From a virus, in IMG/VR virus record IMGVR_UViG_3300045988_113806, positions 1 to 56,035 of that record: DNA of 56,035 nt. One strand, written 5' to 3'. The number at the start of each line of letters is the position of its first letter. The stretch's first letter is position 1. Positions 1-56,035 of this stretch are shown here, one piece after another. A program made the position numbers and the translations under genes. The notes under the pieces were generated by a model. It was not told the DNA's origin. It did no database searches and worked only from the letters and a program-made list of their open reading frames with translations.

Positions 1-87
1 AGCAATAGCAGTTGCTACTGCTCCAGATGTTACCAGGTTTGTGCTGCCGTCCGTTACTGTAGTATCGATAACCGGTTTATTTAAGAT
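1..87. repeat. terminal redundancy, copy 1 (identical to 55949-56035); circular-assembly overlap
   Basis: exact 87-nt identity read directly; lies inside a continuous coding frame, so it is an assembly overlap rather than a biological DTR. Confidence 0.9.
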
Positions 88-1455
88 TTGCGACACACCA
101 CTTTCAGCGTTCCAGTCCGCATTGATCTGCCCAGCAGCCGCCTGCATAGCAGATAAGGCGGCAGCCGCTGCCGATTCGGCCGCATTGGTCTCGCTGGTTT
201 TAGCAGCGGATGCACTGGATGCCGCTGCCGTCTGGCTGTTTTTAGCGTTTGTCGCACTGGTAGATGCGGCACTGGCAGAGTTGGCGGCGGCTGTGGCGCT
301 GGTGGACGCATCTGTAGCCTTTGTACTGGCTGTAGATGCAGAACTGGCGGCATTGGTTTCACTGGTTGCTGCCGCTTTTGCTTGACTCTTGCTGTAAATT
401 GCCCAGCTCTTTGAGGATTGAGTTTTACCGGTTGAGCTGTCCGTATCGGCTTCTCCGTCAGGTGACTCCGTGGAAGTTGCCCATGCTTTCGCTGTAGTGC
501 TTTCGTTACTAGCAGCCGTAGCGCTGGCCGCTGCGTTCGTTTCAGAGGTTTTTGCTGCCGTTGCTGACGTACTCGCCGCTGTTTCACTGAGCTTGGCATT
601 ACTGGCAGAGGTGGCCACCGCGCTTGCAGAACTGGCAGCCGCCGTAGCACTGGAAGCCGCGTTTGTTTCTGAGGTTTTAGCATTTGTTTCCGAAGCACTA
701 GCCGCAGTCTCGGAAGCCTTAGCGTTTTTCTCACTTGTTGCCGCAGCTGTGGCGCTGGAGGTGGCATTTGTCTCGGACGTTTTCGCATTGGTCTCGGAGG
801 TGCTGGTAGCTTTCTGAGAGGCAAGAGCCGCCGTTTCGGAAGCCTTGGCGTTGATTTCGCTGGTTGCCGCTGCCGTTGCGCTGTTAGCTGCTGCCGTAGC
901 AGAATTAGCCGAACTGGTGGCGGAATTGGCTGCGTTCGTAGCACTTGTGGACGCATTGGTTTCAGAAGTTTTCGCTGCCGCCTGGGATGCTGCTGCCGCG
1001 GTCTGCGAAGCCTGAGTTTTTTTCCCCGCTTTCTGAATTTCTTCATAGATGTTGTCATACTGGTTCGGAGTGCTGTCCTGGGGGATTTCATTGGTTGTCA
1101 GGCCGCTTTGCCCCACTCTAATGTCCAGGCTGTTGACGGTAATGGTTTTCACCGTGGTCCCGTCACTCTCTGTTTTCTGACCAAATACATTGACGTTAAA
1201 AGTCCCTTCTCCCTTCAGAACTTCCCACGGAATGATACAGTTGCCGTTGTTGTCGATTTCCTCATTGAAAAAGAGCGGCTTACCGTCTGTGATAAGGTCG
1301 CTCTCTGTTCGTTTGAACTGTGCTGTTTTATTGGTCCCGTCCCAGTCCTCTGTGAACTGGAAGTTTGCCTGAAGGTATCCGCTGGAATCAGCTACCACAG
1401 GATCACGGGATAACAGATACAAGGTCTGATACTTCACATAGAATTTTAGAATCAA
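1..1455 (-). CDS. tail fiber protein (about 499 aa) with BppU-like N-terminal domain and Ala/Ser/Thr-rich SETNA-type repeats; main part. The CDS crosses the circular junction and ends at 55904. The true frame is not in the ORF track.
   Basis: Manual minus-strand translation (frame with codon high coordinate = 0 mod 3) is open from TTG at 1455 down through position 1. RBS GAAGGAGGG sits 10 nt upstream of the TTG. N-terminus: LILKFYVKYQTLYLLSRDPVVADSSGYLQANFQFTEDWDGTNKTAQFKRTESDLITDGKPLFFNEEIDNNGNCIIPWEVLKGEGTFNVNVFGQKTESDGTTVKTITVNSLDIRVGQSGL. Central repeats: KTSETNA / SETNAK / ATAAATSE. C-terminal motif: QINADWNAESGVSQILNKPVID, the typical fiber D-W...N-K-P box. Blocks 121-1140 were spot-checked with no stop codons. 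Confidence 0.7.
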   Translation of the reverse strand, partial: MILKFYVKYQTLYLLSRDPVVADSSGYLQANFQFTEDWDGTNKTAQFKRTESDLITDGKPLFFNEEIDNNGNCIIPWEVLKGEGTFNVNVFGQKTESDGTTVKTITVNSLDIRVGQSGLTTNEIPQDSTPNQYDNIYEEIQKAGKKTQASQTAAAASQAAAKTSETNASTSATNAANSATSSANSATAAANSATAAATSEINAKASETAALASQKATSTSETNAKTSETNATSSATAAATSEKNAKASETAASASETNAKTSETNAASSATAAASSASAVATSASNAKLSETAASTSATAAKTSETNAAASATAASNESTTAKAWATSTESPDGEADTDSSTGKTQSSKSWAIYSKSQAKAAATSETNAASSASTASTKATDASTSATAAANSASAASTSATNAKNSQTAAASSASAAKTSETNAAESAAAAALSAMQAAAGQINADWNAESGVSQILNKPVIDTTVTDGSTNLVTSGAVATAIA

Positions 1456-1490
1456 GTCGTTTCACCCTCCTTCTTCAAATCCCGCTTACA

Positions 1491-1703
1491 TCAAAAACGA
1501 TAAAATAGGTCGGATTTGCTGTCCACGTAGACCCTGCCGCCGTTGACTGCATCATGCAGGGCCTCCAGGTCGTTGGCCACGTAGTCCAGCCAGCCGGTGC
1601 CCTCGGAGTTGGCCAGAGGGGTCTTTTTACCAAAGGCTCCGTCCTGGATGATGCTGTCGTTGGCATCTCTCAGCTCCGGGTGCTGGTATGCTTGTCGTTT
1701 CAT
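1491..1703 (-). CDS. small hypothetical phage protein (70 aa) between the two fiber genes
   Basis: ORF track; ATGA start/stop overlap with the upstream small gene. Confidence 0.5.
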   Translation of the reverse strand: MKRQAYQHPELRDANDSIIQDGAFGKKTPLANSEGTGWLDYVANDLEALHDAVNGGRVYVDSKSDLFYRF

Positions 1704-1875
1704 TTCTCCACCTCCTTGGGCGGGTCGTAGACCAGGGCTCCGTCACGGAGGACGTAGTCGTGGGGATTGTCTATATATTTATCGTCTTCAACAAGCTCGT
1801 AAGTTTCGGGGACAACTGCATTACAATCAGCTGTCCCGTAGCATCTTTTATCTGACTTTTTGATTATATAGTACA
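1702..1875 (-). CDS. small hypothetical protein (57 aa, MYYIIKKSDKRCYGTADCNAVVPETYELVEDDKYIDNPHDYVLRDGALVYDPPKEVEK); not in the track because it is under 60 aa
   Basis: manual translation; strong RBS AGGAGGTAAC before ATG 1875; coupled to the next gene. Confidence 0.5.
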
Positions 1876-1884
1876 TGTTACCTC

Positions 1885-3621
1885 CTATTTAACACCAATA
1901 CACCAATATCCTACATATCCGTCATCATTGCCACCACTTCCCATGTTGGCACATTCTACGTATGGTATGGTTGGATTTGGATAATAACAGCTATTTGCTA
2001 GGATATTGTCTTCATTAACGATTCCCCATATACATTGGCTTCTCGTATATCCTGACGGAAGCGGGATATATCTTGCTCCTGTATGTTTTTTTCCACGATA
2101 CCAATTACCGTCTTTTCCCCAACTTCCTATCCCATTATGTTTGTCTTCATCTGTAGGCATATCCCAATTATCATCATCCATATATAATCGGCCTTTAATG
2201 ATACTGACGCTTTTGACGTTGTATCCATTAATACGGATTTTGTTGCCGTCGATTGTCCCTGATTTCAAGGTTGCTCCCGTGATATTTCCGCTGTCGTCCA
2301 CGGTAAAGCTCCCGGAGCTGTTTTTAAAATTCGTCCCGACAATCTGCGTGCCCGTGATGGTGCCGCCTTTTAAAGAACCCACATTGGCACTGATAGCGCT
2401 TAAGCTGTCCACTTTGATTTTTCCAGCGGTTACTGCTCCAGCAGCTATGTTTTCTGCCAGGACAGCGCTTGCTCCGATTTTCCCGGCTGTAACGGCGTTG
2501 GCTGCAATCTTTTCCGTAGTAATTGCCCCGGCCAGAATCTTGTCTGAGTTGACAGCATTGGTAGCAATCTTTTCCGCTTTGACCGCTCCATCCTGAATCC
2601 AGTCAGAACCAACTACCTTGGTAACGTCAGCATTGACCGCTTCGGACCATTCCCCATTCCCGAAGCAGTCATAATAGCGGTATTTGAAGTCGTAATTGCC
2701 TTCAAGAATCCCGATTTGAAATACACTGTTCTCAGTATAGAAAGAATGTTCATCATTCGTACTTGTGTTGGTTGCAAGGATTTCCATGCCCGTACAGTTT
2801 ACCGGCAAGGAGGCCATGTGAACATTGAATCCCTGGAACAGGTTTTCAATCGTTGGGGCCGTAGGTGCTGCCGGCTGTGCCAGTTCATACAGGTGTGTCA
2901 TTGGAGAACCATAGGTGCCAAAGACGGACCGTGCAAAAAGATAGGCGGTGCCGGACCGTTCACTGGGTACAGCATCAGACGTAAGGGCGCTGGTGCTGTC
3001 CAGCATCCCTTTATACTTCCCTGCGTCCGTGTTTTCCCGTAGTTCGTAGCCGTCAAAATAATCCTGCGTGTTGACTGCCGTCCACTGCCAGTGTGGTGTC
3101 CCGCCTTCCCATGTAACGGTGAACTGATCCGGAGCGGTAGGAAGGTGGCTGGAACCCTGTACGGTTATATCTGCCGTTGGAGCTGTATCGAAATCACAGC
3201 TAATACCAAACTTATTAATGGCTACCACCTTAATGGTGTAGGTGGTTCCTGCTGTCAGTTTCTTTACGGTATAGGTTACTCCGTTGGCGTTCCCTGCATA
3301 TTGATATTGGCCGGTAGTTCCGGCCTTGTACCATACGGACGCGCCACTATAGCCGGTCACTGTTCCCTTCTCCCAGGTAACGTATACATCGTTCTCCGGG
3401 TAGCCTAAATCATCGGTCACATGTTCTTCCAAAAGGGTAATGCCTGTAGCTTGTCCATAGGCCGTTGAGGTGTTTTCAATGGCCTCTGATACACCGCTTG
3501 AAACATTCCCGGCGAACTTTAACAGGGCCTTTTTCAGCTGGGCAACAAACGTGCGCCCGTCCCCGGATACACTGTTGGGAATCTTTTGAATATCATCACT
3601 GGAAAATTTGTTGTCCGCCAT
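1885..3621 (-). CDS. receptor-binding tail fiber/spike protein: N-terminal anchor, FN3-like beta region, tandem fiber repeats (AVT..KI..), Cys-rich C-terminal lectin-like knob
   Basis: 578 aa; repeats DGAVKAEKIATNAVNSDKILAGAITTEKIAANAVTAGKIGASAVLAENIAAGAVTAGKI; C-terminus YTRSQCIWGIVNEDNILANSCYYPNPTIPYVECANMGSGGNDDGYVGYWCIG. Confidence 0.6.
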   Translation of the reverse strand: MADNKFSSDDIQKIPNSVSGDGRTFVAQLKKALLKFAGNVSSGVSEAIENTSTAYGQATGITLLEEHVTDDLGYPENDVYVTWEKGTVTGYSGASVWYKAGTTGQYQYAGNANGVTYTVKKLTAGTTYTIKVVAINKFGISCDFDTAPTADITVQGSSHLPTAPDQFTVTWEGGTPHWQWTAVNTQDYFDGYELRENTDAGKYKGMLDSTSALTSDAVPSERSGTAYLFARSVFGTYGSPMTHLYELAQPAAPTAPTIENLFQGFNVHMASLPVNCTGMEILATNTSTNDEHSFYTENSVFQIGILEGNYDFKYRYYDCFGNGEWSEAVNADVTKVVGSDWIQDGAVKAEKIATNAVNSDKILAGAITTEKIAANAVTAGKIGASAVLAENIAAGAVTAGKIKVDSLSAISANVGSLKGGTITGTQIVGTNFKNSSGSFTVDDSGNITGATLKSGTIDGNKIRINGYNVKSVSIIKGRLYMDDDNWDMPTDEDKHNGIGSWGKDGNWYRGKKHTGARYIPLPSGYTRSQCIWGIVNEDNILANSCYYPNPTIPYVECANMGSGGNDDGYVGYWCIGVK

Positions 3622-3629
3622 GGTTCACA

Positions 3630-4133
3630 TCACCCCTGTGGCTGATTGGCTGCCGTAACAGGCCCGTTGACCGCCGCAGCTATAGCCTGGTTGATTTCAT
3701 TCAAGAGGGCCTTGTCCTGGCTAACATCAAGGGCCTGCTGATTCTGGCAATAGATAGCAGCCAGCTTGATACATACCTGATTTAAGGCCAGCTGGGAGAA
3801 AGGCATATCATCATCCAGTTCCACCTTTTTGGTGTTGGCGAAATACCGGATAGTGACGGGCGGATCATCCAGAGTTTTGATGGTATTGCCGGTAATTCGG
3901 ATAGGGAACCGGCCCGCCGTCCGTACAAATTCTTTTGGCAGTGCGGTTTCCTCGTCTGTCAGGGTTAAATCGTTGATAACAAGCGGGGAACCGGCACCCA
4001 CAAGGAAAGAGGAAACGTATTGAATGGCCTCGTTCAGATAGCTCAGGATTTCATTGTCATCCAGGCCCACTTCATCGCGGTCGTTGATTTTGTCCCGGAT
4101 CTGATTGATGGCCACATCCACTAACATATTCAT
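3630..4133 (-). CDS. virion structural protein (167 aa), paralogous N-terminus with 4158..4799; putative head-tail adaptor/neck
   Basis: INQIRDKINDRDEVGLDDNEILSYLNEAIQY compared with ISRQVRYKLNDNDEVKYSGYDMLNAINESIRY; sits between the capsid and fiber genes. Confidence 0.45.
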   Translation of the reverse strand: MNMLVDVAINQIRDKINDRDEVGLDDNEILSYLNEAIQYVSSFLVGAGSPLVINDLTLTDEETALPKEFVRTAGRFPIRITGNTIKTLDDPPVTIRYFANTKKVELDDDMPFSQLALNQVCIKLAAIYCQNQQALDVSQDKALLNEINQAIAAAVNGPVTAANQPQG

Positions 4134-4157
4134 TGTTTCATTCGTCCTCCTTCCTTA

Positions 4158-4799
4158 TCAGCACATAAACGGCATTTTGATTTTTACATTGGAGTATCTT
4201 CTCGCCGGAACAATGCTGATTACCAGCCGGTTGACTTCGCTCATAAGTACATCATCGTTGGGATTCTGCTCTAGGATCATGGCTACAATCTTCACAATGC
4301 AGTCAAAGAAAATATCCGGGAGGTCAATGGTACCCGTTTCAATGTCCTCTATCTCGTTCAATTTGGCACGATACAGGAGGTCAAAGTCGCTTCTTGCGTA
4401 GATTCTTCCGGCGAATACTCTATAGGTCCCAAAAGGAAGTTCATCTTCCAGGGTAACGGGAGAAAGGTGGTATTTATCTTTCGCCCTTGCCACCCGGACT
4501 AACAGAATGAAATCGTCCGGCAGCTCTGCACCCGTCTTTTCAAAGTCGTAGTGTTCTTTTTCCGGATCATCTGCGCCCTTATTTTCGTTGTATTCATCGA
4601 CTTCCTTGTTCATCTCATCAACGCGGTATTCCTTGATTTTCTCCAGGAAATCGCTGTTGCTCAATGCGTAGGACTGATTTAAATATCGGATGGATTCATT
4701 AATGGCATTGAGCATATCATAGCCGGAATACTTTACTTCATCATTGTCATTCAGCTTATACCGGACCTGACGGGATATTCTTTTTGCGGTAATACTCAT
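4158..4799 (-). CDS. virion structural protein (213 aa), paralog of 3630..4133; putative adaptor/neck
   Basis: ORF track; paralogy by eye. Confidence 0.45.
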   Translation of the reverse strand: MSITAKRISRQVRYKLNDNDEVKYSGYDMLNAINESIRYLNQSYALSNSDFLEKIKEYRVDEMNKEVDEYNENKGADDPEKEHYDFEKTGAELPDDFILLVRVARAKDKYHLSPVTLEDELPFGTYRVFAGRIYARSDFDLLYRAKLNEIEDIETGTIDLPDIFFDCIVKIVAMILEQNPNDDVLMSEVNRLVISIVPARRYSNVKIKMPFMC

Positions 4800-4816
4800 A
4801 TCTCTACACCCCGCTT

Positions 4817-5137
4817 TTAAAAGAACCGGCGTTTATGTTCCATACACAGCCGTGGGTTTTCCTTCGTCCATTTTCTGATCTGGGCAACATATTTGGCTTC
4901 TTCTCCCACAGACCGGTAAAAGGTGGCAAGGCGTAGAGTCGGGTCCAGAGTCCATAGTTCCTGGGGGATAGCAAACATAATCTGCTTTTCATCGCTCTTT
5001 CCCTGATTAATGGTATTGCCAACAAGTTTGGAAATCTCTACAGCATCCAGGGCGTCCCGCAGGTCCACCTTATTGGTGAGGGCAACACCGCCTTTTCCAT
5101 CGTTTAAATCCGTGAGTTTCTGCTCATAAATGGCCAT
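4817..5137 (-). CDS. hypothetical head-associated protein (106 aa)
   Basis: ORF track; first gene after the capsid terminator. Confidence 0.45.
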   Translation of the reverse strand: MAIYEQKLTDLNDGKGGVALTNKVDLRDALDAVEISKLVGNTINQGKSDEKQIMFAIPQELWTLDPTLRLATFYRSVGEEAKYVAQIRKWTKENPRLCMEHKRRFF

Positions 5138-5176
5138 GTTTGTGAATCACTTCCGTTCTTTTTCATGGTTAGTGCT

Positions 5177-5222
5177 AAAAAATAAAGCGTACACAATACG
5201 GATTGTTCCACATTGTGTACGC
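5177..5222 (-). terminator. rho-independent terminator directly after the major capsid gene
   Basis: 11-12 bp stem AGCGTACACAAT / ATTGTGTACGCT; followed on the minus strand by TTATTTTTT. Confidence 0.65.
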
Positions 5223-5285
5223 TGCTTTTGTTTGAACCATGCACCAGCTTTTTCGGCCGGTGCACAGTCAATCATTGGAATAAGG

Positions 5286-6473
5286 TCAAATCTTGATATT
5301 GGTAATGGAGCCGTGTGCCTGGGGCTGAGTGCATTTCAGGCCAATAGAGCCTTCAATCACAAATTCAGAATAGTTACCTTTCTTGGCAAGGCCGGTAACT
5401 TCATGGGTACGGTCGAACCATTTCAGGGTCATATACTGGGTATCAATAGCATCGATTCTATCGTTCGGATAGAACAGGTGAGGATGGGCGGTAACAATAC
5501 CGAAGTCGCTTTCATAGGTATCTGCCACCAGGTTCAGTTTCTTTTCTGCACCTTTCCGGATGTTGGTGGAGTTGGCCAGCAGCTGTTTGGAGAACCGTCT
5601 CTTGTTGATGGGGTTCATCCACAGGTCGCCAGGATGGGCACCGCGCAGCTGTGCTTTATACAGCATGGAATCAATGTCATCCAGGGTGGATTCTGCTTTG
5701 CCGCCAAGGTCTACCACGTTATTCCGTTCCACCTTCACGTTGGTGCCTGCATCGGTAGGTTTAACCTGTTTGGAAGCAACGGAATCAATAGCGCCTTTCA
5801 TGGTGCTGTAGATGTTGAAGGTGGTGGAGGACTTTACGTTCACATAGTAAGGAACGTCAGCTTTCAGACCGGTAGGCAGGGTATCCGCCACAAAGAAGAT
5901 GAAGTCGCCGGTGGACAGTTCATGATTTTCGGCGGTGGTGCACAGGCCGGAGGTAGCAACGGTTACCGCCAGCGCGGAGGAGTTCAGGAAATAAGGAATA
6001 CCGCCAGTTTCAGCAGGTACGGAGGCCGTGCCTTTTACTCTGGTTTCATTGGTTACCAGAGCATATTCAATATCTTTGGCATGGGCCAGGAAAGCGTTCT
6101 GTTTCTGACGGACGAATTCATCCTGTTCGGTGTAGATTTTTTCGGTTTTCCGCTGCATGTCGGATACCCAACCGGTATTCTGGAAAATCTGGACGTTGTT
6201 GGACAGGCTTCTCAGGCTGCCGACTTTTTCCGTCTTGTAATCTTCCTTTTCAAGATGGGCGTTCTTGATGGGCGGGCGCAGGGCCTCGGTGATCCAGCTA
6301 AATTCAGGTTCCTTTGCATTTGCGTCAGCCGTCAGGCTGGACAGGAAAGGAGTGGTAGTCGGGTCAATGTTGGTAATAATCGGGGAAAAATCTTCCGCAT
6401 TACCAAATGCTTCAAAGGTTAAGGACTGGGATTCGCTAGGGCCGGGATCTCTAATTACTGCCATTGTAGTCAC
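5286..6473 (-). CDS. major capsid protein
   Basis: 395 aa directly downstream of scaffold and portal, with its own strong terminator; composition typical of a capsid protein. Confidence 0.7.
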   Translation of the reverse strand: MTTMAVIRDPGPSESQSLTFEAFGNAEDFSPIITNIDPTTTPFLSSLTADANAKEPEFSWITEALRPPIKNAHLEKEDYKTEKVGSLRSLSNNVQIFQNTGWVSDMQRKTEKIYTEQDEFVRQKQNAFLAHAKDIEYALVTNETRVKGTASVPAETGGIPYFLNSSALAVTVATSGLCTTAENHELSTGDFIFFVADTLPTGLKADVPYYVNVKSSTTFNIYSTMKGAIDSVASKQVKPTDAGTNVKVERNNVVDLGGKAESTLDDIDSMLYKAQLRGAHPGDLWMNPINKRRFSKQLLANSTNIRKGAEKKLNLVADTYESDFGIVTAHPHLFYPNDRIDAIDTQYMTLKWFDRTHEVTGLAKKGNYSEFVIEGSIGLKCTQPQAHGSITNIKI

Positions 6474-6561
6474 CTCGTAATAAAATTTTTATTATGAAAA
6501 AACCGCCCCGGAGGACGGCTGTTTCACCATTGGAATATGGATTTTCGATTGTGTCTAATTC

Positions 6562-7848
6562 TTATCTTCCGCTGAAATACTTTTGGAACCATGCCTGCTT
6601 CTGCTGGTAATTCATGTTTCTCAGCTGCCGTGCATCGGGCCGTTCCCGTGCGCTGCTGTTGCCAGCTCCGGGAGTTTCTACGGCGGGCGGACGGGAAACA
6701 TGAGTCGGGACAGTTCCCACATTGGAAGCCTGGGCATAAAAAGCCTTTCGGGTATCTTCGTAATACTTCTGGAGAATTTCTGCACCTCTTCGAGTAATCT
6801 GTCCATGCTGCGCTCCATTGATAACCTGGGCAATCTCTTGCGCTTGTTCGTAGGGCATTTGCTTGTAGCGGGTGGCCAGCATCTTATCAATGGCACCAAA
6901 GTTTGGTTCCGTTTGCTGTGCGTTCGCTACAAAGGACTTCACGTCATTAAAGATAGCTTCTCTTTCACTTTTTTTGTTCTGGGCCGCCCGCTGCTGTTCC
7001 ATGATCCGTTCACGGGTCTGGTTCAGAATCATCCCCTGGGCGTTCTGGAGGGCCGCTTCATACATCTGTGCCTTATTGATAAGGTCTTTATCGTCAGTGT
7101 ATTCTGCTGCATCCAGTTCTTCTTCCGTGATACCAATTTGCTCCATGGCCTGTTTCTTGGCCATTTGGTTCACACGGTCATAGAATTTTCTGTTGGCTTC
7201 CACAGCCGTCTGTTTGGCCACTTCCGCGGTATCTTCCGTAGGAACCTGGGCATTTAAGGCTTCTTCAAACCGCTTCTGCTTGTAGGCTTTATACTGCGGT
7301 TTGTAGAGTTCCGGAATCCGGGATTCGTCCACCCTGCCTTGATGGAGGGCATTAAGCAGTTCATTTTCCGTGTATTCCGGTTCCTTGGTAGTCTTTTCCA
7401 GGAATCCTTCTGTCAGGCCGGTATCAGCTTTGTTGATACCTTCCGGTTGCTTCTGGATATTGCCCGGAATGGCGTTGGGGTTGGCTGCTCCAGGTACATA
7501 AGCGGGCTGGTTCGGCTGCTGTGCGCCCTGGGATGCTGCCGGTGGTTTCACGTCAACAATGGTTCTTTTCCCGGTGGCCGGGTCAATTACCAGCTTAACA
7601 CCTCCGGCGACAATTTCCCGCGGTGCATTATTGTTGCTACCTCCGGTTTCCGGCGCACTCTGGGTAGGAGTTGTCGCTGCTTCCATAGAGGGAGCGGGGG
7701 CAGCAGCCTGTTCCGCTGCCGGTGCCTGCTGCGTGCTGACTCCAGAACTAGTTCCAAAATTGGTTTTTGCTGCCGGTTGGGGGGTGGGCGCTGTAACTGC
7801 GTTCTCCGCTGCTGCCGGTGCCGGGCCGGTAATAGTCGTTCCATCCAT
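6562..7848 (-). CDS. scaffolding protein
   Basis: 428 aa; Ala/Pro/Gln-rich N-terminus, long coiled-coil-like charged helical region; lies between portal and capsid. Confidence 0.6.
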   Translation of the reverse strand: MDGTTITGPAPAAAENAVTAPTPQPAAKTNFGTSSGVSTQQAPAAEQAAAPAPSMEAATTPTQSAPETGGSNNNAPREIVAGGVKLVIDPATGKRTIVDVKPPAASQGAQQPNQPAYVPGAANPNAIPGNIQKQPEGINKADTGLTEGFLEKTTKEPEYTENELLNALHQGRVDESRIPELYKPQYKAYKQKRFEEALNAQVPTEDTAEVAKQTAVEANRKFYDRVNQMAKKQAMEQIGITEEELDAAEYTDDKDLINKAQMYEAALQNAQGMILNQTRERIMEQQRAAQNKKSEREAIFNDVKSFVANAQQTEPNFGAIDKMLATRYKQMPYEQAQEIAQVINGAQHGQITRRGAEILQKYYEDTRKAFYAQASNVGTVPTHVSRPPAVETPGAGNSSARERPDARQLRNMNYQQKQAWFQKYFSGR

Positions 7849-7851
7849 TCG

Positions 7852-8211
7852 TTATCTACCTCCATTTTCTTTCTGTGCTTCAATCGCCTGGATCGCTTTG
7901 TCCAGCTTGAATTGGTACAGCTTGCCTTTTTCAATGAGCTTATCCATATAGGCTTCCAGGTCCATAAGGATCCTGTATTTGGCTCTTGTCTCCATTAGGT
8001 CCTTACTCGTATCTGCAAGGTCCTCCAATACTTCCTGCCGGGAGCGGACAAAGAAGGGCCGGAGAAGGTCTTTAATCTCTTTGGCCTTTTCAGCTTCTTT
8101 GATTTTGTTGTTGTACTCCTTGGCCAGTAGCCGCGGGTTGTTTCGTCTCGTCAAGACCTCCTCCCGCGTCAAAGGGGTTTTTCTTTCCCCATCTGCTGAT
8201 ATATCTAGCAT
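7852..8211 (-). CDS. hypothetical protein (119 aa); the annotated start overlaps the portal 3' end by ~120 nt, so the true start may be internal
   Basis: ORF track; K/E-rich helical. Confidence 0.35.
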   Translation of the reverse strand: MLDISADGERKTPLTREEVLTRRNNPRLLAKEYNNKIKEAEKAKEIKDLLRPFFVRSRQEVLEDLADTSKDLMETRAKYRILMDLEAYMDKLIEKGKLYQFKLDKAIQAIEAQKENGGR

Positions 8212-10474
8212 CGTCCAGTCTCTCCTCCTGCATCACGTCACTGCTGTTTACGTCAATGTTTAGATACTTCTTCAGGGCCTGGATCTTGGCTTCCGGAGGA
8301 ATGTCTTCATAGCTTACGCTGAGTTTCGGTGTGGAAGCCTTGGCCAATTCAAACTGTTCCTTAGCTTGTTCCAGTGCAAGGGCCTGCTGCTGTGCCTGTT
8401 GCTGGGCCTGCTGGGTTTCTGCCTTCCGCTGCTGTGCTTCGGGGCTGTCAGGGTCAAGCAGGTAGGCATTGATATTCCGGATACCCATGCTTTCCAGGAG
8501 CTTCTTAGCCGCTTCATACCAACTGTTTTCGGTTACGACTCCCATCTGCTGAAGCTGCGGGAAAAGCTGGTTAATCATTACCATGAGGTACTGAATCTGT
8601 GCTTCCCTCGTCCCGGCTCCCTGGCCTACATTGATAATCAGGTCATAGTCGATGTTCAAATCGTCCTTGGCAATGGAAATGTTCTGATCCGTCAGCCGGA
8701 ATATCTGCTCATCGTCCATATACTTCTGATTGAGAAGGATAATGTACTTGAACATGGGAACCACGAAGGATTCCGCAAACACCCTGGCAATATGCCTCAT
8801 GTGCTTATCGGCAGCACCCATGATGGACGTAATGCCGGTAGCCGTTTTGTTTAAGCTATTGGAATCCAGCCCTTGATTGTACCGCGTGCTACCGCTCTGG
8901 GACTCAATCTCATTCTGTGCATATTCAATGACCTGCATGGAAAGAGGACTGATAGAAAGCTGCTGCCCCGGCATGATTGCATCCGCGGGGCTGCCATTGG
9001 TGGGGATGATTTCATCGTTATCAATGAGTGCATCCATATCCACCTTGCTCATATCCACAAATGTACGCGGGCTGTTGTTCTTGGCTACGTTTGTAATGAT
9101 CTGCCGGAAAATAGCTGTCTTTAGGTTCTGATGCTGTTCCAGCAGGTCAGAAAAGCCTTCATCTTCGTTGAATACGGTGTTGGGGCTGGGCTCTGCTTCT
9201 GCGATGAAGAAGGGAGCAAATTCCATTTCATTGGTGGAAATCCGGATAGGAGTATCTCCAATAGCATGGACTATCAGGTGTTCATAAATCCCGTCTCCAT
9301 TGAAGTCAACGGACAGATAGCCTTCATATAGTTCAAATAGCTTAGAGGCGTTGTCTCCATCATTGATACGTCCCCCGGTGCTGCTGAGTTCCTTGTTCTT
9401 CAAGAGGTCATAGGTGGTGTACTTGACATCTCCATCAGCCTTTTCCAGGGCCTCATCGATGTTTTCGTAAACGCCTTCCCGCTCTTTCCGTTTAAGGTAA
9501 TCCCCGGTTACCAGTTTCCTTTGTGCCTTAAATTTGGCGTCCTGGAGGTTGGTGGAATCCGGAGTGAACCGCAATTCGGACGGGCTCATATACTGGACTA
9601 CCGGGTAATTGCTCTTAACGATAATTTTATCGAACGTCACAATGGACAGGTCCGGAGCATCCTTGAGTGGCTTAATGGATTGAATCTCCACATGCCCGGC
9701 TTCGGCTTCCTCATTGAGTACAGCCATAATCTGATAATCGTCTGCACCAACGAGAATCTGATAGGTTTCTCTATCTTCTTCCCGCTTCCAGTACACCTTG
9801 GCCACACCATAGTTGATGGACAGGGCCTTTTCCATAATGTCCGCGATAAAAAGCGGGTAGCTGTTCTTTCGCTGGAGTTCATAGGTCAATAGCTGTTGAA
9901 TCTTCTCTGCTGCCGGATCATCGTTTGCACTGACGCCTTTTACGTCTACAGGGTTTTCGCCACCAATAAATGGTTCGCACAGACTAGGCAGCATCCATTT
10001 GACAGCCGTCTGAATGTCCCGGCTACAGAAGTTGGATGTTTCCGACAGGTGCGGAAAAAGCCGCCTGTAGTAGTCCTCCTTGGCCTGATACGCCTGCTCC
10101 CGTTCAATAATTTTCGGTTCAATGGTGCTGGTGTAGTACGCATTGGCATCATTCCGGCAGCGGATGAAAGCCTGCATGATCTTTTCAATCTCGGCTTTTT
10201 TCAGGGTCTTTAGGCTGACTTCCTTCTTCTGGTCCTCGGTGCTGGTAGCAAACATTAGCAGCACATCAAGCGGGCTCGCCTGATGTTGCCCCGGCATGGG
10301 CCCCTGCCCCGGCATCATTTGTCCAGGCATCATTTGTGGTTGCTGAGGGGCTGCGCCTGGGATAGGCTGCTGCCCTCCTGGAGGCATCGTTGGCTGCCCC
10401 TGCTGCATCGGCGGTCCCTGCTGCTGTTGCATGGCTGCCTGGGCCATATTGAGCTGGTCAATAGGGTTTGGCAT
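8090..10474 (-). CDS. portal protein (794 aa) with poly-Gln/Pro N-terminal low-complexity region
   Basis: size and position immediately after TerL; central region TATGITSIMGAADKHMRHIARVFAESFVVPMFKY is portal-like. Confidence 0.7.
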   Translation of the reverse strand: MPNPIDQLNMAQAAMQQQQGPPMQQGQPTMPPGGQQPIPGAAPQQPQMMPGQMMPGQGPMPGQHQASPLDVLLMFATSTEDQKKEVSLKTLKKAEIEKIMQAFIRCRNDANAYYTSTIEPKIIEREQAYQAKEDYYRRLFPHLSETSNFCSRDIQTAVKWMLPSLCEPFIGGENPVDVKGVSANDDPAAEKIQQLLTYELQRKNSYPLFIADIMEKALSINYGVAKVYWKREEDRETYQILVGADDYQIMAVLNEEAEAGHVEIQSIKPLKDAPDLSIVTFDKIIVKSNYPVVQYMSPSELRFTPDSTNLQDAKFKAQRKLVTGDYLKRKEREGVYENIDEALEKADGDVKYTTYDLLKNKELSSTGGRINDGDNASKLFELYEGYLSVDFNGDGIYEHLIVHAIGDTPIRISTNEMEFAPFFIAEAEPSPNTVFNEDEGFSDLLEQHQNLKTAIFRQIITNVAKNNSPRTFVDMSKVDMDALIDNDEIIPTNGSPADAIMPGQQLSISPLSMQVIEYAQNEIESQSGSTRYNQGLDSNSLNKTATGITSIMGAADKHMRHIARVFAESFVVPMFKYIILLNQKYMDDEQIFRLTDQNISIAKDDLNIDYDLIINVGQGAGTREAQIQYLMVMINQLFPQLQQMGVVTENSWYEAAKKLLESMGIRNINAYLLDPDSPEAQQRKAETQQAQQQAQQQALALEQAKEQFELAKASTPKLSVSYEDIPPEAKIQALKKYLNIDVNSSDVMQEERLDDARYISRWGKKNPFDAGGGLDETKQPAATGQGVQQQNQRS

Positions 10475-10489
10475 CGTTCAACCGCCTCC

Positions 10490-10807
10490 TTATACCGTCA
10501 GCTCACTAATGGTAACGGTGGCGCTTGCTACCGCCACCAGGTACACCGCTTTTTCGTCTGCATAGCCGCACAGAGGAAAAACCGCGGTATCCCCGGCTTT
10601 GATGGGAATCCCGGTGGAAGTGGTAACATCGTCACCACCCCAGAATACATCAGCCATACCGGAGTTATAGACTACCAGCACCGCCCGTCCCTGCTGCTGA
10701 TGAGAAATGAATTCGGGGCTGGCTGCTGCGGTTGCCTTGGTGCCTACGGTCAGGGTGCTGTTTTTCGCACGGGAAAATGCGTAAGGAATCGTCATGGTTT
10801 GGATCAC
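10490..10807 (-). CDS. hypothetical protein (105 aa) between TerL and portal
   Basis: ORF track. Confidence 0.45.
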   Translation of the reverse strand: MIQTMTIPYAFSRAKNSTLTVGTKATAAASPEFISHQQQGRAVLVVYNSGMADVFWGGDDVTTSTGIPIKAGDTAVFPLCGYADEKAVYLVAVASATVTISELTV

Positions 10808-10813
10808 TCTCCT

Positions 10814-12304
10814 TTACATGGAACCGAACTTCCGGATTCTGCCGGATTTTCGGAGGGAATTGAAACGGGTAAACTGCCCCGTTGACACAGGTGCCGCAAA
10901 GGTCAGCGCCAGTGCGTCACCGTAGTTTGGGGATTGAAGTCCCCTTTCCTTCATATCTTTCTTGCTCTCTAATTGAAATCTGCCGGAATTGTTGATGAAG
11001 GCTTCCGGCCCGATTAGGTCATTGTAGATGTCTTGGCTCTCGATGGCGCCGCCCTCATGCACCCATTGTTTGAGCTTGCTCCACATCTCAGCCCTTTTAT
11101 TGAGGTAATAGGTGTCGTCCGGCTTTTCGGCAAAAGAAACCAGCGTGAACCGGTCTCCCCATCCCAGATGCTTGATGCAGCTATAGATGCCGGTGCCGTA
11201 TCCCATATCTATGAAGCCGTGGGCCATGTTGTGCTCCTGGGCCAGGGCTACAATCTTTCCGGCCGTCCGGAAATCATCATCATTCTTTGGCATCGTAAAA
11301 AGCACCTTGCTGTAGTTGCCTTGTCTCATTGAACACACTAGTAGGTCATCGCCCTCCCATGCCGGGTCAATCCCGAAAATAACTGGAAGGTCCTTGAAGG
11401 CTTCCGGATCCATGGCCTTGTACCGGTCCAGCGCTCCCTGGGCGTCCTCAACAGAAATAAGCTGTGCATCGCCCATCTGCGGGAATTGGCCTTTCACGCG
11501 GACGCGGATAATATCGGTATCCTCTCCATACTGCTCAATCCACCGCTGTAGCTGAGCTTTATTGGAAATGGCTACATCCCGGCTGTCAATCTGCCGGGTA
11601 TGCCAGATGCTCCGGAACTTGTGGAAGCAATCATAAAACCGCCCGCTGTTCCGGGTGGGGTTCCCGAAGGCCGTCCATATGATTTCGGTCTTGGAGTCGG
11701 TCAGTGCCCCTTCAACGACTTCCCAGATGGCCGAATCTATGGCTGAGGCTTCATCAAATATGACCAGGATGCGTTTTCCCTGGTTGTGCAGCCCTGCAAA
11801 CGCTTCGGGGTTTTGGGCTGACCATGGCAGCGCGTCCATACGCCAGGTCTTTTCGTGCTCCGGGTCCACGCTAAAGAATGAAGTCGCCGTGTACGTGAAC
11901 AGGGGCCTAGTAATGGATAGTCGGTGCCACTTGGCCAGCTCCGGCCAGGTCTTAGAAAGGAGCTGGTTCTGCGTATTGGCCGTCACAACGCCCTTGCAGT
12001 CCTCGAACGTGCTCATAGCCCAGATTATCAGCCAGCACACCAGCGCCGACTTGCCTATGCCGTGCCCGGATGCTACAGCCTCCTGGATCACCTGCTGCGG
12101 GCTCCGGAGTCCCCGGCCAACATCCTCCAATAAGGAAAGCTGCCAGGGGTCCGGCTGCTGATCTGCCAGGGATCCAGGCTCTCCCCACGGGAAAGCCGCC
12201 CAGACAAAGCCTACAGGATCATGGGTAAAACCGGCAGCAAACTCCGCTAGCTGGCTCATCTGCTGCGGGCTGAGTGACTCACCGCTACCTTTGGAAGCTC
12301 TCAC
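10814..12304 (-). CDS. terL: terminase large subunit
   Basis: Walker A ASGHGIGKSAL; Walker B ILVIFDEAS; 496 aa; overlaps the upstream small-subunit gene. Confidence 0.9.
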   Translation of the reverse strand: MRASKGSGESLSPQQMSQLAEFAAGFTHDPVGFVWAAFPWGEPGSLADQQPDPWQLSLLEDVGRGLRSPQQVIQEAVASGHGIGKSALVCWLIIWAMSTFEDCKGVVTANTQNQLLSKTWPELAKWHRLSITRPLFTYTATSFFSVDPEHEKTWRMDALPWSAQNPEAFAGLHNQGKRILVIFDEASAIDSAIWEVVEGALTDSKTEIIWTAFGNPTRNSGRFYDCFHKFRSIWHTRQIDSRDVAISNKAQLQRWIEQYGEDTDIIRVRVKGQFPQMGDAQLISVEDAQGALDRYKAMDPEAFKDLPVIFGIDPAWEGDDLLVCSMRQGNYSKVLFTMPKNDDDFRTAGKIVALAQEHNMAHGFIDMGYGTGIYSCIKHLGWGDRFTLVSFAEKPDDTYYLNKRAEMWSKLKQWVHEGGAIESQDIYNDLIGPEAFINNSGRFQLESKKDMKERGLQSPNYGDALALTFAAPVSTGQFTRFNSLRKSGRIRKFGSM

Positions 12305-12837
12305 GGTGCATCACGCTCCCCCTTGGCTACCCGTCTTCGTGCCCTGCTGAGGGCATCGGCAAAGCTGGTGTCGGCTTTAACCTCAATAGAATTGGTTAAG
12401 AGTTTCTGAATCTTGGCCAGGGTCTCCCCGGCCTTGAGTCGGTCAGCTAATGCCGGGTCCAGGCCGAACTGGTCCTGAATCTGTCCTCTCATAGCATTGG
12501 AGAAAAATCCAATTATCTCGGCAGTGTCGGCTGCATCCGGATTAATCCCCAGTCCATACTGGACGCCTTTCATGAAATAGTGGCCAATATCGGTAGCCAG
12601 GAACTGTTCCTGGAGCTTCTTGGCGCTCCGGCTGTCCTCTCTATCATAATGATCCTCGTCAATCTGATATGCCGTCCGATATGCCTTGGTCAGGTTCCTG
12701 GGGAGAATGGACAGCGCCAGGAATTTGAAGTCAGCGTCACTTTGAGGCGGCTGCGGCTGCTTGCCGTTTCTTCCATTCTTCTTTTCGTCTGTGTTCTTCT
12801 TGCTGGATGAAATCATCTGCATCACCTCCCGCCTCAA
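12301..12837 (-). CDS. terS: putative terminase small subunit
   Basis: 178 aa; 4-nt overlap with terL; charged N-terminus; position. Confidence 0.55.
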   Translation of the reverse strand: MRREVMQMISSSKKNTDEKKNGRNGKQPQPPQSDADFKFLALSILPRNLTKAYRTAYQIDEDHYDREDSRSAKKLQEQFLATDIGHYFMKGVQYGLGINPDAADTAEIIGFFSNAMRGQIQDQFGLDPALADRLKAGETLAKIQKLLTNSIEVKADTSFADALSRARRRVAKGERDAP

Positions 12838-13066
12838 TGAATTTCCAAAACTCTACCAGTTTCAACAGCACTTGGATTTCCTTCGTTCCCCGGTACAGGT
12901 TTACCTTGCTTCCGGTGGGAGGATAGTAAAGGTCCAGGGATCGCACCTTGATAACGCAGTCATTCTGCGTGCTCCAGCACTGCCGGACGGAATACAGCAC
13001 AATGATGTGGTGCTTGTATCTCAGCCCCTTGCACAGCTTGGAGATTGTCTGCCGTATGCTTTTCAC
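12737..13066 (-). CDS. hypothetical protein (109 aa, GTG start); first gene of the late operon; overlaps terS by 100 nt
   Basis: ORF track; GTG at 13066 preceded by GGAGGA. Confidence 0.35.
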   Translation of the reverse strand: MKSIRQTISKLCKGLRYKHHIIVLYSVRQCWSTQNDCVIKVRSLDLYYPPTGSKVNLYRGTKEIQVLLKLVEFWKFIEAGGDADDFIQQEEHRRKEEWKKRQAAAAASK

Positions 13067-13090
13067 CCTATCACCTGCCCTTCCTCCAAA

Positions 13091-13140
13091 AGAAAACCGC
13101 TCAGAACGGCGCGTAGAATCGTTTCTGAGCGGTTTTTTAT
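13091..13140. terminator. bidirectional rho-independent terminator
   Basis: AAAACCGCTCAGAAcggcgcgtagaatcgTTTCTGAGCGGTTTTTT: 11-bp perfect stem, A-run on one side and T-run on the other. Confidence 0.8.
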
Positions 13141-13161
13141 TGTCTGCCTTATAGTCTATAC

Positions 13162-13755
13162 CTACGAATTGAAGCCAGGAACGTCGATTTCCTGCTCCTC
13201 TTCATCATCTTCCGGATCCCGATGCTCCTCCGCGAATTTGCGTTTTACCCATTCCGGAAGGACGGGGTCTAACTGGTCCTGAAACAGTGTGTATAGCTGA
13301 TAGCTCAGCCATTTGCCCCGGATGTAGTAAAGCGGATTGAAGTAGTAGGACACCACCTTGCTGTGTCCGACTTCAATTCTGCCCCTGGCCATGACTCCAG
13401 CGCGGATCATTTTGGCTACGAAGGTCGAAGCGTAGGTATACGGCATATTGAGATATTCCGCGATATGCTCCACGTTCATACTCTTGTTGGTGTGATCGCT
13501 TCGGTAAACCAGTCTGTTAGTCCCGTTTTCCAGCCTATCAATGAGCAGGTACAAACGGTACGCGTCTTTTGCTGAAACTTCCGGTGGCAGCTTTGCTCCG
13601 GTGAACACACGGACGTAATGCGCCTGGGGACGGAAAAGGTACCCCTGCTTTCTCCGGAAATTCTGGAACCACTTCTTCCGGCTTCCGGATGCAATCACTT
13701 CCCCAGTAGCCTGGTCAATCTCCCGAACTTCCAGGATGCTTTCTCTTTTTCCCAT
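13162..13755 (-). CDS. winged-helix DNA-binding protein (197 aa); putative transcriptional regulator or initiator-like protein, acidic C-terminal tail
   Basis: HTNKSMNVEHIAEYLNMPYTYASTFVAKMIRAGVMAR reads as an HTH; divergent from the plus-strand island; followed by the bidirectional terminator. Confidence 0.45.
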   Translation of the reverse strand: MGKRESILEVREIDQATGEVIASGSRKKWFQNFRRKQGYLFRPQAHYVRVFTGAKLPPEVSAKDAYRLYLLIDRLENGTNRLVYRSDHTNKSMNVEHIAEYLNMPYTYASTFVAKMIRAGVMARGRIEVGHSKVVSYYFNPLYYIRGKWLSYQLYTLFQDQLDPVLPEWVKRKFAEEHRDPEDDEEEQEIDVPGFNS

Positions 13756-13784
13756 CTTTTATGTTCACCTCCCTCCCATCCGGA

Positions 13785-13837
13785 GGTTTAAAGAAACTTT
13801 GAACCTTTTGGCTTTTTGGTTCAAAGTTTCTTTAAAC
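13785..13837. promoter_or_regulatory. 20-bp perfect inverted repeat (GGTTTAAAGAAACTTTGAACC / GGTTCAAAGTTTCTTTAAAC) with 13-nt loop and trailing T-run; operator or terminator-like element in the divergent control region
   Basis: read directly. Confidence 0.6.
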
Positions 13838-14210
13838 TTTTTTCATTGCCTTTGAAGCAAGGCTGCATCAGCTTCCACGGGCTGTTTTTCCGTCTTTTAC
13901 TGGTTGAGAGTCATATACCAATATATAAACGCTCAACCGGAATCCTGCTCAGCTTTGCTTTTTCCCGCCGATAATTCCCGCCTTTCAATCCAAATGATCC
14001 TCGCGAACTAGGGATGCCCAGGCGAAAGGAGGTTTTCACAAAAAAGTCCCAGGCACCCGCGAGGAAAGCACCGGATGGATCATGCTCGGCGACAGCAACG
14101 GTGGTAAAAGAAAAGAGACCTTATAGAGGTCTCAGGAAAGTCGCGTATGCAGTTGAATCCACCCACGGTGCCTAGCTCATTCTAAGCATATATAGAGAGT
14201 CTTGTCAAAT

Positions 14211-14225
14211 CCATTCTAGGAATGG
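14211..14225. promoter_or_regulatory. perfect palindrome CCATTCTAGGAATGG (operator candidate) next to a TTGTCA -35-like hexamer
   Basis: read directly. Confidence 0.4.
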
Positions 14226-14238
14226 CCTGAAAAATAAA

Positions 14239-14285
14239 TTGTAGTCAAAACAGAGATAATTCTTTACACGCCTCCCAATGGGAGG
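14239..14285 (+). promoter_or_regulatory. conserved promoter-plus-hairpin module, copy 1: TTGTAG-N10-GATAAT-N10-CCTCCCAATGGGAGG
   Basis: identical architecture to copy 2 at 15229-15275. Confidence 0.55.
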
Positions 14286-14364
14286 TATTATGTAGGTGTC
14301 AAAATGAAGATATAGTCAACGAAAACAAATAATTTAAAGAAAGGCCTAGAAAGGAGAAAGCATT

Positions 14365-14640
14365 ATGGAAAAGGAAAAAATCATCGACACCATCGAACGG
14401 AATTACAGAGGCAACGCCTACAGGTACTTCGAAGCTCTTTACAGAAGCCACAAAGAAAAATCCGAAGAATGGTGGACACAGGTTGAAATCAGCATCAGGA
14501 TTGTCTGGGAAGTTGGAGAAATCCTCGACAAGATTGGACTGAAGAATCGCAGAAATGAAATCTGGAAAGAAGAAGAAAAGAGCATTAAGGAATACTACAA
14601 AGACTACGATGAAGTCATTCGGCAGCCATTCGACAAATGA
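14365..14640 (+). CDS. hypothetical protein (91 aa), plus-strand island unit 1
   Basis: RBS AAAGGAGAAAG before ATG. Confidence 0.55.
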   Translation: MEKEKIIDTIERNYRGNAYRYFEALYRSHKEKSEEWWTQVEISIRIVWEVGEILDKIGLKNRRNEIWKEEEKSIKEYYKDYDEVIRQPFDK

Positions 14641-14718
14641 AACGGTTCCAGCAGGCATCCATAAAAGCCTGCTTCCATTTGAAAATAATCCACCGCCTAT
14701 CCGAAAGGAGAAAACAAA

Positions 14719-14898
14719 ATGAAAAGAATCGTAAAGTTGAACCAAGGCCATGGTTACAGCAGAGAATACTACCAGCTTGAAAACGGTCAGTATATGCGGC
14801 TCAGCCTGGCCACCGGAAAGTATGGTGTTCAATACACCTACTCTTATTCCCCGGCAGACAAAGAAGAAGTTGAAGCTGCCATAGAATCTGTAAGATGA
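14719..14898 (+). CDS. hypothetical protein (59 aa, MKRIVKLNQGHGYSREYYQLENGQYMRLSLATGKYGVQYTYSYSPADKEEVEAAIESVR)
   Basis: manual translation; RBS AAAGGAGAAAACA 5 nt before the ATG; under 60 aa so absent from the track. Confidence 0.5.
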   Translation: MKRIVKLNQGHGYSREYYQLENGQYMRLSLATGKYGVQYTYSYSPADKEEVEAAIESVR

Positions 14899-14912
14899 AA
14901 GGAGAAAACATC

Positions 14913-15179
14913 ATGAAAATCAAAATCACCGAAACCGGAAAAACCTTCTGCCATGCTCTTGTGAATCTCAACGGATCCTGCATCCTGTTCTGCCTGGATA
15001 AGCTCCCTGGCAGCCAGGTCCTTGAATGTATGGCTTTCAAGTCCAATGCCAAGGCCCAGGTTAAACAGCATGACTGGGGACATGAGCTGTACTGCCACCA
15101 GTTCCCGGCAGGAACTCCCATCACGGAAGAACTGCTGACCATGTGCATCTACCAATACGCGGATCGCCAGCAGGCATGA
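14913..15179 (+). CDS. hypothetical Cys-containing protein (88 aa from the MKIKITETGK start); the track ORF begins at 14895
   Basis: RBS AAAGGAGAAAACA repeated before ATG 14913. Confidence 0.5.
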   Translation: MKIKITETGKTFCHALVNLNGSCILFCLDKLPGSQVLECMAFKSNAKAQVKQHDWGHELYCHQFPAGTPITEELLTMCIYQYADRQQA

Positions 15180-15192
15180 TTCCCTGGTTCCA

Positions 15193-15228
15193 GCCGACTC
15201 CAATCAAAAGTCGGCCTCCAATTTTAAA
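15193..15228 (+). terminator. putative terminator after island unit 1 (GCCGACT/AGTCGGC stem + T-rich run)
   Basis: read directly. Confidence 0.45.
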
Positions 15229-15275
15229 TTGTACACAGATTCTAGATAATTGTTGATTTACCTCCCATTGGGAGG
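15229..15275 (+). promoter_or_regulatory. conserved promoter-plus-hairpin module, copy 2: TTGTAC-N10-GATAAT-N10-CCTCCCATTGGGAGG
   Basis: same spacing as copy 1; the hairpin pairs a CCUCC anti-SD-like arm with a GGGAGG SD-like arm. Confidence 0.55.
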
Positions 15276-15311
15276 TACAATGGTGACAGTAAAGAAAGGG
15301 AGGAAACGACA

Positions 15312-15737
15312 ATGAAGAAATATGAAATCCTGGGTACGGAAAGCCAGCTTGACGGGCTGGATGGTGAAGTGATCCATGTAAAGGTGGACGGCATGCCTCT
15401 GGACATCGCCTATCAGTGCGGCTACACCGCCGACTTTGAACCCTTCCGGATTGATCCTCTTGATGAGTCCGGAGACTATTGGTTCTGGGTGGACACGGGA
15501 GACGGCAGCTTCCAGTACGAAAACGTCCTTCCGGATTGTCTCGATGACGATACCTTCCAGGCAATTGTGGAAGAAGCCATTCCCGATGTGGGCTGGAGTA
15601 AAAACGACTTCTTGACAGCCCTGCATGAAGCCGACATTAATCCCTATGGCCCGGATGAAGTCATTGAAGCAGCCAAGGGGAAATGGTTGAACGGTGAACC
15701 TTTAACCAGCGAAGATGAAGATAAAGAGGAGGAATAA
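15312..15737 (+). CDS. strongly acidic hypothetical protein (141 aa, Asp/Glu-rich)
   Basis: ORF track; preceded by a 10-codon uORF (MVTVKKGRKRQ) whose stop overlaps this ATG. Confidence 0.55.
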   Translation: MKKYEILGTESQLDGLDGEVIHVKVDGMPLDIAYQCGYTADFEPFRIDPLDESGDYWFWVDTGDGSFQYENVLPDCLDDDTFQAIVEEAIPDVGWSKNDFLTALHEADINPYGPDEVIEAAKGKWLNGEPLTSEDEDKEEE

Positions 15738-15740
15738 ATC

Positions 15741-16061
15741 ATGAAAACTATCGCTATTTCCACACGGACCTACAAAACCTGTGGGGATGAATTGCAGGAC
15801 GTTCTGGGCCTGGACATCACCATGGAGGAAGCCGTGAAACGGTGTGTGCATAACTGGAATTGCCTTGTTCAGCAGGACCAGAAAAACACGAAAGATTTCT
15901 ACGTATCCATCGCCCAGATACCGGATACCCCCATTGATCCCGATGATGGTGTTGTCTATGATTACTACGACAAGTCCATCGTTCTCCCGGAAAACTGGGA
16001 GAATGACGCGGAATCAGAGGACGTAGTAAAGGACGGAAAGCTGGTGGCCTTAAATGTCTAG
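15741..16061 (+). CDS. acidic hypothetical protein (106 aa)
   Basis: ORF track. Confidence 0.5.
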   Translation: MKTIAISTRTYKTCGDELQDVLGLDITMEEAVKRCVHNWNCLVQQDQKNTKDFYVSIAQIPDTPIDPDDGVVYDYYDKSIVLPENWENDAESEDVVKDGKLVALNV

Positions 16062-16233
16062 TAAAATTCAGGAGGCCCGCAAGGCAGCCGGCTTAACCCA
16101 GGAAGAAATGGCCGAGAAGCTGGAAATTCCGAAGTCCACTATTGAAAAGTGGGAGATGGGAATCCGGATCCCGCCGCCCTGGGCTGAAAAGCTCATAGTC
16201 GAAAAGCTCCGGAGGATGAAGAAGAGAACGTAA
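16054..16233 (+). CDS. small HTH (XRE-like) DNA-binding protein (59 aa, MSSKIQEARKAAGLTQEEMAEKLEIPKSTIEKWEMGIRIPPPWAEKLIVEKLRRMKKRT)
   Basis: manual translation; canonical HTH ...GLTQEEMAEKLEIPKSTIEKWE...; absent from the track. Confidence 0.55.
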   Translation: MSSKIQEARKAAGLTQEEMAEKLEIPKSTIEKWEMGIRIPPPWAEKLIVEKLRRMKKRT

Positions 16234-16235
16234 AG

Positions 16236-16274
16236 AAAACCCTGGTGGAATTGACCACCAGGGCATTTTTATTT
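16236..16274. terminator. convergent/bidirectional terminator (CCCTGGTGG aattga CCACCAGGG + TTTTTATTT)
   Basis: 9-bp perfect stem read directly. Confidence 0.75.
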
Positions 16275-16772
16275 CGTCAGTTTGAGTCCGTAGGGAGTCG
16301 GTTCTGCCAGTCCTAGCTGCACCGCAAACAAGGCCGCGTAGTAAATGACTTCTTTCCGATATGCGTAGTACACGCCGTGCGTGATATGCAGGTCTGTGCA
16401 GGTCCTTCTCCATAAGTCCCTGTCACAGTACCTGGAGCGGTAGAAGTCCCCAGCCTTGCCTGTACTAGGCAGAAATCTCTGTTCCACCGCCTTCACAACT
16501 TTCAACCACTTCTCCGGATGCCTAAGATGCACCCTTTCCCTGGCTCCGGCGATAAAGGGCCCGAAGGGAACATCAACGGCAGTAACGGGAGACAGCAGCC
16601 GTATAGCCTTGATGGCAGTCGGATCAGATACCCGGCAGTGTCCGCTCCCCATGCCGCCCGTATGCCCCGCGCCTCCAGCACCCATCTTTGCTTCCAGGAC
16701 GGCAGCTTCAATCTGGGCCCGGTACGTGAGGCAAAATTCTATAGTATCTTCGGCCTGGCTCAATGCCACCAC
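16269..16772 (-). CDS. putative RinA/ArpU-like late-gene transcriptional activator (167 aa)
   Basis: last gene of the early operon; C-terminus DFYRSRYCDRDLWRRTCTDLHITHGVYYAYRKEVIYYAAL resembles the RinA-family C-terminal HTH region; weak. Confidence 0.35.
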   Translation of the reverse strand: MVALSQAEDTIEFCLTYRAQIEAAVLEAKMGAGGAGHTGGMGSGHCRVSDPTAIKAIRLLSPVTAVDVPFGPFIAGARERVHLRHPEKWLKVVKAVEQRFLPSTGKAGDFYRSRYCDRDLWRRTCTDLHITHGVYYAYRKEVIYYAALFAVQLGLAEPTPYGLKLTK

Positions 16773-16778
16773 CTCCGT

Positions 16779-17186
16779 TCATTTTGCTGCTGAAGCCTCC
16801 CTGGTCTCCCGGTTCCGCAGCATCTTCAAGCACTCGATGGCCTTGTCCAGGTCCTGGAGGCCATTCTTTTTGGGATAACGGTAGATGTACTTCGCCGCGC
16901 AGCCGATGAGATAAGCCTTGATACCGTCCTGGCCCCGGCAAAGTTCGTCTGCAATATCCACGCACTCCATGCCGCCACGCCAAGTGTAGTGGTTAGGCCG
17001 GTGGATCATATCGCTTTTTGGGTCGAATGGGGGTCTATCGGAGGTACATTCAAGATGTCCTTCCGGGATCACATACCAGTCGTTCGATAGCATATCCGCT
17101 TGACTTGCCAGCCAACCCACTTGTGTTCCGGATTTTCCGACAAAACAATGGCAGCGTTCTCGCTGGTCTCGTAAAAAGGTGTGCAC
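16779..17186 (-). CDS. DUF3310-like phage protein; the true start is probably the internal Met near 17093
   Basis: PNHYTWRGGMECVDIADELCRGQDGIKAYLIGCAAKYIYRYPKKNGLQDLDKAIECLKML is the DUF3310 pattern. Confidence 0.5.
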   Translation of the reverse strand: MHTFLRDQRERCHCFVGKSGTQVGWLASQADMLSNDWYVIPEGHLECTSDRPPFDPKSDMIHRPNHYTWRGGMECVDIADELCRGQDGIKAYLIGCAAKYIYRYPKKNGLQDLDKAIECLKMLRNRETREASAAK

Positions 17187-17359
17187 TTGCAGTCGTTGTT
17201 TTGATAGCTTATGTCAGTGGCCAGCTCGATGTACTGGTTCTTTCCGTTCCAGCGCGTCCTGGCACAACTGCCGCCAATTTTCACAATCTCCAGTGCCTGG
17301 CCAAACGTCATTTTAGTGTTTCTCATTTTAATGCTCCTTTTCTTCCTCAAGCTGCTCAT
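17069..17359 (-). CDS. hypothetical protein (96 aa)
   Basis: ORF track. Confidence 0.4.
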   Translation of the reverse strand: MSSLRKKRSIKMRNTKMTFGQALEIVKIGGSCARTRWNGKNQYIELATDISYQNNDCKCTPFYETSENAAIVLSENPEHKWVGWQVKRICYRTTGM

Positions 17360-17552
17360 TAAACCAGCTTTCTTCCTGTTCTATCTGTTCTTTCAGCTTC
17401 TCCAGTCTGGAAACCGCCTGGAGTATCGCTCCGTGCGTCCGTCTTGACTCAACGTCATACGTCAGCTTTGCAGACAGATAAGAAAACTCCGTGTCTGCTG
17501 ATCCAAGTAGGTTCGATATGTTTTGAAAATGTGCTTTCACTTCACGGTTCAT
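17328..17552 (-). CDS. hypothetical protein (74 aa)
   Basis: ORF track. Confidence 0.4.
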   Translation of the reverse strand: MNREVKAHFQNISNLLGSADTEFSYLSAKLTYDVESRRTHGAILQAVSRLEKLKEQIEQEESWFNEQLEEEKEH

Positions 17553-17808
17553 TCATGCTGCTCCCTTCGCTTTCTATCTGCACCTTTGCGGATTCTTGAA
17601 TCCTGCTTTCCATATAATCCGTCATCCTTTTTAGCCGCTTTTCCCCGAAGCCAAACTCCTTCCGGAGTGCGTCCTTGCAGTCCGCCACCCCGATGTTGTA
17701 AACGTTCCAGGAGTAAGCCAGCAGCCACTTTCTCAGCTCCGGCAGTCCCATATTCTTGATGGCCTTCAGCTGCTGCCTGCTGACGCCCGGAATACTGACG
17801 TCCGTCAT
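17542..17808 (-). CDS. hypothetical protein (88 aa)
   Basis: ORF track. Confidence 0.4.
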   Translation of the reverse strand: MTDVSIPGVSRQQLKAIKNMGLPELRKWLLAYSWNVYNIGVADCKDALRKEFGFGEKRLKRMTDYMESRIQESAKVQIESEGSSMNEP

Positions 17809-18041
17809 TCTTCACCACTTCCCTCCGGATCATTCAGGGTAATAAGCACGCACTCGGTTTTCAGGATATTGTCATGCCCGATTTTATACACGTTTCTTTC
17901 CATAAAACGCACCATATCCGGTTTCGGTACTGTGGTTTTGGCCCAGCATCCAATAAGCCGTACATGCGTGCCTTCAGCCTTCTCCGCCAACAGTAGCTTA
18001 GCATCTTCGTATATCATCGGCCATAGCTCTTTCAACGTCAT
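17805..18041 (-). CDS. hypothetical protein (78 aa)
   Basis: RBS AAGGAGG before ATG. Confidence 0.45.
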   Translation of the reverse strand: MTLKELWPMIYEDAKLLLAEKAEGTHVRLIGCWAKTTVPKPDMVRFMERNVYKIGHDNILKTECVLITLNDPEGSGEE

Positions 18042-18054
18042 GTTTCCCGCCTCC

Positions 18055-18162
18055 TTACAGCAGCAGATACAGACATATCACTCCCATACTGACAGCCCAT
18101 AATCCCAGCATGACGGCCAGCAGGAATAGGAACCAGTACGCCCACTTCCAGTAGTTTCTCAC
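18055..18162 (-). CDS. possible 35-aa hydrophobic membrane peptide (MRNYWKWAYWFLFLLAVMLGLWAVSMGVICLYLLL); GTG start overlaps the stop of the resolvase gene
   Basis: manual translation of the gap 18042-18158. Confidence 0.3.
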   Translation of the reverse strand: MRNYWKWAYWFLFLLAVMLGLWAVSMGVICLYLLL

Positions 18163-18500
18163 GGTTTTCCACCTGCTTCCCATTCCCGGTACAGCCTAAA
18201 CCAGTCGCGTGCATCCATCGTAACCTTCCACCTGGTGTTGTTCCGCCGATGCAAGACGATAGGCACAGCATGGTCAGTTTTTCCCGCGTCCCTGGTGCTC
18301 TGGTCCAGGGCATCATCAATGTTGAGCTTCTCCACGCGCTTGACTTCTACATGGATTCCAGGGAGGCCGACAATGTCGGCCGCCCCTTCCTCGTTGTTTC
18401 CACAGAACTGAGCTGTCCGGTGACAGTCGTAGCCTTCCGACTTGCACAGCCTCACGGCCTCCAGCTCCCCAGCCTTTCCTTTACGCTTTCCGTTGACCAT
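18159..18500 (-). CDS. putative Holliday-junction resolvase (Hjc/PD-(D/E)XK-like)
   Basis: KGKAGELEAVRLCKSEGYDCHRTAQ...GAADIVGLPGIHVEVKRVEK has the G-E...D...E-x-K layout. Confidence 0.55.
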   Translation of the reverse strand: MVNGKRKGKAGELEAVRLCKSEGYDCHRTAQFCGNNEEGAADIVGLPGIHVEVKRVEKLNIDDALDQSTRDAGKTDHAVPIVLHRRNNTRWKVTMDARDWFRLYREWEAGGKP

Positions 18501-18843
18501 ACTTTTTCACCTCGTCAGCTGCTCTGGCCAGCCGTTCCGCCAGGTCCCACGTTTCCCATACCTGGGGCATATCATGCAGGGTACAGTGATCATTCCCCTT
18601 GAGCGCGCATCCGGCACAGTCAGCTGGGTGCTTGTGCTTTAGGCAGTAGCGCTTCAAAAAGCTCAGGTTCTCGCCGAAGCGCTTCATTTTCCATTTCTGG
18701 TTCCTCATGTCGGTAAGCCACTGCTCTACACTCCGCCAGTCGTTTTCGTGCGAAGCATCGTAGAAGACCAGAAGCACGGCTCCTATGAAGATTCCGGAAA
18801 GAAAACAGATGAGGAAAATGGCGTATATCTCTGGCACGTTCAT
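18481..18843 (-). CDS. membrane-anchored Cys-rich protein (120 aa)
   Basis: N-terminal TM IYAIFLICFLSGIFIGAVLLVFY; CAGCALKGNDHC. Confidence 0.45.
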   Translation of the reverse strand: MNVPEIYAIFLICFLSGIFIGAVLLVFYDASHENDWRSVEQWLTDMRNQKWKMKRFGENLSFLKRYCLKHKHPADCAGCALKGNDHCTLHDMPQVWETWDLAERLARAADEVKKYGQRKA

Positions 18844-19319
18844 TTTGTGGCCTCGTCATTCACCCCGGTGCTGCCGAAGCCGCCCGCGCCCCGTTCGGTT
18901 TCGCTCAGTTCGTCCGCCTGGATTACTTCATATTCAGGGTCTTTTACGATAATCGCCTGGGCAATTCTATCCCCGTCTTCGATGGTGTCAAAGTCCACGC
19001 CCCGTTCTTTGGTTTCCAGCCGGTCCAACAGAATATTGACTTCTCCGCGGTAGTCGCTGTCGATAATCCCCGCGCCATTGGAAATCCGGAGGCCGGTCTT
19101 TAAGGCCGTCCCGCTGCGCATATAGATTTCCATGCGGTATCCCTGGGGCAGCTCAACAGCAAACCCCAGAGGAACCTTGATCCCGCGTGCTCCAGCTTTC
19201 AAAATGAGCTTTCTGCGGTAGTTGTCGATACGTGCGTAGCAGTCATAGGCTGCTGCGCCTTTCGTCTTTTTCACCGGCATTTGGCCGTTTCCGATAATCT
19301 TCACTTTAATCTGATCCAT
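18840..19319 (-). CDS. dut: dUTP diphosphatase
   Basis: all five dUTPase motifs: AAYD, RSG, GIIDSDYRGE, GDRIAQ, RGAGGFGSTG. Confidence 0.9.
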   Translation of the reverse strand: MDQIKVKIIGNGQMPVKKTKGAAAYDCYARIDNYRRKLILKAGARGIKVPLGFAVELPQGYRMEIYMRSGTALKTGLRISNGAGIIDSDYRGEVNILLDRLETKERGVDFDTIEDGDRIAQAIIVKDPEYEVIQADELSETERGAGGFGSTGVNDEATK

Positions 19320-19765
19320 TATTCTTTTCTCCCTTCTGCGTTCTTTTCCAAAATCCCCTTATCTTCTAACACCATAATCAGCATTGACGCATAGGCCTCA
19401 TTCGTTTTCAAGCCTTCATGCAGGGTGTCGTACCAATCAAGATTGTTAAAGACATCCGCTAGGCGGTATTCCGTTCCGTCTTGACGTATCCAAGTCCACA
19501 TTCCGCTTACCTTGCTGTACAAGACAATCCCCACGTAGCCGTTCTGGTCCTTGCAAATATCTCCGTCATACAAGTATTCGCCAGGAGTATCGAACCCGCT
19601 GTACTTTCCCACACTGTCCGGATCAACGGCATGGATTCCGGAACTCTCATCATCATCGGGATCGTTTACAAAGATGTATTTTTCTCCGTGGTATCCACAG
19701 AGAAGATTGCCATATACCCATCCCCCACACCATTTGCACCAGCCTCGATATGTTCCTTGCTTCAC
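19319..19765 (-). CDS. YopX-like phage protein
   Basis: 148 aa; GWCKWCGGWVYGNLL... pattern; weak. Confidence 0.4.
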   Translation of the reverse strand: MKQGTYRGWCKWCGGWVYGNLLCGYHGEKYIFVNDPDDDESSGIHAVDPDSVGKYSGFDTPGEYLYDGDICKDQNGYVGIVLYSKVSGMWTWIRQDGTEYRLADVFNNLDWYDTLHEGLKTNEAYASMLIMVLEDKGILEKNAEGRKE

Positions 19766-19786
19766 AACGCTTCCTCCTTCTCTGCC

Positions 19787-20200
19787 TTAAAACGGAATTT
19801 CCTCGTTGAAAGTCTGTGTCACGTCCTGCCCCATGCTTTCAAATCCCTGTTTGGGCGCCGTATTCGCTGCCTGAGCGGTTTTTTCGCGCCGCTCGATAAA
19901 TTCCACCCGGTCAGCGACAACTTCCGTAGCATAGTGTTTCTGGCCGTCCTTGCCATCATAACTTCTGATCTGTAAGCGTCCGTCAACCAGGAGCCGCTGC
20001 CCTTTGCTCACGTAATTGCCAATGAGTTCCGCGGTTTTATTCCAAGTCTGGATGTTAATGAAGTCGGCTTCCCGCTTTCCATCCTTGCCGCTAAAAGGCC
20101 GGTCCACCGCCAGGGTAAAGGTGCATACCGTTTTCCCGCTGGTGGTCACTTTCACGTCCGGATCCTTCACTAAACGTCCCAATAAAATGATTCTATTCAT
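19787..20200 (-). CDS. ssb: single-stranded DNA-binding protein
   Basis: OB-fold N-terminus MNRIILLGRLVKDPDV...; acidic C-terminal tail ending EEIPF. Confidence 0.85.
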   Translation of the reverse strand: MNRIILLGRLVKDPDVKVTTSGKTVCTFTLAVDRPFSGKDGKREADFINIQTWNKTAELIGNYVSKGQRLLVDGRLQIRSYDGKDGQKHYATEVVADRVEFIERREKTAQAANTAPKQGFESMGQDVTQTFNEEIPF

Positions 20201-20215
20201 TCTTCATTCTCCTTT

Positions 20216-20698
20216 TTATAGGCTGTCTGGCGTACCCACATGCAAGACAATGCATTTTTTCCAGGGAATTTCGTTAATCCATTCTTTGAAAACCCTTTCG
20301 GCCTCCTTGTCGTCCATATCCCACATCTGTTCAAAGTCGTCGTGACGATCGCCCAGATATTCACTGTTATAGTCCGCAAAATCGAATACGTCCCCTAATG
20401 CCTCATCTTTGGTCCAAGTCTTGCCGTCCTCATTCGGGTTTCCCCAAAGTTCTTCGATTGATACGTCAAAAACATCTCCCCACCAGGTATTAAAATCATC
20501 GTTACCTACCACTTCGCTGTCAACCAATGCCATGATTGGCAGCTTCGGATGCTGTGCTGCCGAGCCAGCAGTTTTTCCGTCGCCTTGTTTCTCATCACAA
20601 CCATCCTTTCGTTTCGAGAATTCGTATTTTTTCAACCTGCCTCCAGCAGCTCTTTCATATACGGTAATTCTTTGAGGACTTCTACAAACTCTCTCCAT
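20216..20698 (-). CDS. strongly acidic Trp-rich protein; candidate DNA-mimic/anti-restriction protein; start probably internal (TTG ~20635 or ATG 20533)
   Basis: C-terminal 105 aa carry about 29 Asp/Glu against about 8 basic residues; the track ORF 5' end overlaps the upstream gene. Confidence 0.45.
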   Translation of the reverse strand: MERVCRSPQRITVYERAAGGRLKKYEFSKRKDGCDEKQGDGKTAGSAAQHPKLPIMALVDSEVVGNDDFNTWWGDVFDVSIEELWGNPNEDGKTWTKDEALGDVFDFADYNSEYLGDRHDDFEQMWDMDDKEAERVFKEWINEIPWKKCIVLHVGTPDSL

Positions 20699-21249
20699 TC
20701 ATCCAGCTTATGCCCGGACCGCTGGTGAATCATGCTGTAAGCATTTTCGTAGGTCATTGTGATGGTTCTCATCTGATTGTAAGACTCCGGCAGGAGTTGG
20801 ATGAGCTGCCACCAGGCATCTTCGTTTCCCGTTTCCACGTACTGTTCACGGTACTTGTTTAACAGCCTGATGATGTCTCTCAGGACATCCTGAGTTAGCT
20901 GTCTCATGTGCTCGCTACTGAAATCTTCAAAGTGAAAATCTCGCTTATGGATGGTATGCATGGTAGAGCAGGAGTCCGCTACCGTGCCGACCTTGTAGGT
21001 GTCGTATTCTTTCCACCAGTACAATGGTGCCACAATGTCCATGCTGATAAACAGCTGTCGCATGAATTTTCTGTGCTCCGGCCCGGCCTGACACAACCTG
21101 CACATTAAGGCAATGTCATTTTCGCCTACCACGAATTCGCCGTTCTCGTCTCGATAGCTGTCCGACTTGCCCCAGGAAGCAAGCGGGTTTCTCATTCCCC
21201 GGATAGAATGTTCCCATCCCCAGACGTTAATGTTTTCGACTTTAATCAT
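20632..21249 (-). CDS. ThyX-like (flavin-dependent thymidylate synthase fold) protein lacking the canonical RHRxxS motif; tentative
   Basis: by-eye similarity to ThyX at the N-terminus and around ...APLYWWKEYDTYK... / ...RSGHKLDEWREF... Confidence 0.3.
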   Translation of the reverse strand: MIKVENINVWGWEHSIRGMRNPLASWGKSDSYRDENGEFVVGENDIALMCRLCQAGPEHRKFMRQLFISMDIVAPLYWWKEYDTYKVGTVADSCSTMHTIHKRDFHFEDFSSEHMRQLTQDVLRDIIRLLNKYREQYVETGNEDAWWQLIQLLPESYNQMRTITMTYENAYSMIHQRSGHKLDEWREFVEVLKELPYMKELLEAG

Positions 21250-21494
21250 TCTTGGCTTCTCCTTTTGTAAATTGCCACTGTTGGATTAGGGTCCTCAATG
21301 GTAATCGCGGCAACAGCTACGTTATTATCCTCGTCCATGTAGCTGTCGATGCTGACCACTCTCTGTTCTTTGATGCTTCTGGCCAGTTTCAGCGAAATAT
21401 CATCGGTTCTTCCGCTAAACACCACTTTCCCTTCGTCCGTGTCAATATTGATGTAGTCGGCACAGACCAGTGGGAACAGTTTTTTAAATCTCAT
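21246..21494 (-). CDS. small protein (82 aa), paralog A (MRFKKLFPL...)
   Basis: shares its N-terminus with 24104..24310. Confidence 0.5.
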   Translation of the reverse strand: MRFKKLFPLVCADYINIDTDEGKVVFSGRTDDISLKLARSIKEQRVVSIDSYMDEDNNVAVAAITIEDPNPTVAIYKRRSQE

Positions 21495-21784
21495 TCTTTA
21501 ACCTCCTTCAACTCTCCATCCCGCACTAGTTCTCGAATTTTTTTAAGCCGTTCAGTTAAATCGTCAGCATCCCATAAGAACGGTGCTTGGTCCCACGGTT
21601 TGCACAAGAAGTATTCCTCGTCGGGGCCGCACATAGGACAGTTTCCCTTGACCAGGCACTCATCGTTGTGATGTTGGCAATAAGTGACCAAAGCCTGTAT
21701 CGCTTCTTTCAAGTCATCTTTCACTTTCGTCCTCCTTTTCAAAGTAAAACTTAATTTTCTTTTCATGGACTTCCACCAGCCCAT
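21491..21784 (-). CDS. Cys-rich small protein (97 aa)
   Basis: CPMCGPDEEYFLC. Confidence 0.4.
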   Translation of the reverse strand: MGWWKSMKRKLSFTLKRRTKVKDDLKEAIQALVTYCQHHNDECLVKGNCPMCGPDEEYFLCKPWDQAPFLWDADDLTERLKKIRELVRDGELKEVKE

Positions 21785-22139
21785 ACTTCTCAGCCAATCT
21801 AAACTGAAATGGCCTTATGGTGTTCGGCAGCAGGGTATGCTGAAGATTATTTCTAAATTCCTCCAGGGTCCCACCGCCCTTGTAAAAATTGCACATCCGG
21901 CAAGCTGGCATCAGGTTGTCCAGCCTGTTTAATTCATCCTCGCTCTTGGACTTCTCCCGGTGTCCCCACCAGTTGTAAGGGTCATTGAGATAGTAAGAGT
22001 CGACATGATCCACCTGCATATCTTTGTATGCCAACTCGCAGCCGCAGTAGGCACAATGGCCATGGCATTTCTCGTAGACCATCTGCCGGGTCTTTTTACT
22101 GAGCGCCTTGCGTTTCACATCTTTCCCTTCCTCTCCCAT
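21714..22139 (-). CDS. HNH endonuclease
   Basis: CHGHCAYCGCEL...VDHV...NLMPACRMCN. Confidence 0.85.
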   Translation of the reverse strand: MGEEGKDVKRKALSKKTRQMVYEKCHGHCAYCGCELAYKDMQVDHVDSYYLNDPYNWWGHREKSKSEDELNRLDNLMPACRMCNFYKGGGTLEEFRNNLQHTLLPNTIRPFQFRLAEKYGLVEVHEKKIKFYFEKEDESER

Positions 22140-22367
22140 TTAAAACAAAGCCATTGTTTCGATTTTCACATCGGCTTTCTTACCTTTTTTCTTCCCTCGC
22201 TCCGGGTCATACTTTATTTCGTCAAACGCATCAATCGGAACAAATTGGAAATGCGGGCACATATTTGTCCGCTTTGCAGCTTTCTCACTCATCGGCTTTT
22301 CGTAATGGTTATAAAAGACGACTTCTCCGTCAAAGCACAACGCACACCATCTACATGAATGGGCCAT
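22140..22367 (-). CDS. zinc-ribbon small protein (75 aa)
   Basis: CRWCALCF...MCPHF. Confidence 0.45.
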   Translation of the reverse strand: MAHSCRWCALCFDGEVVFYNHYEKPMSEKAAKRTNMCPHFQFVPIDAFDEIKYDPERGKKKGKKADVKIETMALF

Positions 22368-22436
22368 GTTTATTCCTCTTTTCTCTGAGCTATTTCCAAA
22401 ATGGAATCAGAACATGTTTCATCCTGGAACAACTTC

Positions 22437-22865
22437 CTACGCAATCCCCCAGCGTTCTTTGGCCTTGCGCTGGTCCTCGTCCTTTCGTGCCTCCGCTTCC
22501 TTGTACGGGTCCGGCCATTCCCGGCCATCGTTCATACGCCAAAGGTGGAGGCAGTTCTTGGCAAGGTTGACGTATTCTGACTTCTTCGGATGGAACTCGA
22601 TTGCTTCTTCCTCCGGCAGGAAAAACATATCTTTGATTTCGCACATCTCGTCCCAGGTGGCAATCTTGTTCGGCTTGTCCAGCGGAGTCACGGAAACATG
22701 ATCCCAGCCGCCACCGTCCGTAGCGATAACTTGAAACCGCCGTCCGCTCTTGAAAGTCCGTACCCGGAACACTCCGTTTCCCTTTGGATCACCGCCGAAA
22801 AATGAGATGCTGATTAGAACCGCGTTCGGCAGCCGGTATTTATCTAGCTCATGCAGGTCTCTCAT
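22437..22865 (-). CDS. hypothetical protein (142 aa)
   Basis: ORF track. Confidence 0.45.
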   Translation of the reverse strand: MRDLHELDKYRLPNAVLISISFFGGDPKGNGVFRVRTFKSGRRFQVIATDGGGWDHVSVTPLDKPNKIATWDEMCEIKDMFFLPEEEAIEFHPKKSEYVNLAKNCLHLWRMNDGREWPDPYKEAEARKDEDQRKAKERWGIA

Positions 22866-23133
22866 TGTCCTTGTCTCCTTTCGTCAACGCCTGGATAACC
22901 ATTCTCTGCACATCGCATTTCGTGCACAGCTGGCTAATGATTGCCTGGTATTGGTCGATTTCCTGGCGCAGGTGATAATTCTCTAGCTCCAGCAGTTCAA
23001 CGGTTTCCTCCAGGGTCGGTTCTTCAATCGACATCTTCGTCCGCCTCCTGATAGATTTTCCGGTCCTCCAGTAGCTTTTTGTAGGCTTCTCCAGCCTTCT
23101 CCCTGGCTTCTCTGATCCGCTCCACCGGCACAC
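22849..23133 (-). CDS. hypothetical protein; start likely the internal Met (MSIEEPTLEE..., ~23034)
   Basis: ORF track; the N-terminal 33 aa look like out-of-frame overlap. Confidence 0.35.
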   Translation of the reverse strand: MCRWSGSEKPGRRLEKPTKSYWRTGKSIRRRTKMSIEEPTLEETVELLELENYHLRQEIDQYQAIISQLCTKCDVQRMVIQALTKGDKDNERPA

Positions 23134-23266
23134 TTCCGGGATCGGTGACTTCTGCGATCAGCACTTCCAGCAGTTCATTCTCTGTATCATCGTAGCTGTC
23201 GAACACCGCGGTGCCGAACGTGTAAACGTAGCTTGCACCGGGTTCAAACGATGGGTCTTTCAGCAT
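23024..23266 (-). CDS. acidic hypothetical protein (80 aa)
   Basis: ORF track. Confidence 0.4.
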   Translation of the reverse strand: MLKDPSFEPGASYVYTFGTAVFDSYDDTENELLEVLIAEVTDPGSVPVERIREAREKAGEAYKKLLEDRKIYQEADEDVD

Positions 23267-23466
23267 TGCTTTTCATCCTCCTCCAGGTACTTGTGCTTGC
23301 AGCTCTCAGAGCAGAAGTACAGCTTGTGGCCGTGCTTCTTGATGAAATTGATATACCGACCTTGCGGCGGCAGTCTAAAGATTTTCCCACACCGGCTGCA
23401 TACTCGCTGCCGGCGGTAAAAATCTTTCAAGCCTTCATTCATTCCCATTCGTGTCCTCCTCATCAA
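23260..23466 (-). CDS. zinc-finger small protein
   Basis: CSRCGK...CSESCKHK. Confidence 0.45.
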   Translation of the reverse strand: MMRRTRMGMNEGLKDFYRRQRVCSRCGKIFRLPPQGRYINFIKKHGHKLYFCSESCKHKYLEEDEKQC

Positions 23467-23633
23467 GCAGAGGTAACTCGAATGGCCGCTTTTCTGATGG
23501 TCCTGCCGTCTCTACGGAAAAGCAGACGCATGTAACTTTTCAGCGGCTCATGCCAGCCCTTGCACCGCTGAATGTCATTCATCAGCATCATTGCTCCCCA
23601 GATGAGTTTCTTACGCTTTTTTGTGTTAGTCAT
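23461..23633 (-). CDS. small basic protein (57 aa, MTNTKKRKKLIWGAMMLMNDIQRCKGWHEPLKSYMRLLFRRDGRTIRKAAIRVTSA)
   Basis: manual translation of the gap; RBS GGAGG 8 nt before the ATG. Confidence 0.4.
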
Positions 23634-24117
23634 GAGTTTCGCCTCCTGTATTTGTTTCTTTCGGACTATCGCTATCCGGGTAGTTCATGACTTCTTCGAT
23701 AGCCGCCAGCACAAATCTGCATGCCGGTTCGTCAAGATGATGGTCTCCTGACCAATGGTGCCAGTCTTGCAAGCTCCTGTCTATGCCTAAGTTGATGAGG
23801 CTTTCAAGGATTTCGAAGCTTTTGAAATCGTCCAGGTTAAACTCGCCTTGATCCCATATCTGGTCCTTGATGTACTCATTGATAAGGTCCTCTGCATCAA
23901 CCTTGAAGTTCTCTTCCCGGATTAAATTGATGTATGCCAGCTTGTCTTGATAGCGGTAGTCCTCACGGGTTCCGTAGGTATAGTCCCGGAATGAGTCACG
24001 GATCTGCTGCCGAAATTCATCGGTCACAACAGATTTTGGAGTAATTCTTACTTCTACATCCCTGGGGAAATACAAAACCTTGCTTTTCATGTCTCTGCCT
24101 CCTTTATTCGTCCTCAA
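23626..24117 (-). CDS. hypothetical protein (~154 aa from MKSKVLYF)
   Basis: ORF track. Confidence 0.45.
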   Translation of the reverse strand: MRTNKGGRDMKSKVLYFPRDVEVRITPKSVVTDEFRQQIRDSFRDYTYGTREDYRYQDKLAYINLIREENFKVDAEDLINEYIKDQIWDQGEFNLDDFKSFEILESLINLGIDRSLQDWHHWSGDHHLDEPACRFVLAAIEEVMNYPDSDSPKETNTGGETHD

Positions 24118-24310
24118 TGGTGATGAGCATCACTACGTCTTCGTCCTTATTGGTACATGCAACAATTTCAAGAATTTCTCGGTTCTTGATTTCTTCGATG
24201 GAATCCCACGTCATAGCCGCCGGATCACCATTGAGCATGGTTTCTCCATCCCGCGTCTGAACTTCAATGTTCGTATCCACAATCAGTGGAAACAGCTTCT
24301 TGAATCTCAT
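24104..24310 (-). CDS. small protein (68 aa), paralog B (MRFKKLFPL...)
   Basis: paralog of 21246..21494. Confidence 0.5.
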   Translation of the reverse strand: MRFKKLFPLIVDTNIEVQTRDGETMLNGDPAAMTWDSIEEIKNREILEIVACTNKDEDVVMLITIEDE

Positions 24311-25164
24311 CGTTTGCCTCCTATTCTCTGGTTCCTCCCGGTCACATACAGTCCGTAGGGATTAATCATCTCGTAGATCCGGCTCCCCAGAGCTGCATCA
24401 ATCGCGGTTATATCTTTAATCGGGAACTCACTGGAAAAAATCGTGGTGAGATGGTTGATGTACCTGGCATTGATAAGGTCAAACATCAGCCGCAGTTCCT
24501 CCCGGTCCACGTCAGCAAGATGCCCGTCCTTCACAGTTCCCGCCAGCTTGAATAAATCGTCAATATACAGGTTCGGGACCGACTTCCACTTGTTCATGGC
24601 CGTATCGTAGTCATCCCGGTAGCTGGTGGCTGCCTTCAAAAGCTCTGGAGCTTCGCTCCGGTATGAAAAGTAATAGTGTGGTTCTCCGTACTGCCTGGTT
24701 AATCCCTGACACACCGCTATGCAGATGTGTGTTTTCCCCAAGCCGCTGCCCCCGAAGATGCCAAAGCCGGGGCCGTTTTTCTTATGGCACCGAAGGTAAT
24801 CTTTTGCCATGTTTAGCATCCTTGAAGCCGTTTGGCTCCGGCTTCCGTCAAAGTTCTCCAGAGTATACCGCTTGTAGTCTTCCGGGCTGATACCGGATTG
24901 CTTCAAACGTCTGTTTACCTGTCTTTGTTCGTAACATTCCGAACAATGAGCCATATACGTGCGTCCATTTTTGTTCACTTCAATCCATCCGGTGTTGTGG
25001 CACCGGGGGCAGATGATCCCATCTTCCGGAGGCAGAGGCAGGACCACCACGTTTTTGTGCTGAGCTGCCTTCTGTCTGATCCGTTCCAGCATGGCGCGGA
25101 AATCATCGTCTCGGACGGTTGCTTCAGCCTTTTCCATGCTTCTCGCCCCCTTCACTATTCTCAA
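24307..25164 (-). CDS. DnaC/IstB-like AAA+ helicase loader with N-terminal zinc finger
   Basis: Walker A GGSGLGKTH; Walker B LYIDDL; CPRCHNTG...CSEC. Confidence 0.8.
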   Translation of the reverse strand: MRIVKGARSMEKAEATVRDDDFRAMLERIRQKAAQHKNVVVLPLPPEDGIICPRCHNTGWIEVNKNGRTYMAHCSECYEQRQVNRRLKQSGISPEDYKRYTLENFDGSRSQTASRMLNMAKDYLRCHKKNGPGFGIFGGSGLGKTHICIAVCQGLTRQYGEPHYYFSYRSEAPELLKAATSYRDDYDTAMNKWKSVPNLYIDDLFKLAGTVKDGHLADVDREELRLMFDLINARYINHLTTIFSSEFPIKDITAIDAALGSRIYEMINPYGLYVTGRNQRIGGKR

Positions 25165-25435
25165 CGACTCTTGCCAGGGTATAGCAGCCTATTTTCCCGT
25201 TTGAAAGTCTCACGTGGATTTCGTGCGGGTACAGTTCATCCTTGACTCCTGGGGCCTTATAAGGAATCCGGCAGCCCAAGTATGAGCAGATTCCCAAAGG
25301 CTTTATATGCAGCTTTTCATGCGCTTCACATTCCTCCGCAGTTTTAAAGATTGAGCCGCAGGTTTCACATTGATACACTGTTTTCAGTTTCCTCATCCTC
25401 CATTCCTCCATATTTCGTTTCTGAGCGTTTTTCAT
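25124..25435 (-). CDS. C2H2-type zinc-finger small protein
   Basis: CETCGSIFKTAEECEAHEKLH. Confidence 0.45.
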   Translation of the reverse strand: MKNAQKRNMEEWRMRKLKTVYQCETCGSIFKTAEECEAHEKLHIKPLGICSYLGCRIPYKAPGVKDELYPHEIHVRLSNGKIGCYTLARVVENSEGGEKHGKG

Positions 25436-25515
25436 ACCGCCCGCATAAACTTTCTACCTGTTTTTGATTTCATCGTTTTCTAGGCCGTGTTTTGTTCACG
25501 CCAGGGCCATCGAAG

Positions 25516-26406
25516 TCAAAAAGGAATGTCGTTATATTGGTCATCTAGTACGGGAGCACTCTTTTTGTCTGGAATTTTCCTGTACCCTTTAGCTCTCCAG
25601 GTACGGAGAACTTTGTCGATGTACGCGATGGACCTTGCCTGGTGGTCTATAGCTTCCTTGCAAGCGGCTATACACCATTCATCGCCGTATTCGTCCGCCA
25701 GATCCAGTAATCTTTCCCTCTCGTAACTGCTTGAAAGGGGAAAGACGTTCTTGTTGTAGAAGTCCACAGTTTTAACACCTACAGGAGATTGTTTACCGTG
25801 ATTCCTTGTTAGTAGTTCTGTCTTAGAGAAGGTATTATTAAAAGCAGCAGCAGCAGCTAAACAATTATTTTTATTTTTAGAAGTAGTACCTTCTATATCT
25901 AGTTCTTCTTCTAATTCTTTTTCTTCTTCTAATTCTGTATGCGTCTCTTTAACGTCTGTAGACGGTCTCGGAGACGTCTTGGAGACGTCTCTTTTTTGAG
26001 AAGTCGTTCCTAAAAGTAGAGCTTTTTGTTTTTCCCTCCACCTTTTCTGCCGTTCATGCTTCTTTTCTTTAGCTCTTTCAATGGCTGCCGTTTCACTCTG
26101 GTACTTTGTCCAGTTTGTCAAAGCATAGGTGCCTTCAATTTTTTCCATCATTCCAAACTTTATGAAGGTTTGCAGGGCAAGTCTTACGGTATTGATATTC
26201 TCACAGAAGATACTCGCAAACATTTCTTCGTTGTAAGGAATCTCTTTTGTAAAACGAAAGACACCTTCATTGTCTGTCTTTCCGGCAAAGCAAAGAAGTT
26301 TCAGCCAGATGACAAGCATGGCTTTTCCGTCCGGCATCAATTCAATGAGTTTGATTTTCTCATCGTCAAACATGGCCGTTGATAATTTGATCCATGGCCG
26401 TCCCAT
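25516..26406 (-). CDS. phage replisome organizer / DnaD-domain replication initiation protein
   Basis: N-terminal replisome-organizer-like region; C-terminal DnaD-like YGDEWCIAACKEAIDHQARSIAYIDKVLRTWRAKG; acidic/low-complexity linker. Confidence 0.7.
   Translation of the reverse strand: MGRPWIKLSTAMFDDEKIKLIELMPDGKAMLVIWLKLLCFAGKTDNEGVFRFTKEIPYNEEMFASIFCENINTVRLALQTFIKFGMMEKIEGTYALTNWTKYQSETAAIERAKEKKHERQKRWREKQKALLLGTTSQKRDVSKTSPRPSTDVKETHTELEEEKELEEELDIEGTTSKNKNNCLAAAAAFNNTFSKTELLTRNHGKQSPVGVKTVDFYNKNVFPLSSSYERERLLDLADEYGDEWCIAACKEAIDHQARSIAYIDKVLRTWRAKGYRKIPDKKSAPVLDDQYNDIPF
25850..25995. repeat. AT-rich tract followed by two direct GGAGACGTCT repeats (each holding the palindrome AGACGTCT) and a GAGACGGTCTC near-palindrome, all inside the organizer gene; candidate origin (iterons)
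   Basis: read directly at 25951-25995; AT-rich run 25860-25930. Confidence 0.45.
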
Positions 26407-26449
26407 GATTCAACACCTCCTTTCAGTGGGGAGAAATCTCCCCACCTGG

Positions 26450-27367
26450 TTATTTGTCTCCCAGTTCTTCAGGAGTGAAAGGAGTGCCGGGGTCAATGGT
26501 GCCCTGGGGCTGTTCCTGATCCGGAGCTTCCTCTGCTTCGCTGGCGTTAACGTCCACCACATAGTCCGGCTTGTCCTCATCGTCAAAGGTACCGGTGGCA
26601 ATCGCCTGGGCTGCCCGCAGCACGGAGGGATCCGCGCTCTGATAAGTGACACTCATCAGCCCCCACTTACCGATGAGCTTGCGCATGATGGTTTTCCGCA
26701 TCATAGCGTCCGGGTTTTCCTTCCATCCCCGGCTCATGTAATTGCCGTGACGGAACTTCTTTTCGTGTGCCTCCAGCTGTTTCACGGTCATGTAAATGGT
26801 CTTTTCCATGCCGTTAATCATCTGAAAGTACCCAACATAACCGATAATGGGCGCTTTTTCCCGTTCATCTTCATCTTCGATAAATTCCAGTTCAATATCT
26901 TCCCGGAGGCGGTCATAAGATTTCAGCTCGCCAGCTCTGACATCCACAACGTTGATCCGTTTGTATACGCCAGTCCGCAGGGCCAGTTGGAGCATGCCTT
27001 TATATCCCATAATGAAGCTGGCTTCCATCCGGTTCCGCTTGCTGTTGCGGAAAGGAACAATGTACGCATATCCCAGCGCCGGGTTAATGGGAAGGTCAAA
27101 GGATGCTGCCTGGAGTGCGCTCTGAATAATGGTCACAGGAGCATCATGGAAGGCATCCATAAGCGCGCTGTCCGCGTTCATGAGGCTCACAATGCTGCTG
27201 ATGAATTGCGGGGACCGCTTACCCAGCAGTTCATCGAACCGCTTCTGATAGCCTTCCTTGCTGAGCAGCATGTTCATTAATGCCGCAGTTGATTCTTTCG
27301 CCTGCGGTTGTGTCTGGGTCATTTGTGCCTGCCGTTTCGCCATAAGTCCGCCATTGATACTAGTCAT
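26450..27367 (-). CDS. recT: RecT-family single-strand annealing recombinase
   Basis: 305 aa; ...LGYAYIVPF... core; paired with the downstream exonuclease. Confidence 0.75.
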   Translation of the reverse strand: MTSINGGLMAKRQAQMTQTQPQAKESTAALMNMLLSKEGYQKRFDELLGKRSPQFISSIVSLMNADSALMDAFHDAPVTIIQSALQAASFDLPINPALGYAYIVPFRNSKRNRMEASFIMGYKGMLQLALRTGVYKRINVVDVRAGELKSYDRLREDIELEFIEDEDEREKAPIIGYVGYFQMINGMEKTIYMTVKQLEAHEKKFRHGNYMSRGWKENPDAMMRKTIMRKLIGKWGLMSVTYQSADPSVLRAAQAIATGTFDDEDKPDYVVDVNASEAEEAPDQEQPQGTIDPGTPFTPEELGDK

Positions 27368-27381
27368 GATTTATTCCTCCT

Positions 27382-28326
27382 TTAATCTTTCACTCTCAAT
27401 GCCCGAATGGGATTGCCGACTTTCTTGCACGCTTCATATGCGTCAGGAAAATCCTTTTGCAGTTTTTTGCTGTTGATAGTTACCCGTCCGGGCTGGGGCT
27501 TCCAGGTGAATACTCGCCCGGAACAGGTTCCCACTTCGTTGTCGCCTAAGATGGTACATAGCTTGTTTTTCGCTTCTTCAAAGAAGAACTTCGCGGTATC
27601 GTAATTTTCCTTGGCCGTGTCGTATTCTTTCAAAGCATCGGCAGCTGTGGGAAGCTCCACCGGATCAGTCTGGCCACCGTGGAACTTTTCGGTTAAAGCC
27701 TTCTGGCAATCGGTGCTGCCGTCCACCGGTGGCATTTCACCACCGATTACATTCTTTTCCCAGAAATCCTTTTCCATCTGGAAAAGCAGCTTTATATCTT
27801 CCTCATTCCGCGGAATTTCTTTCTGCACATAATGCTGGCCGCCAATCAAACAAGCGATGTACCATTTGTTGATTCCCGTGACCAGCATGTAGTGCTGGCA
27901 CTGGAGATAATAACTGTCTGGGATATTATCTCCGTTCCATGCCGCTTCAGCACGTGCATTGGCCGTCTTGATTTCCAGCCCGGCATCTTCTCCTATTATC
28001 ATCCGGTCCACGTTCGCGAACAGCCATGGGTATTCGGTACTTTGGACCATGCCCTGCCGGTGGACCTTTTTCCCTGTGACTTCCGTAAACCGTTCTGCCA
28101 CAATCGGCTCCAGCTTTGTTCCCCAGAGAACGGCTTCATTGTCGGACAGATCATCCGGCTCCGCTTGTCCCGTCTTTTCCATCCAGAGCTTCCAGGCGCT
28201 TTTCCATGGATTGACACCGGCAATCACTCCGGCATCACTCCCGCCGATTCCCTTATTCCGCAGGTCAAGCCATGCTTGATGGTCTTTCATTTGCTCTACG
28301 CTCATAATGAGCTTGCAGTTCTTCAT
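27382..28326 (-). CDS. YqaJ/lambda-Exo-like recombination exonuclease
   Basis: WLDLRNKGIGGSDAGVIAGVNPW signature. Confidence 0.75.
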   Translation of the reverse strand: MKNCKLIMSVEQMKDHQAWLDLRNKGIGGSDAGVIAGVNPWKSAWKLWMEKTGQAEPDDLSDNEAVLWGTKLEPIVAERFTEVTGKKVHRQGMVQSTEYPWLFANVDRMIIGEDAGLEIKTANARAEAAWNGDNIPDSYYLQCQHYMLVTGINKWYIACLIGGQHYVQKEIPRNEEDIKLLFQMEKDFWEKNVIGGEMPPVDGSTDCQKALTEKFHGGQTDPVELPTAADALKEYDTAKENYDTAKFFFEEAKNKLCTILGDNEVGTCSGRVFTWKPQPGRVTINSKKLQKDFPDAYEACKKVGNPIRALRVKD

Positions 28327-28805
28327 GATTCTTCCTTTCTCACTACATCCATACCGGCTTCCAGCCCCAGGAGGTATGACCGCATCCAGGCTATAATTTC
28401 CCGTTGCTGTTTTTCGCTGCCTTCTCTGAGCACGTCCTTAACGGCTATGTTCAGCTTCGCGATTAAGTCAATCGTAGAAGGCGTTGCTTTAACAACGTTT
28501 CTAGGGGGGGTGGCAGCTTCATCCGTTGCTTGCACGGGAGCTTCTGCCACCTTTACCGCAGGTATCCTTTCTCCGTATACAACCCGCATTGGCTCTATCG
28601 ACGTTACATCGTCCGGAATATCCAATATCTGCCGAACTTTTTGTGCCATTAGATAACTGCTGGGCAGTCGATTCAATCTTTCGCAATAATTCCAGCTGCC
28701 AGCCAGCATGCCAATCTTGTGTGCGAAGGCTGTCGCCGTCTTGTATCCCTTGCTTTTCCTTCTGTCCTTCAGGGAGAAGGCGGGATGCCATTCTGGTCCT
28801 CTCAT
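28323..28805 (-). CDS. HTH-containing hypothetical protein (160 aa)
   Basis: KTATAFAHKIGMLAGSWNYCERLNRLP. Confidence 0.4.
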   Translation of the reverse strand: MRGPEWHPAFSLKDRRKSKGYKTATAFAHKIGMLAGSWNYCERLNRLPSSYLMAQKVRQILDIPDDVTSIEPMRVVYGERIPAVKVAEAPVQATDEAATPPRNVVKATPSTIDLIAKLNIAVKDVLREGSEKQQREIIAWMRSYLLGLEAGMDVVRKEES

Positions 28806-29209
28806 GATTTATTCCTCTCTTGCATAAGCGTTCTAACCTTCCAGGCAATCGTGAAATCAATCAGTTCCTGGTAAGTCATGTAGCTTTTATGGGATTCCTT
28901 CTTCGGCAGGTATCCTTCCCGGCCTTCCTTCTCACAACCGCTGATGTAGTTTGCATCCTTCTGTGCAAGGACCCGGCTGTCGTAATACTTGACAGTGCCT
29001 TCCCTGGTGTAAACGTCCGTGTAGTTTACCGTCTGCACCATCTTGACGTTCCGCTCCAAGTGGTATGTGCCGTCCTGATCCTTGACCACCTTCCAGCCGG
29101 AACGGCTTATTTCCAGTGCCTTGTTTGCCATATTGCGCCTCCTGTGTGGTATAATGAGGCTATAACTCTTGTGTAAGAGTCTTTTCTCATTATTTCCCCG
29201 TGTCGCCAC
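28802..29209 (-). CDS. hypothetical protein (start likely internal, MANKALEIS...)
   Basis: ORF track. Confidence 0.4.
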   Translation of the reverse strand: MATRGNNEKRLLHKSYSLIIPHRRRNMANKALEISRSGWKVVKDQDGTYHLERNVKMVQTVNYTDVYTREGTVKYYDSRVLAQKDANYISGCEKEGREGYLPKKESHKSYMTYQELIDFTIAWKVRTLMQERNKS

Positions 29210-29801
29210 ACGGGGATTTTTTTATAGTCTCTGCTTGCGTTCTCAGGATTTTTTCAATCTTTTTTGCTGCCTGGATGAAGTCTGCTCTGGACTTCTCCAT
29301 GACTCCGAACAGAGTCAACAAATCTTCGGATTCAATCGGGTTCTCCCGGATTGATTTATTTACTTTAGCCAGTTCCTTTTTAAGATACTGGCCGCAGCTT
29401 GCACAGTATTTCCGGTTCCCATTTTTTGTCTGCACAATCTGTTCACCGCACCGCTTGCAGTAAGTGATCCGCGGTTTCACGTTCTTTTTTACTGGCATTG
29501 GTGCGCGGTTCTCCGGTGAACTTTTCCATACCTTTTCAACCTTCACCGGTTTTACTTGTGAAATGTGGTTTAGCTCCACATTCCTGACTAGTGTTTTCAC
29601 GTCCGCTTCCGGCAACAGTTTTAAGATTTTGGTCAACGGAGTGTTGAACCACCTCTCATACTCCGGAGACTGGAAATATTCCAGGGCCTCCGGATCAGTG
29701 GGATCCTTCTTTAGCTTGCGGAGAAACCCCAGCATGATTCCCTGTGCCATTCCGCCCACATCACGGAACTCCTCCGATTCCATTTGATCCCGTTCAATCA
29801 T
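29190..29801 (-). CDS. zinc-ribbon protein (203 aa)
   Basis: CKRCGEQ...CASCGQY. Confidence 0.45.
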   Translation of the reverse strand: MIERDQMESEEFRDVGGMAQGIMLGFLRKLKKDPTDPEALEYFQSPEYERWFNTPLTKILKLLPEADVKTLVRNVELNHISQVKPVKVEKVWKSSPENRAPMPVKKNVKPRITYCKRCGEQIVQTKNGNRKYCASCGQYLKKELAKVNKSIRENPIESEDLLTLFGVMEKSRADFIQAAKKIEKILRTQAETIKKSPCGDTGK

Positions 29802-29813
29802 GGCTGCCTCCTT

Positions 29814-30197
29814 TCAGTTCATCATGTCTTTAAAACCAGAATCCAGAATGGTTTTCACTTCTGCATGGTTGAATCCCATGCCCTTCAATATCATCTCAAC
29901 TACTCTTTGAAGAACTTCCAGTTCAACTTCTGGAGGCAGTTCTTCTTTCTTAATCGTGTTTACCAGCAGCCCGGAGGACACTGCAAGGCCCATACTCAGC
30001 CCCAGGTTATCCGTCATTCTGATGTCCGGTTCGATGTCCTCCCGTTCTTCTTCGCCATCTTCAATATCAGTGGCCGCGATAAAGAACTGCTTGAAACCTG
30101 CGTCCTTCAGGGCTTTTTCAGCTTTCTTGAAAGCTGGCCCGTTTGAAGCTGTCCTATTGAATTTCATTATCTTCACCCCCAAATAGCCATAGAGCAA
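29814..30197 (-). CDS. hypothetical protein (start likely MKFNRT..., ~30167)
   Basis: ORF track. Confidence 0.45.
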   Translation of the reverse strand: MLYGYLGVKIMKFNRTASNGPAFKKAEKALKDAGFKQFFIAATDIEDGEEEREDIEPDIRMTDNLGLSMGLAVSSGLLVNTIKKEELPPEVELEVLQRVVEMILKGMGFNHAEVKTILDSGFKDMMN

Positions 30198-30391
30198 ATG
30201 AAAATAAACATGCCGACTGCCCCGAAGAATCCGAATACAAATCCCTGAAAGCGCGGGCCCAATGTTTCGAACCCTTCTGCAATTACGTCAATCGCCCAAG
30301 CCAACAGGCTTAATACCATACGGATCACGATGTACGGCAGCAGGACTAGCGACACAAGAAGCGGCGCGTTCTTTCTCTGTTTTCTTTCCAT
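30173..30391 (-). CDS. small membrane protein (72 aa, 2 TM)
   Basis: RBS AGGGGGC before ATG; hydrophobic. Confidence 0.5.
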   Translation of the reverse strand: MERKQRKNAPLLVSLVLLPYIVIRMVLSLLAWAIDVIAEGFETLGPRFQGFVFGFFGAVGMFIFICSMAIWG

Positions 30392-30465
30392 CTTTATGCC
30401 CCCTTTTATTGGCTAGCCAGGCCAGGTATTCGGCCTGGTGAGTGTTCACGTATTCCGTTATCAGC

Positions 30466-30684
30466 TCAGCTAGCGCGTTCATTTTCTTCCTCATCCTTTT
30501 TGTTCATGAGGTCCGCATAGTGTTGAGCAACGTCCTCAGTCCCGAACTGGGCTGTCACCAAATAGGCGGCCCCGCTCCGGCTGATTTCTGCCCGGAGAAC
30601 ATTTTCAACGCCATTGGAAACGATGTAGTAATCGTCCCGTTTGACCGGCTTCCAGATTTCTTTCATTAGGTTCACCCCTTTCAC
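30466..30684 (-). CDS. hypothetical protein (72 aa)
   Basis: ORF track. Confidence 0.45.
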   Translation of the reverse strand: MKGVNLMKEIWKPVKRDDYYIVSNGVENVLRAEISRSGAAYLVTAQFGTEDVAQHYADLMNKKDEEENERAS

Positions 30685-30929
30685 GCGCTCTTTAAAAATT
30701 CCCCATTCCGCAATAAACGAATAAACTCGTTTTTCTGACCGAAAAAAATATTATCAGGGGAAATTTTATAGACTCTGGGAATTGCTTGAATGAAACTGTA
30801 CGGCGCATCAGAACTATCATCTTCCAACTTCGCAAGGGTCTGATAATGTATGCCAAACAGCGGTGCAGCTTCTTTCTGCGTATATCCGGCATTAATTCTT
30901 GCCGCTTCAAGTGTGATTTTAGCATCCAT
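30681..30929 (-). CDS. Cro-like XRE-family HTH regulator; first gene of the early operon
   Basis: ARINAGYTQKEAAPLFGIHYQTLAKLE; divergent from the CI-like gene. Confidence 0.7.
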   Translation of the reverse strand: MDAKITLEAARINAGYTQKEAAPLFGIHYQTLAKLEDDSSDAPYSFIQAIPRVYKISPDNIFFGQKNEFIRLLRNGEFLKSA

Positions 30930-30953
30930 GTTTTATCACCTCCACATGGCTTA

Positions 30954-31052
30954 ATCATAAACGAGTTTATTCGTTTTGTCAACATAAATAACGAATTTTC
31001 TCGTTTGGCCAACTCAAAAAAACTTGTTTTAAACGTTTTTATTCGTTATAAT
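30954..31052. promoter_or_regulatory. genetic-switch region. Three operators AACGA-N6-TCGTT (30960-30975, 30990-31005, 31032-31047). Leftward promoter TTGACA-17-TATGAT on the minus strand. Rightward promoter TTGTTT-17-TATAAT (31024-31052).
   Basis: read directly. Confidence 0.65.
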
Positions 31053-31085
31053 ATATCCAACAAAAGCATGAAGGAGTGAGAATAT

Positions 31086-31541
31086 ATGCCGCGTAGCAAG
31101 CTGTCTAAGTTTGAAATTTCATTACGTGAACAGATTTCCAAGAATCTAAAAAACCTGTCTGCTGGTTTAACACAGAATGAACTGTCAGAAAAGACGGGCA
31201 TCCCCACTTCTACCTTGTCGGGATACTTTGCTATGCGGTCAACACCAAATGCCGGGAACGTACAGAAAATAGCAGATGCACTTCATGTAAAGAAGTCCGA
31301 TATTGACCCGCGGTTTTCTCCAGAATTTATAAATGAGGATCAGCAGCTCAGCCCGCAGGATGAAAGAGAAATTGAATCTGACCTGGAAGATATGATGAAC
31401 TCCGTTTCTTCTGCTGCTTATGAAGAAGGGGCAGATATTGAAGATATTGAAGCCTTCACCGCTACCCTTAAAGCAGCTATGATTCAGGCTAAAAAGATTG
31501 CCAAAAAGAAGTACACTCCCAAAAAGTACCGGAAGGAGTGA
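31086..31541 (+). CDS. CI-like XRE-family repressor (ImmR-like)
   Basis: LTQNELSEKTGIPTSTLSGYF...GNVQKIADALHV; followed by the ImmA gene. Confidence 0.75.
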   Translation: MPRSKLSKFEISLREQISKNLKNLSAGLTQNELSEKTGIPTSTLSGYFAMRSTPNAGNVQKIADALHVKKSDIDPRFSPEFINEDQQLSPQDEREIESDLEDMMNSVSSAAYEEGADIEDIEAFTATLKAAMIQAKKIAKKKYTPKKYRKE

Positions 31542-31978
31542 TTGTTATGGACGTTCGGAAGAAAGTACACCAGCTTATCCGTAAATACAATACGGATAAT
31601 CCATTCAAGCTGGCTGAACTATTGGGGATCCACATCATTTACGGGAACCTGGGAGGCAAGTTAGGCAACTACCTGAAATATAAAAGGTCTAAATTCATCA
31701 TTATAGACAATGAAAGAACACCGGAGGATATGCTTTTATTCGTCTGTGCCCATGAACTAGGGCATGCTCTTTGCACGCCTACAGCCAACACTCAGTGGCT
31801 AAAGGCTTATACCATGAGCATAAACGCGGATAAAGTCGAACACACCGCTAACCAGTTCGCCGTCAGCCTGCTGCTAAATGAAAAGTATTTGTCTGAATAT
31901 CCTGATACCTCTTTGTATGACTTGGCCGCGAATAGAGGCGTGCCAAAGCAATTTATTGCCTTGTTAAAGGAGTTGTGA
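31538..31978 (+). CDS. ImmA/IrrE-family zinc metallopeptidase (anti-repressor protease)
   Basis: HELGHAL motif; 146 aa; overlaps the repressor stop. Confidence 0.8.
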   Translation: MIVMDVRKKVHQLIRKYNTDNPFKLAELLGIHIIYGNLGGKLGNYLKYKRSKFIIIDNERTPEDMLLFVCAHELGHALCTPTANTQWLKAYTMSINADKVEHTANQFAVSLLLNEKYLSEYPDTSLYDLAANRGVPKQFIALLKEL

Positions 31979-31979
31979 C

Positions 31980-32309
31980 ATGATTTTCAAGCTGTTTTTA
32001 ATGATCGCTTATTTCATTATCTGCCATATTCTGATTGCTAAATGTAAGAGTATTTCTTTCATTCTTGCGTTCGTGTTTCCCATTGTGGCATGGTTCTCGC
32101 CGCTTATCCCGCGATGGTATGTATTCATCTTGGCATTTTCTACAATATCAAACGCGTTTGGGAATCCAGGCCGGACCCCAGTATATAATCAGCCCCTCTA
32201 TATGAGGAAGTACGGGCCCATTCTTTCCATCATTGAGAACGGCCTGCTGCTTATTGGCCTTGTCTGGATGATATATTCCGGTATCACTAGTTTTATGAGT
32301 CTGTTTTAA
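31980..32309 (+). CDS. polytopic membrane protein (109 aa) in the lysogeny module; candidate superinfection-exclusion protein
   Basis: 3-4 hydrophobic segments. Confidence 0.5.
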   Translation: MIFKLFLMIAYFIICHILIAKCKSISFILAFVFPIVAWFSPLIPRWYVFILAFSTISNAFGNPGRTPVYNQPLYMRKYGPILSIIENGLLLIGLVWMIYSGITSFMSLF

Positions 32310-32321
32310 GAGGGAATTGTC

Positions 32322-33881
32322 ATGGCTCAAAGATGTGTCATATACGCGCGCTATTCGTCCGATAGACAGCGTGAAGAATCCATTGAAGGGCAGATAAGGG
32401 TATGTGAAGATTTCGCCCAGAGAAACGATTTAGAGGTCATACAGACCTATGTTGACCGTGCTCTTACTGCCAGGACGGACAGACGTCCGGCCTTCCAGCA
32501 GATGATTTCCGACTGCAAAAAGAGACAGTTCGAGTATATCCTGGTGTACAAGCTGAACCGTTTCAGCCGGAACCGGTATGACAGCGCCGTGTATAAGCAC
32601 AAGATTGCCCAGTACGGCGTGAAAGTCCTGTCTGCTATGGAACGTATCACGGATGATCCGTCCGGTATCCTGCTGGAATCTCTGATAGAAGGGATCGCGG
32701 AATACTACAGTGCAGAACTTGCGGAGAACGTACACCGGGGCATGACGGAAAATGCCCTGGAGGGAAAGGCGAACGGCCGGGCCCCTCTGGGATACAAGAA
32801 AGGCCCGGACGGGAAACTGGTCATTGATGAGCGAAGTGCGAAGGCCGTTCGTTTCATCTTTCAAAGTGTGTTGGAAGGCCGGACCCTGAAGAAGATAGCC
32901 GGGGATCTCAATGCTATGGGATATAAAAATTCTTTTGGCCGTCCATTCGCCTCCAGCAATTTCGGGAACCTGCTCAGGAATAAGAAGTATATTGGAATCT
33001 ATCACTGGGGGAATGAAGACGTTGAAGGCGTAGTTCCTCCCATTATTGAGCGGGCAGTCTTTGATAAGGTCCAGGAGCTTATAGAATCCCGAAAGCACAA
33101 GAGTACAAGAAAGAGAGTGGAGAACTACCTTTTAACTGGCAGAATGACTTGTGGCCTTTGTGGGGCCGCCTACATCGGGAAAAGCGGGACTAGTCACACC
33201 GGGGCACCATATGCCTATTACTGCTGTTCTAATCGCGTACACAGAAAAGGATGCAAGGGAAAGAACTACCGGCAGGACAAGCTGGAAGAATGGATAGCGA
33301 TGGAGACATTGAAGGCCCTTAACCGGCCGGAGACCATACGGCAGCTGGCCAAACAGATTATCCGAATACAGGAGGCGGCAGCAGGCGAACCGGATCCCGT
33401 TGTAGACAACCTGGAAGCGGAATTAAAGGACTATAAAAAGCGGGTGGCAAATTCCATTAAAGCGATAGAGGCCGGAGTCATATCGGAAACAATCTCCAGA
33501 AATATCACAGAGTATGAAGAAAAAATTAAGGCCCTGGAGAAAGAGCTCTCCAGGGCAAAACTGAAACGTCAGCCATTCACATTGACGCAGGATCATATTG
33601 AATTTTTCCTCACATCTTTGCTGGCCGGTGATCCGGCAGATGCTAAATACCGCAGCCAGCTCATTGACACCTTGATAGCCGGGGTGGTTATTTATCCGGA
33701 CAAAATCGAAGTGTACTACAAATACCAAAAAGAACTTCCTTCACTCCGGAATCCGCTCACGATTTCAGAAGAAGGAAGTTCGAATGGGAAAAAGTTGGTG
33801 GGCAAGGTTCACCTCAGTGCGAACCTTGAAATACGGATCGGGAAAGGCTGGTTCTCCATCGTCTATCCTATTGCAGCATAA
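32322..33881 (+). CDS. int: large serine recombinase (integrase)
   Basis: YARYSSDRQ catalytic serine motif; recombinase domain; zinc ribbon CGLCG...YYCCSNRVHRKGCKG; C-terminal coiled coil. Confidence 0.9.
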   Translation: MAQRCVIYARYSSDRQREESIEGQIRVCEDFAQRNDLEVIQTYVDRALTARTDRRPAFQQMISDCKKRQFEYILVYKLNRFSRNRYDSAVYKHKIAQYGVKVLSAMERITDDPSGILLESLIEGIAEYYSAELAENVHRGMTENALEGKANGRAPLGYKKGPDGKLVIDERSAKAVRFIFQSVLEGRTLKKIAGDLNAMGYKNSFGRPFASSNFGNLLRNKKYIGIYHWGNEDVEGVVPPIIERAVFDKVQELIESRKHKSTRKRVENYLLTGRMTCGLCGAAYIGKSGTSHTGAPYAYYCCSNRVHRKGCKGKNYRQDKLEEWIAMETLKALNRPETIRQLAKQIIRIQEAAAGEPDPVVDNLEAELKDYKKRVANSIKAIEAGVISETISRNITEYEEKIKALEKELSRAKLKRQPFTLTQDHIEFFLTSLLAGDPADAKYRSQLIDTLIAGVVIYPDKIEVYYKYQKELPSLRNPLTISEEGSSNGKKLVGKVHLSANLEIRIGKGWFSIVYPIAA

Positions 33882-33885
33882 AAAA

Positions 33886-33938
33886 TCGGGGACAACATTA
33901 GAAAATGTTATCCCCGCAAAGCAGTTCCCTGCTTTTCC
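33886..33938 (+). terminator. tandem hairpins + T-run after int
   Basis: CGGGGACAACATT agaa AATGTTATCCCCG, then GCAGTTCCCTGCTTTTCC. Confidence 0.55.
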
Positions 33939-34157
33939 TTGGCTTATTAAATAAAGGCGGAGACGGCCTACACACCGCAGTGTGTTGTTCTAGAAATCTC
34001 CACCTCGCTCCCGGCAAAGGAGTGCTCAGCTCTAATGCCTACCCCATTCTGGGACCCAGCCGGGAACCACTATAGTAATATTATTATACCACATTAAACT
34101 ATATTTGGATATTTAAAATTTCATTCAAGCAAAACGGGTAATTTCTTGGATATTATA

Positions 34158-34721
34158 TCACGGTTTAGAAAACCACAAACGATTTGCAATCATGGCCCGG
34201 TGTTCATTGTCTAGGCTTCTCTGGATTTTCCAGCCCAGGTAAATTTTCCATTTCCAGCCATTCTTGATTTCAGATTCGCACTTGAATGCCCAGGTGCTTC
34301 CCTGGTGGCAGAAATACCAATCTTTCCCTGTCTTTTGTTGAACGGGTGGCGTAACGTCACGCCCAAAAAGGTAGAAAGCGAAACCATAGGCGCAGTTGCG
34401 ATAGAGCCAGTGACAACGACAAAAGTATCTCCGGATCCTGTCAGCCAGGCCGAACGGTTCAACTAGCTGCTCAACATACCGTGTTTGTCCTTTTTCCGTC
34501 ACCTTGCTCTGGGTATAGTGCGAATCCCAGTCATATTGCAAAAAGCTGGGCATCCGGCCTACGTCCGTTTTGTTGTCCAGGGTATCGTCCCAAGTCTGCC
34601 ACAGTCTCAAGAAGACAGGCAATTCGCCTTCCTCGTTTGCGAAAATCACTACAAGCCAATTCGTTAAGTAGCATATCACCATACACACCATCTGCAAGGC
34701 GGCGTATATAAACCATTTCAT
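34158..34721 (-). CDS. Trp/Cys-rich membrane-anchored protein (187 aa); moron-position gene
   Basis: N-terminal TM; located after lysin and its terminator, next to the int/attP region. Confidence 0.45.
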   Translation of the reverse strand: MKWFIYAALQMVCMVICYLTNWLVVIFANEEGELPVFLRLWQTWDDTLDNKTDVGRMPSFLQYDWDSHYTQSKVTEKGQTRYVEQLVEPFGLADRIRRYFCRCHWLYRNCAYGFAFYLFGRDVTPPVQQKTGKDWYFCHQGSTWAFKCESEIKNGWKWKIYLGWKIQRSLDNEHRAMIANRLWFSKP

Positions 34722-34736
34722 ATTGTTCTCCTTCTG

Positions 34737-34807
34737 ACCTCAAATTCTGCGATTTTTGAGGTCTGAATTTTTTCAAACCTCAAATTTCCCGATTTTTGAG
34801 GTTTGCT
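34737..34807. repeat. two tandem ~28-bp direct repeats, each a hairpin (ACCTCAAATT...TTTGAGGT)
   Basis: CCTCAAATTCTGCGATTTTTGAGGTCTG and CCTCAAATTTCCCGATTTTTGAGGTTTG. Confidence 0.6.
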
Positions 34808-34833
34808 TCCGAAATCAATTTCGGTGGCAAACT

Positions 34834-35385
34834 TCACCATTCTTTTAACGTGTAAGTAATGCTTACACCTTCAATCTTCTTTCCACTCCTGGTATAAGCC
34901 ATTCCTTCCCATCTTCCTTGCTGATAGCCTACCCCATAATATGTCTTATCTCCCGTGGTCATGACTCCGGCTTTGATTTTATGATTTTTGTTAAGATTGA
35001 TTTTGTACACATCAACCTTCTGTTGTTTGGTATCTGGAGTAACCACGGTCCTATCAGTTTTCTCTGTTGCGATTTTCGGCAGGGACTCATCATCGGCGTT
35101 AATCTTCCTGGCTGTTTCTGTTGCTGCTGCCTCAACAGAGGGAGAAGAAATGTAATAGGTCACATTCGGTTGAGCCGTTTGAATTTTTCTCTGAAGCTGT
35201 TCGGCGTTGTCCTTGTCGATGGAAAGTTTCTTTTGTATGGTTTCCGTCTGTTGTAGTTCCTCCGGGTAAACGATTTTTGCTTTCGCAGTCTTGTTTTGGT
35301 TCCATTCATAAACCGCTCCGGCAATCAAACCAGTCACACAAACTAAAATAATTATTGCTAACAGTCTTTTCTTGTTTTCGTCCAT
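34834..35385 (-). CDS. signal-anchored extracytoplasmic protein (183 aa); moron-position gene
   Basis: N-terminal TM LLAIIILVCVTGLIAGAVY. Confidence 0.45.
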   Translation of the reverse strand: MDENKKRLLAIIILVCVTGLIAGAVYEWNQNKTAKAKIVYPEELQQTETIQKKLSIDKDNAEQLQRKIQTAQPNVTYYISSPSVEAAATETARKINADDESLPKIATEKTDRTVVTPDTKQQKVDVYKINLNKNHKIKAGVMTTGDKTYYGVGYQQGRWEGMAYTRSGKKIEGVSITYTLKEW

Positions 35386-35451
35386 AAATTTACCTCTTTT
35401 CTAGGCAGTTTGAGAGGCTTTATTTTTGTCTGCTTATGTTTCCTTGCGCAA

Positions 35452-35493
35452 TTAAAGAAAAACGCTCATAGGTCAAATATGAAAGTCTATGAG
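35452..35493 (-). terminator. rho-independent terminator after the endolysin gene
   Basis: CTCATAG...CTATGAG stem followed by CGTTTTTCTTT on the minus strand. Confidence 0.55.
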
Positions 35494-35506
35494 TGTTTTG
35501 TTGTTT

Positions 35507-36151
35507 TTATTCCTGATTATGGAATAAATTTTCATCGTACATGTAGTTTCCGTCGATGCCGTAGCCGTTGTAGTTGTCAGTCCACTGCCAGACATAACCG
35601 GAGATATCGTCTTCGGGCCCCCACTCGGCGTTCCAGACTGGGCAGCCCAGGGAACGCCAGTCGATGGCGCTGGTCAGCCAGCTGTAAGAAGCGTAGACGC
35701 CCCAGTTAAGCCCGATTTCCTTGCCAAAAGCCTTACACATGGCAGTGACGGTTGCGGGATCAGGCGCCCATCCCGGGTCCTCTGCATCAGCATCATCGGG
35801 ATCCGGGAGGGTAGCCGGGTCCCTTGGAAAGTTGTGCTGCTCTTTCCAGTGATCTGCGTCTTCCATATCGTAGAATACCGGCAGTTCCAGGAACACACCG
35901 GCTTCCTCGATGGCCGTCTTGCAGTTCCAAGCATTTTCTCTTGCGTCTTCAATGCTCAGAGAATAGTCATAGTGATACGCGCCTACAAGCATCCCATGGG
36001 CGTGAGCAGCATCTACATTTGCTTTGAAATTTTCATCTCTTCCATGCTTGCCGTAGGAGCAGCGAACGTAGCAGAACTTTACGCCTTCGGCCTCAAGCGT
36101 ATCCCAGGGAATATAGCTGTTATTTTCAGAAACGTCGATGCCTAAAATCAT
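35507..36151 (-). CDS. endolysin, glycoside hydrolase family 25 (muramidase), single domain
   Basis: MILGIDVSENNSYIPWDTLEAEGVKFCYVRCSYG... GH25 N-terminal signature. Confidence 0.85.
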   Translation of the reverse strand: MILGIDVSENNSYIPWDTLEAEGVKFCYVRCSYGKHGRDENFKANVDAAHAHGMLVGAYHYDYSLSIEDARENAWNCKTAIEEAGVFLELPVFYDMEDADHWKEQHNFPRDPATLPDPDDADAEDPGWAPDPATVTAMCKAFGKEIGLNWGVYASYSWLTSAIDWRSLGCPVWNAEWGPEDDISGYVWQWTDNYNGYGIDGNYMYDENLFHNQE

Positions 36152-36224
36152 GGTTCATTCTCCTCTCTTGGATAAAAGAAAAGAAGCACCAACTTTTGTG
36201 GTGCTTCTTTTTTTAATGTTTGTT

Positions 36225-39200
36225 TTACTGTGCAAAATTCATCAGCGCGTCATTTGATTCACGGAACTTCTTGGAGCCCGTCTTGGAAACACGTTCATTG
36301 AAGGAGCTGTTGCGCTGATTTCTGTATTGCTTCAATTTCTTGTTGGTGATTCCAAACTCTTTCATCTTCTGAACGTCTTCTGCCGTTCTCGGTTCTCCAG
36401 CTTCTTCCTTGTCCAGCAGGCTCCGGATGAATCCCTGCCGTTCTTCCTGCAATTCGGATTGTCTCTGTCTTTTTACCTGGGAAATGTCGGAGTTGATGGA
36501 TTCGTCTGCCAGCCGGAAACCTACAGCCTTAACAATCTTGTCATAGGTGCTGTCCAGCCCGCGCATGGTCCGTCCTTTTTTGTCTACGGTTTTTCCCAGA
36601 AGAACCTGTGCATAGTTGCCCAGGGCCGGAGAGAATCCTTTCAGCACCTGCAACGGATCATTATTATGGATCCCGATATACATCTGCGTGATAGTGGAGA
36701 GGGTAGGTCCGCCCAGAATATCAACCAGGGTGCTTTTAGGCGGGAGGATGAAGTCGCCCATACCGAACCGCTGAGAAATGTCAATGTTCACGGGCCGGGC
36801 AGCCAGCAGTCCGTACATGGCAATACGCGCCAGGCCACGCCCGATTTCACTATCGCCAGCAGCATCCATAATGGCCCCTTTGATTTTCAGCTTGTAGTCG
36901 ATCCCCAGGATTTGTTTAAACAGATCATTGAACCAATCAGTCACAGGAACCTGCATAACACCAGCCAGGAGGAAATACATACCCCAGAATTTCAGAGCTT
37001 TTCCTTTGGGTCCATTAATCGTAATGTCGTGCATCAGTTCCAGTTCCTTCACTTTGTATTTCTGGAATTGGAGCATCAGGTCCCCGATAACGGACCCCTG
37101 CACTTTCCGGAACGCTGCCGGAGCATCAACGGGGCTGTAATCGAAGTTGGACTTTCTGTTGACCATTCTGGCATATTCAATAGCCTCGTTGTAGTTCTTT
37201 CCTTCGCTGATAGCATGGTAGAAGCCGGAGAGAGCTGCCACCTTTCTGGAATAGGTATCGAAGAAGGAGAACACTCCCATGGTCTTGCTGAGAAGTGCGC
37301 GCGGTCGGAAAGCGGTATAACCACCGGCCCCTGCGTCCAGACGGATGTCATCCTGGATACCGCAATCATGCAATATCCGCATATCCTTGAAGCTGGGACG
37401 GAGTGCATGGCCTCCAGCTTTCAATGTTGCTTTCATATCACCAGTGATACCATAAGCGTTGACAATCTGCCCCAGGTTCAGCAGGGCGGAGGAGACATTG
37501 CAGAAGCCCAGCTTGGCAACGGAAATAGTGGAAGTAATACGGTTGGTCAGTTCCAGGGCAGCCCGGTCCCCAAACTTGGAAGATACAAAATCACGCCAGA
37601 AGGGGATACTGTTCAGCCATTCATTGATTCTCATTTCAATGCTGTTCGGGTCCCCGTTTACATCGTTGATGTAGTCCTTGACGTAGTGGGCCAGCTGGTT
37701 GTCGTTATAGTCCTTGTTCCAGGCCCCGAAATACCGCTCAAACAGGGAAATGGAACCGGACTTGAAGGGCTCCAGTGCGATATAGCGGGATGCCGCGTTC
37801 AGGTAATGGTGCAGTACCCAGTCAATGTTTTCTTCAAAGCCCAGGGCTCCTTTCCGCTGTAGGAAGTTTCCGAAGAAACGATGCCGGTTTTTGGTTTTCA
37901 CCTTGTCTTCCAGAAATTCCCGTGCTTCTTTCATGGTCATATTGAGCTGATCTTCGCACTTCTTAACCATCTCGAAATACTGACCGTCGCCGATTTCCAC
38001 GGCCCGTGCGTGTTCGTTGTCTCCAAAATTGAAGGACTTCGGGGCAATGGTCACATTATCGGCGTATTCAGGATGCTCCTTGATGTAGGCTTCTGCTTTC
38101 TTGTAAGCATCCTTGATATTCCGTCCGCTGCCAACTACCACGTTGTTCCCGTTCTCGTCTTTAGCAATTACAAAGAAGTCATGGAAGAAGTGAGGAATGT
38201 AGCCTTCCAACTTATGAATGTCGCCGCGGCGTTCTTCATAAACAACCTCATAGTTCTTTCCTTTCTTTTCTTCGGAAAGCACCTGGATGTTCGGATCACT
38301 TTTTAACTGTTTCAGCATTTTAGCGTCAACAGTATCAGTTGTTTTCCAGGTCTTTGACCGTTTGTAGGTCACAAGGTATTCATGCTCCAGGCTGCCTTTC
38401 TTGGCCGGGCCTCTATCTTCCAGACGGGTAATGTCCGCAAACTTATCCTGCATCAGATTTTTCAGTTCCGGTTTGGTCATGCGCTTCTGAATGGTTTCCA
38501 CGTGATTCCGGGTTTCATTGAGCATATTGTACACATGGTTAATCATGGCCCTGGTAGCGCTGTAGGCGTTGGCTACGTTCTCAGCTACACCCATATCCTG
38601 CAAATCTTTTCGGCTGTATTCCTTGCCTTCTGCATCGCCCTGCCACAAGAGGTTGGCCCAGTCCTGCACATCCTGTTTAGAATGGAGGTACAGGTGGTGG
38701 ATCCGGTTCAGCTGTTTGTTGAACAGGTTCCGCAGGTGTTCTTGGGTTGCCTGTGCTTTTACGGCCATTTTGAAGAAAGCCGCAAACCGTTTCACGTGTT
38801 CAGCGATATAAGACGGGGACCGGAGCAGGCTCTGGGTAATGCTCATTTCCCGGACTACATCGTTCACAGCTACCTTGATTCGTTCGTTCTTGTCGCCTTT
38901 GAGCTTGGTTTTCAGGTTGTCAGCTGCGTTACGGACAGAGAAGGCAACGTCGTCGGTTGCAAGATCATCCATGGACCATACTGCCTTGTCATTGGGGTTG
39001 AAGTCCGGATTCTTGGCAATAATAACATTGCCTTTTCTGCCAACGTCCTTGAAATAGTCCTGAATTTCTCCCACGTATTCGGAGGTTTTCATGTTGTTCT
39101 GGTAACTCTGCTGCTTTTCGGTAGCATTTCCTACACCGCTTCTGTCCCCTTCATAAATCTGGAAATAGGCAGTGCCGTCTTTCTTCAATGCCTGGGCAGC

Positions 39201-42200
39201 TTGCAGAATAACACATCTTCTCCAGGCGGGTTGTTTGATGGTATTCAGGACGTTGGCAACGGTTACTGTATCCGCCTTCCCTTTAATGGCCTCCAGTGCT
39301 TTATCATTTTCTTCCTTAGTCCGGTAATATGGATCAAAGACAACGTTTTCCACGCCGTGTTTTTGTTTCAGATAGTCGGTCGTCACGTTGTATTTTCCGC
39401 CGCCGATATCGATGTTTCTCGTTCCCTGCTTCCAGGGGATGGTCTTGAACATGGCCGGGACCTGCTTCGGAGAAGTCTCTGCATCGTATTCCTGTTGCTC
39501 AGCCGTATTGGAAGAATGGTTAGAGGCGGCGTTCATAGCTGCATCATTGATTTCCGCAGAACGATTCCATACGTTCCCTTCCGCCACTTTGCGCATGACG
39601 TTGTGGACGTTTTCAACTCCGGTCAGGATGGCCTTCGCTTTGCTCACAAAGTCGTTGACTTTCTGGAACAGCTTCCCGTAATAGGATCCTTTCCCTTCGG
39701 TGCGCTGCTTCTTCCATTCCTTGTAGCCGTCTGCCATAGCTTCGCTTACCGTCTTTCCTCCGGTGTGCTTGCTATAGTATTTGGTCATGGCCGCCTTTTC
39801 CTTGTCATTGAGGGCCATATCCCATGCTGCATGGAAGGCTTCATGGTACGCGGATCCAGTGCTGCTTTCCTGGGAAAGGGCAATAACGGCATCGCTGTTC
39901 AGGGTAGGCTGCTTGTAGTAGCCTTCTACCACGATGTTGTCAGCATCCGCCATTCCATGTTCTTTCCGGGCCTTCTTTTCGGCCTGTTCCCCTACAATGA
40001 TGTTCTTTTGCAAGTCAACGGTGATGGTCCCGGCTGCTGTCTTCACTTTCATTTGAGAGTCGTTAATATCACTGATTTCTGACTGAGGGAAGGCATCACG
40101 CACTTCCTGCTTCAAGCTGTCCAGGGAGCGCTGGATATTGGTATCGGAGGATTCATTGTTCTCATTCAGTGAATCAGCGTAATCAGTTTCGGTTGGACTG
40201 GCAGAAGCGTTTTCTTCTTCACGAACGGAATACCGCTTGCCATCATCGGATAAACGGTCCGGCATACTGATATTTTCCAGATTATCAAAGAGTTCGTTGA
40301 TAGAATCGCCAGGAAGGTCGAATGTTCCATCAGCAAGGGATGCTGCCTTGCTTCTCAAGTCCGGGTCGGAATACTTGTCAATAACAACAAGTTTGGTTCT
40401 GACAGCGGTTCCAGCCCGTTTAAAGGTAATATCAGGCAGATTGATGGTTGCCATAATGACGCCATCTCTAACACCTCTGTCCTGCCACCGGCTTGCGTCC
40501 GGATCGCCATTGAACCATTTGTCGAACCGTTTGTTGGCGGCCGGTCCGTCCGGGATAATGGCAATCAGACGGCCTCCATCCTTTAAGTGCTTGTAGGCTT
40601 TTGCGACATGTTCTATTGCGGTCTTGCCGCCCAGCCCGAACGGAGGATTCATAACAATTCCGTTGAACTTATTGTGCAGGTCCATCAGCTCAAAACCGCT
40701 CTTAAAGAGCTTAACGTTGTTGACGTTGCGCATAAGGCGTGCTTGAAGAACGTTGGAAGGTTCAACAACGGTATTGGAAGTGTTGTTCGGCATCCACCTA
40801 GCAATAGCGCCGTCACCGGCAGACGGTTCCAACAAGCTGTCTCCGGGCTGAGCATGAAGCCATTCAACCATCTTTTCACCCAGAGGTTCCGGAGTAGCAA
40901 AATAATCAATGCCTTCCCGGCTTTTGGCTCTGGCATCTTTTTTTTGTTTCCCGAAATAGAACGCCTTGGCACGGTCAAAGTCATCCATGGTTTCCTGCTG
41001 ATAGTCGATTTCCTTGCCGCCTGTACCTTCTGTTTTACTGCCCGGCAGATACTTTTTCCAGTCATCGCTGTCCTGTGATTCTTCATAGGCTTGCACATAG
41101 GAATTTTTCAGAGCTCTGGCGTTCTCGCCCATGGCAAGGTTTTCAACCGTCCCCGCGCGTTCTGCCACCTTCTGCGCAAATGCCATTTGTTCGAAGTTGG
41201 TTCCAGTATTCAAGTACCGGAACAGGGCATTGGACTTGTTACCGAAGCGGTAAATACGTCCTTCCTGCTGAATAGCCTCACTTGGTTTAGTAGGCAGGCC
41301 CAGGTTAATGAGGACTCTCTGGTGCTTGCCGGTCGTATCATGGAGGGAAATACCAGCCTGCCCGGCATCGGACTGAACAAGAATGATCTTAATCGGGCTG
41401 TCATCGTTGTTAAACGCTTTAATGGCCGCGCTTCTTTCCTTTTTGGAAAGGGTGCCATTGTAGATTGCAATACTCTTTCCAAAAGCGTCACTCAGTGTCT
41501 CAATGGGAGATTTCAGAGAGGAAAGTTTCAGATGAAGTAAATCCGGTCTTTCGTTAATGAAACTTTCATATTGCCTGGTTAATGCAGCTTGTCTTTCAGG
41601 TTCGATTTGAGAAAACGCTTTTTCCGGGAGGATGAAAGGATTATCCGCACCGCCTTTGTTAAAGTTATGGAAAACAACAACCTTTTTTCCTTCTTTAACG
41701 TAGTCTTTGATGATGGGAATAGTGCTCTTTGCCTTGATTGCCTCCAGCAGATAGAATCGATAGAATCCACGGAAGCGCTGGTTCAGAACGTCCGCAAGTG
41801 CATCATACTTTTGGTAATGATCGCTCAGCCAATTAAAACCATCGTCAATCTTTTTGCCTACACCGGCATCCACACGGATGAAGCCGCGGTCATAGTCATA
41901 GTCGGAAGAAAGCATCCGGCCATGGAGTGCTCCGCTTTTCATCATCTTTTCGTTGAAAGATTGTTCCATGACGGTGGAATCCACATCTGCGCCAGGTCTG
42001 TTCAGCTGATTGTAGCGCATACTGTAGCCGAAATTCTCGATATAGAATTGCTGTTTCCCGTTCGAGCGGTTATACCCCTGCTGCTCCATGGGGCCGTAGT
42101 CGCTGTAGTTGAACAGGTATCCGTTGGCATAGTCCAGGTCATTGACATACTGGAAAGGCGTTGCGGACAGGAAAAGGGCCTTGGATTTGGGGCGTTTCTT

Positions 42201-45200
42201 GTACAGTTCTTCTTCCTTGCGGCGGAGCTTATCGTATTCGTTATATGCCTTGTTGTAGGCATCTTCCTTGTCCTTGATGGCCTCTCTCAGCTCTGCCAGG
42301 GTTTCTCCGGGGTTCAGCGTCCTGCTGGCAAGGCGGGTTTCGAGTTCGTTCAGCTCGTTTCTCTTATTGGTAATATCTTCGTATTCTTTGGTGTATTTAT
42401 CTTCAAAGTATCTATAGAATCCATCATCGTGGGCGGACATGGCTCTTACGGCGTTCAGGGCCTTTGTGGGTTCGGCTTTTGCACCGCTCATCAGTTTGTG
42501 GCTTTCGTCACAAACAATCAGGTCCCAATTCCGTTTGGTAATTTCCTTGTTCTCACCAGCATTGGCATAAGTGGTGGTAACGGGGCCTTTCCCGCTGTCC
42601 GTTGTATCTGCCAGCCGGGTCAGCTTGATACCGAAGCTCTTTTTAGCTGCTTCTTCCCAACCTTTCAGAATATCGTCAGAGGGTGCCAGGACAATGACGT
42701 TTTGTTTTCCTGCATCATAAAAGCGCTTTACAACACCCATGCCGGTGTAGGTTTTCCCCGTCCCGGTGCCATTGGTGAACATCATGCCATTGGCTTTTTC
42801 CAGACGGTCCTCGGCCAACATAACATCGTTGACCTGCTCCGGCGCAAGCATTGGAAGCGCTTTCTTCAATTCATTCAGTTTTTGGTTGATCTCTTTTTCC
42901 TGAGCTTTGGTTACAGGGCTTTCATGCTTGGGTCTGTCTTTAACAGATTTAACAAGCTCTTCAGGTCCTTTTCGTCCATCATCGGGAGCTCCTGCATAGC
43001 TATCTGCAATGCTTCCTGGTAGTTTAGGACTTCCGGCGCGTCTATCTTCGGATTTTTCAGCTTGTACTGTGCTATTGCCAGTCTTTCCGCCAGCAGAGGT
43101 GCCACTATCTGAAACGCTACGATTGCCAGTTCCGTGTTCTTCGGGTCCTTCTCCTGTCTTTTCACGATTTTGTCCGCTTCTTCCATCGGATCCGGAGCCT
43201 TGAACACGACTTTCCCCCATTGTGTTTTCACCGGGCCCTTTGCCAGCTCGTGGAGCCACTCCGGGAACGCTGCTTTTAACATTCTTTTCAGCCCCTTTCT
43301 TGCCAGTTTCTTCTGCTTTCATTATACCATTTTCCGGTTTCCCGTTGTCTTTGTTTTGCTTGGTTTCGCTGGCAGTAACCTTCTCGCCTTTATTAGCTGC
43401 CTCGTTTCTGAGCCCTTCATAAAGATCATGAACATAAGGCTTCATGGCGGTTTTTAATGCGTTTCTTTTGTTGAGCAAATCTGCAAAGTCATCAATCGCC
43501 TGCTGATTCTTTTGGTCATAGGCAGCATTGTAAATGTCAAGTGCTTCTTCTTCCGCACCGCCCAGCATGCCTAATTCGAAATCTTGTTCAGTGCTATTCT
43601 TTGCTACTATTGCCAAATTCTTATCCGCACGCAGATTATCTCTGATTTGCTTGATTCCTTTGTCGAGAGAATAATCTTTCAGCAAATCTTCATAGGGCTT
43701 TTTAGCTGTTTTCTTCGCTTTCTCCTGGGCTGGAGCGGGGGCCGCTTCTTCCTTTTGCTTTTCTTGAACCGGTTTATTCTCGATTTCGGGTACGTCTACC
43801 GCGTCATGCCTTGCATCTTTCAAAAATGCGTCACGGTCTGCATCCGTATTGAATACCCATCCGCGTTCACCGCCGAATTTAGAATAATGGCCCTTGTGCT
43901 CTTTGGCCAATTTATTTGCTCTTTTAAATTCTCCATTGAGAACACTATACCCTTTTTGGATACCAACACGGGCCCAGGTTCGGCCGCTTCCGCTGTCGGT
44001 TACGGAGTCGGAAAAATAGTGGTCATTCCCATAGCGTTGCTGTTTTGTATCTACGGCTGGTTTGGCTTCCGGAGCAGGTTTGGTTTCTGCTTCTACAGCC
44101 GGTTCTGCTTCCTGCTGGTTTTCTACTTTAGCCGTGCTGAGTGCTTCTTCCTGGCTGTTTGCTGTCTGGCTGGCTTCCGTTGCACCGCCTGTAGTATCAT
44201 TCGCAGCATTGGCTGTAGAATCTTCTGCCCCGACTTGGGCCTTTTTCCATTCTGCATAGCCGTTCATGAAAGCCATCCTGGAATTGTAATAGGTGTCCGC
44301 CAGATCATCAGCCACACCTTGCGCTCTGCTTGTAAAGTTGCCCCAGTCTGTGTCGGGTGCTTTAAGCGGGCCATATTGCGGATTCATCATGACGGGGAAT
44401 GTATCTTTATATGCCTCTTTGAAAGTCGGGAACATATATTTTCCTACAATCCCTCTATTAATCGGGTGCATGTTGAAAATACCCGCTTTAGTGTCTACAG
44501 CCAGCTTCTTGATTTTTTCAGGAGCCTGCTTATCAAAGTCGCGAAGGTCAAACTTCATGGTACGTTTAACCAGCTCATTCTTTTGCTTCAATGCTTTGTC
44601 AGCGGGTCTGACCATGCCGGTAACATAAATATCGTTGCCGAACACTTTTGCCGTCTGCTTATAGTCATGATTAATGCCCTGGAAGCTGTACTCAAAGTCG
44701 GGTTTTCCTTTGGGAGCTTCCTGCACTACCTCTCCGGCTGGCTTATTGTTGACGGCTTTTTCAGCCTCCGGCTTTACGTCTTGTTCACTCTTTTCACCAG
44801 GATTCCCGGCTTCGTCTGCTTGAACTGGTTTGCTACCTTCAGCAGGAACTTCATTGTCTTCGGCTGTATGTCGTTCACGTGCGTTGCCGTTTTCACCTTC
44901 TGGATTTGCGCCTTGTTCAAGTTCGGGGTTGAGATCTTTATCCCCTTGTTCAGCGCTACTTTCCTGCGGTAACTGCGTACCCGTCTGCCCCAAAGCATAC
45001 TTTTCAGCATCCCCTTTCATCACATGGTAGGAATAATCCACTACATCAATCGGCTTGATTTGGTCCGGTGTTACGCCTTCATCCTGGAAGAGTGCGGTAG
45101 CATCTTCTTTCGGATTCCCCAACTGATTGATGATGTTGGCCATTGTCGTGAAAAATTCTGTGGTATTCTTGCTTCCACGTCCGCTTTCATCCACAAATTG

Positions 45201-48200
45201 CAGAATGGCATGGGCTTCGGGAGAAAAATCCGGAAGCAGGGCCTGCTCCTGTAAATAGATACTCAGCTTGGTATTATTCTTGCGCAGGCCATCCAGCCGG
45301 TTCCCCGCTTCTGCAATAGGACCGGTTACATTGATATTATACCGCATACCGTCCTGGATTCTCTTGTTTAAAAGAGCGAAAACAGGAGAAACCTGCACCA
45401 TAGAGGTGGTATAGCTCTTAATAGGGCTGTCGGTATCCATGGTAACAAGGTTCAGTAGACGTTCACTGCCGTCACCATAGGCCATAGCGAATACAGCATT
45501 GCGGGCGCGTTCCACTCCTTCCTTGCTGGGTTCCATTCGGTCATTCAGGAGCGGGTTCAGCTTATTGGGATCACCGCCCGTTATATCTTTCAGGACAGAA
45601 AGAACATAGTCGTTTGCATTGGCTGTGGTAACCAGGGAATGAGAAGTATTGTCGATGAATCTTTCAAGTGTGGAATCCTTGACCTTTTTAGAGTCAAGCA
45701 CAGCCCGTTCGGCTGCGTTCATTTCAGCTCCGCCGACTTTGGAGATAATAATCTTTTCCATCTCGTCCGGACTTGCGTTGACTTCTCTAACAAGGACAGG
45801 GTTCTTCATCTTATCAACAGCAGCAGGGTTCAGTCCCAGTCTTTGGGCGTTCGCTTTCAGGGCCTTCTTATAAGCCGCGCCCCTGCCGTTTCTATAGGCC
45901 GCCTTGATCCCCATGGCGCGGCCATTCCCATTCAAGACAATTCCGTTGGAATTGACTACGGGCGCGCCGGTATTAATCATCTGACTGTCCATCAGTCTGC
46001 CGGGGTCCAGCTTATTGGAGATGGAAATAACCTGCTGACGCATGGTAGCATTGTTTCTGTCTCTGGGCTGGAACTGGGAAGGATAGGCCGGGTTCGTCCG
46101 GATATTCATTCCGCTGTCCGTATCGTGAGAAACTACCAGGTCGTTGGCATCTGCCAGCCGGTATTGTGCTTTGTATTTGGTCTGATCGTCGCTTTCGATG
46201 GTTGTAGTATTTCCTCTGGGGCTATTGGCATACCGCTGTTCCTGTGCGCCAGAATTAGTTACAGGCGCGTTTTCCTGCATACTGGAGGGATTTACCGTGC
46301 TACTGCTTTCCGTGGCCTGTGCGGGTGCCTGGGGAGCCTGCTGGAGCATTTTAGGTTGCTCACGCACCATATCTTCCAGCGCTTTCCGGTCCCATTCGCG
46401 GATTTTACTGAACAGGTCCGCCGCCTTTTGGTCCCCCTGCATAGCACGTTGAGCCAGGTTAATAAGGCCGTTGCTGTAGCCGTTGGGGTTATTGACCGTA
46501 CTCACATTGTAGGGGGTGTATACCTGTCCCATGAAAGGACGGTGAATAAACGGGATCCGGTTCAGATTCTCGAACGTGGGGAGGGTTCCCTTTTTCTTTT
46601 GGGCAGTCGTGGTTGTGGTAGCAGTCTGTTTCTGGACTTGCGGACCGGCAGCCGGACTTTTCAAGTTGCCGTTTGAAAGGCCCATTTCGTCCCGGAGCTC
46701 AGAAAGGATACGGTTGGTTTCTGCGTCCTGAGCATCATTCTGTTTCTTGACTGCATTATAAACGGATTCAATGACGTTTGGATTCTTGCTGGTCAGTGCT
46801 TCATCAATGGCGTTGTTCAGGTCCGGATCATCAAACTGGCGCTGATTCTCTTTCAGGTAATTCAGCTTGTCCTTGGTGTCTTTAGCCGTGGTGAATACAT
46901 CTTCAATCTTACTGGGGTCATTGGAACCAAGAGCATCATCAATGGTATCCTTCATTCCAAATTCGTCAAATTCCCGCTGATTCTCTTTCAGATAATCCGT
47001 CATATCCTTCAGGGAAATACCGCTGACGGTGCTGCTTACACCGCCTCTGGAACGTCTATTGCTACCTCCGTTGTAGTTGGTGAAATCCAGGTCCAAATGG
47101 CCGCCTGTGGAATTGGGAGAAGGATTTTCGTATTCGTCCAGAACTTCAATCCCGCGCTTCTCGCACTCTTCGATGAAAGCATGGCGCTTTTTAGCATCGT
47201 CCAATACACCGCCAGACACATCCAGCTTCACACCGGCATAGTGGGAATGAGGGCCATCCGCATGGACTCCGGAATCGTTGCCGGACGTAACGGTCAGGGG
47301 AACGCCAAAAGTGTTGTAGTACACATCGGCAATATCCGCCAGGCCCGCTTTAGTAACATCCTGCACGTTTTCCACGTCCACGGAATCATCCAGCCGGTCC
47401 CAGGTTTTTCCTTCTGTGTTCACCATCATTTCAGGAGTAAAGGAAGAAACAGCAGAGGAAGAACCACCGCCGTTCTGCATCTTGCTCATGACAGAGGCTA
47501 CATACTCATTGACAGAAGGGCCTGTGCTTTGAGGAGCATTGAAAGAGTATTCGTTACCTTCATCATCAATCCCGGTGGTCAGACCTTCGGCGTAGCGTTT
47601 ACCATTCTGTTCCCCTGCGTACCAGGCAACAGCAGCACCCTCCGGGCCGTAATCCCGTACATACTGTTCCAGCTTGTGCTTTGCGGTGGCGTTGTAATCA
47701 TCCACGTTGTTCATATCGCCAACATGGCCTAACGCTTCCGTGGACCATTCTTCCCAGTTGGAGGGGAGAATCTGCATGGATCCGTATGCACCGGTGGAGC
47801 TGTTGACTGCTTCCGTATCCCCGCCGCTCTCCTGCCCGGTAATCGCGCTGGCAAGGTCATCGGTCAGGCTGGAAATATCTTCACCGGAGGAAGCCGGGGC
47901 GGCTGCTTCTTCGTTCTGAGAAGATACCGTTTCTTCCGGTCCTTCGGTTGCGGTGGTGTCGATGGTTTCATCGAGAGCGCTGCCACTAGGCCCGTTGTTA
48001 TTATTCTCAGGCCCGCCGTTTTCGGGAGTGGGTCCGTTTTCATTCGGATCATTGGGATTAAAGTCTCTGGCATCAACATCATTGACATCACGGTCAGCCC
48101 ATCTCCGGGCAATACGGCTTCCCAGGGCACCCGCACCACCGAATAACATACCAGGACCCATAGCGGCCATAGCTTCGTCTTTCTGGCCTTGTGTCCATTC

Positions 48201-49121
48201 GAAAGGATCAACTACACTGGTCAGGCCACCAGGCTGCTTTCCTTTTGCGTAATCGCTGGCGCCTCTCTGCATACCTTCTTCCCAGGATTGCTGTGTTGCA
48301 CCACCGACAACACCGGCAGCCCCCAGGGCCGCTTTTCCCATTTTGGAGGTTACGTTTTTACCGAACATGGTCCCTAATCCCATGGATTCAGCGGTATTGG
48401 AAAGAGCCAGGAGCGGAGTCTGTATCAATGCGTTCACGGCAGCTGCTTTTTTCAGCTGATCCGGATCCGTGATACCTTCTTCCTCCATATCCTGGATTAC
48501 GTTACCGGATTCGCTGGCCACTTCAATAGGAGTCTTTGCGGCGTTTGCAACAATAAGGCTGCCGTATTTACTGGACAATGCTCTGGAAAGGGAGGGCAGC
48601 CCGTGAGCTGCTGCCTTTCCTGCAAAGTAATTGGCTAAGGTACTTAAATTGCCGACACCGGCAGCTCCGGCCATGGTGCCTAATGCTGCGGTTTCAGCTC
48701 CCATCATTAAGGCAGAACCTGTCATGTTCCCTGCATCATAAGCAAGGCCCTGGGGGTCCGTGATGTATGCCATGGGGTTGGAAGTGATGGTGTCAAAGTT
48801 CCAGTTATGGGTACGGGTGTTTCTCTTTGCAATTTCGTTGAGGTCATTGGCCATATCCCCGCCCATTCCCAAGAAAGTGTCGGAAAGGGTGGCCTGGCCG
48901 GACAGAACACCGGACGCACCGGCCTTAATACCGGAAAGAATGTTGTCCAGGAAACCGGCGTTTGCAAAGTTTTCCTCTTGAGAAAGTGGGGCGTCAGCAT
49001 CGCTGCGCCCCGTAATAGGATTGTAATAATACTCTTTATCTTCAATGGCACCGGTGTTAGGATCAACACCGTAAAACTCGTTTTCCTCTTTATCGATTTG
49101 TTCAAAAGGATCAAAAGCCAT
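36225..49121 (-). CDS. giant (4298 aa) multidomain virion-internal/ejection protein. It combines a lytic transglycosylase, an M15-like peptidase, an SF2 (SNF2/DExH) helicase, an N6-adenine DNA methyltransferase, an HExxH motif and C-terminal membrane segments.
   Basis: SLT motif GQESGGDTEAVNSSTGAYGSMQILPSNW. Peptidase-like SGNDSGVHADGPHSHYAGVKLDVS...GGHLDLDF. Helicase motif I TGTGKTYTG, motif II LIVCDESH, motif III LFLSATP, motif VI QQEGRIYR. MTase motif I LEPSAGDGAI, motif IV VMNPPFG. YHEAFHAAW. Hydrophobic GMYFLLAGVMQVPV / LARIAMYGLLAARPV. Confidence 0.75.
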   Translation of the reverse strand: MAFDPFEQIDKEENEFYGVDPNTGAIEDKEYYYNPITGRSDADAPLSQEENFANAGFLDNILSGIKAGASGVLSGQATLSDTFLGMGGDMANDLNEIAKRNTRTHNWNFDTITSNPMAYITDPQGLAYDAGNMTGSALMMGAETAALGTMAGAAGVGNLSTLANYFAGKAAAHGLPSLSRALSSKYGSLIVANAAKTPIEVASESGNVIQDMEEEGITDPDQLKKAAAVNALIQTPLLALSNTAESMGLGTMFGKNVTSKMGKAALGAAGVVGGATQQSWEEGMQRGASDYAKGKQPGGLTSVVDPFEWTQGQKDEAMAAMGPGMLFGGAGALGSRIARRWADRDVNDVDARDFNPNDPNENGPTPENGGPENNNNGPSGSALDETIDTTATEGPEETVSSQNEEAAAPASSGEDISSLTDDLASAITGQESGGDTEAVNSSTGAYGSMQILPSNWEEWSTEALGHVGDMNNVDDYNATAKHKLEQYVRDYGPEGAAVAWYAGEQNGKRYAEGLTTGIDDEGNEYSFNAPQSTGPSVNEYVASVMSKMQNGGGSSSAVSSFTPEMMVNTEGKTWDRLDDSVDVENVQDVTKAGLADIADVYYNTFGVPLTVTSGNDSGVHADGPHSHYAGVKLDVSGGVLDDAKKRHAFIEECEKRGIEVLDEYENPSPNSTGGHLDLDFTNYNGGSNRRSRGGVSSTVSGISLKDMTDYLKENQREFDEFGMKDTIDDALGSNDPSKIEDVFTTAKDTKDKLNYLKENQRQFDDPDLNNAIDEALTSKNPNVIESVYNAVKKQNDAQDAETNRILSELRDEMGLSNGNLKSPAAGPQVQKQTATTTTTAQKKKGTLPTFENLNRIPFIHRPFMGQVYTPYNVSTVNNPNGYSNGLINLAQRAMQGDQKAADLFSKIREWDRKALEDMVREQPKMLQQAPQAPAQATESSSTVNPSSMQENAPVTNSGAQEQRYANSPRGNTTTIESDDQTKYKAQYRLADANDLVVSHDTDSGMNIRTNPAYPSQFQPRDRNNATMRQQVISISNKLDPGRLMDSQMINTGAPVVNSNGIVLNGNGRAMGIKAAYRNGRGAAYKKALKANAQRLGLNPAAVDKMKNPVLVREVNASPDEMEKIIISKVGGAEMNAAERAVLDSKKVKDSTLERFIDNTSHSLVTTANANDYVLSVLKDITGGDPNKLNPLLNDRMEPSKEGVERARNAVFAMAYGDGSERLLNLVTMDTDSPIKSYTTSMVQVSPVFALLNKRIQDGMRYNINVTGPIAEAGNRLDGLRKNNTKLSIYLQEQALLPDFSPEAHAILQFVDESGRGSKNTTEFFTTMANIINQLGNPKEDATALFQDEGVTPDQIKPIDVVDYSYHVMKGDAEKYALGQTGTQLPQESSAEQGDKDLNPELEQGANPEGENGNARERHTAEDNEVPAEGSKPVQADEAGNPGEKSEQDVKPEAEKAVNNKPAGEVVQEAPKGKPDFEYSFQGINHDYKQTAKVFGNDIYVTGMVRPADKALKQKNELVKRTMKFDLRDFDKQAPEKIKKLAVDTKAGIFNMHPINRGIVGKYMFPTFKEAYKDTFPVMMNPQYGPLKAPDTDWGNFTSRAQGVADDLADTYYNSRMAFMNGYAEWKKAQVGAEDSTANAANDTTGGATEASQTANSQEEALSTAKVENQQEAEPAVEAETKPAPEAKPAVDTKQQRYGNDHYFSDSVTDSGSGRTWARVGIQKGYSVLNGEFKRANKLAKEHKGHYSKFGGERGWVFNTDADRDAFLKDARHDAVDVPEIENKPVQEKQKEEAAPAPAQEKAKKTAKKPYEDLLKDYSLDKGIKQIRDNLRADKNLAIVAKNSTEQDFELGMLGGAEEEALDIYNAAYDQKNQQAIDDFADLLNKRNALKTAMKPYVHDLYEGLRNEAANKGEKVTASETKQNKDNGKPENGIMKAEETGKKGAEKNVKSSVPGVAPRAGKGPGENTMGESRVQGSGSDGRSGQNREKTGEGPEEHGTGNRSVSDSGTSAGGKTGNSTVQAEKSEDRRAGSPKLPGSIADSYAGAPDDGRKGPEELVKSVKDRPKHESPVTKAQEKEINQKLNELKKALPMLAPEQVNDVMLAEDRLEKANGMMFTNGTGTGKTYTGMGVVKRFYDAGKQNVIVLAPSDDILKGWEEAAKKSFGIKLTRLADTTDSGKGPVTTTYANAGENKEITKRNWDLIVCDESHKLMSGAKAEPTKALNAVRAMSAHDDGFYRYFEDKYTKEYEDITNKRNELNELETRLASRTLNPGETLAELREAIKDKEDAYNKAYNEYDKLRRKEEELYKKRPKSKALFLSATPFQYVNDLDYANGYLFNYSDYGPMEQQGYNRSNGKQQFYIENFGYSMRYNQLNRPGADVDSTVMEQSFNEKMMKSGALHGRMLSSDYDYDRGFIRVDAGVGKKIDDGFNWLSDHYQKYDALADVLNQRFRGFYRFYLLEAIKAKSTIPIIKDYVKEGKKVVVFHNFNKGGADNPFILPEKAFSQIEPERQAALTRQYESFINERPDLLHLKLSSLKSPIETLSDAFGKSIAIYNGTLSKKERSAAIKAFNNDDSPIKIILVQSDAGQAGISLHDTTGKHQRVLINLGLPTKPSEAIQQEGRIYRFGNKSNALFRYLNTGTNFEQMAFAQKVAERAGTVENLAMGENARALKNSYVQAYEESQDSDDWKKYLPGSKTEGTGGKEIDYQQETMDDFDRAKAFYFGKQKKDARAKSREGIDYFATPEPLGEKMVEWLHAQPGDSLLEPSAGDGAIARWMPNNTSNTVVEPSNVLQARLMRNVNNVKLFKSGFELMDLHNKFNGIVMNPPFGLGGKTAIEHVAKAYKHLKDGGRLIAIIPDGPAANKRFDKWFNGDPDASRWQDRGVRDGVIMATINLPDITFKRAGTAVRTKLVVIDKYSDPDLRSKAASLADGTFDLPGDSINELFDNLENISMPDRLSDDGKRYSVREEENASASPTETDYADSLNENNESSDTNIQRSLDSLKQEVRDAFPQSEISDINDSQMKVKTAAGTITVDLQKNIIVGEQAEKKARKEHGMADADNIVVEGYYKQPTLNSDAVIALSQESSTGSAYHEAFHAAWDMALNDKEKAAMTKYYSKHTGGKTVSEAMADGYKEWKKQRTEGKGSYYGKLFQKVNDFVSKAKAILTGVENVHNVMRKVAEGNVWNRSAEINDAAMNAASNHSSNTAEQQEYDAETSPKQVPAMFKTIPWKQGTRNIDIGGGKYNVTTDYLKQKHGVENVVFDPYYRTKEENDKALEAIKGKADTVTVANVLNTIKQPAWRRCVILQAAQALKKDGTAYFQIYEGDRSGVGNATEKQQSYQNNMKTSEYVGEIQDYFKDVGRKGNVIIAKNPDFNPNDKAVWSMDDLATDDVAFSVRNAADNLKTKLKGDKNERIKVAVNDVVREMSITQSLLRSPSYIAEHVKRFAAFFKMAVKAQATQEHLRNLFNKQLNRIHHLYLHSKQDVQDWANLLWQGDAEGKEYSRKDLQDMGVAENVANAYSATRAMINHVYNMLNETRNHVETIQKRMTKPELKNLMQDKFADITRLEDRGPAKKGSLEHEYLVTYKRSKTWKTTDTVDAKMLKQLKSDPNIQVLSEEKKGKNYEVVYEERRGDIHKLEGYIPHFFHDFFVIAKDENGNNVVVGSGRNIKDAYKKAEAYIKEHPEYADNVTIAPKSFNFGDNEHARAVEIGDGQYFEMVKKCEDQLNMTMKEAREFLEDKVKTKNRHRFFGNFLQRKGALGFEENIDWVLHHYLNAASRYIALEPFKSGSISLFERYFGAWNKDYNDNQLAHYVKDYINDVNGDPNSIEMRINEWLNSIPFWRDFVSSKFGDRAALELTNRITSTISVAKLGFCNVSSALLNLGQIVNAYGITGDMKATLKAGGHALRPSFKDMRILHDCGIQDDIRLDAGAGGYTAFRPRALLSKTMGVFSFFDTYSRKVAALSGFYHAISEGKNYNEAIEYARMVNRKSNFDYSPVDAPAAFRKVQGSVIGDLMLQFQKYKVKELELMHDITINGPKGKALKFWGMYFLLAGVMQVPVTDWFNDLFKQILGIDYKLKIKGAIMDAAGDSEIGRGLARIAMYGLLAARPVNIDISQRFGMGDFILPPKSTLVDILGGPTLSTITQMYIGIHNNDPLQVLKGFSPALGNYAQVLLGKTVDKKGRTMRGLDSTYDKIVKAVGFRLADESINSDISQVKRQRQSELQEERQGFIRSLLDKEEAGEPRTAEDVQKMKEFGITNKKLKQYRNQRNSSFNERVSKTGSKKFRESNDALMNFAQ

Positions 49122-49135
49122 TGTTCACACTCCTT

Positions 49136-51211
49136 TTATAATCCGAAAGCCTCCCAGTCAGTATCGTTGAACAGCTTTTTAGCAAGGTCATTACCGTAAC
49201 GCTTTCTGGCTGCTTCCATCATGCCTTCCTTGTCCAAGCCCTGATCCCCGGCCTGTTGATTGTATTGCAGGGCCTGTGTCCATTCGCTCATCTTTAAGCG
49301 ATAGATATTATTCTGTGTGGGGTCCGGTCTGTCTCCATAAATGCTTTTATACGCATTGTCTCCTGCTTTTTGGAGCCAGGAGAAGAAACCGCCAGAGGAA
49401 TCGCCACCACCAGGAGAAGGCTGGGCCGGTGTCTCGGCTTCGGGAGGCCCATTCCATGTTCCAATCCCCGTTTGCCGTACAGCAGCATCAATTAAGTAAC
49501 TGATTTCATCCGGACTGAGGTTGTTCTCAATACTAGATAGGTATTGATAAATTTCATCTGGACTGGTTTTCCCGGTTTTCAATACTGTGCCGATTGCCCC
49601 AATCAGTTTGTTTTTAGCTGCTGTGCTGGGCTTCGGGTCCTCTCCTACGGTTGTATCACCGTAGGCCACAGAGGTTTGCCGGAGCAGTTCACCTACGGTT
49701 TTTGGTTGTTTCAAGCTGCCGGTAAGTCCACTCCGGGAACTGCCGAGTCCTTTGCCCAAGGCAATCTGTACAAGTTGTTCCGGTGTAGCGTTCGGATAGA
49801 TTTTAGCGGCGAGGGAAACACGGTTGGCAATTTTCTGCTGTTCTGCTTGCAGGGCCAAATTGGTTTTGTATCTTGCCATTTCCTTGTTGATTTGTAAATT
49901 GAATTTGGCAAGGTCTTTGGTGTTTTGCAGGTTATCTTTTGCAAATTTCTCTTTCTGTGCAAACTGATGGTCCGACTTTTTGTACCACTGTTCGTTCTGC
50001 CACAGAGTCGGATAAAATACCGCGTTCTTCAGGAACAGGTTTGCCGCCTCCGGATTATCTTTGAAAAGTTGTACAATCTTCTCCTGGAACTGTGCGGTAG
50101 TCGGGTCCGCTGTCAAAAGGTCTTTCAAGTCAAGCTGCGTATTATGGTCTTTCACTTTCTGATCGTAGGAGTCGGCCATCATTTCCAGGGTAGACATGGT
50201 TTTGGCAATCCGGTCCTCGTCAAACCCATCTTTTAACATAGCAAGGCGCTGTTGCATCAGCCATTTGGTCTTGTCAAATTCCATCCGTTCGTTAGGGTCC
50301 TGTTTAGGGACCGGCTGAGGGGGCGGGAGCTGGCTTGCAGCTGCCGTGGACTGCTGTTGCTGATCCGCAGCAGGGGCCGGTGCTACCGGCTGAGCAATAT
50401 TGCCCCCTGCGTTCACGGTATCAAGCATCTGTTGAACTGCCGGGTCTCCTGCGTTCTGCTGCAAGGCGTTCCCTACCTGCTGGAGCTCCTGAGCCTGCCG
50501 GAGCTGGAAATTGGAGGGGATAATTGCTTCCGGAGACGTATCTACCGCAGCCCCGCCAACTCCATTCGTGTTGGCTGTATCAGCGGGGCTTGACTGAAAA
50601 AAACCGTTGCCGGAAATCCCTAAACCGGGTTGCTGCCCGTTTCTAATCTGCTGTTCCAGTTCCAGCTGGTCAAGAACCTGCATACGCGGATCCTGCTGAT
50701 AGTCGGTAGAACCGATAGAAATAGCGGGCTGCTGCTGAGTCACTACTGCGGCAGCCGGGGCGGTTTGCGCGGCCGGGGCTGTGTTCCCGGAAATGCCGAT
50801 TGCACCGGCAGCACCCGGAACGCCGTTGATTACATTTGCGTCATTCTGCATGCTCTGTTCCCATGCTTTCTGGGCTGCCGGGTTGTCCTGCAAGGGGACA
50901 ATCTGCTGAGCACTGGGAATGGAAGTGTCGCCGATGGAAAGCTGGTCCAGGGCCTGAGCCTGCTGTTCAGGAGTGACAGTCGGTTCGAATCCGTTCAGGG
51001 AAGCTGCTGCGTTCTCCAGGATTTTCTGTTCTCCGCGCTTATTGTAGTTATCAGCCAGAGTGGAACCGGCCATATATCCCAGTGCAAAGTAGGGATCACT
51101 GTAGGCCAGTTTGGTCCAGTTGACCTGCTGCTTGGTGTTTCTCGGCGCATATTTGGCATAAGTGTTCGTTGTAGTATTCGTTGCCATTTCTTTCCTCCCG
51201 ATGATTACCAT
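49136..51211 (-). CDS. virion-internal/ejection protein candidate (691 aa; Gln/Ala/Pro-rich)
   Basis: position between the Hint protein and the giant protein. Confidence 0.45.
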   Translation of the reverse strand: MVIIGRKEMATNTTTNTYAKYAPRNTKQQVNWTKLAYSDPYFALGYMAGSTLADNYNKRGEQKILENAAASLNGFEPTVTPEQQAQALDQLSIGDTSIPSAQQIVPLQDNPAAQKAWEQSMQNDANVINGVPGAAGAIGISGNTAPAAQTAPAAAVVTQQQPAISIGSTDYQQDPRMQVLDQLELEQQIRNGQQPGLGISGNGFFQSSPADTANTNGVGGAAVDTSPEAIIPSNFQLRQAQELQQVGNALQQNAGDPAVQQMLDTVNAGGNIAQPVAPAPAADQQQQSTAAASQLPPPQPVPKQDPNERMEFDKTKWLMQQRLAMLKDGFDEDRIAKTMSTLEMMADSYDQKVKDHNTQLDLKDLLTADPTTAQFQEKIVQLFKDNPEAANLFLKNAVFYPTLWQNEQWYKKSDHQFAQKEKFAKDNLQNTKDLAKFNLQINKEMARYKTNLALQAEQQKIANRVSLAAKIYPNATPEQLVQIALGKGLGSSRSGLTGSLKQPKTVGELLRQTSVAYGDTTVGEDPKPSTAAKNKLIGAIGTVLKTGKTSPDEIYQYLSSIENNLSPDEISYLIDAAVRQTGIGTWNGPPEAETPAQPSPGGGDSSGGFFSWLQKAGDNAYKSIYGDRPDPTQNNIYRLKMSEWTQALQYNQQAGDQGLDKEGMMEAARKRYGNDLAKKLFNDTDWEAFGL

Positions 51212-52341
51212 TCATTGGTAGCACCGATAGCCACGAAGCCATTGGCGTAATACCGGTTGTCGCCTGTCAGTTTCATGTCGTATACTCTTGCTTCTTCAAG
51301 TGGAGCATAACCGAAAATGCGGGCCGTCCCTTTGTCGGTGAGAATGGTATCACCGGCATGGAGCTCTTTCAGGGTTGCCAGGGTGCCGTCTTCCTTCACA
51401 AAAGGCTGGGTGAATGTGGTGTCCACTTTGAACACGTCGTCGCCGTCAAAGGCAATCAGCCGGTAGGTATCGGCTCTGCCGTTCTTTAATACATCTACAA
51501 CGGTTTCAACGCTTTCTTTCCCGCCTTTGGAAGGACAAATAACCTTGTCGCCTGCTTTAATTGCGGAAATCTTTTTGGTTCCTTCCGGTGTCTTGATTTT
51601 CGTGTTCCCTGCAAAGCAGAAAATACCGCCGCTGTTGGAAGCGTAGCCAGCCAGCAGGCCACCAAACAGGCCGCTTCCTCCGCTGGTTTTCTGTGTAGCG
51701 GTCGTTGTTCCCTGACCAGATACACCGGCAAGCGCGCTGTTAGTTGCTCCATTGAGCCCCAGAGAAGCGTTCCAAAGGTTGAGTGCGGGCTGCTGTGCGG
51801 CTTCCTGTGCGGCAGCTCCAGTAGTAATACCGGCGTTCGCTCCGCTCATCTGCTGCCCGTAAAGCTGGCTCAAAAGGCCGATGTTACTGGTGTATGCATT
51901 GGCCATGGCCTGAGAAGCAGCATCATTAATGTCTGCAATTCCCCTGTTTGTAACGCTGGAGTTCAGCACACCATTACTGCCTAATGTGTTCAGCATATTT
52001 CCCATGGAAGAATTGACTCCCTGCTGGATCTGGTTCTGCATATTCTGGGTATATGCCGTAGGCAGCTGTCCATTAATGAGGCCCTGCACACCCTGCTGAG
52101 CGCCGGCAATCTGCCCCTGGGCCGACTGGTTTAATCCGTTGAAGTCAACCTGTGTGGAACCGATGGAATCCTGGAGGATGTTCCTGGCAACATTGTTCAG
52201 CCACAAGGCGTTAGGCGCTACAGCTTCGGAGTAATCAGCTGCCTGGCGTTGTAGCCTTCTTTCTTCTGGTGTCGGCGTGTAGCTCTGGACCGTTGTGTTG
52301 CTGGAGCCCTTTTTATGGAGCTGTAAAACTAAATCAAACAT
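51205..52341 (-). CDS. virion protein with Gln/Asn/Gly-rich N-terminal region and C-terminal Hint (Hedgehog/intein-like) domain
   Basis: GGIFCFAGNTKIKTPEGTKKISAIKAGDKVI ... ends ...DNRYYANGFVAIGATNEW. Confidence 0.55.
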   Translation of the reverse strand: MFDLVLQLHKKGSSNTTVQSYTPTPEERRLQRQAADYSEAVAPNALWLNNVARNILQDSIGSTQVDFNGLNQSAQGQIAGAQQGVQGLINGQLPTAYTQNMQNQIQQGVNSSMGNMLNTLGSNGVLNSSVTNRGIADINDAASQAMANAYTSNIGLLSQLYGQQMSGANAGITTGAAAQEAAQQPALNLWNASLGLNGATNSALAGVSGQGTTTATQKTSGGSGLFGGLLAGYASNSGGIFCFAGNTKIKTPEGTKKISAIKAGDKVICPSKGGKESVETVVDVLKNGRADTYRLIAFDGDDVFKVDTTFTQPFVKEDGTLATLKELHAGDTILTDKGTARIFGYAPLEEARVYDMKLTGDNRYYANGFVAIGATNEW

Positions 52342-52348
52342 TCATTCA

Positions 52349-52837
52349 TCACTCGCTTTCCCTGGAAAGGTTTGGAGCTTCGTGGCCCATGTACTCCGTT
52401 ACCCAGTAATCAGGACGGTGGGAAATCTCATTGATTCCCTTGAAGGTAATCACCACATATCTGTCCAGCTTATCCTTGCAGATGTATCGTTCCTGTCCGT
52501 TGATATGCTGTTCCTTGATAATCTTCCATCCCCAGAAACGGATATACGGTCTGATCCGGCGCGTGCAAATGGTGCTGATACATTTCAGGCCGTTCTGTCT
52601 GCAATACATTTCTGCCAGGTCTCTCCAAAATTTAGCATCCCCGCACAAGTCGTAGATAACAAAGATGCCTGTATCCGCCTCCGGTTTCATGACACAAATC
52701 CCGCGGTCCTCTAGAAAGTTGAGTGTAAAGCCGGGTGGGACTGATACATAGTCTCCCGTCTTTTGCTTGTATAGGGCCATCCATTCTTCAAACGTCCTTG
52801 CGTTCGCTCTCGTGACCTTCTTCTTTTCCGTTTCCAT
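52349..52837 (-). CDS. hypothetical Cys-rich protein (~163 aa from METEKKK); the track ORF 52349..53044 has an out-of-frame 5' extension
   Basis: the first ~69 codons of the track ORF are Arg/Lys-rich junk that overlaps the upstream membrane gene. Confidence 0.4.
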   Translation of the reverse strand: METEKKKVTRANARTFEEWMALYKQKTGDYVSVPPGFTLNFLEDRGICVMKPEADTGIFVIYDLCGDAKFWRDLAEMYCRQNGLKCISTICTRRIRPYIRFWGWKIIKEQHINGQERYICKDKLDRYVVITFKGINEISHRPDYWVTEYMGHEAPNLSRESE

Positions 52838-53234
52838 CTTCCGTTTCCTTTCCTCCTTCCATTCTTTGTTCCTGCTTCGGCCCGCAGTCAGCCCCGGCCC
52901 GTTTGGGCGGTGGCGGTGCTGGCCGGTCTTTGTTGTTGCCTGTTTCCCACGTATCCGGGATTCCATCTTCGTCCTTATCCACCAGGGCTTTTCCCAGCAC
53001 GCAGAAAGTACCGACAACGGCCACTCCGAAATAGGTCCCTGCAAACTGGTTGACTGCCGGGTAATTCACTTTCCCGGTAGTCCAAAATTCCAGCAGGAGC
53101 CCAACTAAATAGAGGCTTCCCACACTGATGAAGATTCCCGCATAAAGCAGCAGGAACAGCCTTGGAAGTCCCGTGATTTTCATTTTGGTTAAGCCCTGGT
53201 TAAGGACCCTTATCCATTTTTGTATTCCGTTCAT
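52788..53234 (-). CDS. membrane protein (3 TM) with DKDEDGIPDTWE Ca-binding-like motif
   Basis: hydrophobic segments; C-terminal low-complexity tail may be an overlap artefact. Confidence 0.4.
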   Translation of the reverse strand: MNGIQKWIRVLNQGLTKMKITGLPRLFLLLYAGIFISVGSLYLVGLLLEFWTTGKVNYPAVNQFAGTYFGVAVVGTFCVLGKALVDKDEDGIPDTWETGNNKDRPAPPPPKRAGADCGPKQEQRMEGGKETEDGNGKEEGHESERKDV

Positions 53235-53242
53235 AGCGTGCC

Positions 53243-54592
53243 TCAGTTCTCGCCTGCATAAAGGTTGATGAAGCCAATCGCAATATTTCCATTTGTCTCA
53301 ATCCCCAGGACTGAATCCCGGCATACGGAAAAGCAGTGAACCACCCGGCGCTTTCTCCCCACCTTGAAAAGAACGTTTTTATTCGCCCATTTGAGGTGTA
53401 GCGTTCCGCTGCCGGTCACAGCCACATCAAACTTTCTTGTGATAATGCTTGTAGAGGACGAGAGTTGCCGTGTGACGAGTTTTTGCTCTATGGGGGTACC
53501 GTTATCTGTCGTGTACCGTTTTGCCCATCTGTAGAGCGAATTTCCGCCTGCTATGATGATTCCGTCCTGCGTATCTGCCATATCCTTTATGTCCATGGGA
53601 AAAGAAAGCTCTACACAGGCCCCCATATCATACTGGAGGCAGTACAGGTTCCCGGTGTTGGTCTTGGTATTCGGCTGGATAATCAGCTGCCGTTTGCGGA
53701 CCAGATTGTACAGCCGGGGCTGGTTCACTTCCTGTTCCAGGTTCCGGTTGAACTTTCTTCCCAGTTCGTTGATGGTAAAGTTCCCGTAGTTCTGTACGGC
53801 TTCCAGAGTCCGCAGGCCCTTATTGGTGCAGAAGGCTATGGTGCTTCCCAGAACGATGATCCCGTCTGCTGTCAGCACGTCCGAATTATCCCCGGCAAGA
53901 GAAGTATTCCAGCTGGTGTAGAAACCGTTGGTGTTGTACACCTTCCCGTTGCTCTTGAAAGTGGCAATATCGCCGCTGATCGGGAGGACTTTCAGAATAT
54001 CCCCATCATCTTTGTAGCCAACTTCCAGCCATTTAGATGAGCTGTCAGAATCAGTATCTTCTTTCCAGCCATCTTCATAGGGATTGCCGGTAGCGGAGTA
54101 ATAGATATTGTCATCTCCCATGCAGGAAATAACCAGCCTGCTCATGCTCTCCCAAACATAATCACAGTTGTAGGACGCTTCGATGGTTGTCACCGTATGA
54201 GCGGAAGGATCATAATACTGCAATTTTCCACCGCTTGCGATAAACACTTTCCCGTCAAACCGGCAATAGTTAGGCTTCCGGTTGCCGGTTAGTGTTCCCA
54301 CCTTGTTATGCAGGGTATCCAGATTTTCTTCCCAGATGGAACCGTCAGACAGACACACAAGGAATTGGTTCAGGCCGTTGTTGTAGAACACAGAAAGGAT
54401 TTCCTTGTCATAGGTCACAAGAGGGGCGGAAAGGCCGCCCCTTGTCACCAGCCGATTAAAGTCGTATTCGAAATTCTGGATAACCTGATATTCGTTTTCC
54501 TGGAGCTGTTGGGGAGGGACGGCGGTATTAATACCGCCAGTGAAATCAGAACATGAAAGAATGTTGATATTCTTCTTTTCCATCGCTGCCAT
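53243..54592 (-). CDS. tail/baseplate structural protein (449 aa, beta-rich repeats)
   Basis: position; repeated Y/W-G beta-strand motifs. Confidence 0.45.
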   Translation of the reverse strand: MAAMEKKNINILSCSDFTGGINTAVPPQQLQENEYQVIQNFEYDFNRLVTRGGLSAPLVTYDKEILSVFYNNGLNQFLVCLSDGSIWEENLDTLHNKVGTLTGNRKPNYCRFDGKVFIASGGKLQYYDPSAHTVTTIEASYNCDYVWESMSRLVISCMGDDNIYYSATGNPYEDGWKEDTDSDSSSKWLEVGYKDDGDILKVLPISGDIATFKSNGKVYNTNGFYTSWNTSLAGDNSDVLTADGIIVLGSTIAFCTNKGLRTLEAVQNYGNFTINELGRKFNRNLEQEVNQPRLYNLVRKRQLIIQPNTKTNTGNLYCLQYDMGACVELSFPMDIKDMADTQDGIIIAGGNSLYRWAKRYTTDNGTPIEQKLVTRQLSSSTSIITRKFDVAVTGSGTLHLKWANKNVLFKVGRKRRVVHCFSVCRDSVLGIETNGNIAIGFINLYAGEN

Positions 54593-54605
54593 TATTCCAC
54601 CTTCT

Positions 54606-54902
54606 TCATTTACGAACGGCCTCCTGCATCGTAAGAACGGCTTCTCTTTTTGCGGCCATTACACCGTTCTCTCCCAGATTTTCATAGCACTTGTACATTT
54701 CTTCGAACGCTTGCTTGTCATCTGCTGTGGGAGAATTTTGCTTGAACTTAATGTACATATCATTGAGTGATGCGCGCAATATAAGTTGCATACCCTTGCG
54801 CATGGCTTGAAGCCCGGAAAAATACGCGTACGCGTACCCGGACACCGCCCCGACCGCAAGGCCAAGGGCGGTGTTTAAAATGTTCGATAAAATCGTTTCC
54901 AA
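54606..54902 (-). CDS. small single-TM protein with charged C-terminus (98 aa); holin-like but located among tail genes
   Basis: ALGLAVGAVSGYAYAYFSGL TM segment. Confidence 0.35.
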   Translation of the reverse strand: METILSNILNTALGLAVGAVSGYAYAYFSGLQAMRKGMQLILRASLNDMYIKFKQNSPTADDKQAFEEMYKCYENLGENGVMAAKREAVLTMQEAVRK

Positions 54903-54969
54903 GTTGTCGTCCCTTCTTGTAATCCAGACCGGAGCTAGGGCCGCTAATCACTAGCAGCCCTATAAAGAA

Positions 54970-55704
54970 TCAGACTAAAGTACCAACCAATACGATGGAT
55001 AATGTGAAAGGCTGCGTCGGATTTAAATTAAAATTGGGGGCAACCTCAAACTCCTGTTCTGCAAGATTTTGGGTTGTATTAAGGTCAAAAATAGCAGAAT
55101 CCGAGTTCGCATCCTGAGAGAATTGCAGCAGTAAGGCATTCACGGATGCCAACGCGCTGCACTGCATATTGCTCACCTTAATCCTATTCTTTTCAGCGTC
55201 ATAGCTTAAGTCATAAGATTCAAGGGTATAAGCACCCGTGGTGTCTTTAATATTACTTCCGTCATAGGAATATTCCCCATTTACCTGTTGCAAAGTAATC
55301 TCTTGATTCATGAATAATACTTGTGTATTTTCATCCTTTACCGCAGCAGTAGCACTAATCACCATCCCATCGGTTACTTCTAAGGTTACTTTATTGCTGC
55401 CCTGGTCCACGCCATTTACCGTAATGTGCCCCGGTGTATAACCATTATTGGCGGTAATTAGAAACGTAATGGGCGGGAAAGATAATGTATATTCGTCTCC
55501 GGCATTGCTAATAACGGAACCCATCAATGCTAAACCGATGTGTCCATTGGCTACTTGGACAATCGTAAAACTTTTCCTACCCACGTCGATAGACTTGATT
55601 GCCGGGCCCATTTGCCCAGGCATATATTTTTCGGTACTGTTTATCTTGGCCCGGATAGCATCAGCAATGTTTTTTAAACTTTCGTCGTTGACCAGTACAT
55701 TCAT
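54970..55704 (-). CDS. tail structural protein (244 aa)
   Basis: position; beta-rich. Confidence 0.45.
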   Translation of the reverse strand: MNVLVNDESLKNIADAIRAKINSTEKYMPGQMGPAIKSIDVGRKSFTIVQVANGHIGLALMGSVISNAGDEYTLSFPPITFLITANNGYTPGHITVNGVDQGSNKVTLEVTDGMVISATAAVKDENTQVLFMNQEITLQQVNGEYSYDGSNIKDTTGAYTLESYDLSYDAEKNRIKVSNMQCSALASVNALLLQFSQDANSDSAIFDLNTTQNLAEQEFEVAPNFNLNPTQPFTLSIVLVGTLV

Positions 55705-55706
55705 GG

Positions 55707-55904
55707 TTAGTACGCCTCCTTATTTCCATCTTCGATTACAGCGGAAGTTCCAGTAAGGGTAGTTTCCCCGGCAGTGATAATCTGAACAAGGTCCTCTCTG
55801 GTAATCTTGGTTTCTACTTTGATTTCGCCTACATCCACTGTAATACTCGCCTCCCCCTGAAGCATTGCATCCACAACATTCTGTCTTGTCACTTTGATTT
55901 TCAT
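55707..55904 (-). CDS. small tail-associated protein (65 aa)
   Basis: RBS GGAGTGAG; start overlaps the fiber stop (TAATG). Confidence 0.5.
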   Translation of the reverse strand: MKIKVTRQNVVDAMLQGEASITVDVGEIKVETKITREDLVQIITAGETTLTGTSAVIEDGNKEAY

Positions 55905-56035
55905 TAGTAACTCACTCCATTTCCATCTATGATATTTGTAATAGCTGTAGCAATAGCAGTTGCTACTGCTCCAGATGTTACCAGGTTTGTGCTGCCGTCC
56001 GTTACTGTAGTATCGATAACCGGTTTATTTAAGAT
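55904..56035 (-). CDS. C-terminal end of the same tail fiber CDS (…TSGAVATAIATAITNIIDGNGVSY*); TAA at 55906-55904 overlaps the ATG of the next gene
   Basis: frame continuity across the junction: reading down from 87 to 1 then 55948 gives …GAVATAIATAITNIIDGNGVSY then stop. Confidence 0.65.
   Translation of the reverse strand: MLNKPVIDTTVTDGSTNLVTSGAVATAIATAITNIIDGNGVSY
55949..56035. repeat. terminal redundancy, copy 2 (identical to 1-87)
   Basis: exact identity to 1-87. Confidence 0.9.

Follow-up and report, generated by a model that had tools for sequence, protein, structure and literature searches.

The window, which is the whole 56,035 nt stretch of viral DNA that we have analyzed, contains an island of small genes which we interpret as an acr-aca-type cassette: an autorepressed set of anti-defence accessory genes in a temperate Acidaminococcus phage. 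We estimate the probability of this reading at slightly below 80%. The island has six plus-strand ORFs. They form two sets, 14365-15179 and 15312-16233, each with the palindrome CCTCCCAWTGGGAGG and conserved flanks upstream, so that the initial annotation was right in describing two units under one repeated regulatory module. Exact copies of the palindrome are found only twice in the 56 kb, at 14271-14285 and 15261-15275. These observations (two exact copies, two gene sets) stand, while the interpretation that was attached to them is for the most part replaced below and only partly kept. A DNA similarity search of INPHARED with positions 13800-16400 matched no deposited phage.

In the mechanism that we propose, host RNA polymerase with sigma-70/sigma-A would transcribe both units from two conventional promoters, P1 and P2. 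The palindrome CCTCCCAWTGGGAGG would work at the DNA level, as an operator, and not as a hairpin in RNA. The 59 aa XRE protein encoded by the last gene of unit 2 would bind both operators, O1 and O2, presumably as a dimer, occluding RNA polymerase. Expression of the island would thus begin with a burst, when the phage genome reaches a cell that contains no repressor, and rising levels of the HTH protein would then silence unit 2 in cis and unit 1 in trans. The cargo proteins, which are small, fast-evolving and partly very acidic, would most likely be inhibitors of host defence.

Promoters and putative operators in the window

Both palindromes are found inside promoters, on the plus strand. The promoter scan gives P1 a -35 hexamer TTTACA (14263-14268), which aligns with TTGACT, TTGCAA or TTGACA in related phages, and a -10 hexamer TATTAT (14286-14291), where the relatives have TATAAT or TAGAAT. 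The 15 bp palindrome between them, CCTCCCAATGGGAGG (14271-14285, exact match), is the putative operator O1: It fills the spacer, abuts the -10 box, has the same position in 18 aligned modules and co-varies with the recognition helix of the HTH protein. P2 is built in the same way, according to the promoter scan and the module alignment, with TTGATT (15253-15258), the putative operator O2, CCTCCCATTGGGAGG (15261-15275, exact match), and TACAAT (15276-15281). The spacer has 17 nt in both cases; P1 (TTTACA-N17-TATTAT) matches in 10 of 12 positions and P2 (TTGATT-N17-TACAAT) in 9 of 12. With the standard spacing from -10 to +1, transcription from P1 would start at about 14298, and that from P2 at about 15288.

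A TTGACA-like -35 and a TATAAT-like -10 separated by 16-18 nt, as in sigma-70/sigma-A promoters, are present in the window copies and in the relatives. P1 and P2 are the least consensus-like promoters of the family. An inverted repeat overlapping the promoter, a mark of acr-aca operons, is found in the two copies of the window and in every relative. What was noted as a repeated "promoter-hairpin" most likely corresponds to a bacterial promoter of the ordinary kind, in which a palindrome that would bind a repressor separates the -35 and -10 boxes; the small HTH protein of the last island gene would probably switch it off. A further site at 13772-13786 (CCTCCCATCCGGAGG, two mismatches) has been discarded as an operator: Its centre and spacing are different, and 1.7 sites with up to three mismatches are expected by chance.

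The initial annotation had seen the promoter elsewhere, in TTGTAS-N10-GATAAT, which would be read by a phage sigma factor or activator, and had taken the palindrome as a transcribed SD/anti-SD switch working with mini-ORFs. These boxes are exact at 14239-14260 and 15229-15250, and, like them, the palindrome is exactly repeated in the window. As RNA it folds stably (-11.8 and -12.7 kcal/mol), with its GGAGG arm 5 nt ahead of an ATG in both copies. The mini-ORFs are also real: an ATG-TAG at 14290, and an 11-codon ORF from 15280 (MVTVKKGRKRQ) whose TGA overlaps the ATG at 15312. Nevertheless, we consider this explanation extremely unlikely. It is a properly spaced sigma-70-type pair which brackets the palindrome, in a framing conserved among relatives. 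The ATGs of the mini-ORFs start inside the -10 hexamer, and 12 of the 18 aligned modules show ATA instead, which speaks against any regulatory role. With its place between -35 and -10, the palindrome precedes the predicted transcription start, and an Rfam search of 13700-16400 gave nothing credible, so a cis-regulatory RNA hairpin does not fit.

The TTGTAG...GATAAT string of copy 1 belongs to an AT-rich upstream element, TAAATTGTA-N12-AGATAATT (14236-14262, plus strand), found in both window copies. It appears with changes in the closest relatives, L003 and L080, where GATAAT becomes GAAAAT or GAAAAC. The modules of L004 and L090-L094 have neither box, and T-rich tracts are found in place of the element. 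What related phages do share is the palindrome frame, in 18 modules from 13 loci. The element is possibly UP-element-like. Another candidate, TTTAAA-N16-GATAAT as a conserved upstream promoter, has been rejected: It is acceptable for copy 2 only, its -35 being AATAAA in copy 1 and in L003.

Conservation of the module in related phages

The 18 aligned modules have a common layout, often with near-consensus boxes (TTGCAA/TTGACA-N17-TATAAT). Most relatives are nearer to the consensus than the window, for example cgcTTGCAAta-CCTCCCAATGGGAGG-TATAAT, and a locus may hold up to three tandem modules. We have also scanned IMG/VR with a pattern anchored in the operator (CACGCAWTGCGTGNTATAAT), which leaves the -35 position unconstrained. 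The -35 nevertheless starts with TTG in all 73 sites detected, and is exactly TTGACA in 52 of them. A canonical -35/-10 pair around the palindrome in 73 of 73 independent sites, with the -35/N17/-10 arrangement in every relative, contradicts the proposal of a promoter that needs a phage sigma factor or activator; the module has no linked sigma-factor gene either.

The module travels with a small HTH gene. A homologue of this gene is found downstream on the same strand in 55 of the 72 operator-anchored loci, and some 190-205 bp upstream in five more; most of the remaining loci are too short to judge. Conversely, all loci found through the HTH protein (at least 49% identity) have an upstream module or a clear deletion remnant of it. 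The pair is present in unrelated phage backbones, by uvrB, lpxB, a serine recombinase or a tyrosine integrase.

Two operator classes can be distinguished, with the cores CTCCCA-W-TGGGAG (class A) and CACGCA-W-TGCGTG (class B). Regulators with PKSTIEKW in helix 3 pair with CTCCCAWTGGGAG, the class of the window, and those with P-x-R-T-x-x-D/E-W pair with CACGCAWTGCGTG, the sister class, which is larger. It is found in 71 IMG/VR stretches, against a few expected by chance (a rough estimate, for a collection taken to contain some 10^11 bases). A literature search on the operator CACGCAWTGCGTG found nothing relevant. The matched regulator/operator pair is exchanged around near-identical cargo in L004 versus L096 and in L003 versus L102.

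Within class A all departures from the dyad are one-sided breaks. Changes on both sides of the palindrome are confined to the step from one operator class to the other, and this step tracks the recognition helix. The sister operator CACGCAWTGCGTG has no SD/anti-SD character, yet its position and geometry are identical. Both the one-sided degradation and the sister class count against an RNA switch. Dyad symmetry as such is kept across the two classes, which an RNA stem would also predict: The case against RNA is based on the position of the palindrome and its co-variation with the protein.

The 59 amino acid HTH protein

The last gene of the island (16054-16233, plus strand) codes for a 59 aa protein with an XRE-type HTH (Pfam HTH_3, 2e-11), as initially annotated, which we propose as an Aca-like autorepressor acting on O1 and O2. 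Its recognition helix is PKSTIEKWEMGIR. From the genetic linkage and the co-variation of recognition helix and operator, we infer that it would bind the operators and repress both promoters. Very few residues seem to determine the specificity: S28/K32 in the class of the window and R/D(E) in the larger class.

A CI/Cro-type role in the lysogeny switch does not fit the distribution of the palindrome, found at the two island promoters only in the 56 kb. A lysogeny module is found at 31-34 kb, with a CI-like HTH gene (31086-31541) and a serine integrase (32322-33881). Since no other operators are present in the window and lysogeny has its own module, the 59 aa HTH protein would be a local regulator.

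The operators might instead be bound by the CI-like protein, by a host factor or by the 197 aa protein encoded at 13162-13755, which adjoins the island and has weak winged-HTH-like Pfam matches; alternatively, the 59 aa protein could be an activator. Both variants seem very unlikely. The module is found with the small HTH gene in phage backbones that are not related, and it co-varies with the recognition helix of the encoded protein, while an operator which fills the 17 nt spacer of a near-consensus promoter has the geometry of repression. MerR-type activation makes use of 19-20 nt spacers.

Hairpins and terminators

The two units do not end in the same way. Unit 2 is closed by a strong bidirectional intrinsic terminator at 16240-16263, with a 9-10 bp stem and T-runs on both strands (-18.6 kcal/mol, z = -5.2), kept in L003 and L080. 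The hairpin after unit 1 (15193-15215, plus strand, -12.2 kcal/mol) is absent from the output of the terminator scan and, because it has no proper U-tract, would be a weak or leaky terminator at best. Of the two terminators first proposed, only that of unit 2 is retained. An intercistronic hairpin is also found within unit 1 (14650-14673, plus strand, -12 kcal/mol, z = -3.05). It has the flanks GGTTCCAGC ... TTCCATTT in common with the 15193-15215 hairpin, with different stems.

The lack of a U-tract after unit 1 means that O2 is probably inside read-through RNA. The operator might then have a dual role, being also transcribed, by read-through from P1 across the weak 15193-15215 hairpin or from a minor upstream promoter, into a 5' or internal hairpin which may stabilise the message or be bound by the HTH protein, like the RNA mimics of their operators by Aca2 and Aca1. 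TTTAAA-N16-GATAAT upstream of O2 scores 9/12 as a promoter, a candidate which is poor at O1 (AATAAA as -35). Binding to hairpins in the 5'-UTR has been described for Aca2 and Aca1, and 5'-UTR motifs are predicted in the operons of Aca10 and Aca12 (PMC13551039). Several relatives present co-varying hairpins just past the predicted start, some of them with GGGAG/CTCCC stems which match the operator half-site. The leaders of the window, in contrast, contain no such hairpins. Stems in the relatives go with the cargo gene instead of the operator class: GGGG/CCCC stems are found in L004, of class A, as well as in L096, of class B. We have therefore rejected these hairpins as RNA mimics of the operator, and we regard the dual role as improbable next to an operator which would act as DNA.

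Cargo genes

All five cargo genes are plus-strand ORFs. Unit 1 contains a highly charged 91 aa protein (14365-14640, pI 5.6, with the SD AGGAG), a 59 aa protein different from the regulator (14719-14898, pI 8.0) and an 88 aa protein with six Cys (14913-15179), for which the start at 14913 is favoured over 14895 because of an SD GGAG 9 nt upstream. Unit 2 contains, ahead of the HTH gene, an orphan 141 aa protein (15312-15737, pI 4.1, 37 D+E) and a 106 aa protein of the 'MKTIAI' family (15741-16061, pI 4.2). Three very acidic proteins had been announced. Only the 141 aa and 106 aa proteins answer to this description; the 91 aa protein has the pI of 5.6 given above, and the 59 aa and 88 aa cargo proteins are near neutral.

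Searches of the five proteins in Pfam, PHROG and NCBIfam gave no family match, including any known Acr or anti-defence family. The 141 aa and 106 aa proteins matched nothing in sequence searches of the PDB. Among 5.8 billion proteins the 141 aa protein is found in its own cluster only, and its single-sequence AlphaFold model is poor (pLDDT 50). The 106 aa protein has a confident alpha/beta model (pLDDT 90), whose structural-neighbour search gave no significant match; homologues are found in L003, L080, L095, L102 and L103, immediately upstream of the HTH gene wherever seen.

The cargo of the family is hypervariable: 99 ORFs fall in 51 clusters, and no Pfam domain was detected in 37 of 43 representatives. 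The sole functional family that we have detected is AcrIC5, present in relatives and absent from the window. In L093 and L094 the gene that immediately precedes the HTH gene codes for an AcrIC5-domain protein (Pfam, 1.7e-20), and class B cassettes also contain a cluster with this domain (8.4e-22). These relatives thereby show what defines an acr-aca operon, a regulator gene that shares an operon with a validated anti-CRISPR gene or a homologue and usually follows it, whereas the window has no such cargo gene. Inhibition of type I-C systems by AcrIC5 has been validated, and orthologues are reported from Firmicutes (PMC7913775). An AcrIC5 homologue within the same frame, together with the hypervariable cargo, bears out the accessory or anti-defence look first ascribed to these genes, and it is from such company that we infer the function of the cargo in the window.

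The frame might be as proposed and the cargo serve other ends, such as superinfection exclusion, lysogenic conversion or host takeover. We consider this less probable, though more likely than the other alternatives. No homology of the five window proteins to an anti-defence family is detectable, some cassettes encode small membrane peptides (L081, L082, L118), and the cassettes are often found at prophage ends, like morons. On the other hand, the only functionally annotated family is an anti-CRISPR, and the hallmarks of guilt by association are present: extreme cargo turnover in a fixed frame, two strongly acidic proteins and an Aca10-like regulator. Hallmarks of this kind have been used in Acr discovery (PMC9765179). 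Some class B cassettes encode small hydrophobic peptides or extra HTH proteins, so the frame is better described as a general accessory-gene cassette, not solely an anti-defence one.

Comparison with known systems

The best NCBIfam matches of the 59 aa HTH protein are MqsA-type/'WExG' XRE (TIGR03830) and RstR, dimeric palindrome binders, both sub-threshold and far under the curated cut-offs. Unlike MqsA-type proteins, the 59 aa protein has neither a zinc-ribbon domain nor a toxin partner. Another related case is AcrIIA1 of a temperate phage of Listeria, also a Firmicute: The HTH of its N-terminal domain acts on a palindrome within the acr promoter, with autorepression. In AcrIIA1, however, the HTH is fused to the anti-CRISPR itself, unlike the 59 aa protein.

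The closest likeness is Aca10 (acrIC7-acrIC6-aca10 of Pseudomonas citronellolis, 7XI5, PMC9410881), likewise a small single-domain HTH protein (65 aa), whose gene closes an operon of small acr genes. Its target is an inverted repeat with half-sites 1 bp apart, inside TTGCAA-N16-TATTCT (PMC9410881). This perfect repeat has a CA-T-TG centre and overlaps the -35 and -10 of a strong sigma-70 promoter, and the arrangement is alike here. Both proteins share the motif ...GL(S/T)Q...RT..(Q/D)WE.G.R, including an Arg equivalent to the DNA-binding R44. The operators differ: that of Aca10 has 19-21 bp, and the one described here has 15 bp and another sequence. The Aca10 repeat, ATACGCTCA-T-TGAGCGTAT, is not found here, only the 1 bp spaced dyad and the CA-W-TG centre being shared. 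The Aca10 host is Pseudomonas, whereas the present host is a Negativicutes bacterium, and the proposed regulator has two to three promoters.

A profile of 20 family members matches Aca10 (7XI5) with E 2.9e-7 and 32.8 bits, in third place after two non-Aca HTH proteins, Atu1735 (2PPX) and an entry named DBP48 (8TAC). A class A profile made from three sequences only gives E 0.0085. Identity is about 37% over 38 residues (our own count from the alignment), the level of an HTH subfamily. The match appears compatible with a shared HTH subfamily and too little for family membership.

Control of several operons by one regulator has also been described. Mobile elements of Streptococcus have Aca13 and Aca11 operons whose regulator acts on a neighbouring operon as well, as proposed here, and the Aca13 inverted repeats sit between -35 and -10 (PMC12282945). 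Aca13, compared by description, is the C-terminal domain of AcrIIA32 and its regulation is called bidirectional, unlike the present case. Aca proteins have been predicted to control adjacent operons through repeated motifs, with one Aca gene and up to three copies of the DNA motif before neighbouring operons of small unknown genes (PMC13551039, NAR 2026). There, the predicted start lies 10-15 nt past the motif and is followed by a 5'-UTR hairpin, an arrangement which the relatives of the window match exactly; the window leaders differ in having no such hairpin. That study covers Aca1-Aca12 and the new Aca14; the 59 aa family is none of these, as far as testable.

Significance of the cassette

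Aca autorepression, operators inside promoters and multi-operon regulons are already published, and the window does not present a new kind of switch. Its odd "promoter-hairpin" becomes a conventional design: a sigma-70 promoter, an operator in the spacer and a cognate mini-repressor. The regulators form a compact family with two operator specificities, the larger class being common in gut phage contigs.

We also put forward, tentatively, that a new anti-CRISPR or anti-defence protein, or more than one, is found among the five orphan cargo proteins, that the 141 aa and 106 aa proteins are possible DNA mimics and that the repressor pairs are orthogonal. If so, such inhibitors might act on the CRISPR systems of Acidaminococcus, the source genus of the genome-editing nuclease AsCas12a. 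PKSTIEKW/CTCCCA and PxRTxxDW/CACGCA would be naturally orthogonal repressor-operator sets, in a large unnamed Aca family of gut Firmicutes phages with at least 71 IMG/VR loci. Regulator and operator together can serve as a search handle for anti-CRISPR and other anti-defence genes, like Aca1 and Aca2, in this case for Negativicutes and further gut Firmicutes, from which few inhibitors are known.

Organization of the Island

The region 14239–16274 contains six plus-strand ORFs in a window whose genes are otherwise mostly on the minus strand. The initial annotation described here a repeated module preceding two plus-strand transcription units. This module is real: the palindrome CCTCCCAWTGGGAGG has two exact copies in the 56 kb, at 14271–14285 (O1) and 15261–15275 (O2), each of them preceded by TTGTAS-N10-GATAAT, with no further copy in the window. 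The observation as a whole is partly confirmed and several corrections are needed, the main one being the promoter.

A plain consensus scan finds sigma-70-type hexamers with a 17-nt spacer flanking both palindromes on the plus strand. The promoter of the first unit, P1, is formed by TTTACA (14263–68) and TATTAT (14286–91), and that of the second unit, P2, by TTGATT (15253–58) and TACAAT (15276–81). In this register the palindrome takes up the spacer and lies directly against the -10 box. In an alignment of 18 modules the palindrome is conserved together with both hexamers (-35 and -10) and their 17-nt spacing, but conservation of TTGTAS and GATAAT does not extend beyond window-type phages. The unusual promoter read from these two boxes is not supported, and neither are the regulatory mini-ORFs proposed downstream: both ATGs begin at base five of the -10 hexamer and would fall upstream of the predicted start sites, near 14298 and 15288, and this position is ATA in 12 of the 18 modules.

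The last ORF (16054–16233) codes for the 59 amino acid XRE-type HTH protein already noted (Pfam HTH_3, 2e-11). The other five have no match in Pfam, PHROG or NCBIfam. Three very acidic proteins had been announced, and strong acidity is found in only two proteins of the island, with 141 aa (pI 4.1) and 106 aa (pI 4.2). Each unit had been said to end in a hairpin terminator. A strong bidirectional terminator is indeed found at the end of the island (16240–16263), but the hairpin at the end of unit 1 (15193–15215) lacks a U-tract, and the terminator scan did not report it.

Two gene-end hairpins, in 14641–14690 and 15180–15230, have common flanks, GGTTCCAGC ... (C)TTCCATTT or CTCCAATTT, and different stems, each internally complementary. 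Cargo genes in four related loci (L003, L095, L102 and L103) are likewise separated by GC-rich hairpins. These hairpins may be end marks of shuffled gene cassettes, or processing or stability elements.

The window belongs to a temperate phage, with a SU10-type portal, RecT and a serine integrase (32322–33881). A separate CI-like HTH gene is found at 31086–31541. Since the palindrome appears nowhere else in the window and this CI-like gene is present, we read the 59-aa HTH protein as acting locally and not as the repressor of lysogeny.

Relatives and Operator Classes

Related loci were gathered in three ways: a palindrome scan of IMG/VR, scans starting from the HTH protein, and look-ups starting from the 106-aa "MKTIAI" cargo protein. 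The closest genome match (L080) is an Acidaminococcus MAG with a 98% identical HTH, which suggests the genus of the host. A 139-kb contig, L089, carries what is essentially the phage of the window. The phage in L003 is syntenic, with partly different cargo and a single module, TTGACT-ca-CCTCCCAATGGGAGG-TAGAAT. L004 and L090–L094 have HTH proteins with 64–69% identity on other backbones; host uvrB adjoins L004 and L090, and lpxB adjoins the deletion remnant L005. These loci have one to three tandem modules, cgcTTGCAAt(a/g)-(C/A)CTCCCAATGGGAGG-TATAAT. Some cassettes have decayed. In L080 (5440–5520) a deletion has taken away the operator together with the -10 box, as well as some 40 codons at the start of the MKTIAI gene, while in L005 (3691–3860), and also in L097, a promoter-operator with a mutated arm is joined directly to a 5'-truncated HTH gene.

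Four more distant loci (L081, L082, L095 and L096, HTH identity 49–53%) have the same promoter architecture with another spacer palindrome, (G)CACGCAWTGCGTG(C), also found in the cargo-anchored loci L102 and L103. We call this CACGCA-type operator class B, and the CTCCCA-type operator of the window class A. The recognition helix is P-x-R-T-x-x-D-W in class B and P-K-S-T-I-E-K-W in class A, with no exception to this pairing among the loci examined. Cargo genes cross between the classes: those for 137-aa and 208-aa proteins are common to L004/L090 (class A) and L096 (class B), and the first cargo gene is common to L003 (class A) and L102 (class B). The matched operator–HTH pair has been swapped around the same cargo. 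Operator and regulator are located at opposite ends of the operon and yet are exchanged together, and this gives good comparative evidence for a cognate relationship between the two.

Class B is abundant. A scan of IMG/VR with the pattern CACGCAWTGCGTGNTATAAT, which leaves the -35 position unconstrained, gave 73 sites on 71 stretches; the equivalent class A scan gave only 2. The unconstrained -35 position has TTG in all 73 sites and exact TTGACA in 52. Of the 72 operator-anchored loci, 55 have an HTH homologue no more than 5 kb downstream, in the same orientation. In five further loci (L124, L127, L137, L155 and L159) the operator lies about 190–205 bp past the HTH gene, so it heads the next operon. 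Most of the loci left after these have too little sequence to judge. In L114, near position 100, an extra copy of the operator precedes the -35 box. The design of the cassette is thus not uniform.

DNA Operator or RNA Hairpin

The palindrome had also been interpreted as an RNA switch, with SD and anti-SD arms. As RNA, the two copies do give stable folds (-11.8 and -12.7 kcal/mol). Dyad symmetry is preserved across both classes (89.8% of cells paired, 15 two-sided changes), as predicted equally by an operator for a dimeric protein and by an RNA stem. Other features favour a DNA operator: the palindrome is between the -35 and -10 boxes of a canonical promoter in every instance, departures in class A are all one-sided breaks (such as ACTCCC..GGGAGG, ..GGGATG and ..GAGAGG), the class B palindrome has no SD/anti-SD flavour, and the two-sided changes follow the recognition helix of the HTH protein. 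Rfam has no match in the island region.

A different hairpin opens the predicted 5' UTR of relatives: L003, L004, L091–L096 (~10–45 nt after the -10 box), L102 and L103. Its stems co-vary (GGGAG/CTCCC, GGGAAG/CTTCCC, GGGAGC/GCTCCC, GAGGGG/CCCCTC) and are followed by an A-rich stretch and an SD. They resemble the reported 5'-UTR motifs of aca1, aca2, aca10 and aca12 operons. The two leaders in the window have no such hairpin.

Cargo Genes

The operator-to-HTH interval of class B cassettes contains 99 ORFs in 51 clusters, and 37 of 43 cluster representatives have no Pfam domain. The sole functional family in this cargo is AcrIC5 (8.4e-22), which is also found in class A, immediately upstream of the HTH gene in L093 and L094 (1.7e-20). 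AcrIC5 is an acidic, validated type I-C inhibitor with Firmicutes orthologues (PMC7913775; bioRxiv 10.1101/2025.06.06.658234). With these homologues in related cassettes, the initial interpretation is partly supported: the reading as accessory or anti-defence genes holds, and the unusual promoter, the RNA switch and the mini-ORFs do not. The cargo of the window itself has no family match. The 141-aa protein is an orphan whose structure model is unusable. The gene for the 106-aa "MKTIAI" protein adjoins the HTH gene in every locus where it was seen; its model is confident (pLDDT 90), and a structure search gave no significant neighbour.

In some class B cassettes the cargo is limited to very small hydrophobic peptides (37–53 aa) instead of acidic soluble proteins, as in L081 (197–313), L082 (5729–5842) and L118 (near 2109). 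This suggests that not all cassette cargo is anti-defence.

Neighbouring Elements

A candidate small RNA is found on the minus strand at 14105–14208, in divergent orientation to P1. Its promoter is close to consensus (TTGACA-N18-TAGAAT, 14208..14179, 11/12), and some 45 nt of transcript lead to an intrinsic terminator, GAGACCtctataaGGTCTC-TTTTCTTTT (14133..14105). Its core CGTGGGTGGATTnAACnGCATA is kept in L003 and L080, where the terminator stem differs (GGAGCTgctaAGCTCC); it has no match in Rfam. Between this promoter and P1 there is a second perfect palindrome, CCATTCtagGAATGG (14212–14226), conserved as CCATTCCAGGAATGG in L003 and CCATTCCTGGAATGG in L080, which may be the operator of another regulator. 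The sequence CCTCCCATCCGGAGG (13772–13786) has only two mismatches to the island operator but a different centre, and we consider it unrelated. It immediately precedes the ATG (13755) of a minus-strand gene for a 197-aa protein, and on that strand would fold into a 5-bp hairpin overlapping the SD-like GGGAGGGAGG.

Two genes away from the island, on the minus strand (16779–17359), a gene combines DUF3310 with an N-terminal domain resembling Tad2 (Thoeris anti-defence 2, DUF2829). L003 (6724–7293, 189 aa) and L080 (6712–7287, 191 aa) have an intact copy. In the window the gene is split into two overlapping ORFs (17069–17359 and 16779–17186), pointing to a frameshift or to an error in sequencing. 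A single minus-strand ORF (36225–49121) reaches 4298 aa, an unusual size for a phage with a SU10-type portal and a genome of at least ~56 kb.

Comparison with Aca Systems

The island has the same layout as acr-aca operons, in which anti-CRISPR genes are controlled by Aca HTH regulators. Aca10 (65 aa, PDB 7XI5) binds two half-sites with a 1-bp gap and a CA-T-TG centre, inside TTGCAA-N16-TATTCT (PMC9410881), and the inverted repeats of Aca13 are found between -35 and -10 (PMC12282945). Aca proteins are predicted to govern neighbouring operons as well, by way of as many as three copies of their motif, with a predicted start 10–15 nt past the DNA motif followed by a 5'-UTR hairpin (PMC13551039); relatives of the window present the same arrangement.

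A profile of 20 family members finds Aca10 in the PDB as third best match (E 2.9e-7), and class A proteins alone match it at E 0.0085. All NCBIfam matches of the HTH protein are under the cut-offs, and the Aca10 operator differs from that of the island. Judging from these comparisons, the protein is probably a new Aca-like family of the same HTH subfamily, not a proven Aca10 member.

By analogy, the island most likely functions in the manner of an autorepressed operon of the Aca10 or Aca13 type. When the phage enters the cell, host RNA polymerase would fire P1 and P2; the HTH protein made from unit 2 would then occupy O1 and O2 (palindrome CTCCCAWTGGGAG) and shut down both units. In this model the anatomy of promoter and operator, their linkage to the HTH gene and the co-variation are observed directly in the sequences, and the start sites, the binding, the direction of regulation and the role of the cargo are inferred. 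Two things make the system of interest: the orphan cargo carried by an Acidaminococcus phage, and a large, unnamed family of regulators and operators with two natural specificities.

Follow-up and report, generated by a model that had tools for sequence, protein, structure and literature searches.

Hedgehog proteins carry a C-terminal Hint domain on their cargo and are cleaved without splicing through a thioester at the N-terminal cysteine of that domain; the cleavage site is GCF, with Gly at the -1 position. In Hog-Hint domains the Hint fold is followed on its C-terminal side by a sterol- or adduct-recognition region (PMC7765530). BIL domains are non-intein Hint domains that are found in non-conserved proteins and undergo N-terminal cleavage; the A-type is defined by a highly conserved C-terminal His-Asn, and the B-type has every intein splicing motif other than the C-terminal one (PMC7765530). 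BIL domains keep the block B histidine and sit internally in their proteins. The PT-HINT domains of polymorphic toxins precede a C-terminal toxin that is thought to be released. Hint domains reported in phages so far are ordinary inteins, located in terminase, ribonucleotide reductase and similar enzymes, and the "Hint domain" of the phiCbK and CBB papers is also an ordinary intein. A search of the literature found no terminal Hint domain on a phage virion or ejection protein. Autocleavage of phage tailspikes and fibres is of the Ser-Lys peptidase type, as opposed to a Cys thioester. The C-terminal intramolecular-chaperone domain of these proteins likewise removes itself after its job is done (PMC8326128), but its fold and chemistry are unrelated to Hint.

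The gene described here encodes a 378-aa protein (39.6 kDa) followed by a stop codon and occupies positions 51205–52341 of the window, the 56,035-nt stretch of viral DNA that was analysed. The preliminary description gave this reading frame without a strand; the ORF is real and lies on the minus strand, as do its parts and the neighbouring genes located below. The plus-strand frame across the same interval contains many stops, and gene calls on four metagenome contigs yield an identical 378-aa protein. Taking the sequence comparisons together, we consider it probable that this protein is an ejection-protein precursor whose Hint domain cuts itself off at Phe241/Cys242.

Operon context and the N-terminal domain

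Upstream of the Hint gene lies a 449-aa protein (53243–54592) whose AlphaFold2 model (pLDDT 88, pTM 0.85) is matched by Foldseek to the Pa223 tail (E 4e-21, TMq 0.81) and also to P22 gp10, Sf6, the SU10 tail and T7 gp12, which assigns it to the podovirus tail nozzle/hub proteins of the T7 gp12/P22 gp10 class. It is followed by a 148-aa protein with a hydrophobic N-terminal region (52788–53234), assigned to the T7 gp13 position from its place in the order; across loci, a protein of 138–160 aa is kept upstream of the family gene. Downstream of the Hint gene are a 691-aa Q/A-rich protein at the gp15-like position (49136–51211; 683 aa from the gene-caller start at 51187) and, at the gp16-like position, a 4298-aa polyvalent giant (36225–49121) in which Pfam finds an N-terminal lytic transglycosylase (SLT, aa 419–510) together with ddrB-ParB, ResIII/Helicase_C and methyltransferase domains. 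The order nozzle, 148 aa, (162 aa), Hint gene, 691 aa and SLT-bearing 4298 aa is conserved in ∼85 loci, nearly all of which have an ORF of 440–940 aa next after the family gene and a giant ORF of >2,400 aa further downstream. Published gp15-like proteins range from 431 to 982 aa (PMC8954989).

Because this order copies T7 gp12–gp16, the Hint gene falls in the position of gp14, the first ejection protein; T7 gp14 and P22 gp7 occupy the same slot, preceded by the nozzle and a small protein and followed by a mid-sized and a large SLT protein. Proteins are classed as gp14-like when encoded in the ejection operon beside a gp15-like and then a larger gp16-like gene (PMC8954989), and homologs of ejection proteins are often matched by size and synteny alone, according to a review. 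The predicted mature product, at 232 aa, falls inside the published gp14-like range of 181–240 aa. Comparison by hhalign of the N-domain profile with T7 gp13, gp14 and gp15 and with P22 gp7 and gp20 gave probabilities of <1%; homology to known ejection proteins is therefore not claimed, and the likeness is one of position. T7-like gp14 proteins have 4–5 predicted transmembrane helices, whereas the Kyte-Doolittle profile here has one moderately hydrophobic segment, and none of the gp14-like proteins is known to carry a Hint domain. The window also encodes an SU10-type capsid protein, and the phage's portal is related to podovirus portals only. By analogy with these systems, the gene probably encodes the precursor of a small internal ("ejection") protein in a temperate phage with a short tail, and the earlier proposal of a virion-associated internal or tail protein is a reasonable one given the nozzle and the transglycosylase-bearing giant that flank the gene. 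The hosts of the group are diderm Negativicutes, and that of the window phage is probably Acidaminococcus.

A promoter and terminator scan of 48.5–56 kb returned nothing over shuffled expectation, which is consistent with a single operon; no tRNAs were detected. Neither the Hint protein nor the 449-aa protein had a tblastn match among 50,697 deposited phage genomes, and neither the Hint protein nor its neighbours matched a PHROGs or NCBIfam family.

The N-terminal 241 residues are biased in composition (12.9% G, 12.9% A, 11.2% Q and 10.4% N), as noted at first, when the region was called low-complexity and Gln/Asn-rich. That label holds for the composition but not for the domain: more than 30 positions are invariant among 48 homologs that are 51–93% identical to the window protein, dN/dS is 0.03–0.04, below that of the Hint domain, and AlphaFold2 predicts long helices, at low pLDDT. 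Judged from these alignments, the N-domain is a conserved, functional helical product rather than a featureless low-complexity region. Its last part, aa 220–241 (SGGSGLFGGLLAGYASNSGGIF; 51619–51684), is the Gly-rich linker noted earlier ahead of the cysteine, and it is the protein's most hydrophobic 19-aa window (Kyte-Doolittle mean 1.16). The predicted mature product, a helical Q/N/A/G-rich domain of 23.6 kDa, would extend from residue 10 to residue 241 (51619–52314).

The first nine residues, MFDLVLQLH (52315–52341), directly before KKGSS, constitute a predicted leader defined by a family motif. The leader [LIVMF]x[LIVMF]Qx[F/H], followed by KKGS or GGKG, is present in 108 family members, and 34 others begin directly with MGKKG; these natural "pre-cleaved" starts support the predicted leader cleavage site. 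The published L27/Prp motif is MLxx(D/N)LQ(F/L)F'A(S/H)KK, where the apostrophe marks the cut. Many members have FDLQLF'GGKG, near that motif, and the window protein has LVLQLH'KKGS, with His at P1. As the leader resembles the L27/Prp protease site, processing at both ends of the precursor is suggested, the 9-aa leader probably also being trimmed off by a host Prp-type protease. Virion proteins of phage 80alpha are cut by Prp, and from P22 gp7, too, a host protease removes an N-terminal leader, according to the GenBank record of gp7; the mature end of gp7 starts KGGKGG. The leader motif was not found in any other ORF of the window. A phage-encoded Prp was also looked for, and neither the 119-aa ORF at 7852–8211 nor nine other ORFs of the window gave a Prp match.

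Fold and active site of the Hint domain

Residues 242–378 (137 aa, 14.9 kDa; 51208–51618) form a Hint fold by sequence and model comparison, with matches well beyond chance. A Pfam search, proposed in the preliminary description as a check, places PT-HINT (PF07591) above its gathering cut-off (34.5 bits versus 27.7, E 2.8e-8, aa 249–368), and this is the sole Pfam model to score over its gathering cut-off. The solved BIL domain 2lwy is matched by phmmer at E 5.5e-6. AlphaFold2 pLDDT is ∼90 across aa 241–370, and Foldseek aligns the model at probability 1.00 to BIL2, the gp41-1 intein, the Cth BIL, many mini-inteins and Hedgehog 1at0, with target TM scores of 0.74–0.88 for BIL2, gp41-1, 2lwy and the DnaB and RecA mini-inteins. 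The first residue of the domain, Cys242, is Cys in 205 of 206 single-Hint family domains. Pfam, model confidence, fold matches and this cysteine all agree on the C-terminal Hint domain that had been proposed. Its dN/dS is 0.09–0.10 at dS 0.7–0.8, so that, on codon comparison, it is under purifying selection.

The active site departs from the canonical pattern in block B. The preliminary description had the last ∼140 aa begin with the canonical Hint block, CFAGNTKIKTPEG (residues 242–254), and end with YYANGFVAIGATNEW, the end of the protein before the stop. Block A bears this out, but in block B (TTFTQP, aa 308–313; 51403–51420) the TxxH motif is incomplete, with Thr309 present and Gln312 standing where His is expected; in the alignment with 2lwy, TTFTQPF lies opposite TTFDHPF. 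The substitution is a family trait: the 210 single-Hint domains have Gln (203) or Glu (7) at this position and never His, compared with His in 38 of the 48 domains of tandem-Hint proteins recovered with the same profile. Thr309 is kept in 242 of 258 aligned domains. Asp355 of block F (VYD, aa 353–355; 51277–51285) is Asp in 193 and Glu in 11 of the 210, and six of the seven members with Glu in block B also have Glu in block F. At the -1 position, the residues include Phe (98), Trp (45), Ala (28), Asn (5), Ser (3) and Gln (2); F, W, M, Y, L, I or V occupies it in ∼80% of members, and a small or polar residue in the remaining ∼20%.

The C-terminal features of inteins are missing. The intein His-Asn positions hold K, Q, E or I (372) and G (373) in the family, and Asn376 is variable, with N 45, D 32 and A 15 in the family columns. 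By the column counts, the protein finishes with a block G-like YYANGFVAIG, the tail ATNEW and the stop (51205–51252). These five residues are the sole sequence after the last conserved Hint block, in agreement with the earlier observation that nothing follows the domain; unlike an intein, it has no C-extein. We considered whether the conserved terminal Glu-Trp is a mere by-product of a start codon of the next gene that overlaps it (GAATGGTAA), but the start chosen by gene callers lies 24 nt further downstream, and distant family members have ends that differ from Glu-Trp.

By sequence and fold, the nearest solved relatives are the BIL domains 2lwy of C. thermocellum and BIL2 of Tetrahymena (6y75). 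The phage family differs from A-type BILs in having no C-terminal His-Asn. The missing C-terminal motif is consistent with a B-type BIL, but the family lacks the block B His as well, and in contrast to the internal location of BILs it is terminal and encoded in a structural operon. Compared with the PT-HINT domains of polymorphic toxins, nothing lies downstream of the phage Hint domain; the part released would be the N-terminal domain, and the gene belongs to a phage structural operon. The Hedgehog domain 1at0 is matched in fold (Foldseek E 2e-7) at 14% identity. The preliminary description reasoned from Hedgehog-type Hint domains, but the phage domain does not belong to the Hedgehog family: it has 5 aa past the fold and no sterol-recognition region, Phe or Trp rather than Gly at -1, Gln rather than His in block B and hence no TxxH, and a bacterial/phage setting. 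A further fold match is the Ssp DnaB M86 intein Gly(-1)Phe/His73Ala (PDB 6fre). The same combination of a bulky -1 residue and a missing block B His occurs naturally in the phage family, although 6fre is a laboratory mutant with Ala in block B and the phage proteins have an invariant Gln (or Glu).

Predicted self-cleavage at Phe241/Cys242

The predicted scissile bond joins Phe241 and Cys242 (51616–51621) and is placed by the conservation of the cysteine and by a Hint-less ortholog, L080. An N-S acyl shift would proceed by attack of Cys242 on the carbonyl of Phe241, and the thioester at Phe241 would then be hydrolysed, leaving the N-domain with Phe as its free C-terminus, and a 15-kDa Hint domain that would be discarded or kept separately. 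Neither splicing nor C-terminal cleavage is expected, because the protein has neither a C-terminal Asn nor a C-extein. With the block B His missing, strain from the bulky -1 Phe or Trp, together with Gln312, Thr309 and Asp355, may drive the acyl shift. In an intein with a block B His-to-Ala mutation, a bulky -1 residue (Leu, His or Phe) restores the N-S shift and N-terminal cleavage (PMC6333167). The ∼20% of members with a small or polar -1 residue fall outside this steric-strain argument. Cleavage would make the Gly-rich hydrophobic segment the new C-terminus, and the Hint domain would act as a removable pro-domain, probably masking or chaperoning that hydrophobic end until assembly.

The Hint domain is absent from many orthologs that share the gene order; these are 238–299 aa in size. 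They are complete ORFs that lie inside genome and virome contigs and are flanked by the same genes, and they terminate in the Gly-rich motif, for example GGLFGGLF followed by the stop, at the predicted cut or within a few residues of it. The closest pair, L080 without and L088 with the Hint domain, are 95.2% identical over 227 aa of the N-domain; L080 ends NSGLFGR and L088 reads NSGLF/CFTENTK, such that the stop of L080 falls two residues past the -1 Phe. Against a further member, L031, dN is 0.045 in the N-domain and 0.45 in the Hint domain, which marks the Hint module as exchangeable. Self-cleavage of the Hint domain from the phage protein is thus a prediction well supported by comparison, and the computational tests of the self-removal originally proposed (Cys242, purifying selection, and Hint-less orthologs ending near the cut) agree with it.

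A different fate for the thioester, which we regard as unlikely, is resolution by a specific nucleophile such as a lipid, an amine of the cell wall or a lysine on a partner virion protein, with the N-domain becoming covalently attached through Phe241, in the manner of Hedgehog on cholesterol or the BUBL ubiquitin-like domain on lysines. The top fold match, BIL2, comes from the BUBL locus of Tetrahymena and uses its N-terminal thioester to make an isopeptide bond (PMC8616854), and the Hedgehog Hint domain is among the fold matches too. A hydrophobic C-terminus beside the thioester would be near membranes, and the altered active site, with its invariant Gln and block F covariation, could mean a different resolving step. 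Against ligation, orthologs without the Hint domain are incapable of forming an adduct and yet persist in the same phage lineages and synteny, and one of these is 95% identical; the 5 aa after the Hint fold leave no sterol-recognition-like or adaptor region, and no conserved partner nucleophile was identified. The corresponding product, an ejection protein covalently anchored by transfer of its C-terminal Phe to a lipid, a peptidoglycan amine or a core-protein lysine, is quite unlikely; such anchoring, if true, would parallel in a phage the cholesteroylation of Hedgehog or the conjugation of BUBL, and Gln-for-His would be an adaptation to it.

The missing block B His in 210 of 210 members could instead mean that the Hint domain is inactive and stays on the protein as a structural or binding module, a reading that we find improbable. 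Purifying selection on the domain resembles that on a normal folded domain, and many phage accessory domains are, like this one, optional across lineages; the Hint-less orthologs establish that the domain is dispensable and are equally compatible with an optional accessory domain that is retained. Retention leaves unexplained the near-invariant Cys (205/206), Thr309, Asp355 and the covariation of blocks B and F, as well as the termination of Hint-less proteins at the domain boundary residue, and N-terminal cleavage with a bulky -1 residue and no His has been demonstrated experimentally elsewhere. It is highly improbable that the Hint domain is a conditional latch that tethers the protein in the capsid until infection, the thioester being formed or resolved only on a trigger (thiols, pH or a conformational change at ejection): Gln for His would be a weakened site slow to cleave spontaneously, thiol cleavage of the thioester is standard Hint chemistry and ejection proteins undergo large triggered rearrangements, but the Hint-less relatives need no such latch.

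If the self-cleavage reading is true, this would be the first described case of Hint or intein chemistry maturing a phage particle or ejection protein. The family, with >200 diverse members, would provide a natural set of Hint domains that, if active, work without the "essential" block B histidine, and its invariant Gln and bulky -1 residue would show in nature a compensation known until now only from engineered inteins. It may also be a source of compact N-cleaving tags. Close alleles with and without the Hint domain offer a genetic system for the part played by a self-removing pro-domain in ejection-protein assembly, and isolated lysogens of this podovirus group exist in Megasphaera and Anaerovibrio. 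More broadly, the finding sheds light on the uncultured, widespread temperate podoviruses of gut Negativicutes and their polyvalent ejection proteins of 2,400–4,300 aa.

The C-terminal Hint domain and its active site

The gene for the Hint protein occupies positions 51205–52341 on the minus strand, stop codon included, and encodes 378 residues; the plus-strand frame across the same interval is riddled with stops. Gly, Ala, Gln, and Asn are abundant in the N-terminal 241 residues, and a Gly-rich hydrophobic segment (aa 220–241) immediately precedes the Cys of the Hint domain. The last 137 residues of the translation open with CFAGNTKIKTPEG and close with YYANGFVAIGATNEW, and these ends, like the Gly-rich linker, are as the preliminary description had given them. 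In a Pfam search PT-HINT scored 34.5 bits, above its gathering cut-off (27.7), whereas Hint_2, Vint, and Hint matched through block A alone with scores below their cut-offs. The closest solved sequences are a bacterial intein-like (BIL) domain from C. thermocellum (2lwy, E = 5.5e-6) and the gp41-1 mini-intein. An AlphaFold2 model computed from a 48-sequence alignment has a pLDDT of ∼90 over aa 241–370, with the N-domain (aa 1–241) modeled as long helices at low confidence. Foldseek matches in the PDB at a probability of 1.00 were Hint folds only, among them gp41-1 (TM 0.88), BIL2 of the Tetrahymena BUBL locus, 2lwy, DnaB, RecA, and DnaE mini-inteins, and Hedgehog (1at0). Also among the matches was 6fre, the crystal structure of a laboratory mutant of the Ssp DnaB M86 intein (Gly(-1)Phe/His73Ala) in which a bulky -1 residue offsets the missing block B His. 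Fold and Pfam score place the domain in the HINT superfamily, which confirms the initial observation; no second Hint domain was found within the window. Four BFVD matches (A0A6J5KSY2, A0A6J5M6E1, A0A6J5NY54, and A0A6J5NYB8), uncultured-phage proteins of 270–410 aa labeled as Hint-, PASTA-, or fibronectin-type-III-containing, also match the Hint fold; Hint domains other than inteins may occur on phage proteins beyond this family.

Active-site residues were compared among 210 single-Hint family domains from database searches. Of 206 first residues, 205 are Cys; the Thr of block B and the Asp of block F (Thr309 and Asp355 in the Hint protein) are conserved, and the position of the block B His is filled by Gln in 203 domains, by Glu in seven, and by His in none. 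Six of the seven members with block B Glu also carry Glu in block F, a coupling expected of two residues in one shared active site. Because the canonical block B His is retained in tandem-Hint proteins (3–5 domains) found with the same profile, Gln is a hallmark of the family and not an alignment artifact. The tandem-Hint proteins P0194, P0207, P0211, P0219, P0245, P0250, P0253, P0255, P0259, P0266, and P0269 are 660–1,435 aa long and have Asn at block F; several begin with hydrophobic, signal-like N-termini. In the family, the -1 residue (Phe241 in the Hint protein) is Phe in 98 members and Trp in 45, and Phe, Trp, or another bulky residue is present in ∼80%.

The preliminary description held that nothing follows the Hint domain; there is indeed no C-extein, but five residues come after the fold. 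With this short tail and with both the C-terminal His-Asn and a +1 nucleophile absent, the domain can neither splice nor carry out Asn-driven cleavage at its C-terminus, leaving N-terminal cleavage as the sole possible Hint reaction. The domain differs from inteins, which are defined by a C-extein and His-Asn, from Hog-Hint domains, whose sterol-recognition region it lacks, and from A-type BILs, which have His-Asn; the TxxH motif common to all three is also missing. In its predicted behavior it comes nearest to the B-type BILs and the Hedgehog-type domains, whose cleavage is confined to the N-terminus.

Genomic context and candidate ejection role

The window is a temperate phage that encodes a large serine integrase (32322–33881, plus strand), RecE/RecT, a replication organizer, TerL, a portal, a GH25 endolysin (35507–36151, minus strand), and a tail fiber. 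It aligns almost end to end with a 55.8-kb metagenome scaffold and is therefore probably a near-complete genome. The capsid protein is of the SU10 type (Pfam SU10_MCP, 204 bits), and the sole relatives of the portal among isolated phages are distant (≤27% identity), mostly from podoviruses of Gram-negative hosts. A conserved 449-aa protein encoded upstream of the Hint gene gave a model (pLDDT 88) that matches podovirus nozzle/hub proteins: the Pa223 tail (E = 4e-21, TMq 0.81), P22 gp10, Sf6, the SU10 tail, and T7 gp12.

Genes for this nozzle, a 148-aa protein, a 162-aa ORF, the Hint protein, a 691-aa Q/A-rich protein, and a 4298-aa polyvalent protein follow one another in an order that, the 162-aa ORF aside, copies T7 gp12-gp13-gp14-gp15-gp16. 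The giant (36225–49121, minus strand) carries a lytic transglycosylase (SLT) near its N-terminus together with ddrB-ParB, SNF2-type helicase, and methyltransferase domains; the endolysin and integrase genes lie directly past it. The arrangement also fits the published rule for ejection operons, in which a gp14-like protein of 181–240 aa is followed by a gp15-like protein of 431–982 aa and a larger gp16-like protein (PMC8954989); the predicted mature fragment of the Hint protein has 232 aa. Profile comparison revealed no resemblance to T7 gp14 or P22 gp7, so the case for an ejection role rests on position, size, and context, from which we lean toward regarding the Hint protein as an ejection protein. 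Relatives of the giant range from 2,400 to 4,300 aa, the Megasphaera one adding LPD1, LPD5, and MuF_C, and 4298 aa is unusually large for a presumed large ejection protein in the gp16 position.

The 162-aa ORF (52349–52837, minus strand), which lies between the 148-aa protein gene and the Hint gene, is found in the window and two close relatives (L003 and L009), is missing from the Megasphaera prophage (L001), and has no Pfam or NCBIfam match; it may be an inserted accessory gene. At the other end of the Hint gene (51205–51213, minus strand), the sequence GAA TGG TAA holds an ATG from which the 691-aa frame begins, overlapping the Hint gene by 7 nt, and translational coupling of the two genes is possible; gene callers place the start of this frame 24 nt further downstream (MATNTTT).

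Related prophages reside in Negativicutes: Acidaminococcus (93% identity), Megasphaera, Selenomonas, Megamonas, Anaerovibrio, and Phascolarctobacterium. Hint-plus prophages are carried by Megasphaera paucivorans DSM 16981, M. massiliensis NP3, and M. hexanoica MH, and a Hint-minus one by Anaerovibrio slackiae WCA-693-APC-5D-A. Negativicutes are Firmicutes with an outer membrane, and a podovirus infecting them would therefore need an envelope-spanning ejectosome.

Hint-less relatives and predicted maturation

Searching 1.84 billion representative proteins with a profile yielded 10,944 matches at E ≤ 1e-3, of which 137 reached E ≤ 1e-30. The architectures include the N-domain followed by Hint, forms with a duplicated helical region (480–670 aa), and many N-domain proteins without Hint. 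In the 480–670-aa homologs (e.g., P0122, P0131, P0142, P0166; locus L007), the central helical region (profile ∼60–180) is copied two or three times; N-domain length varies as if the domain measured or spanned a distance. Of ∼85 distinct loci, the Hint domain is present in 63 and absent from 21. The Hint-less forms, from genome and virome contigs, are complete internal ORFs of 238–299 aa with true stop codons and the same neighbors, which rules out truncation, and their C-termini are a Gly-rich motif (e.g., ...GGLFGGLF followed by a stop). The N-domains of the L080 and L088 proteins are 95.2% identical across 227 aa; L088 reads ...GLAGNSGLF|CFTENTK, whereas the Hint-less L080 reads ...GLAGNSGLFGR and then stops. 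This natural "pre-cleaved" version stops no more than two residues beyond the bond predicted to be cut. Such ends are the strongest available argument that an N-domain terminating at Phe241, with the Hint domain removed, would be the functional product, and they lend support, with corrections, to the earlier prediction that the Hint domain is cut away.

We consider it probable that autoproteolysis would occur at Phe241|Cys242, dependent on Cys242, and that the hydrophobic C-terminus of an ejection protein in the gp14 position would have the Hint domain as its removable pro-domain. Resolution of the thioester by ligation to lipid, protein, or cell wall has precedents in Hedgehog and BIL2/BUBL, but the Hint-less orthologs speak against any obligatory adduct and make this outcome unlikely. 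That the domain is non-cleaving and kept as a structural module is quite improbable, given an unvarying Cys and active-site positions that covary. A latch, with cleavage triggered at ejection only, is very doubtful.

Relative to three relatives (∼93% protein identity; dS 0.7–1.1), dN/dS is 0.09–0.10 for the Hint part and 0.03–0.04 for the N-domain, indicating strong purifying selection on both. Compared with the L031 protein, the N-domain is nearly identical (dN 0.045) whereas the Hint part has diverged strongly (dN 0.45); recombination at the domain junction evidently swapped this module, as it would a self-contained cassette.

Most family members open with a 9–12-aa leader (e.g., MxFDLQLF followed by GGKG, with FDLQLF|GGKG in many relatives); in the Hint protein, MFDLVLQLH (aa 1–9; 52315–52341, minus strand) is followed by KKGSS, and 34 members start directly at MGKKG, as if pre-cleaved. 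The leader resembles the motif MLxx(D/N)LQ(F/L)F'A(S/H)KK that is cut by Prp, the L27 protease of Firmicutes (PMC9405229); Prp also trims the capsid and scaffold proteins of phage 80α (PMC5744158). The GenBank record of P22 gp7, a protein of the gp14 class, notes the removal of 20 N-terminal residues by a host protease; the mature protein starts KGGKGG. These resemblances suggest that a host protease may trim the N-terminus of the Hint protein, as OpdA does that of P22 gp7. Both cuts would split the 39.6-kDa precursor into a product of 23.6 kDa and a Hint fragment of 14.9 kDa (computed masses); with the leader still attached, the N-fragment would be ∼24.6 kDa. This fragment is predicted to end in ...SNSGGIF. 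In some relatives, such as L022, L024, L033, L068, and L083, the leaders are of a different type, longer and containing Cys (...FCFDRxTLHCxF|KGG, ...YFRHCRF|KGG), and they still finish in Phe directly before KGG.

A few family members already carry the labels "Hint" or "Hint domain-containing protein" from database pipelines; the searchable literature holds no study of them, which does not prove that none exists, and within it no paper connects virion or ejection proteins of phages with a terminal Hint domain. New here are both the architecture and the biological context of the predicted Hint autoprocessing, along with an active site that lacks the block B His throughout the family.
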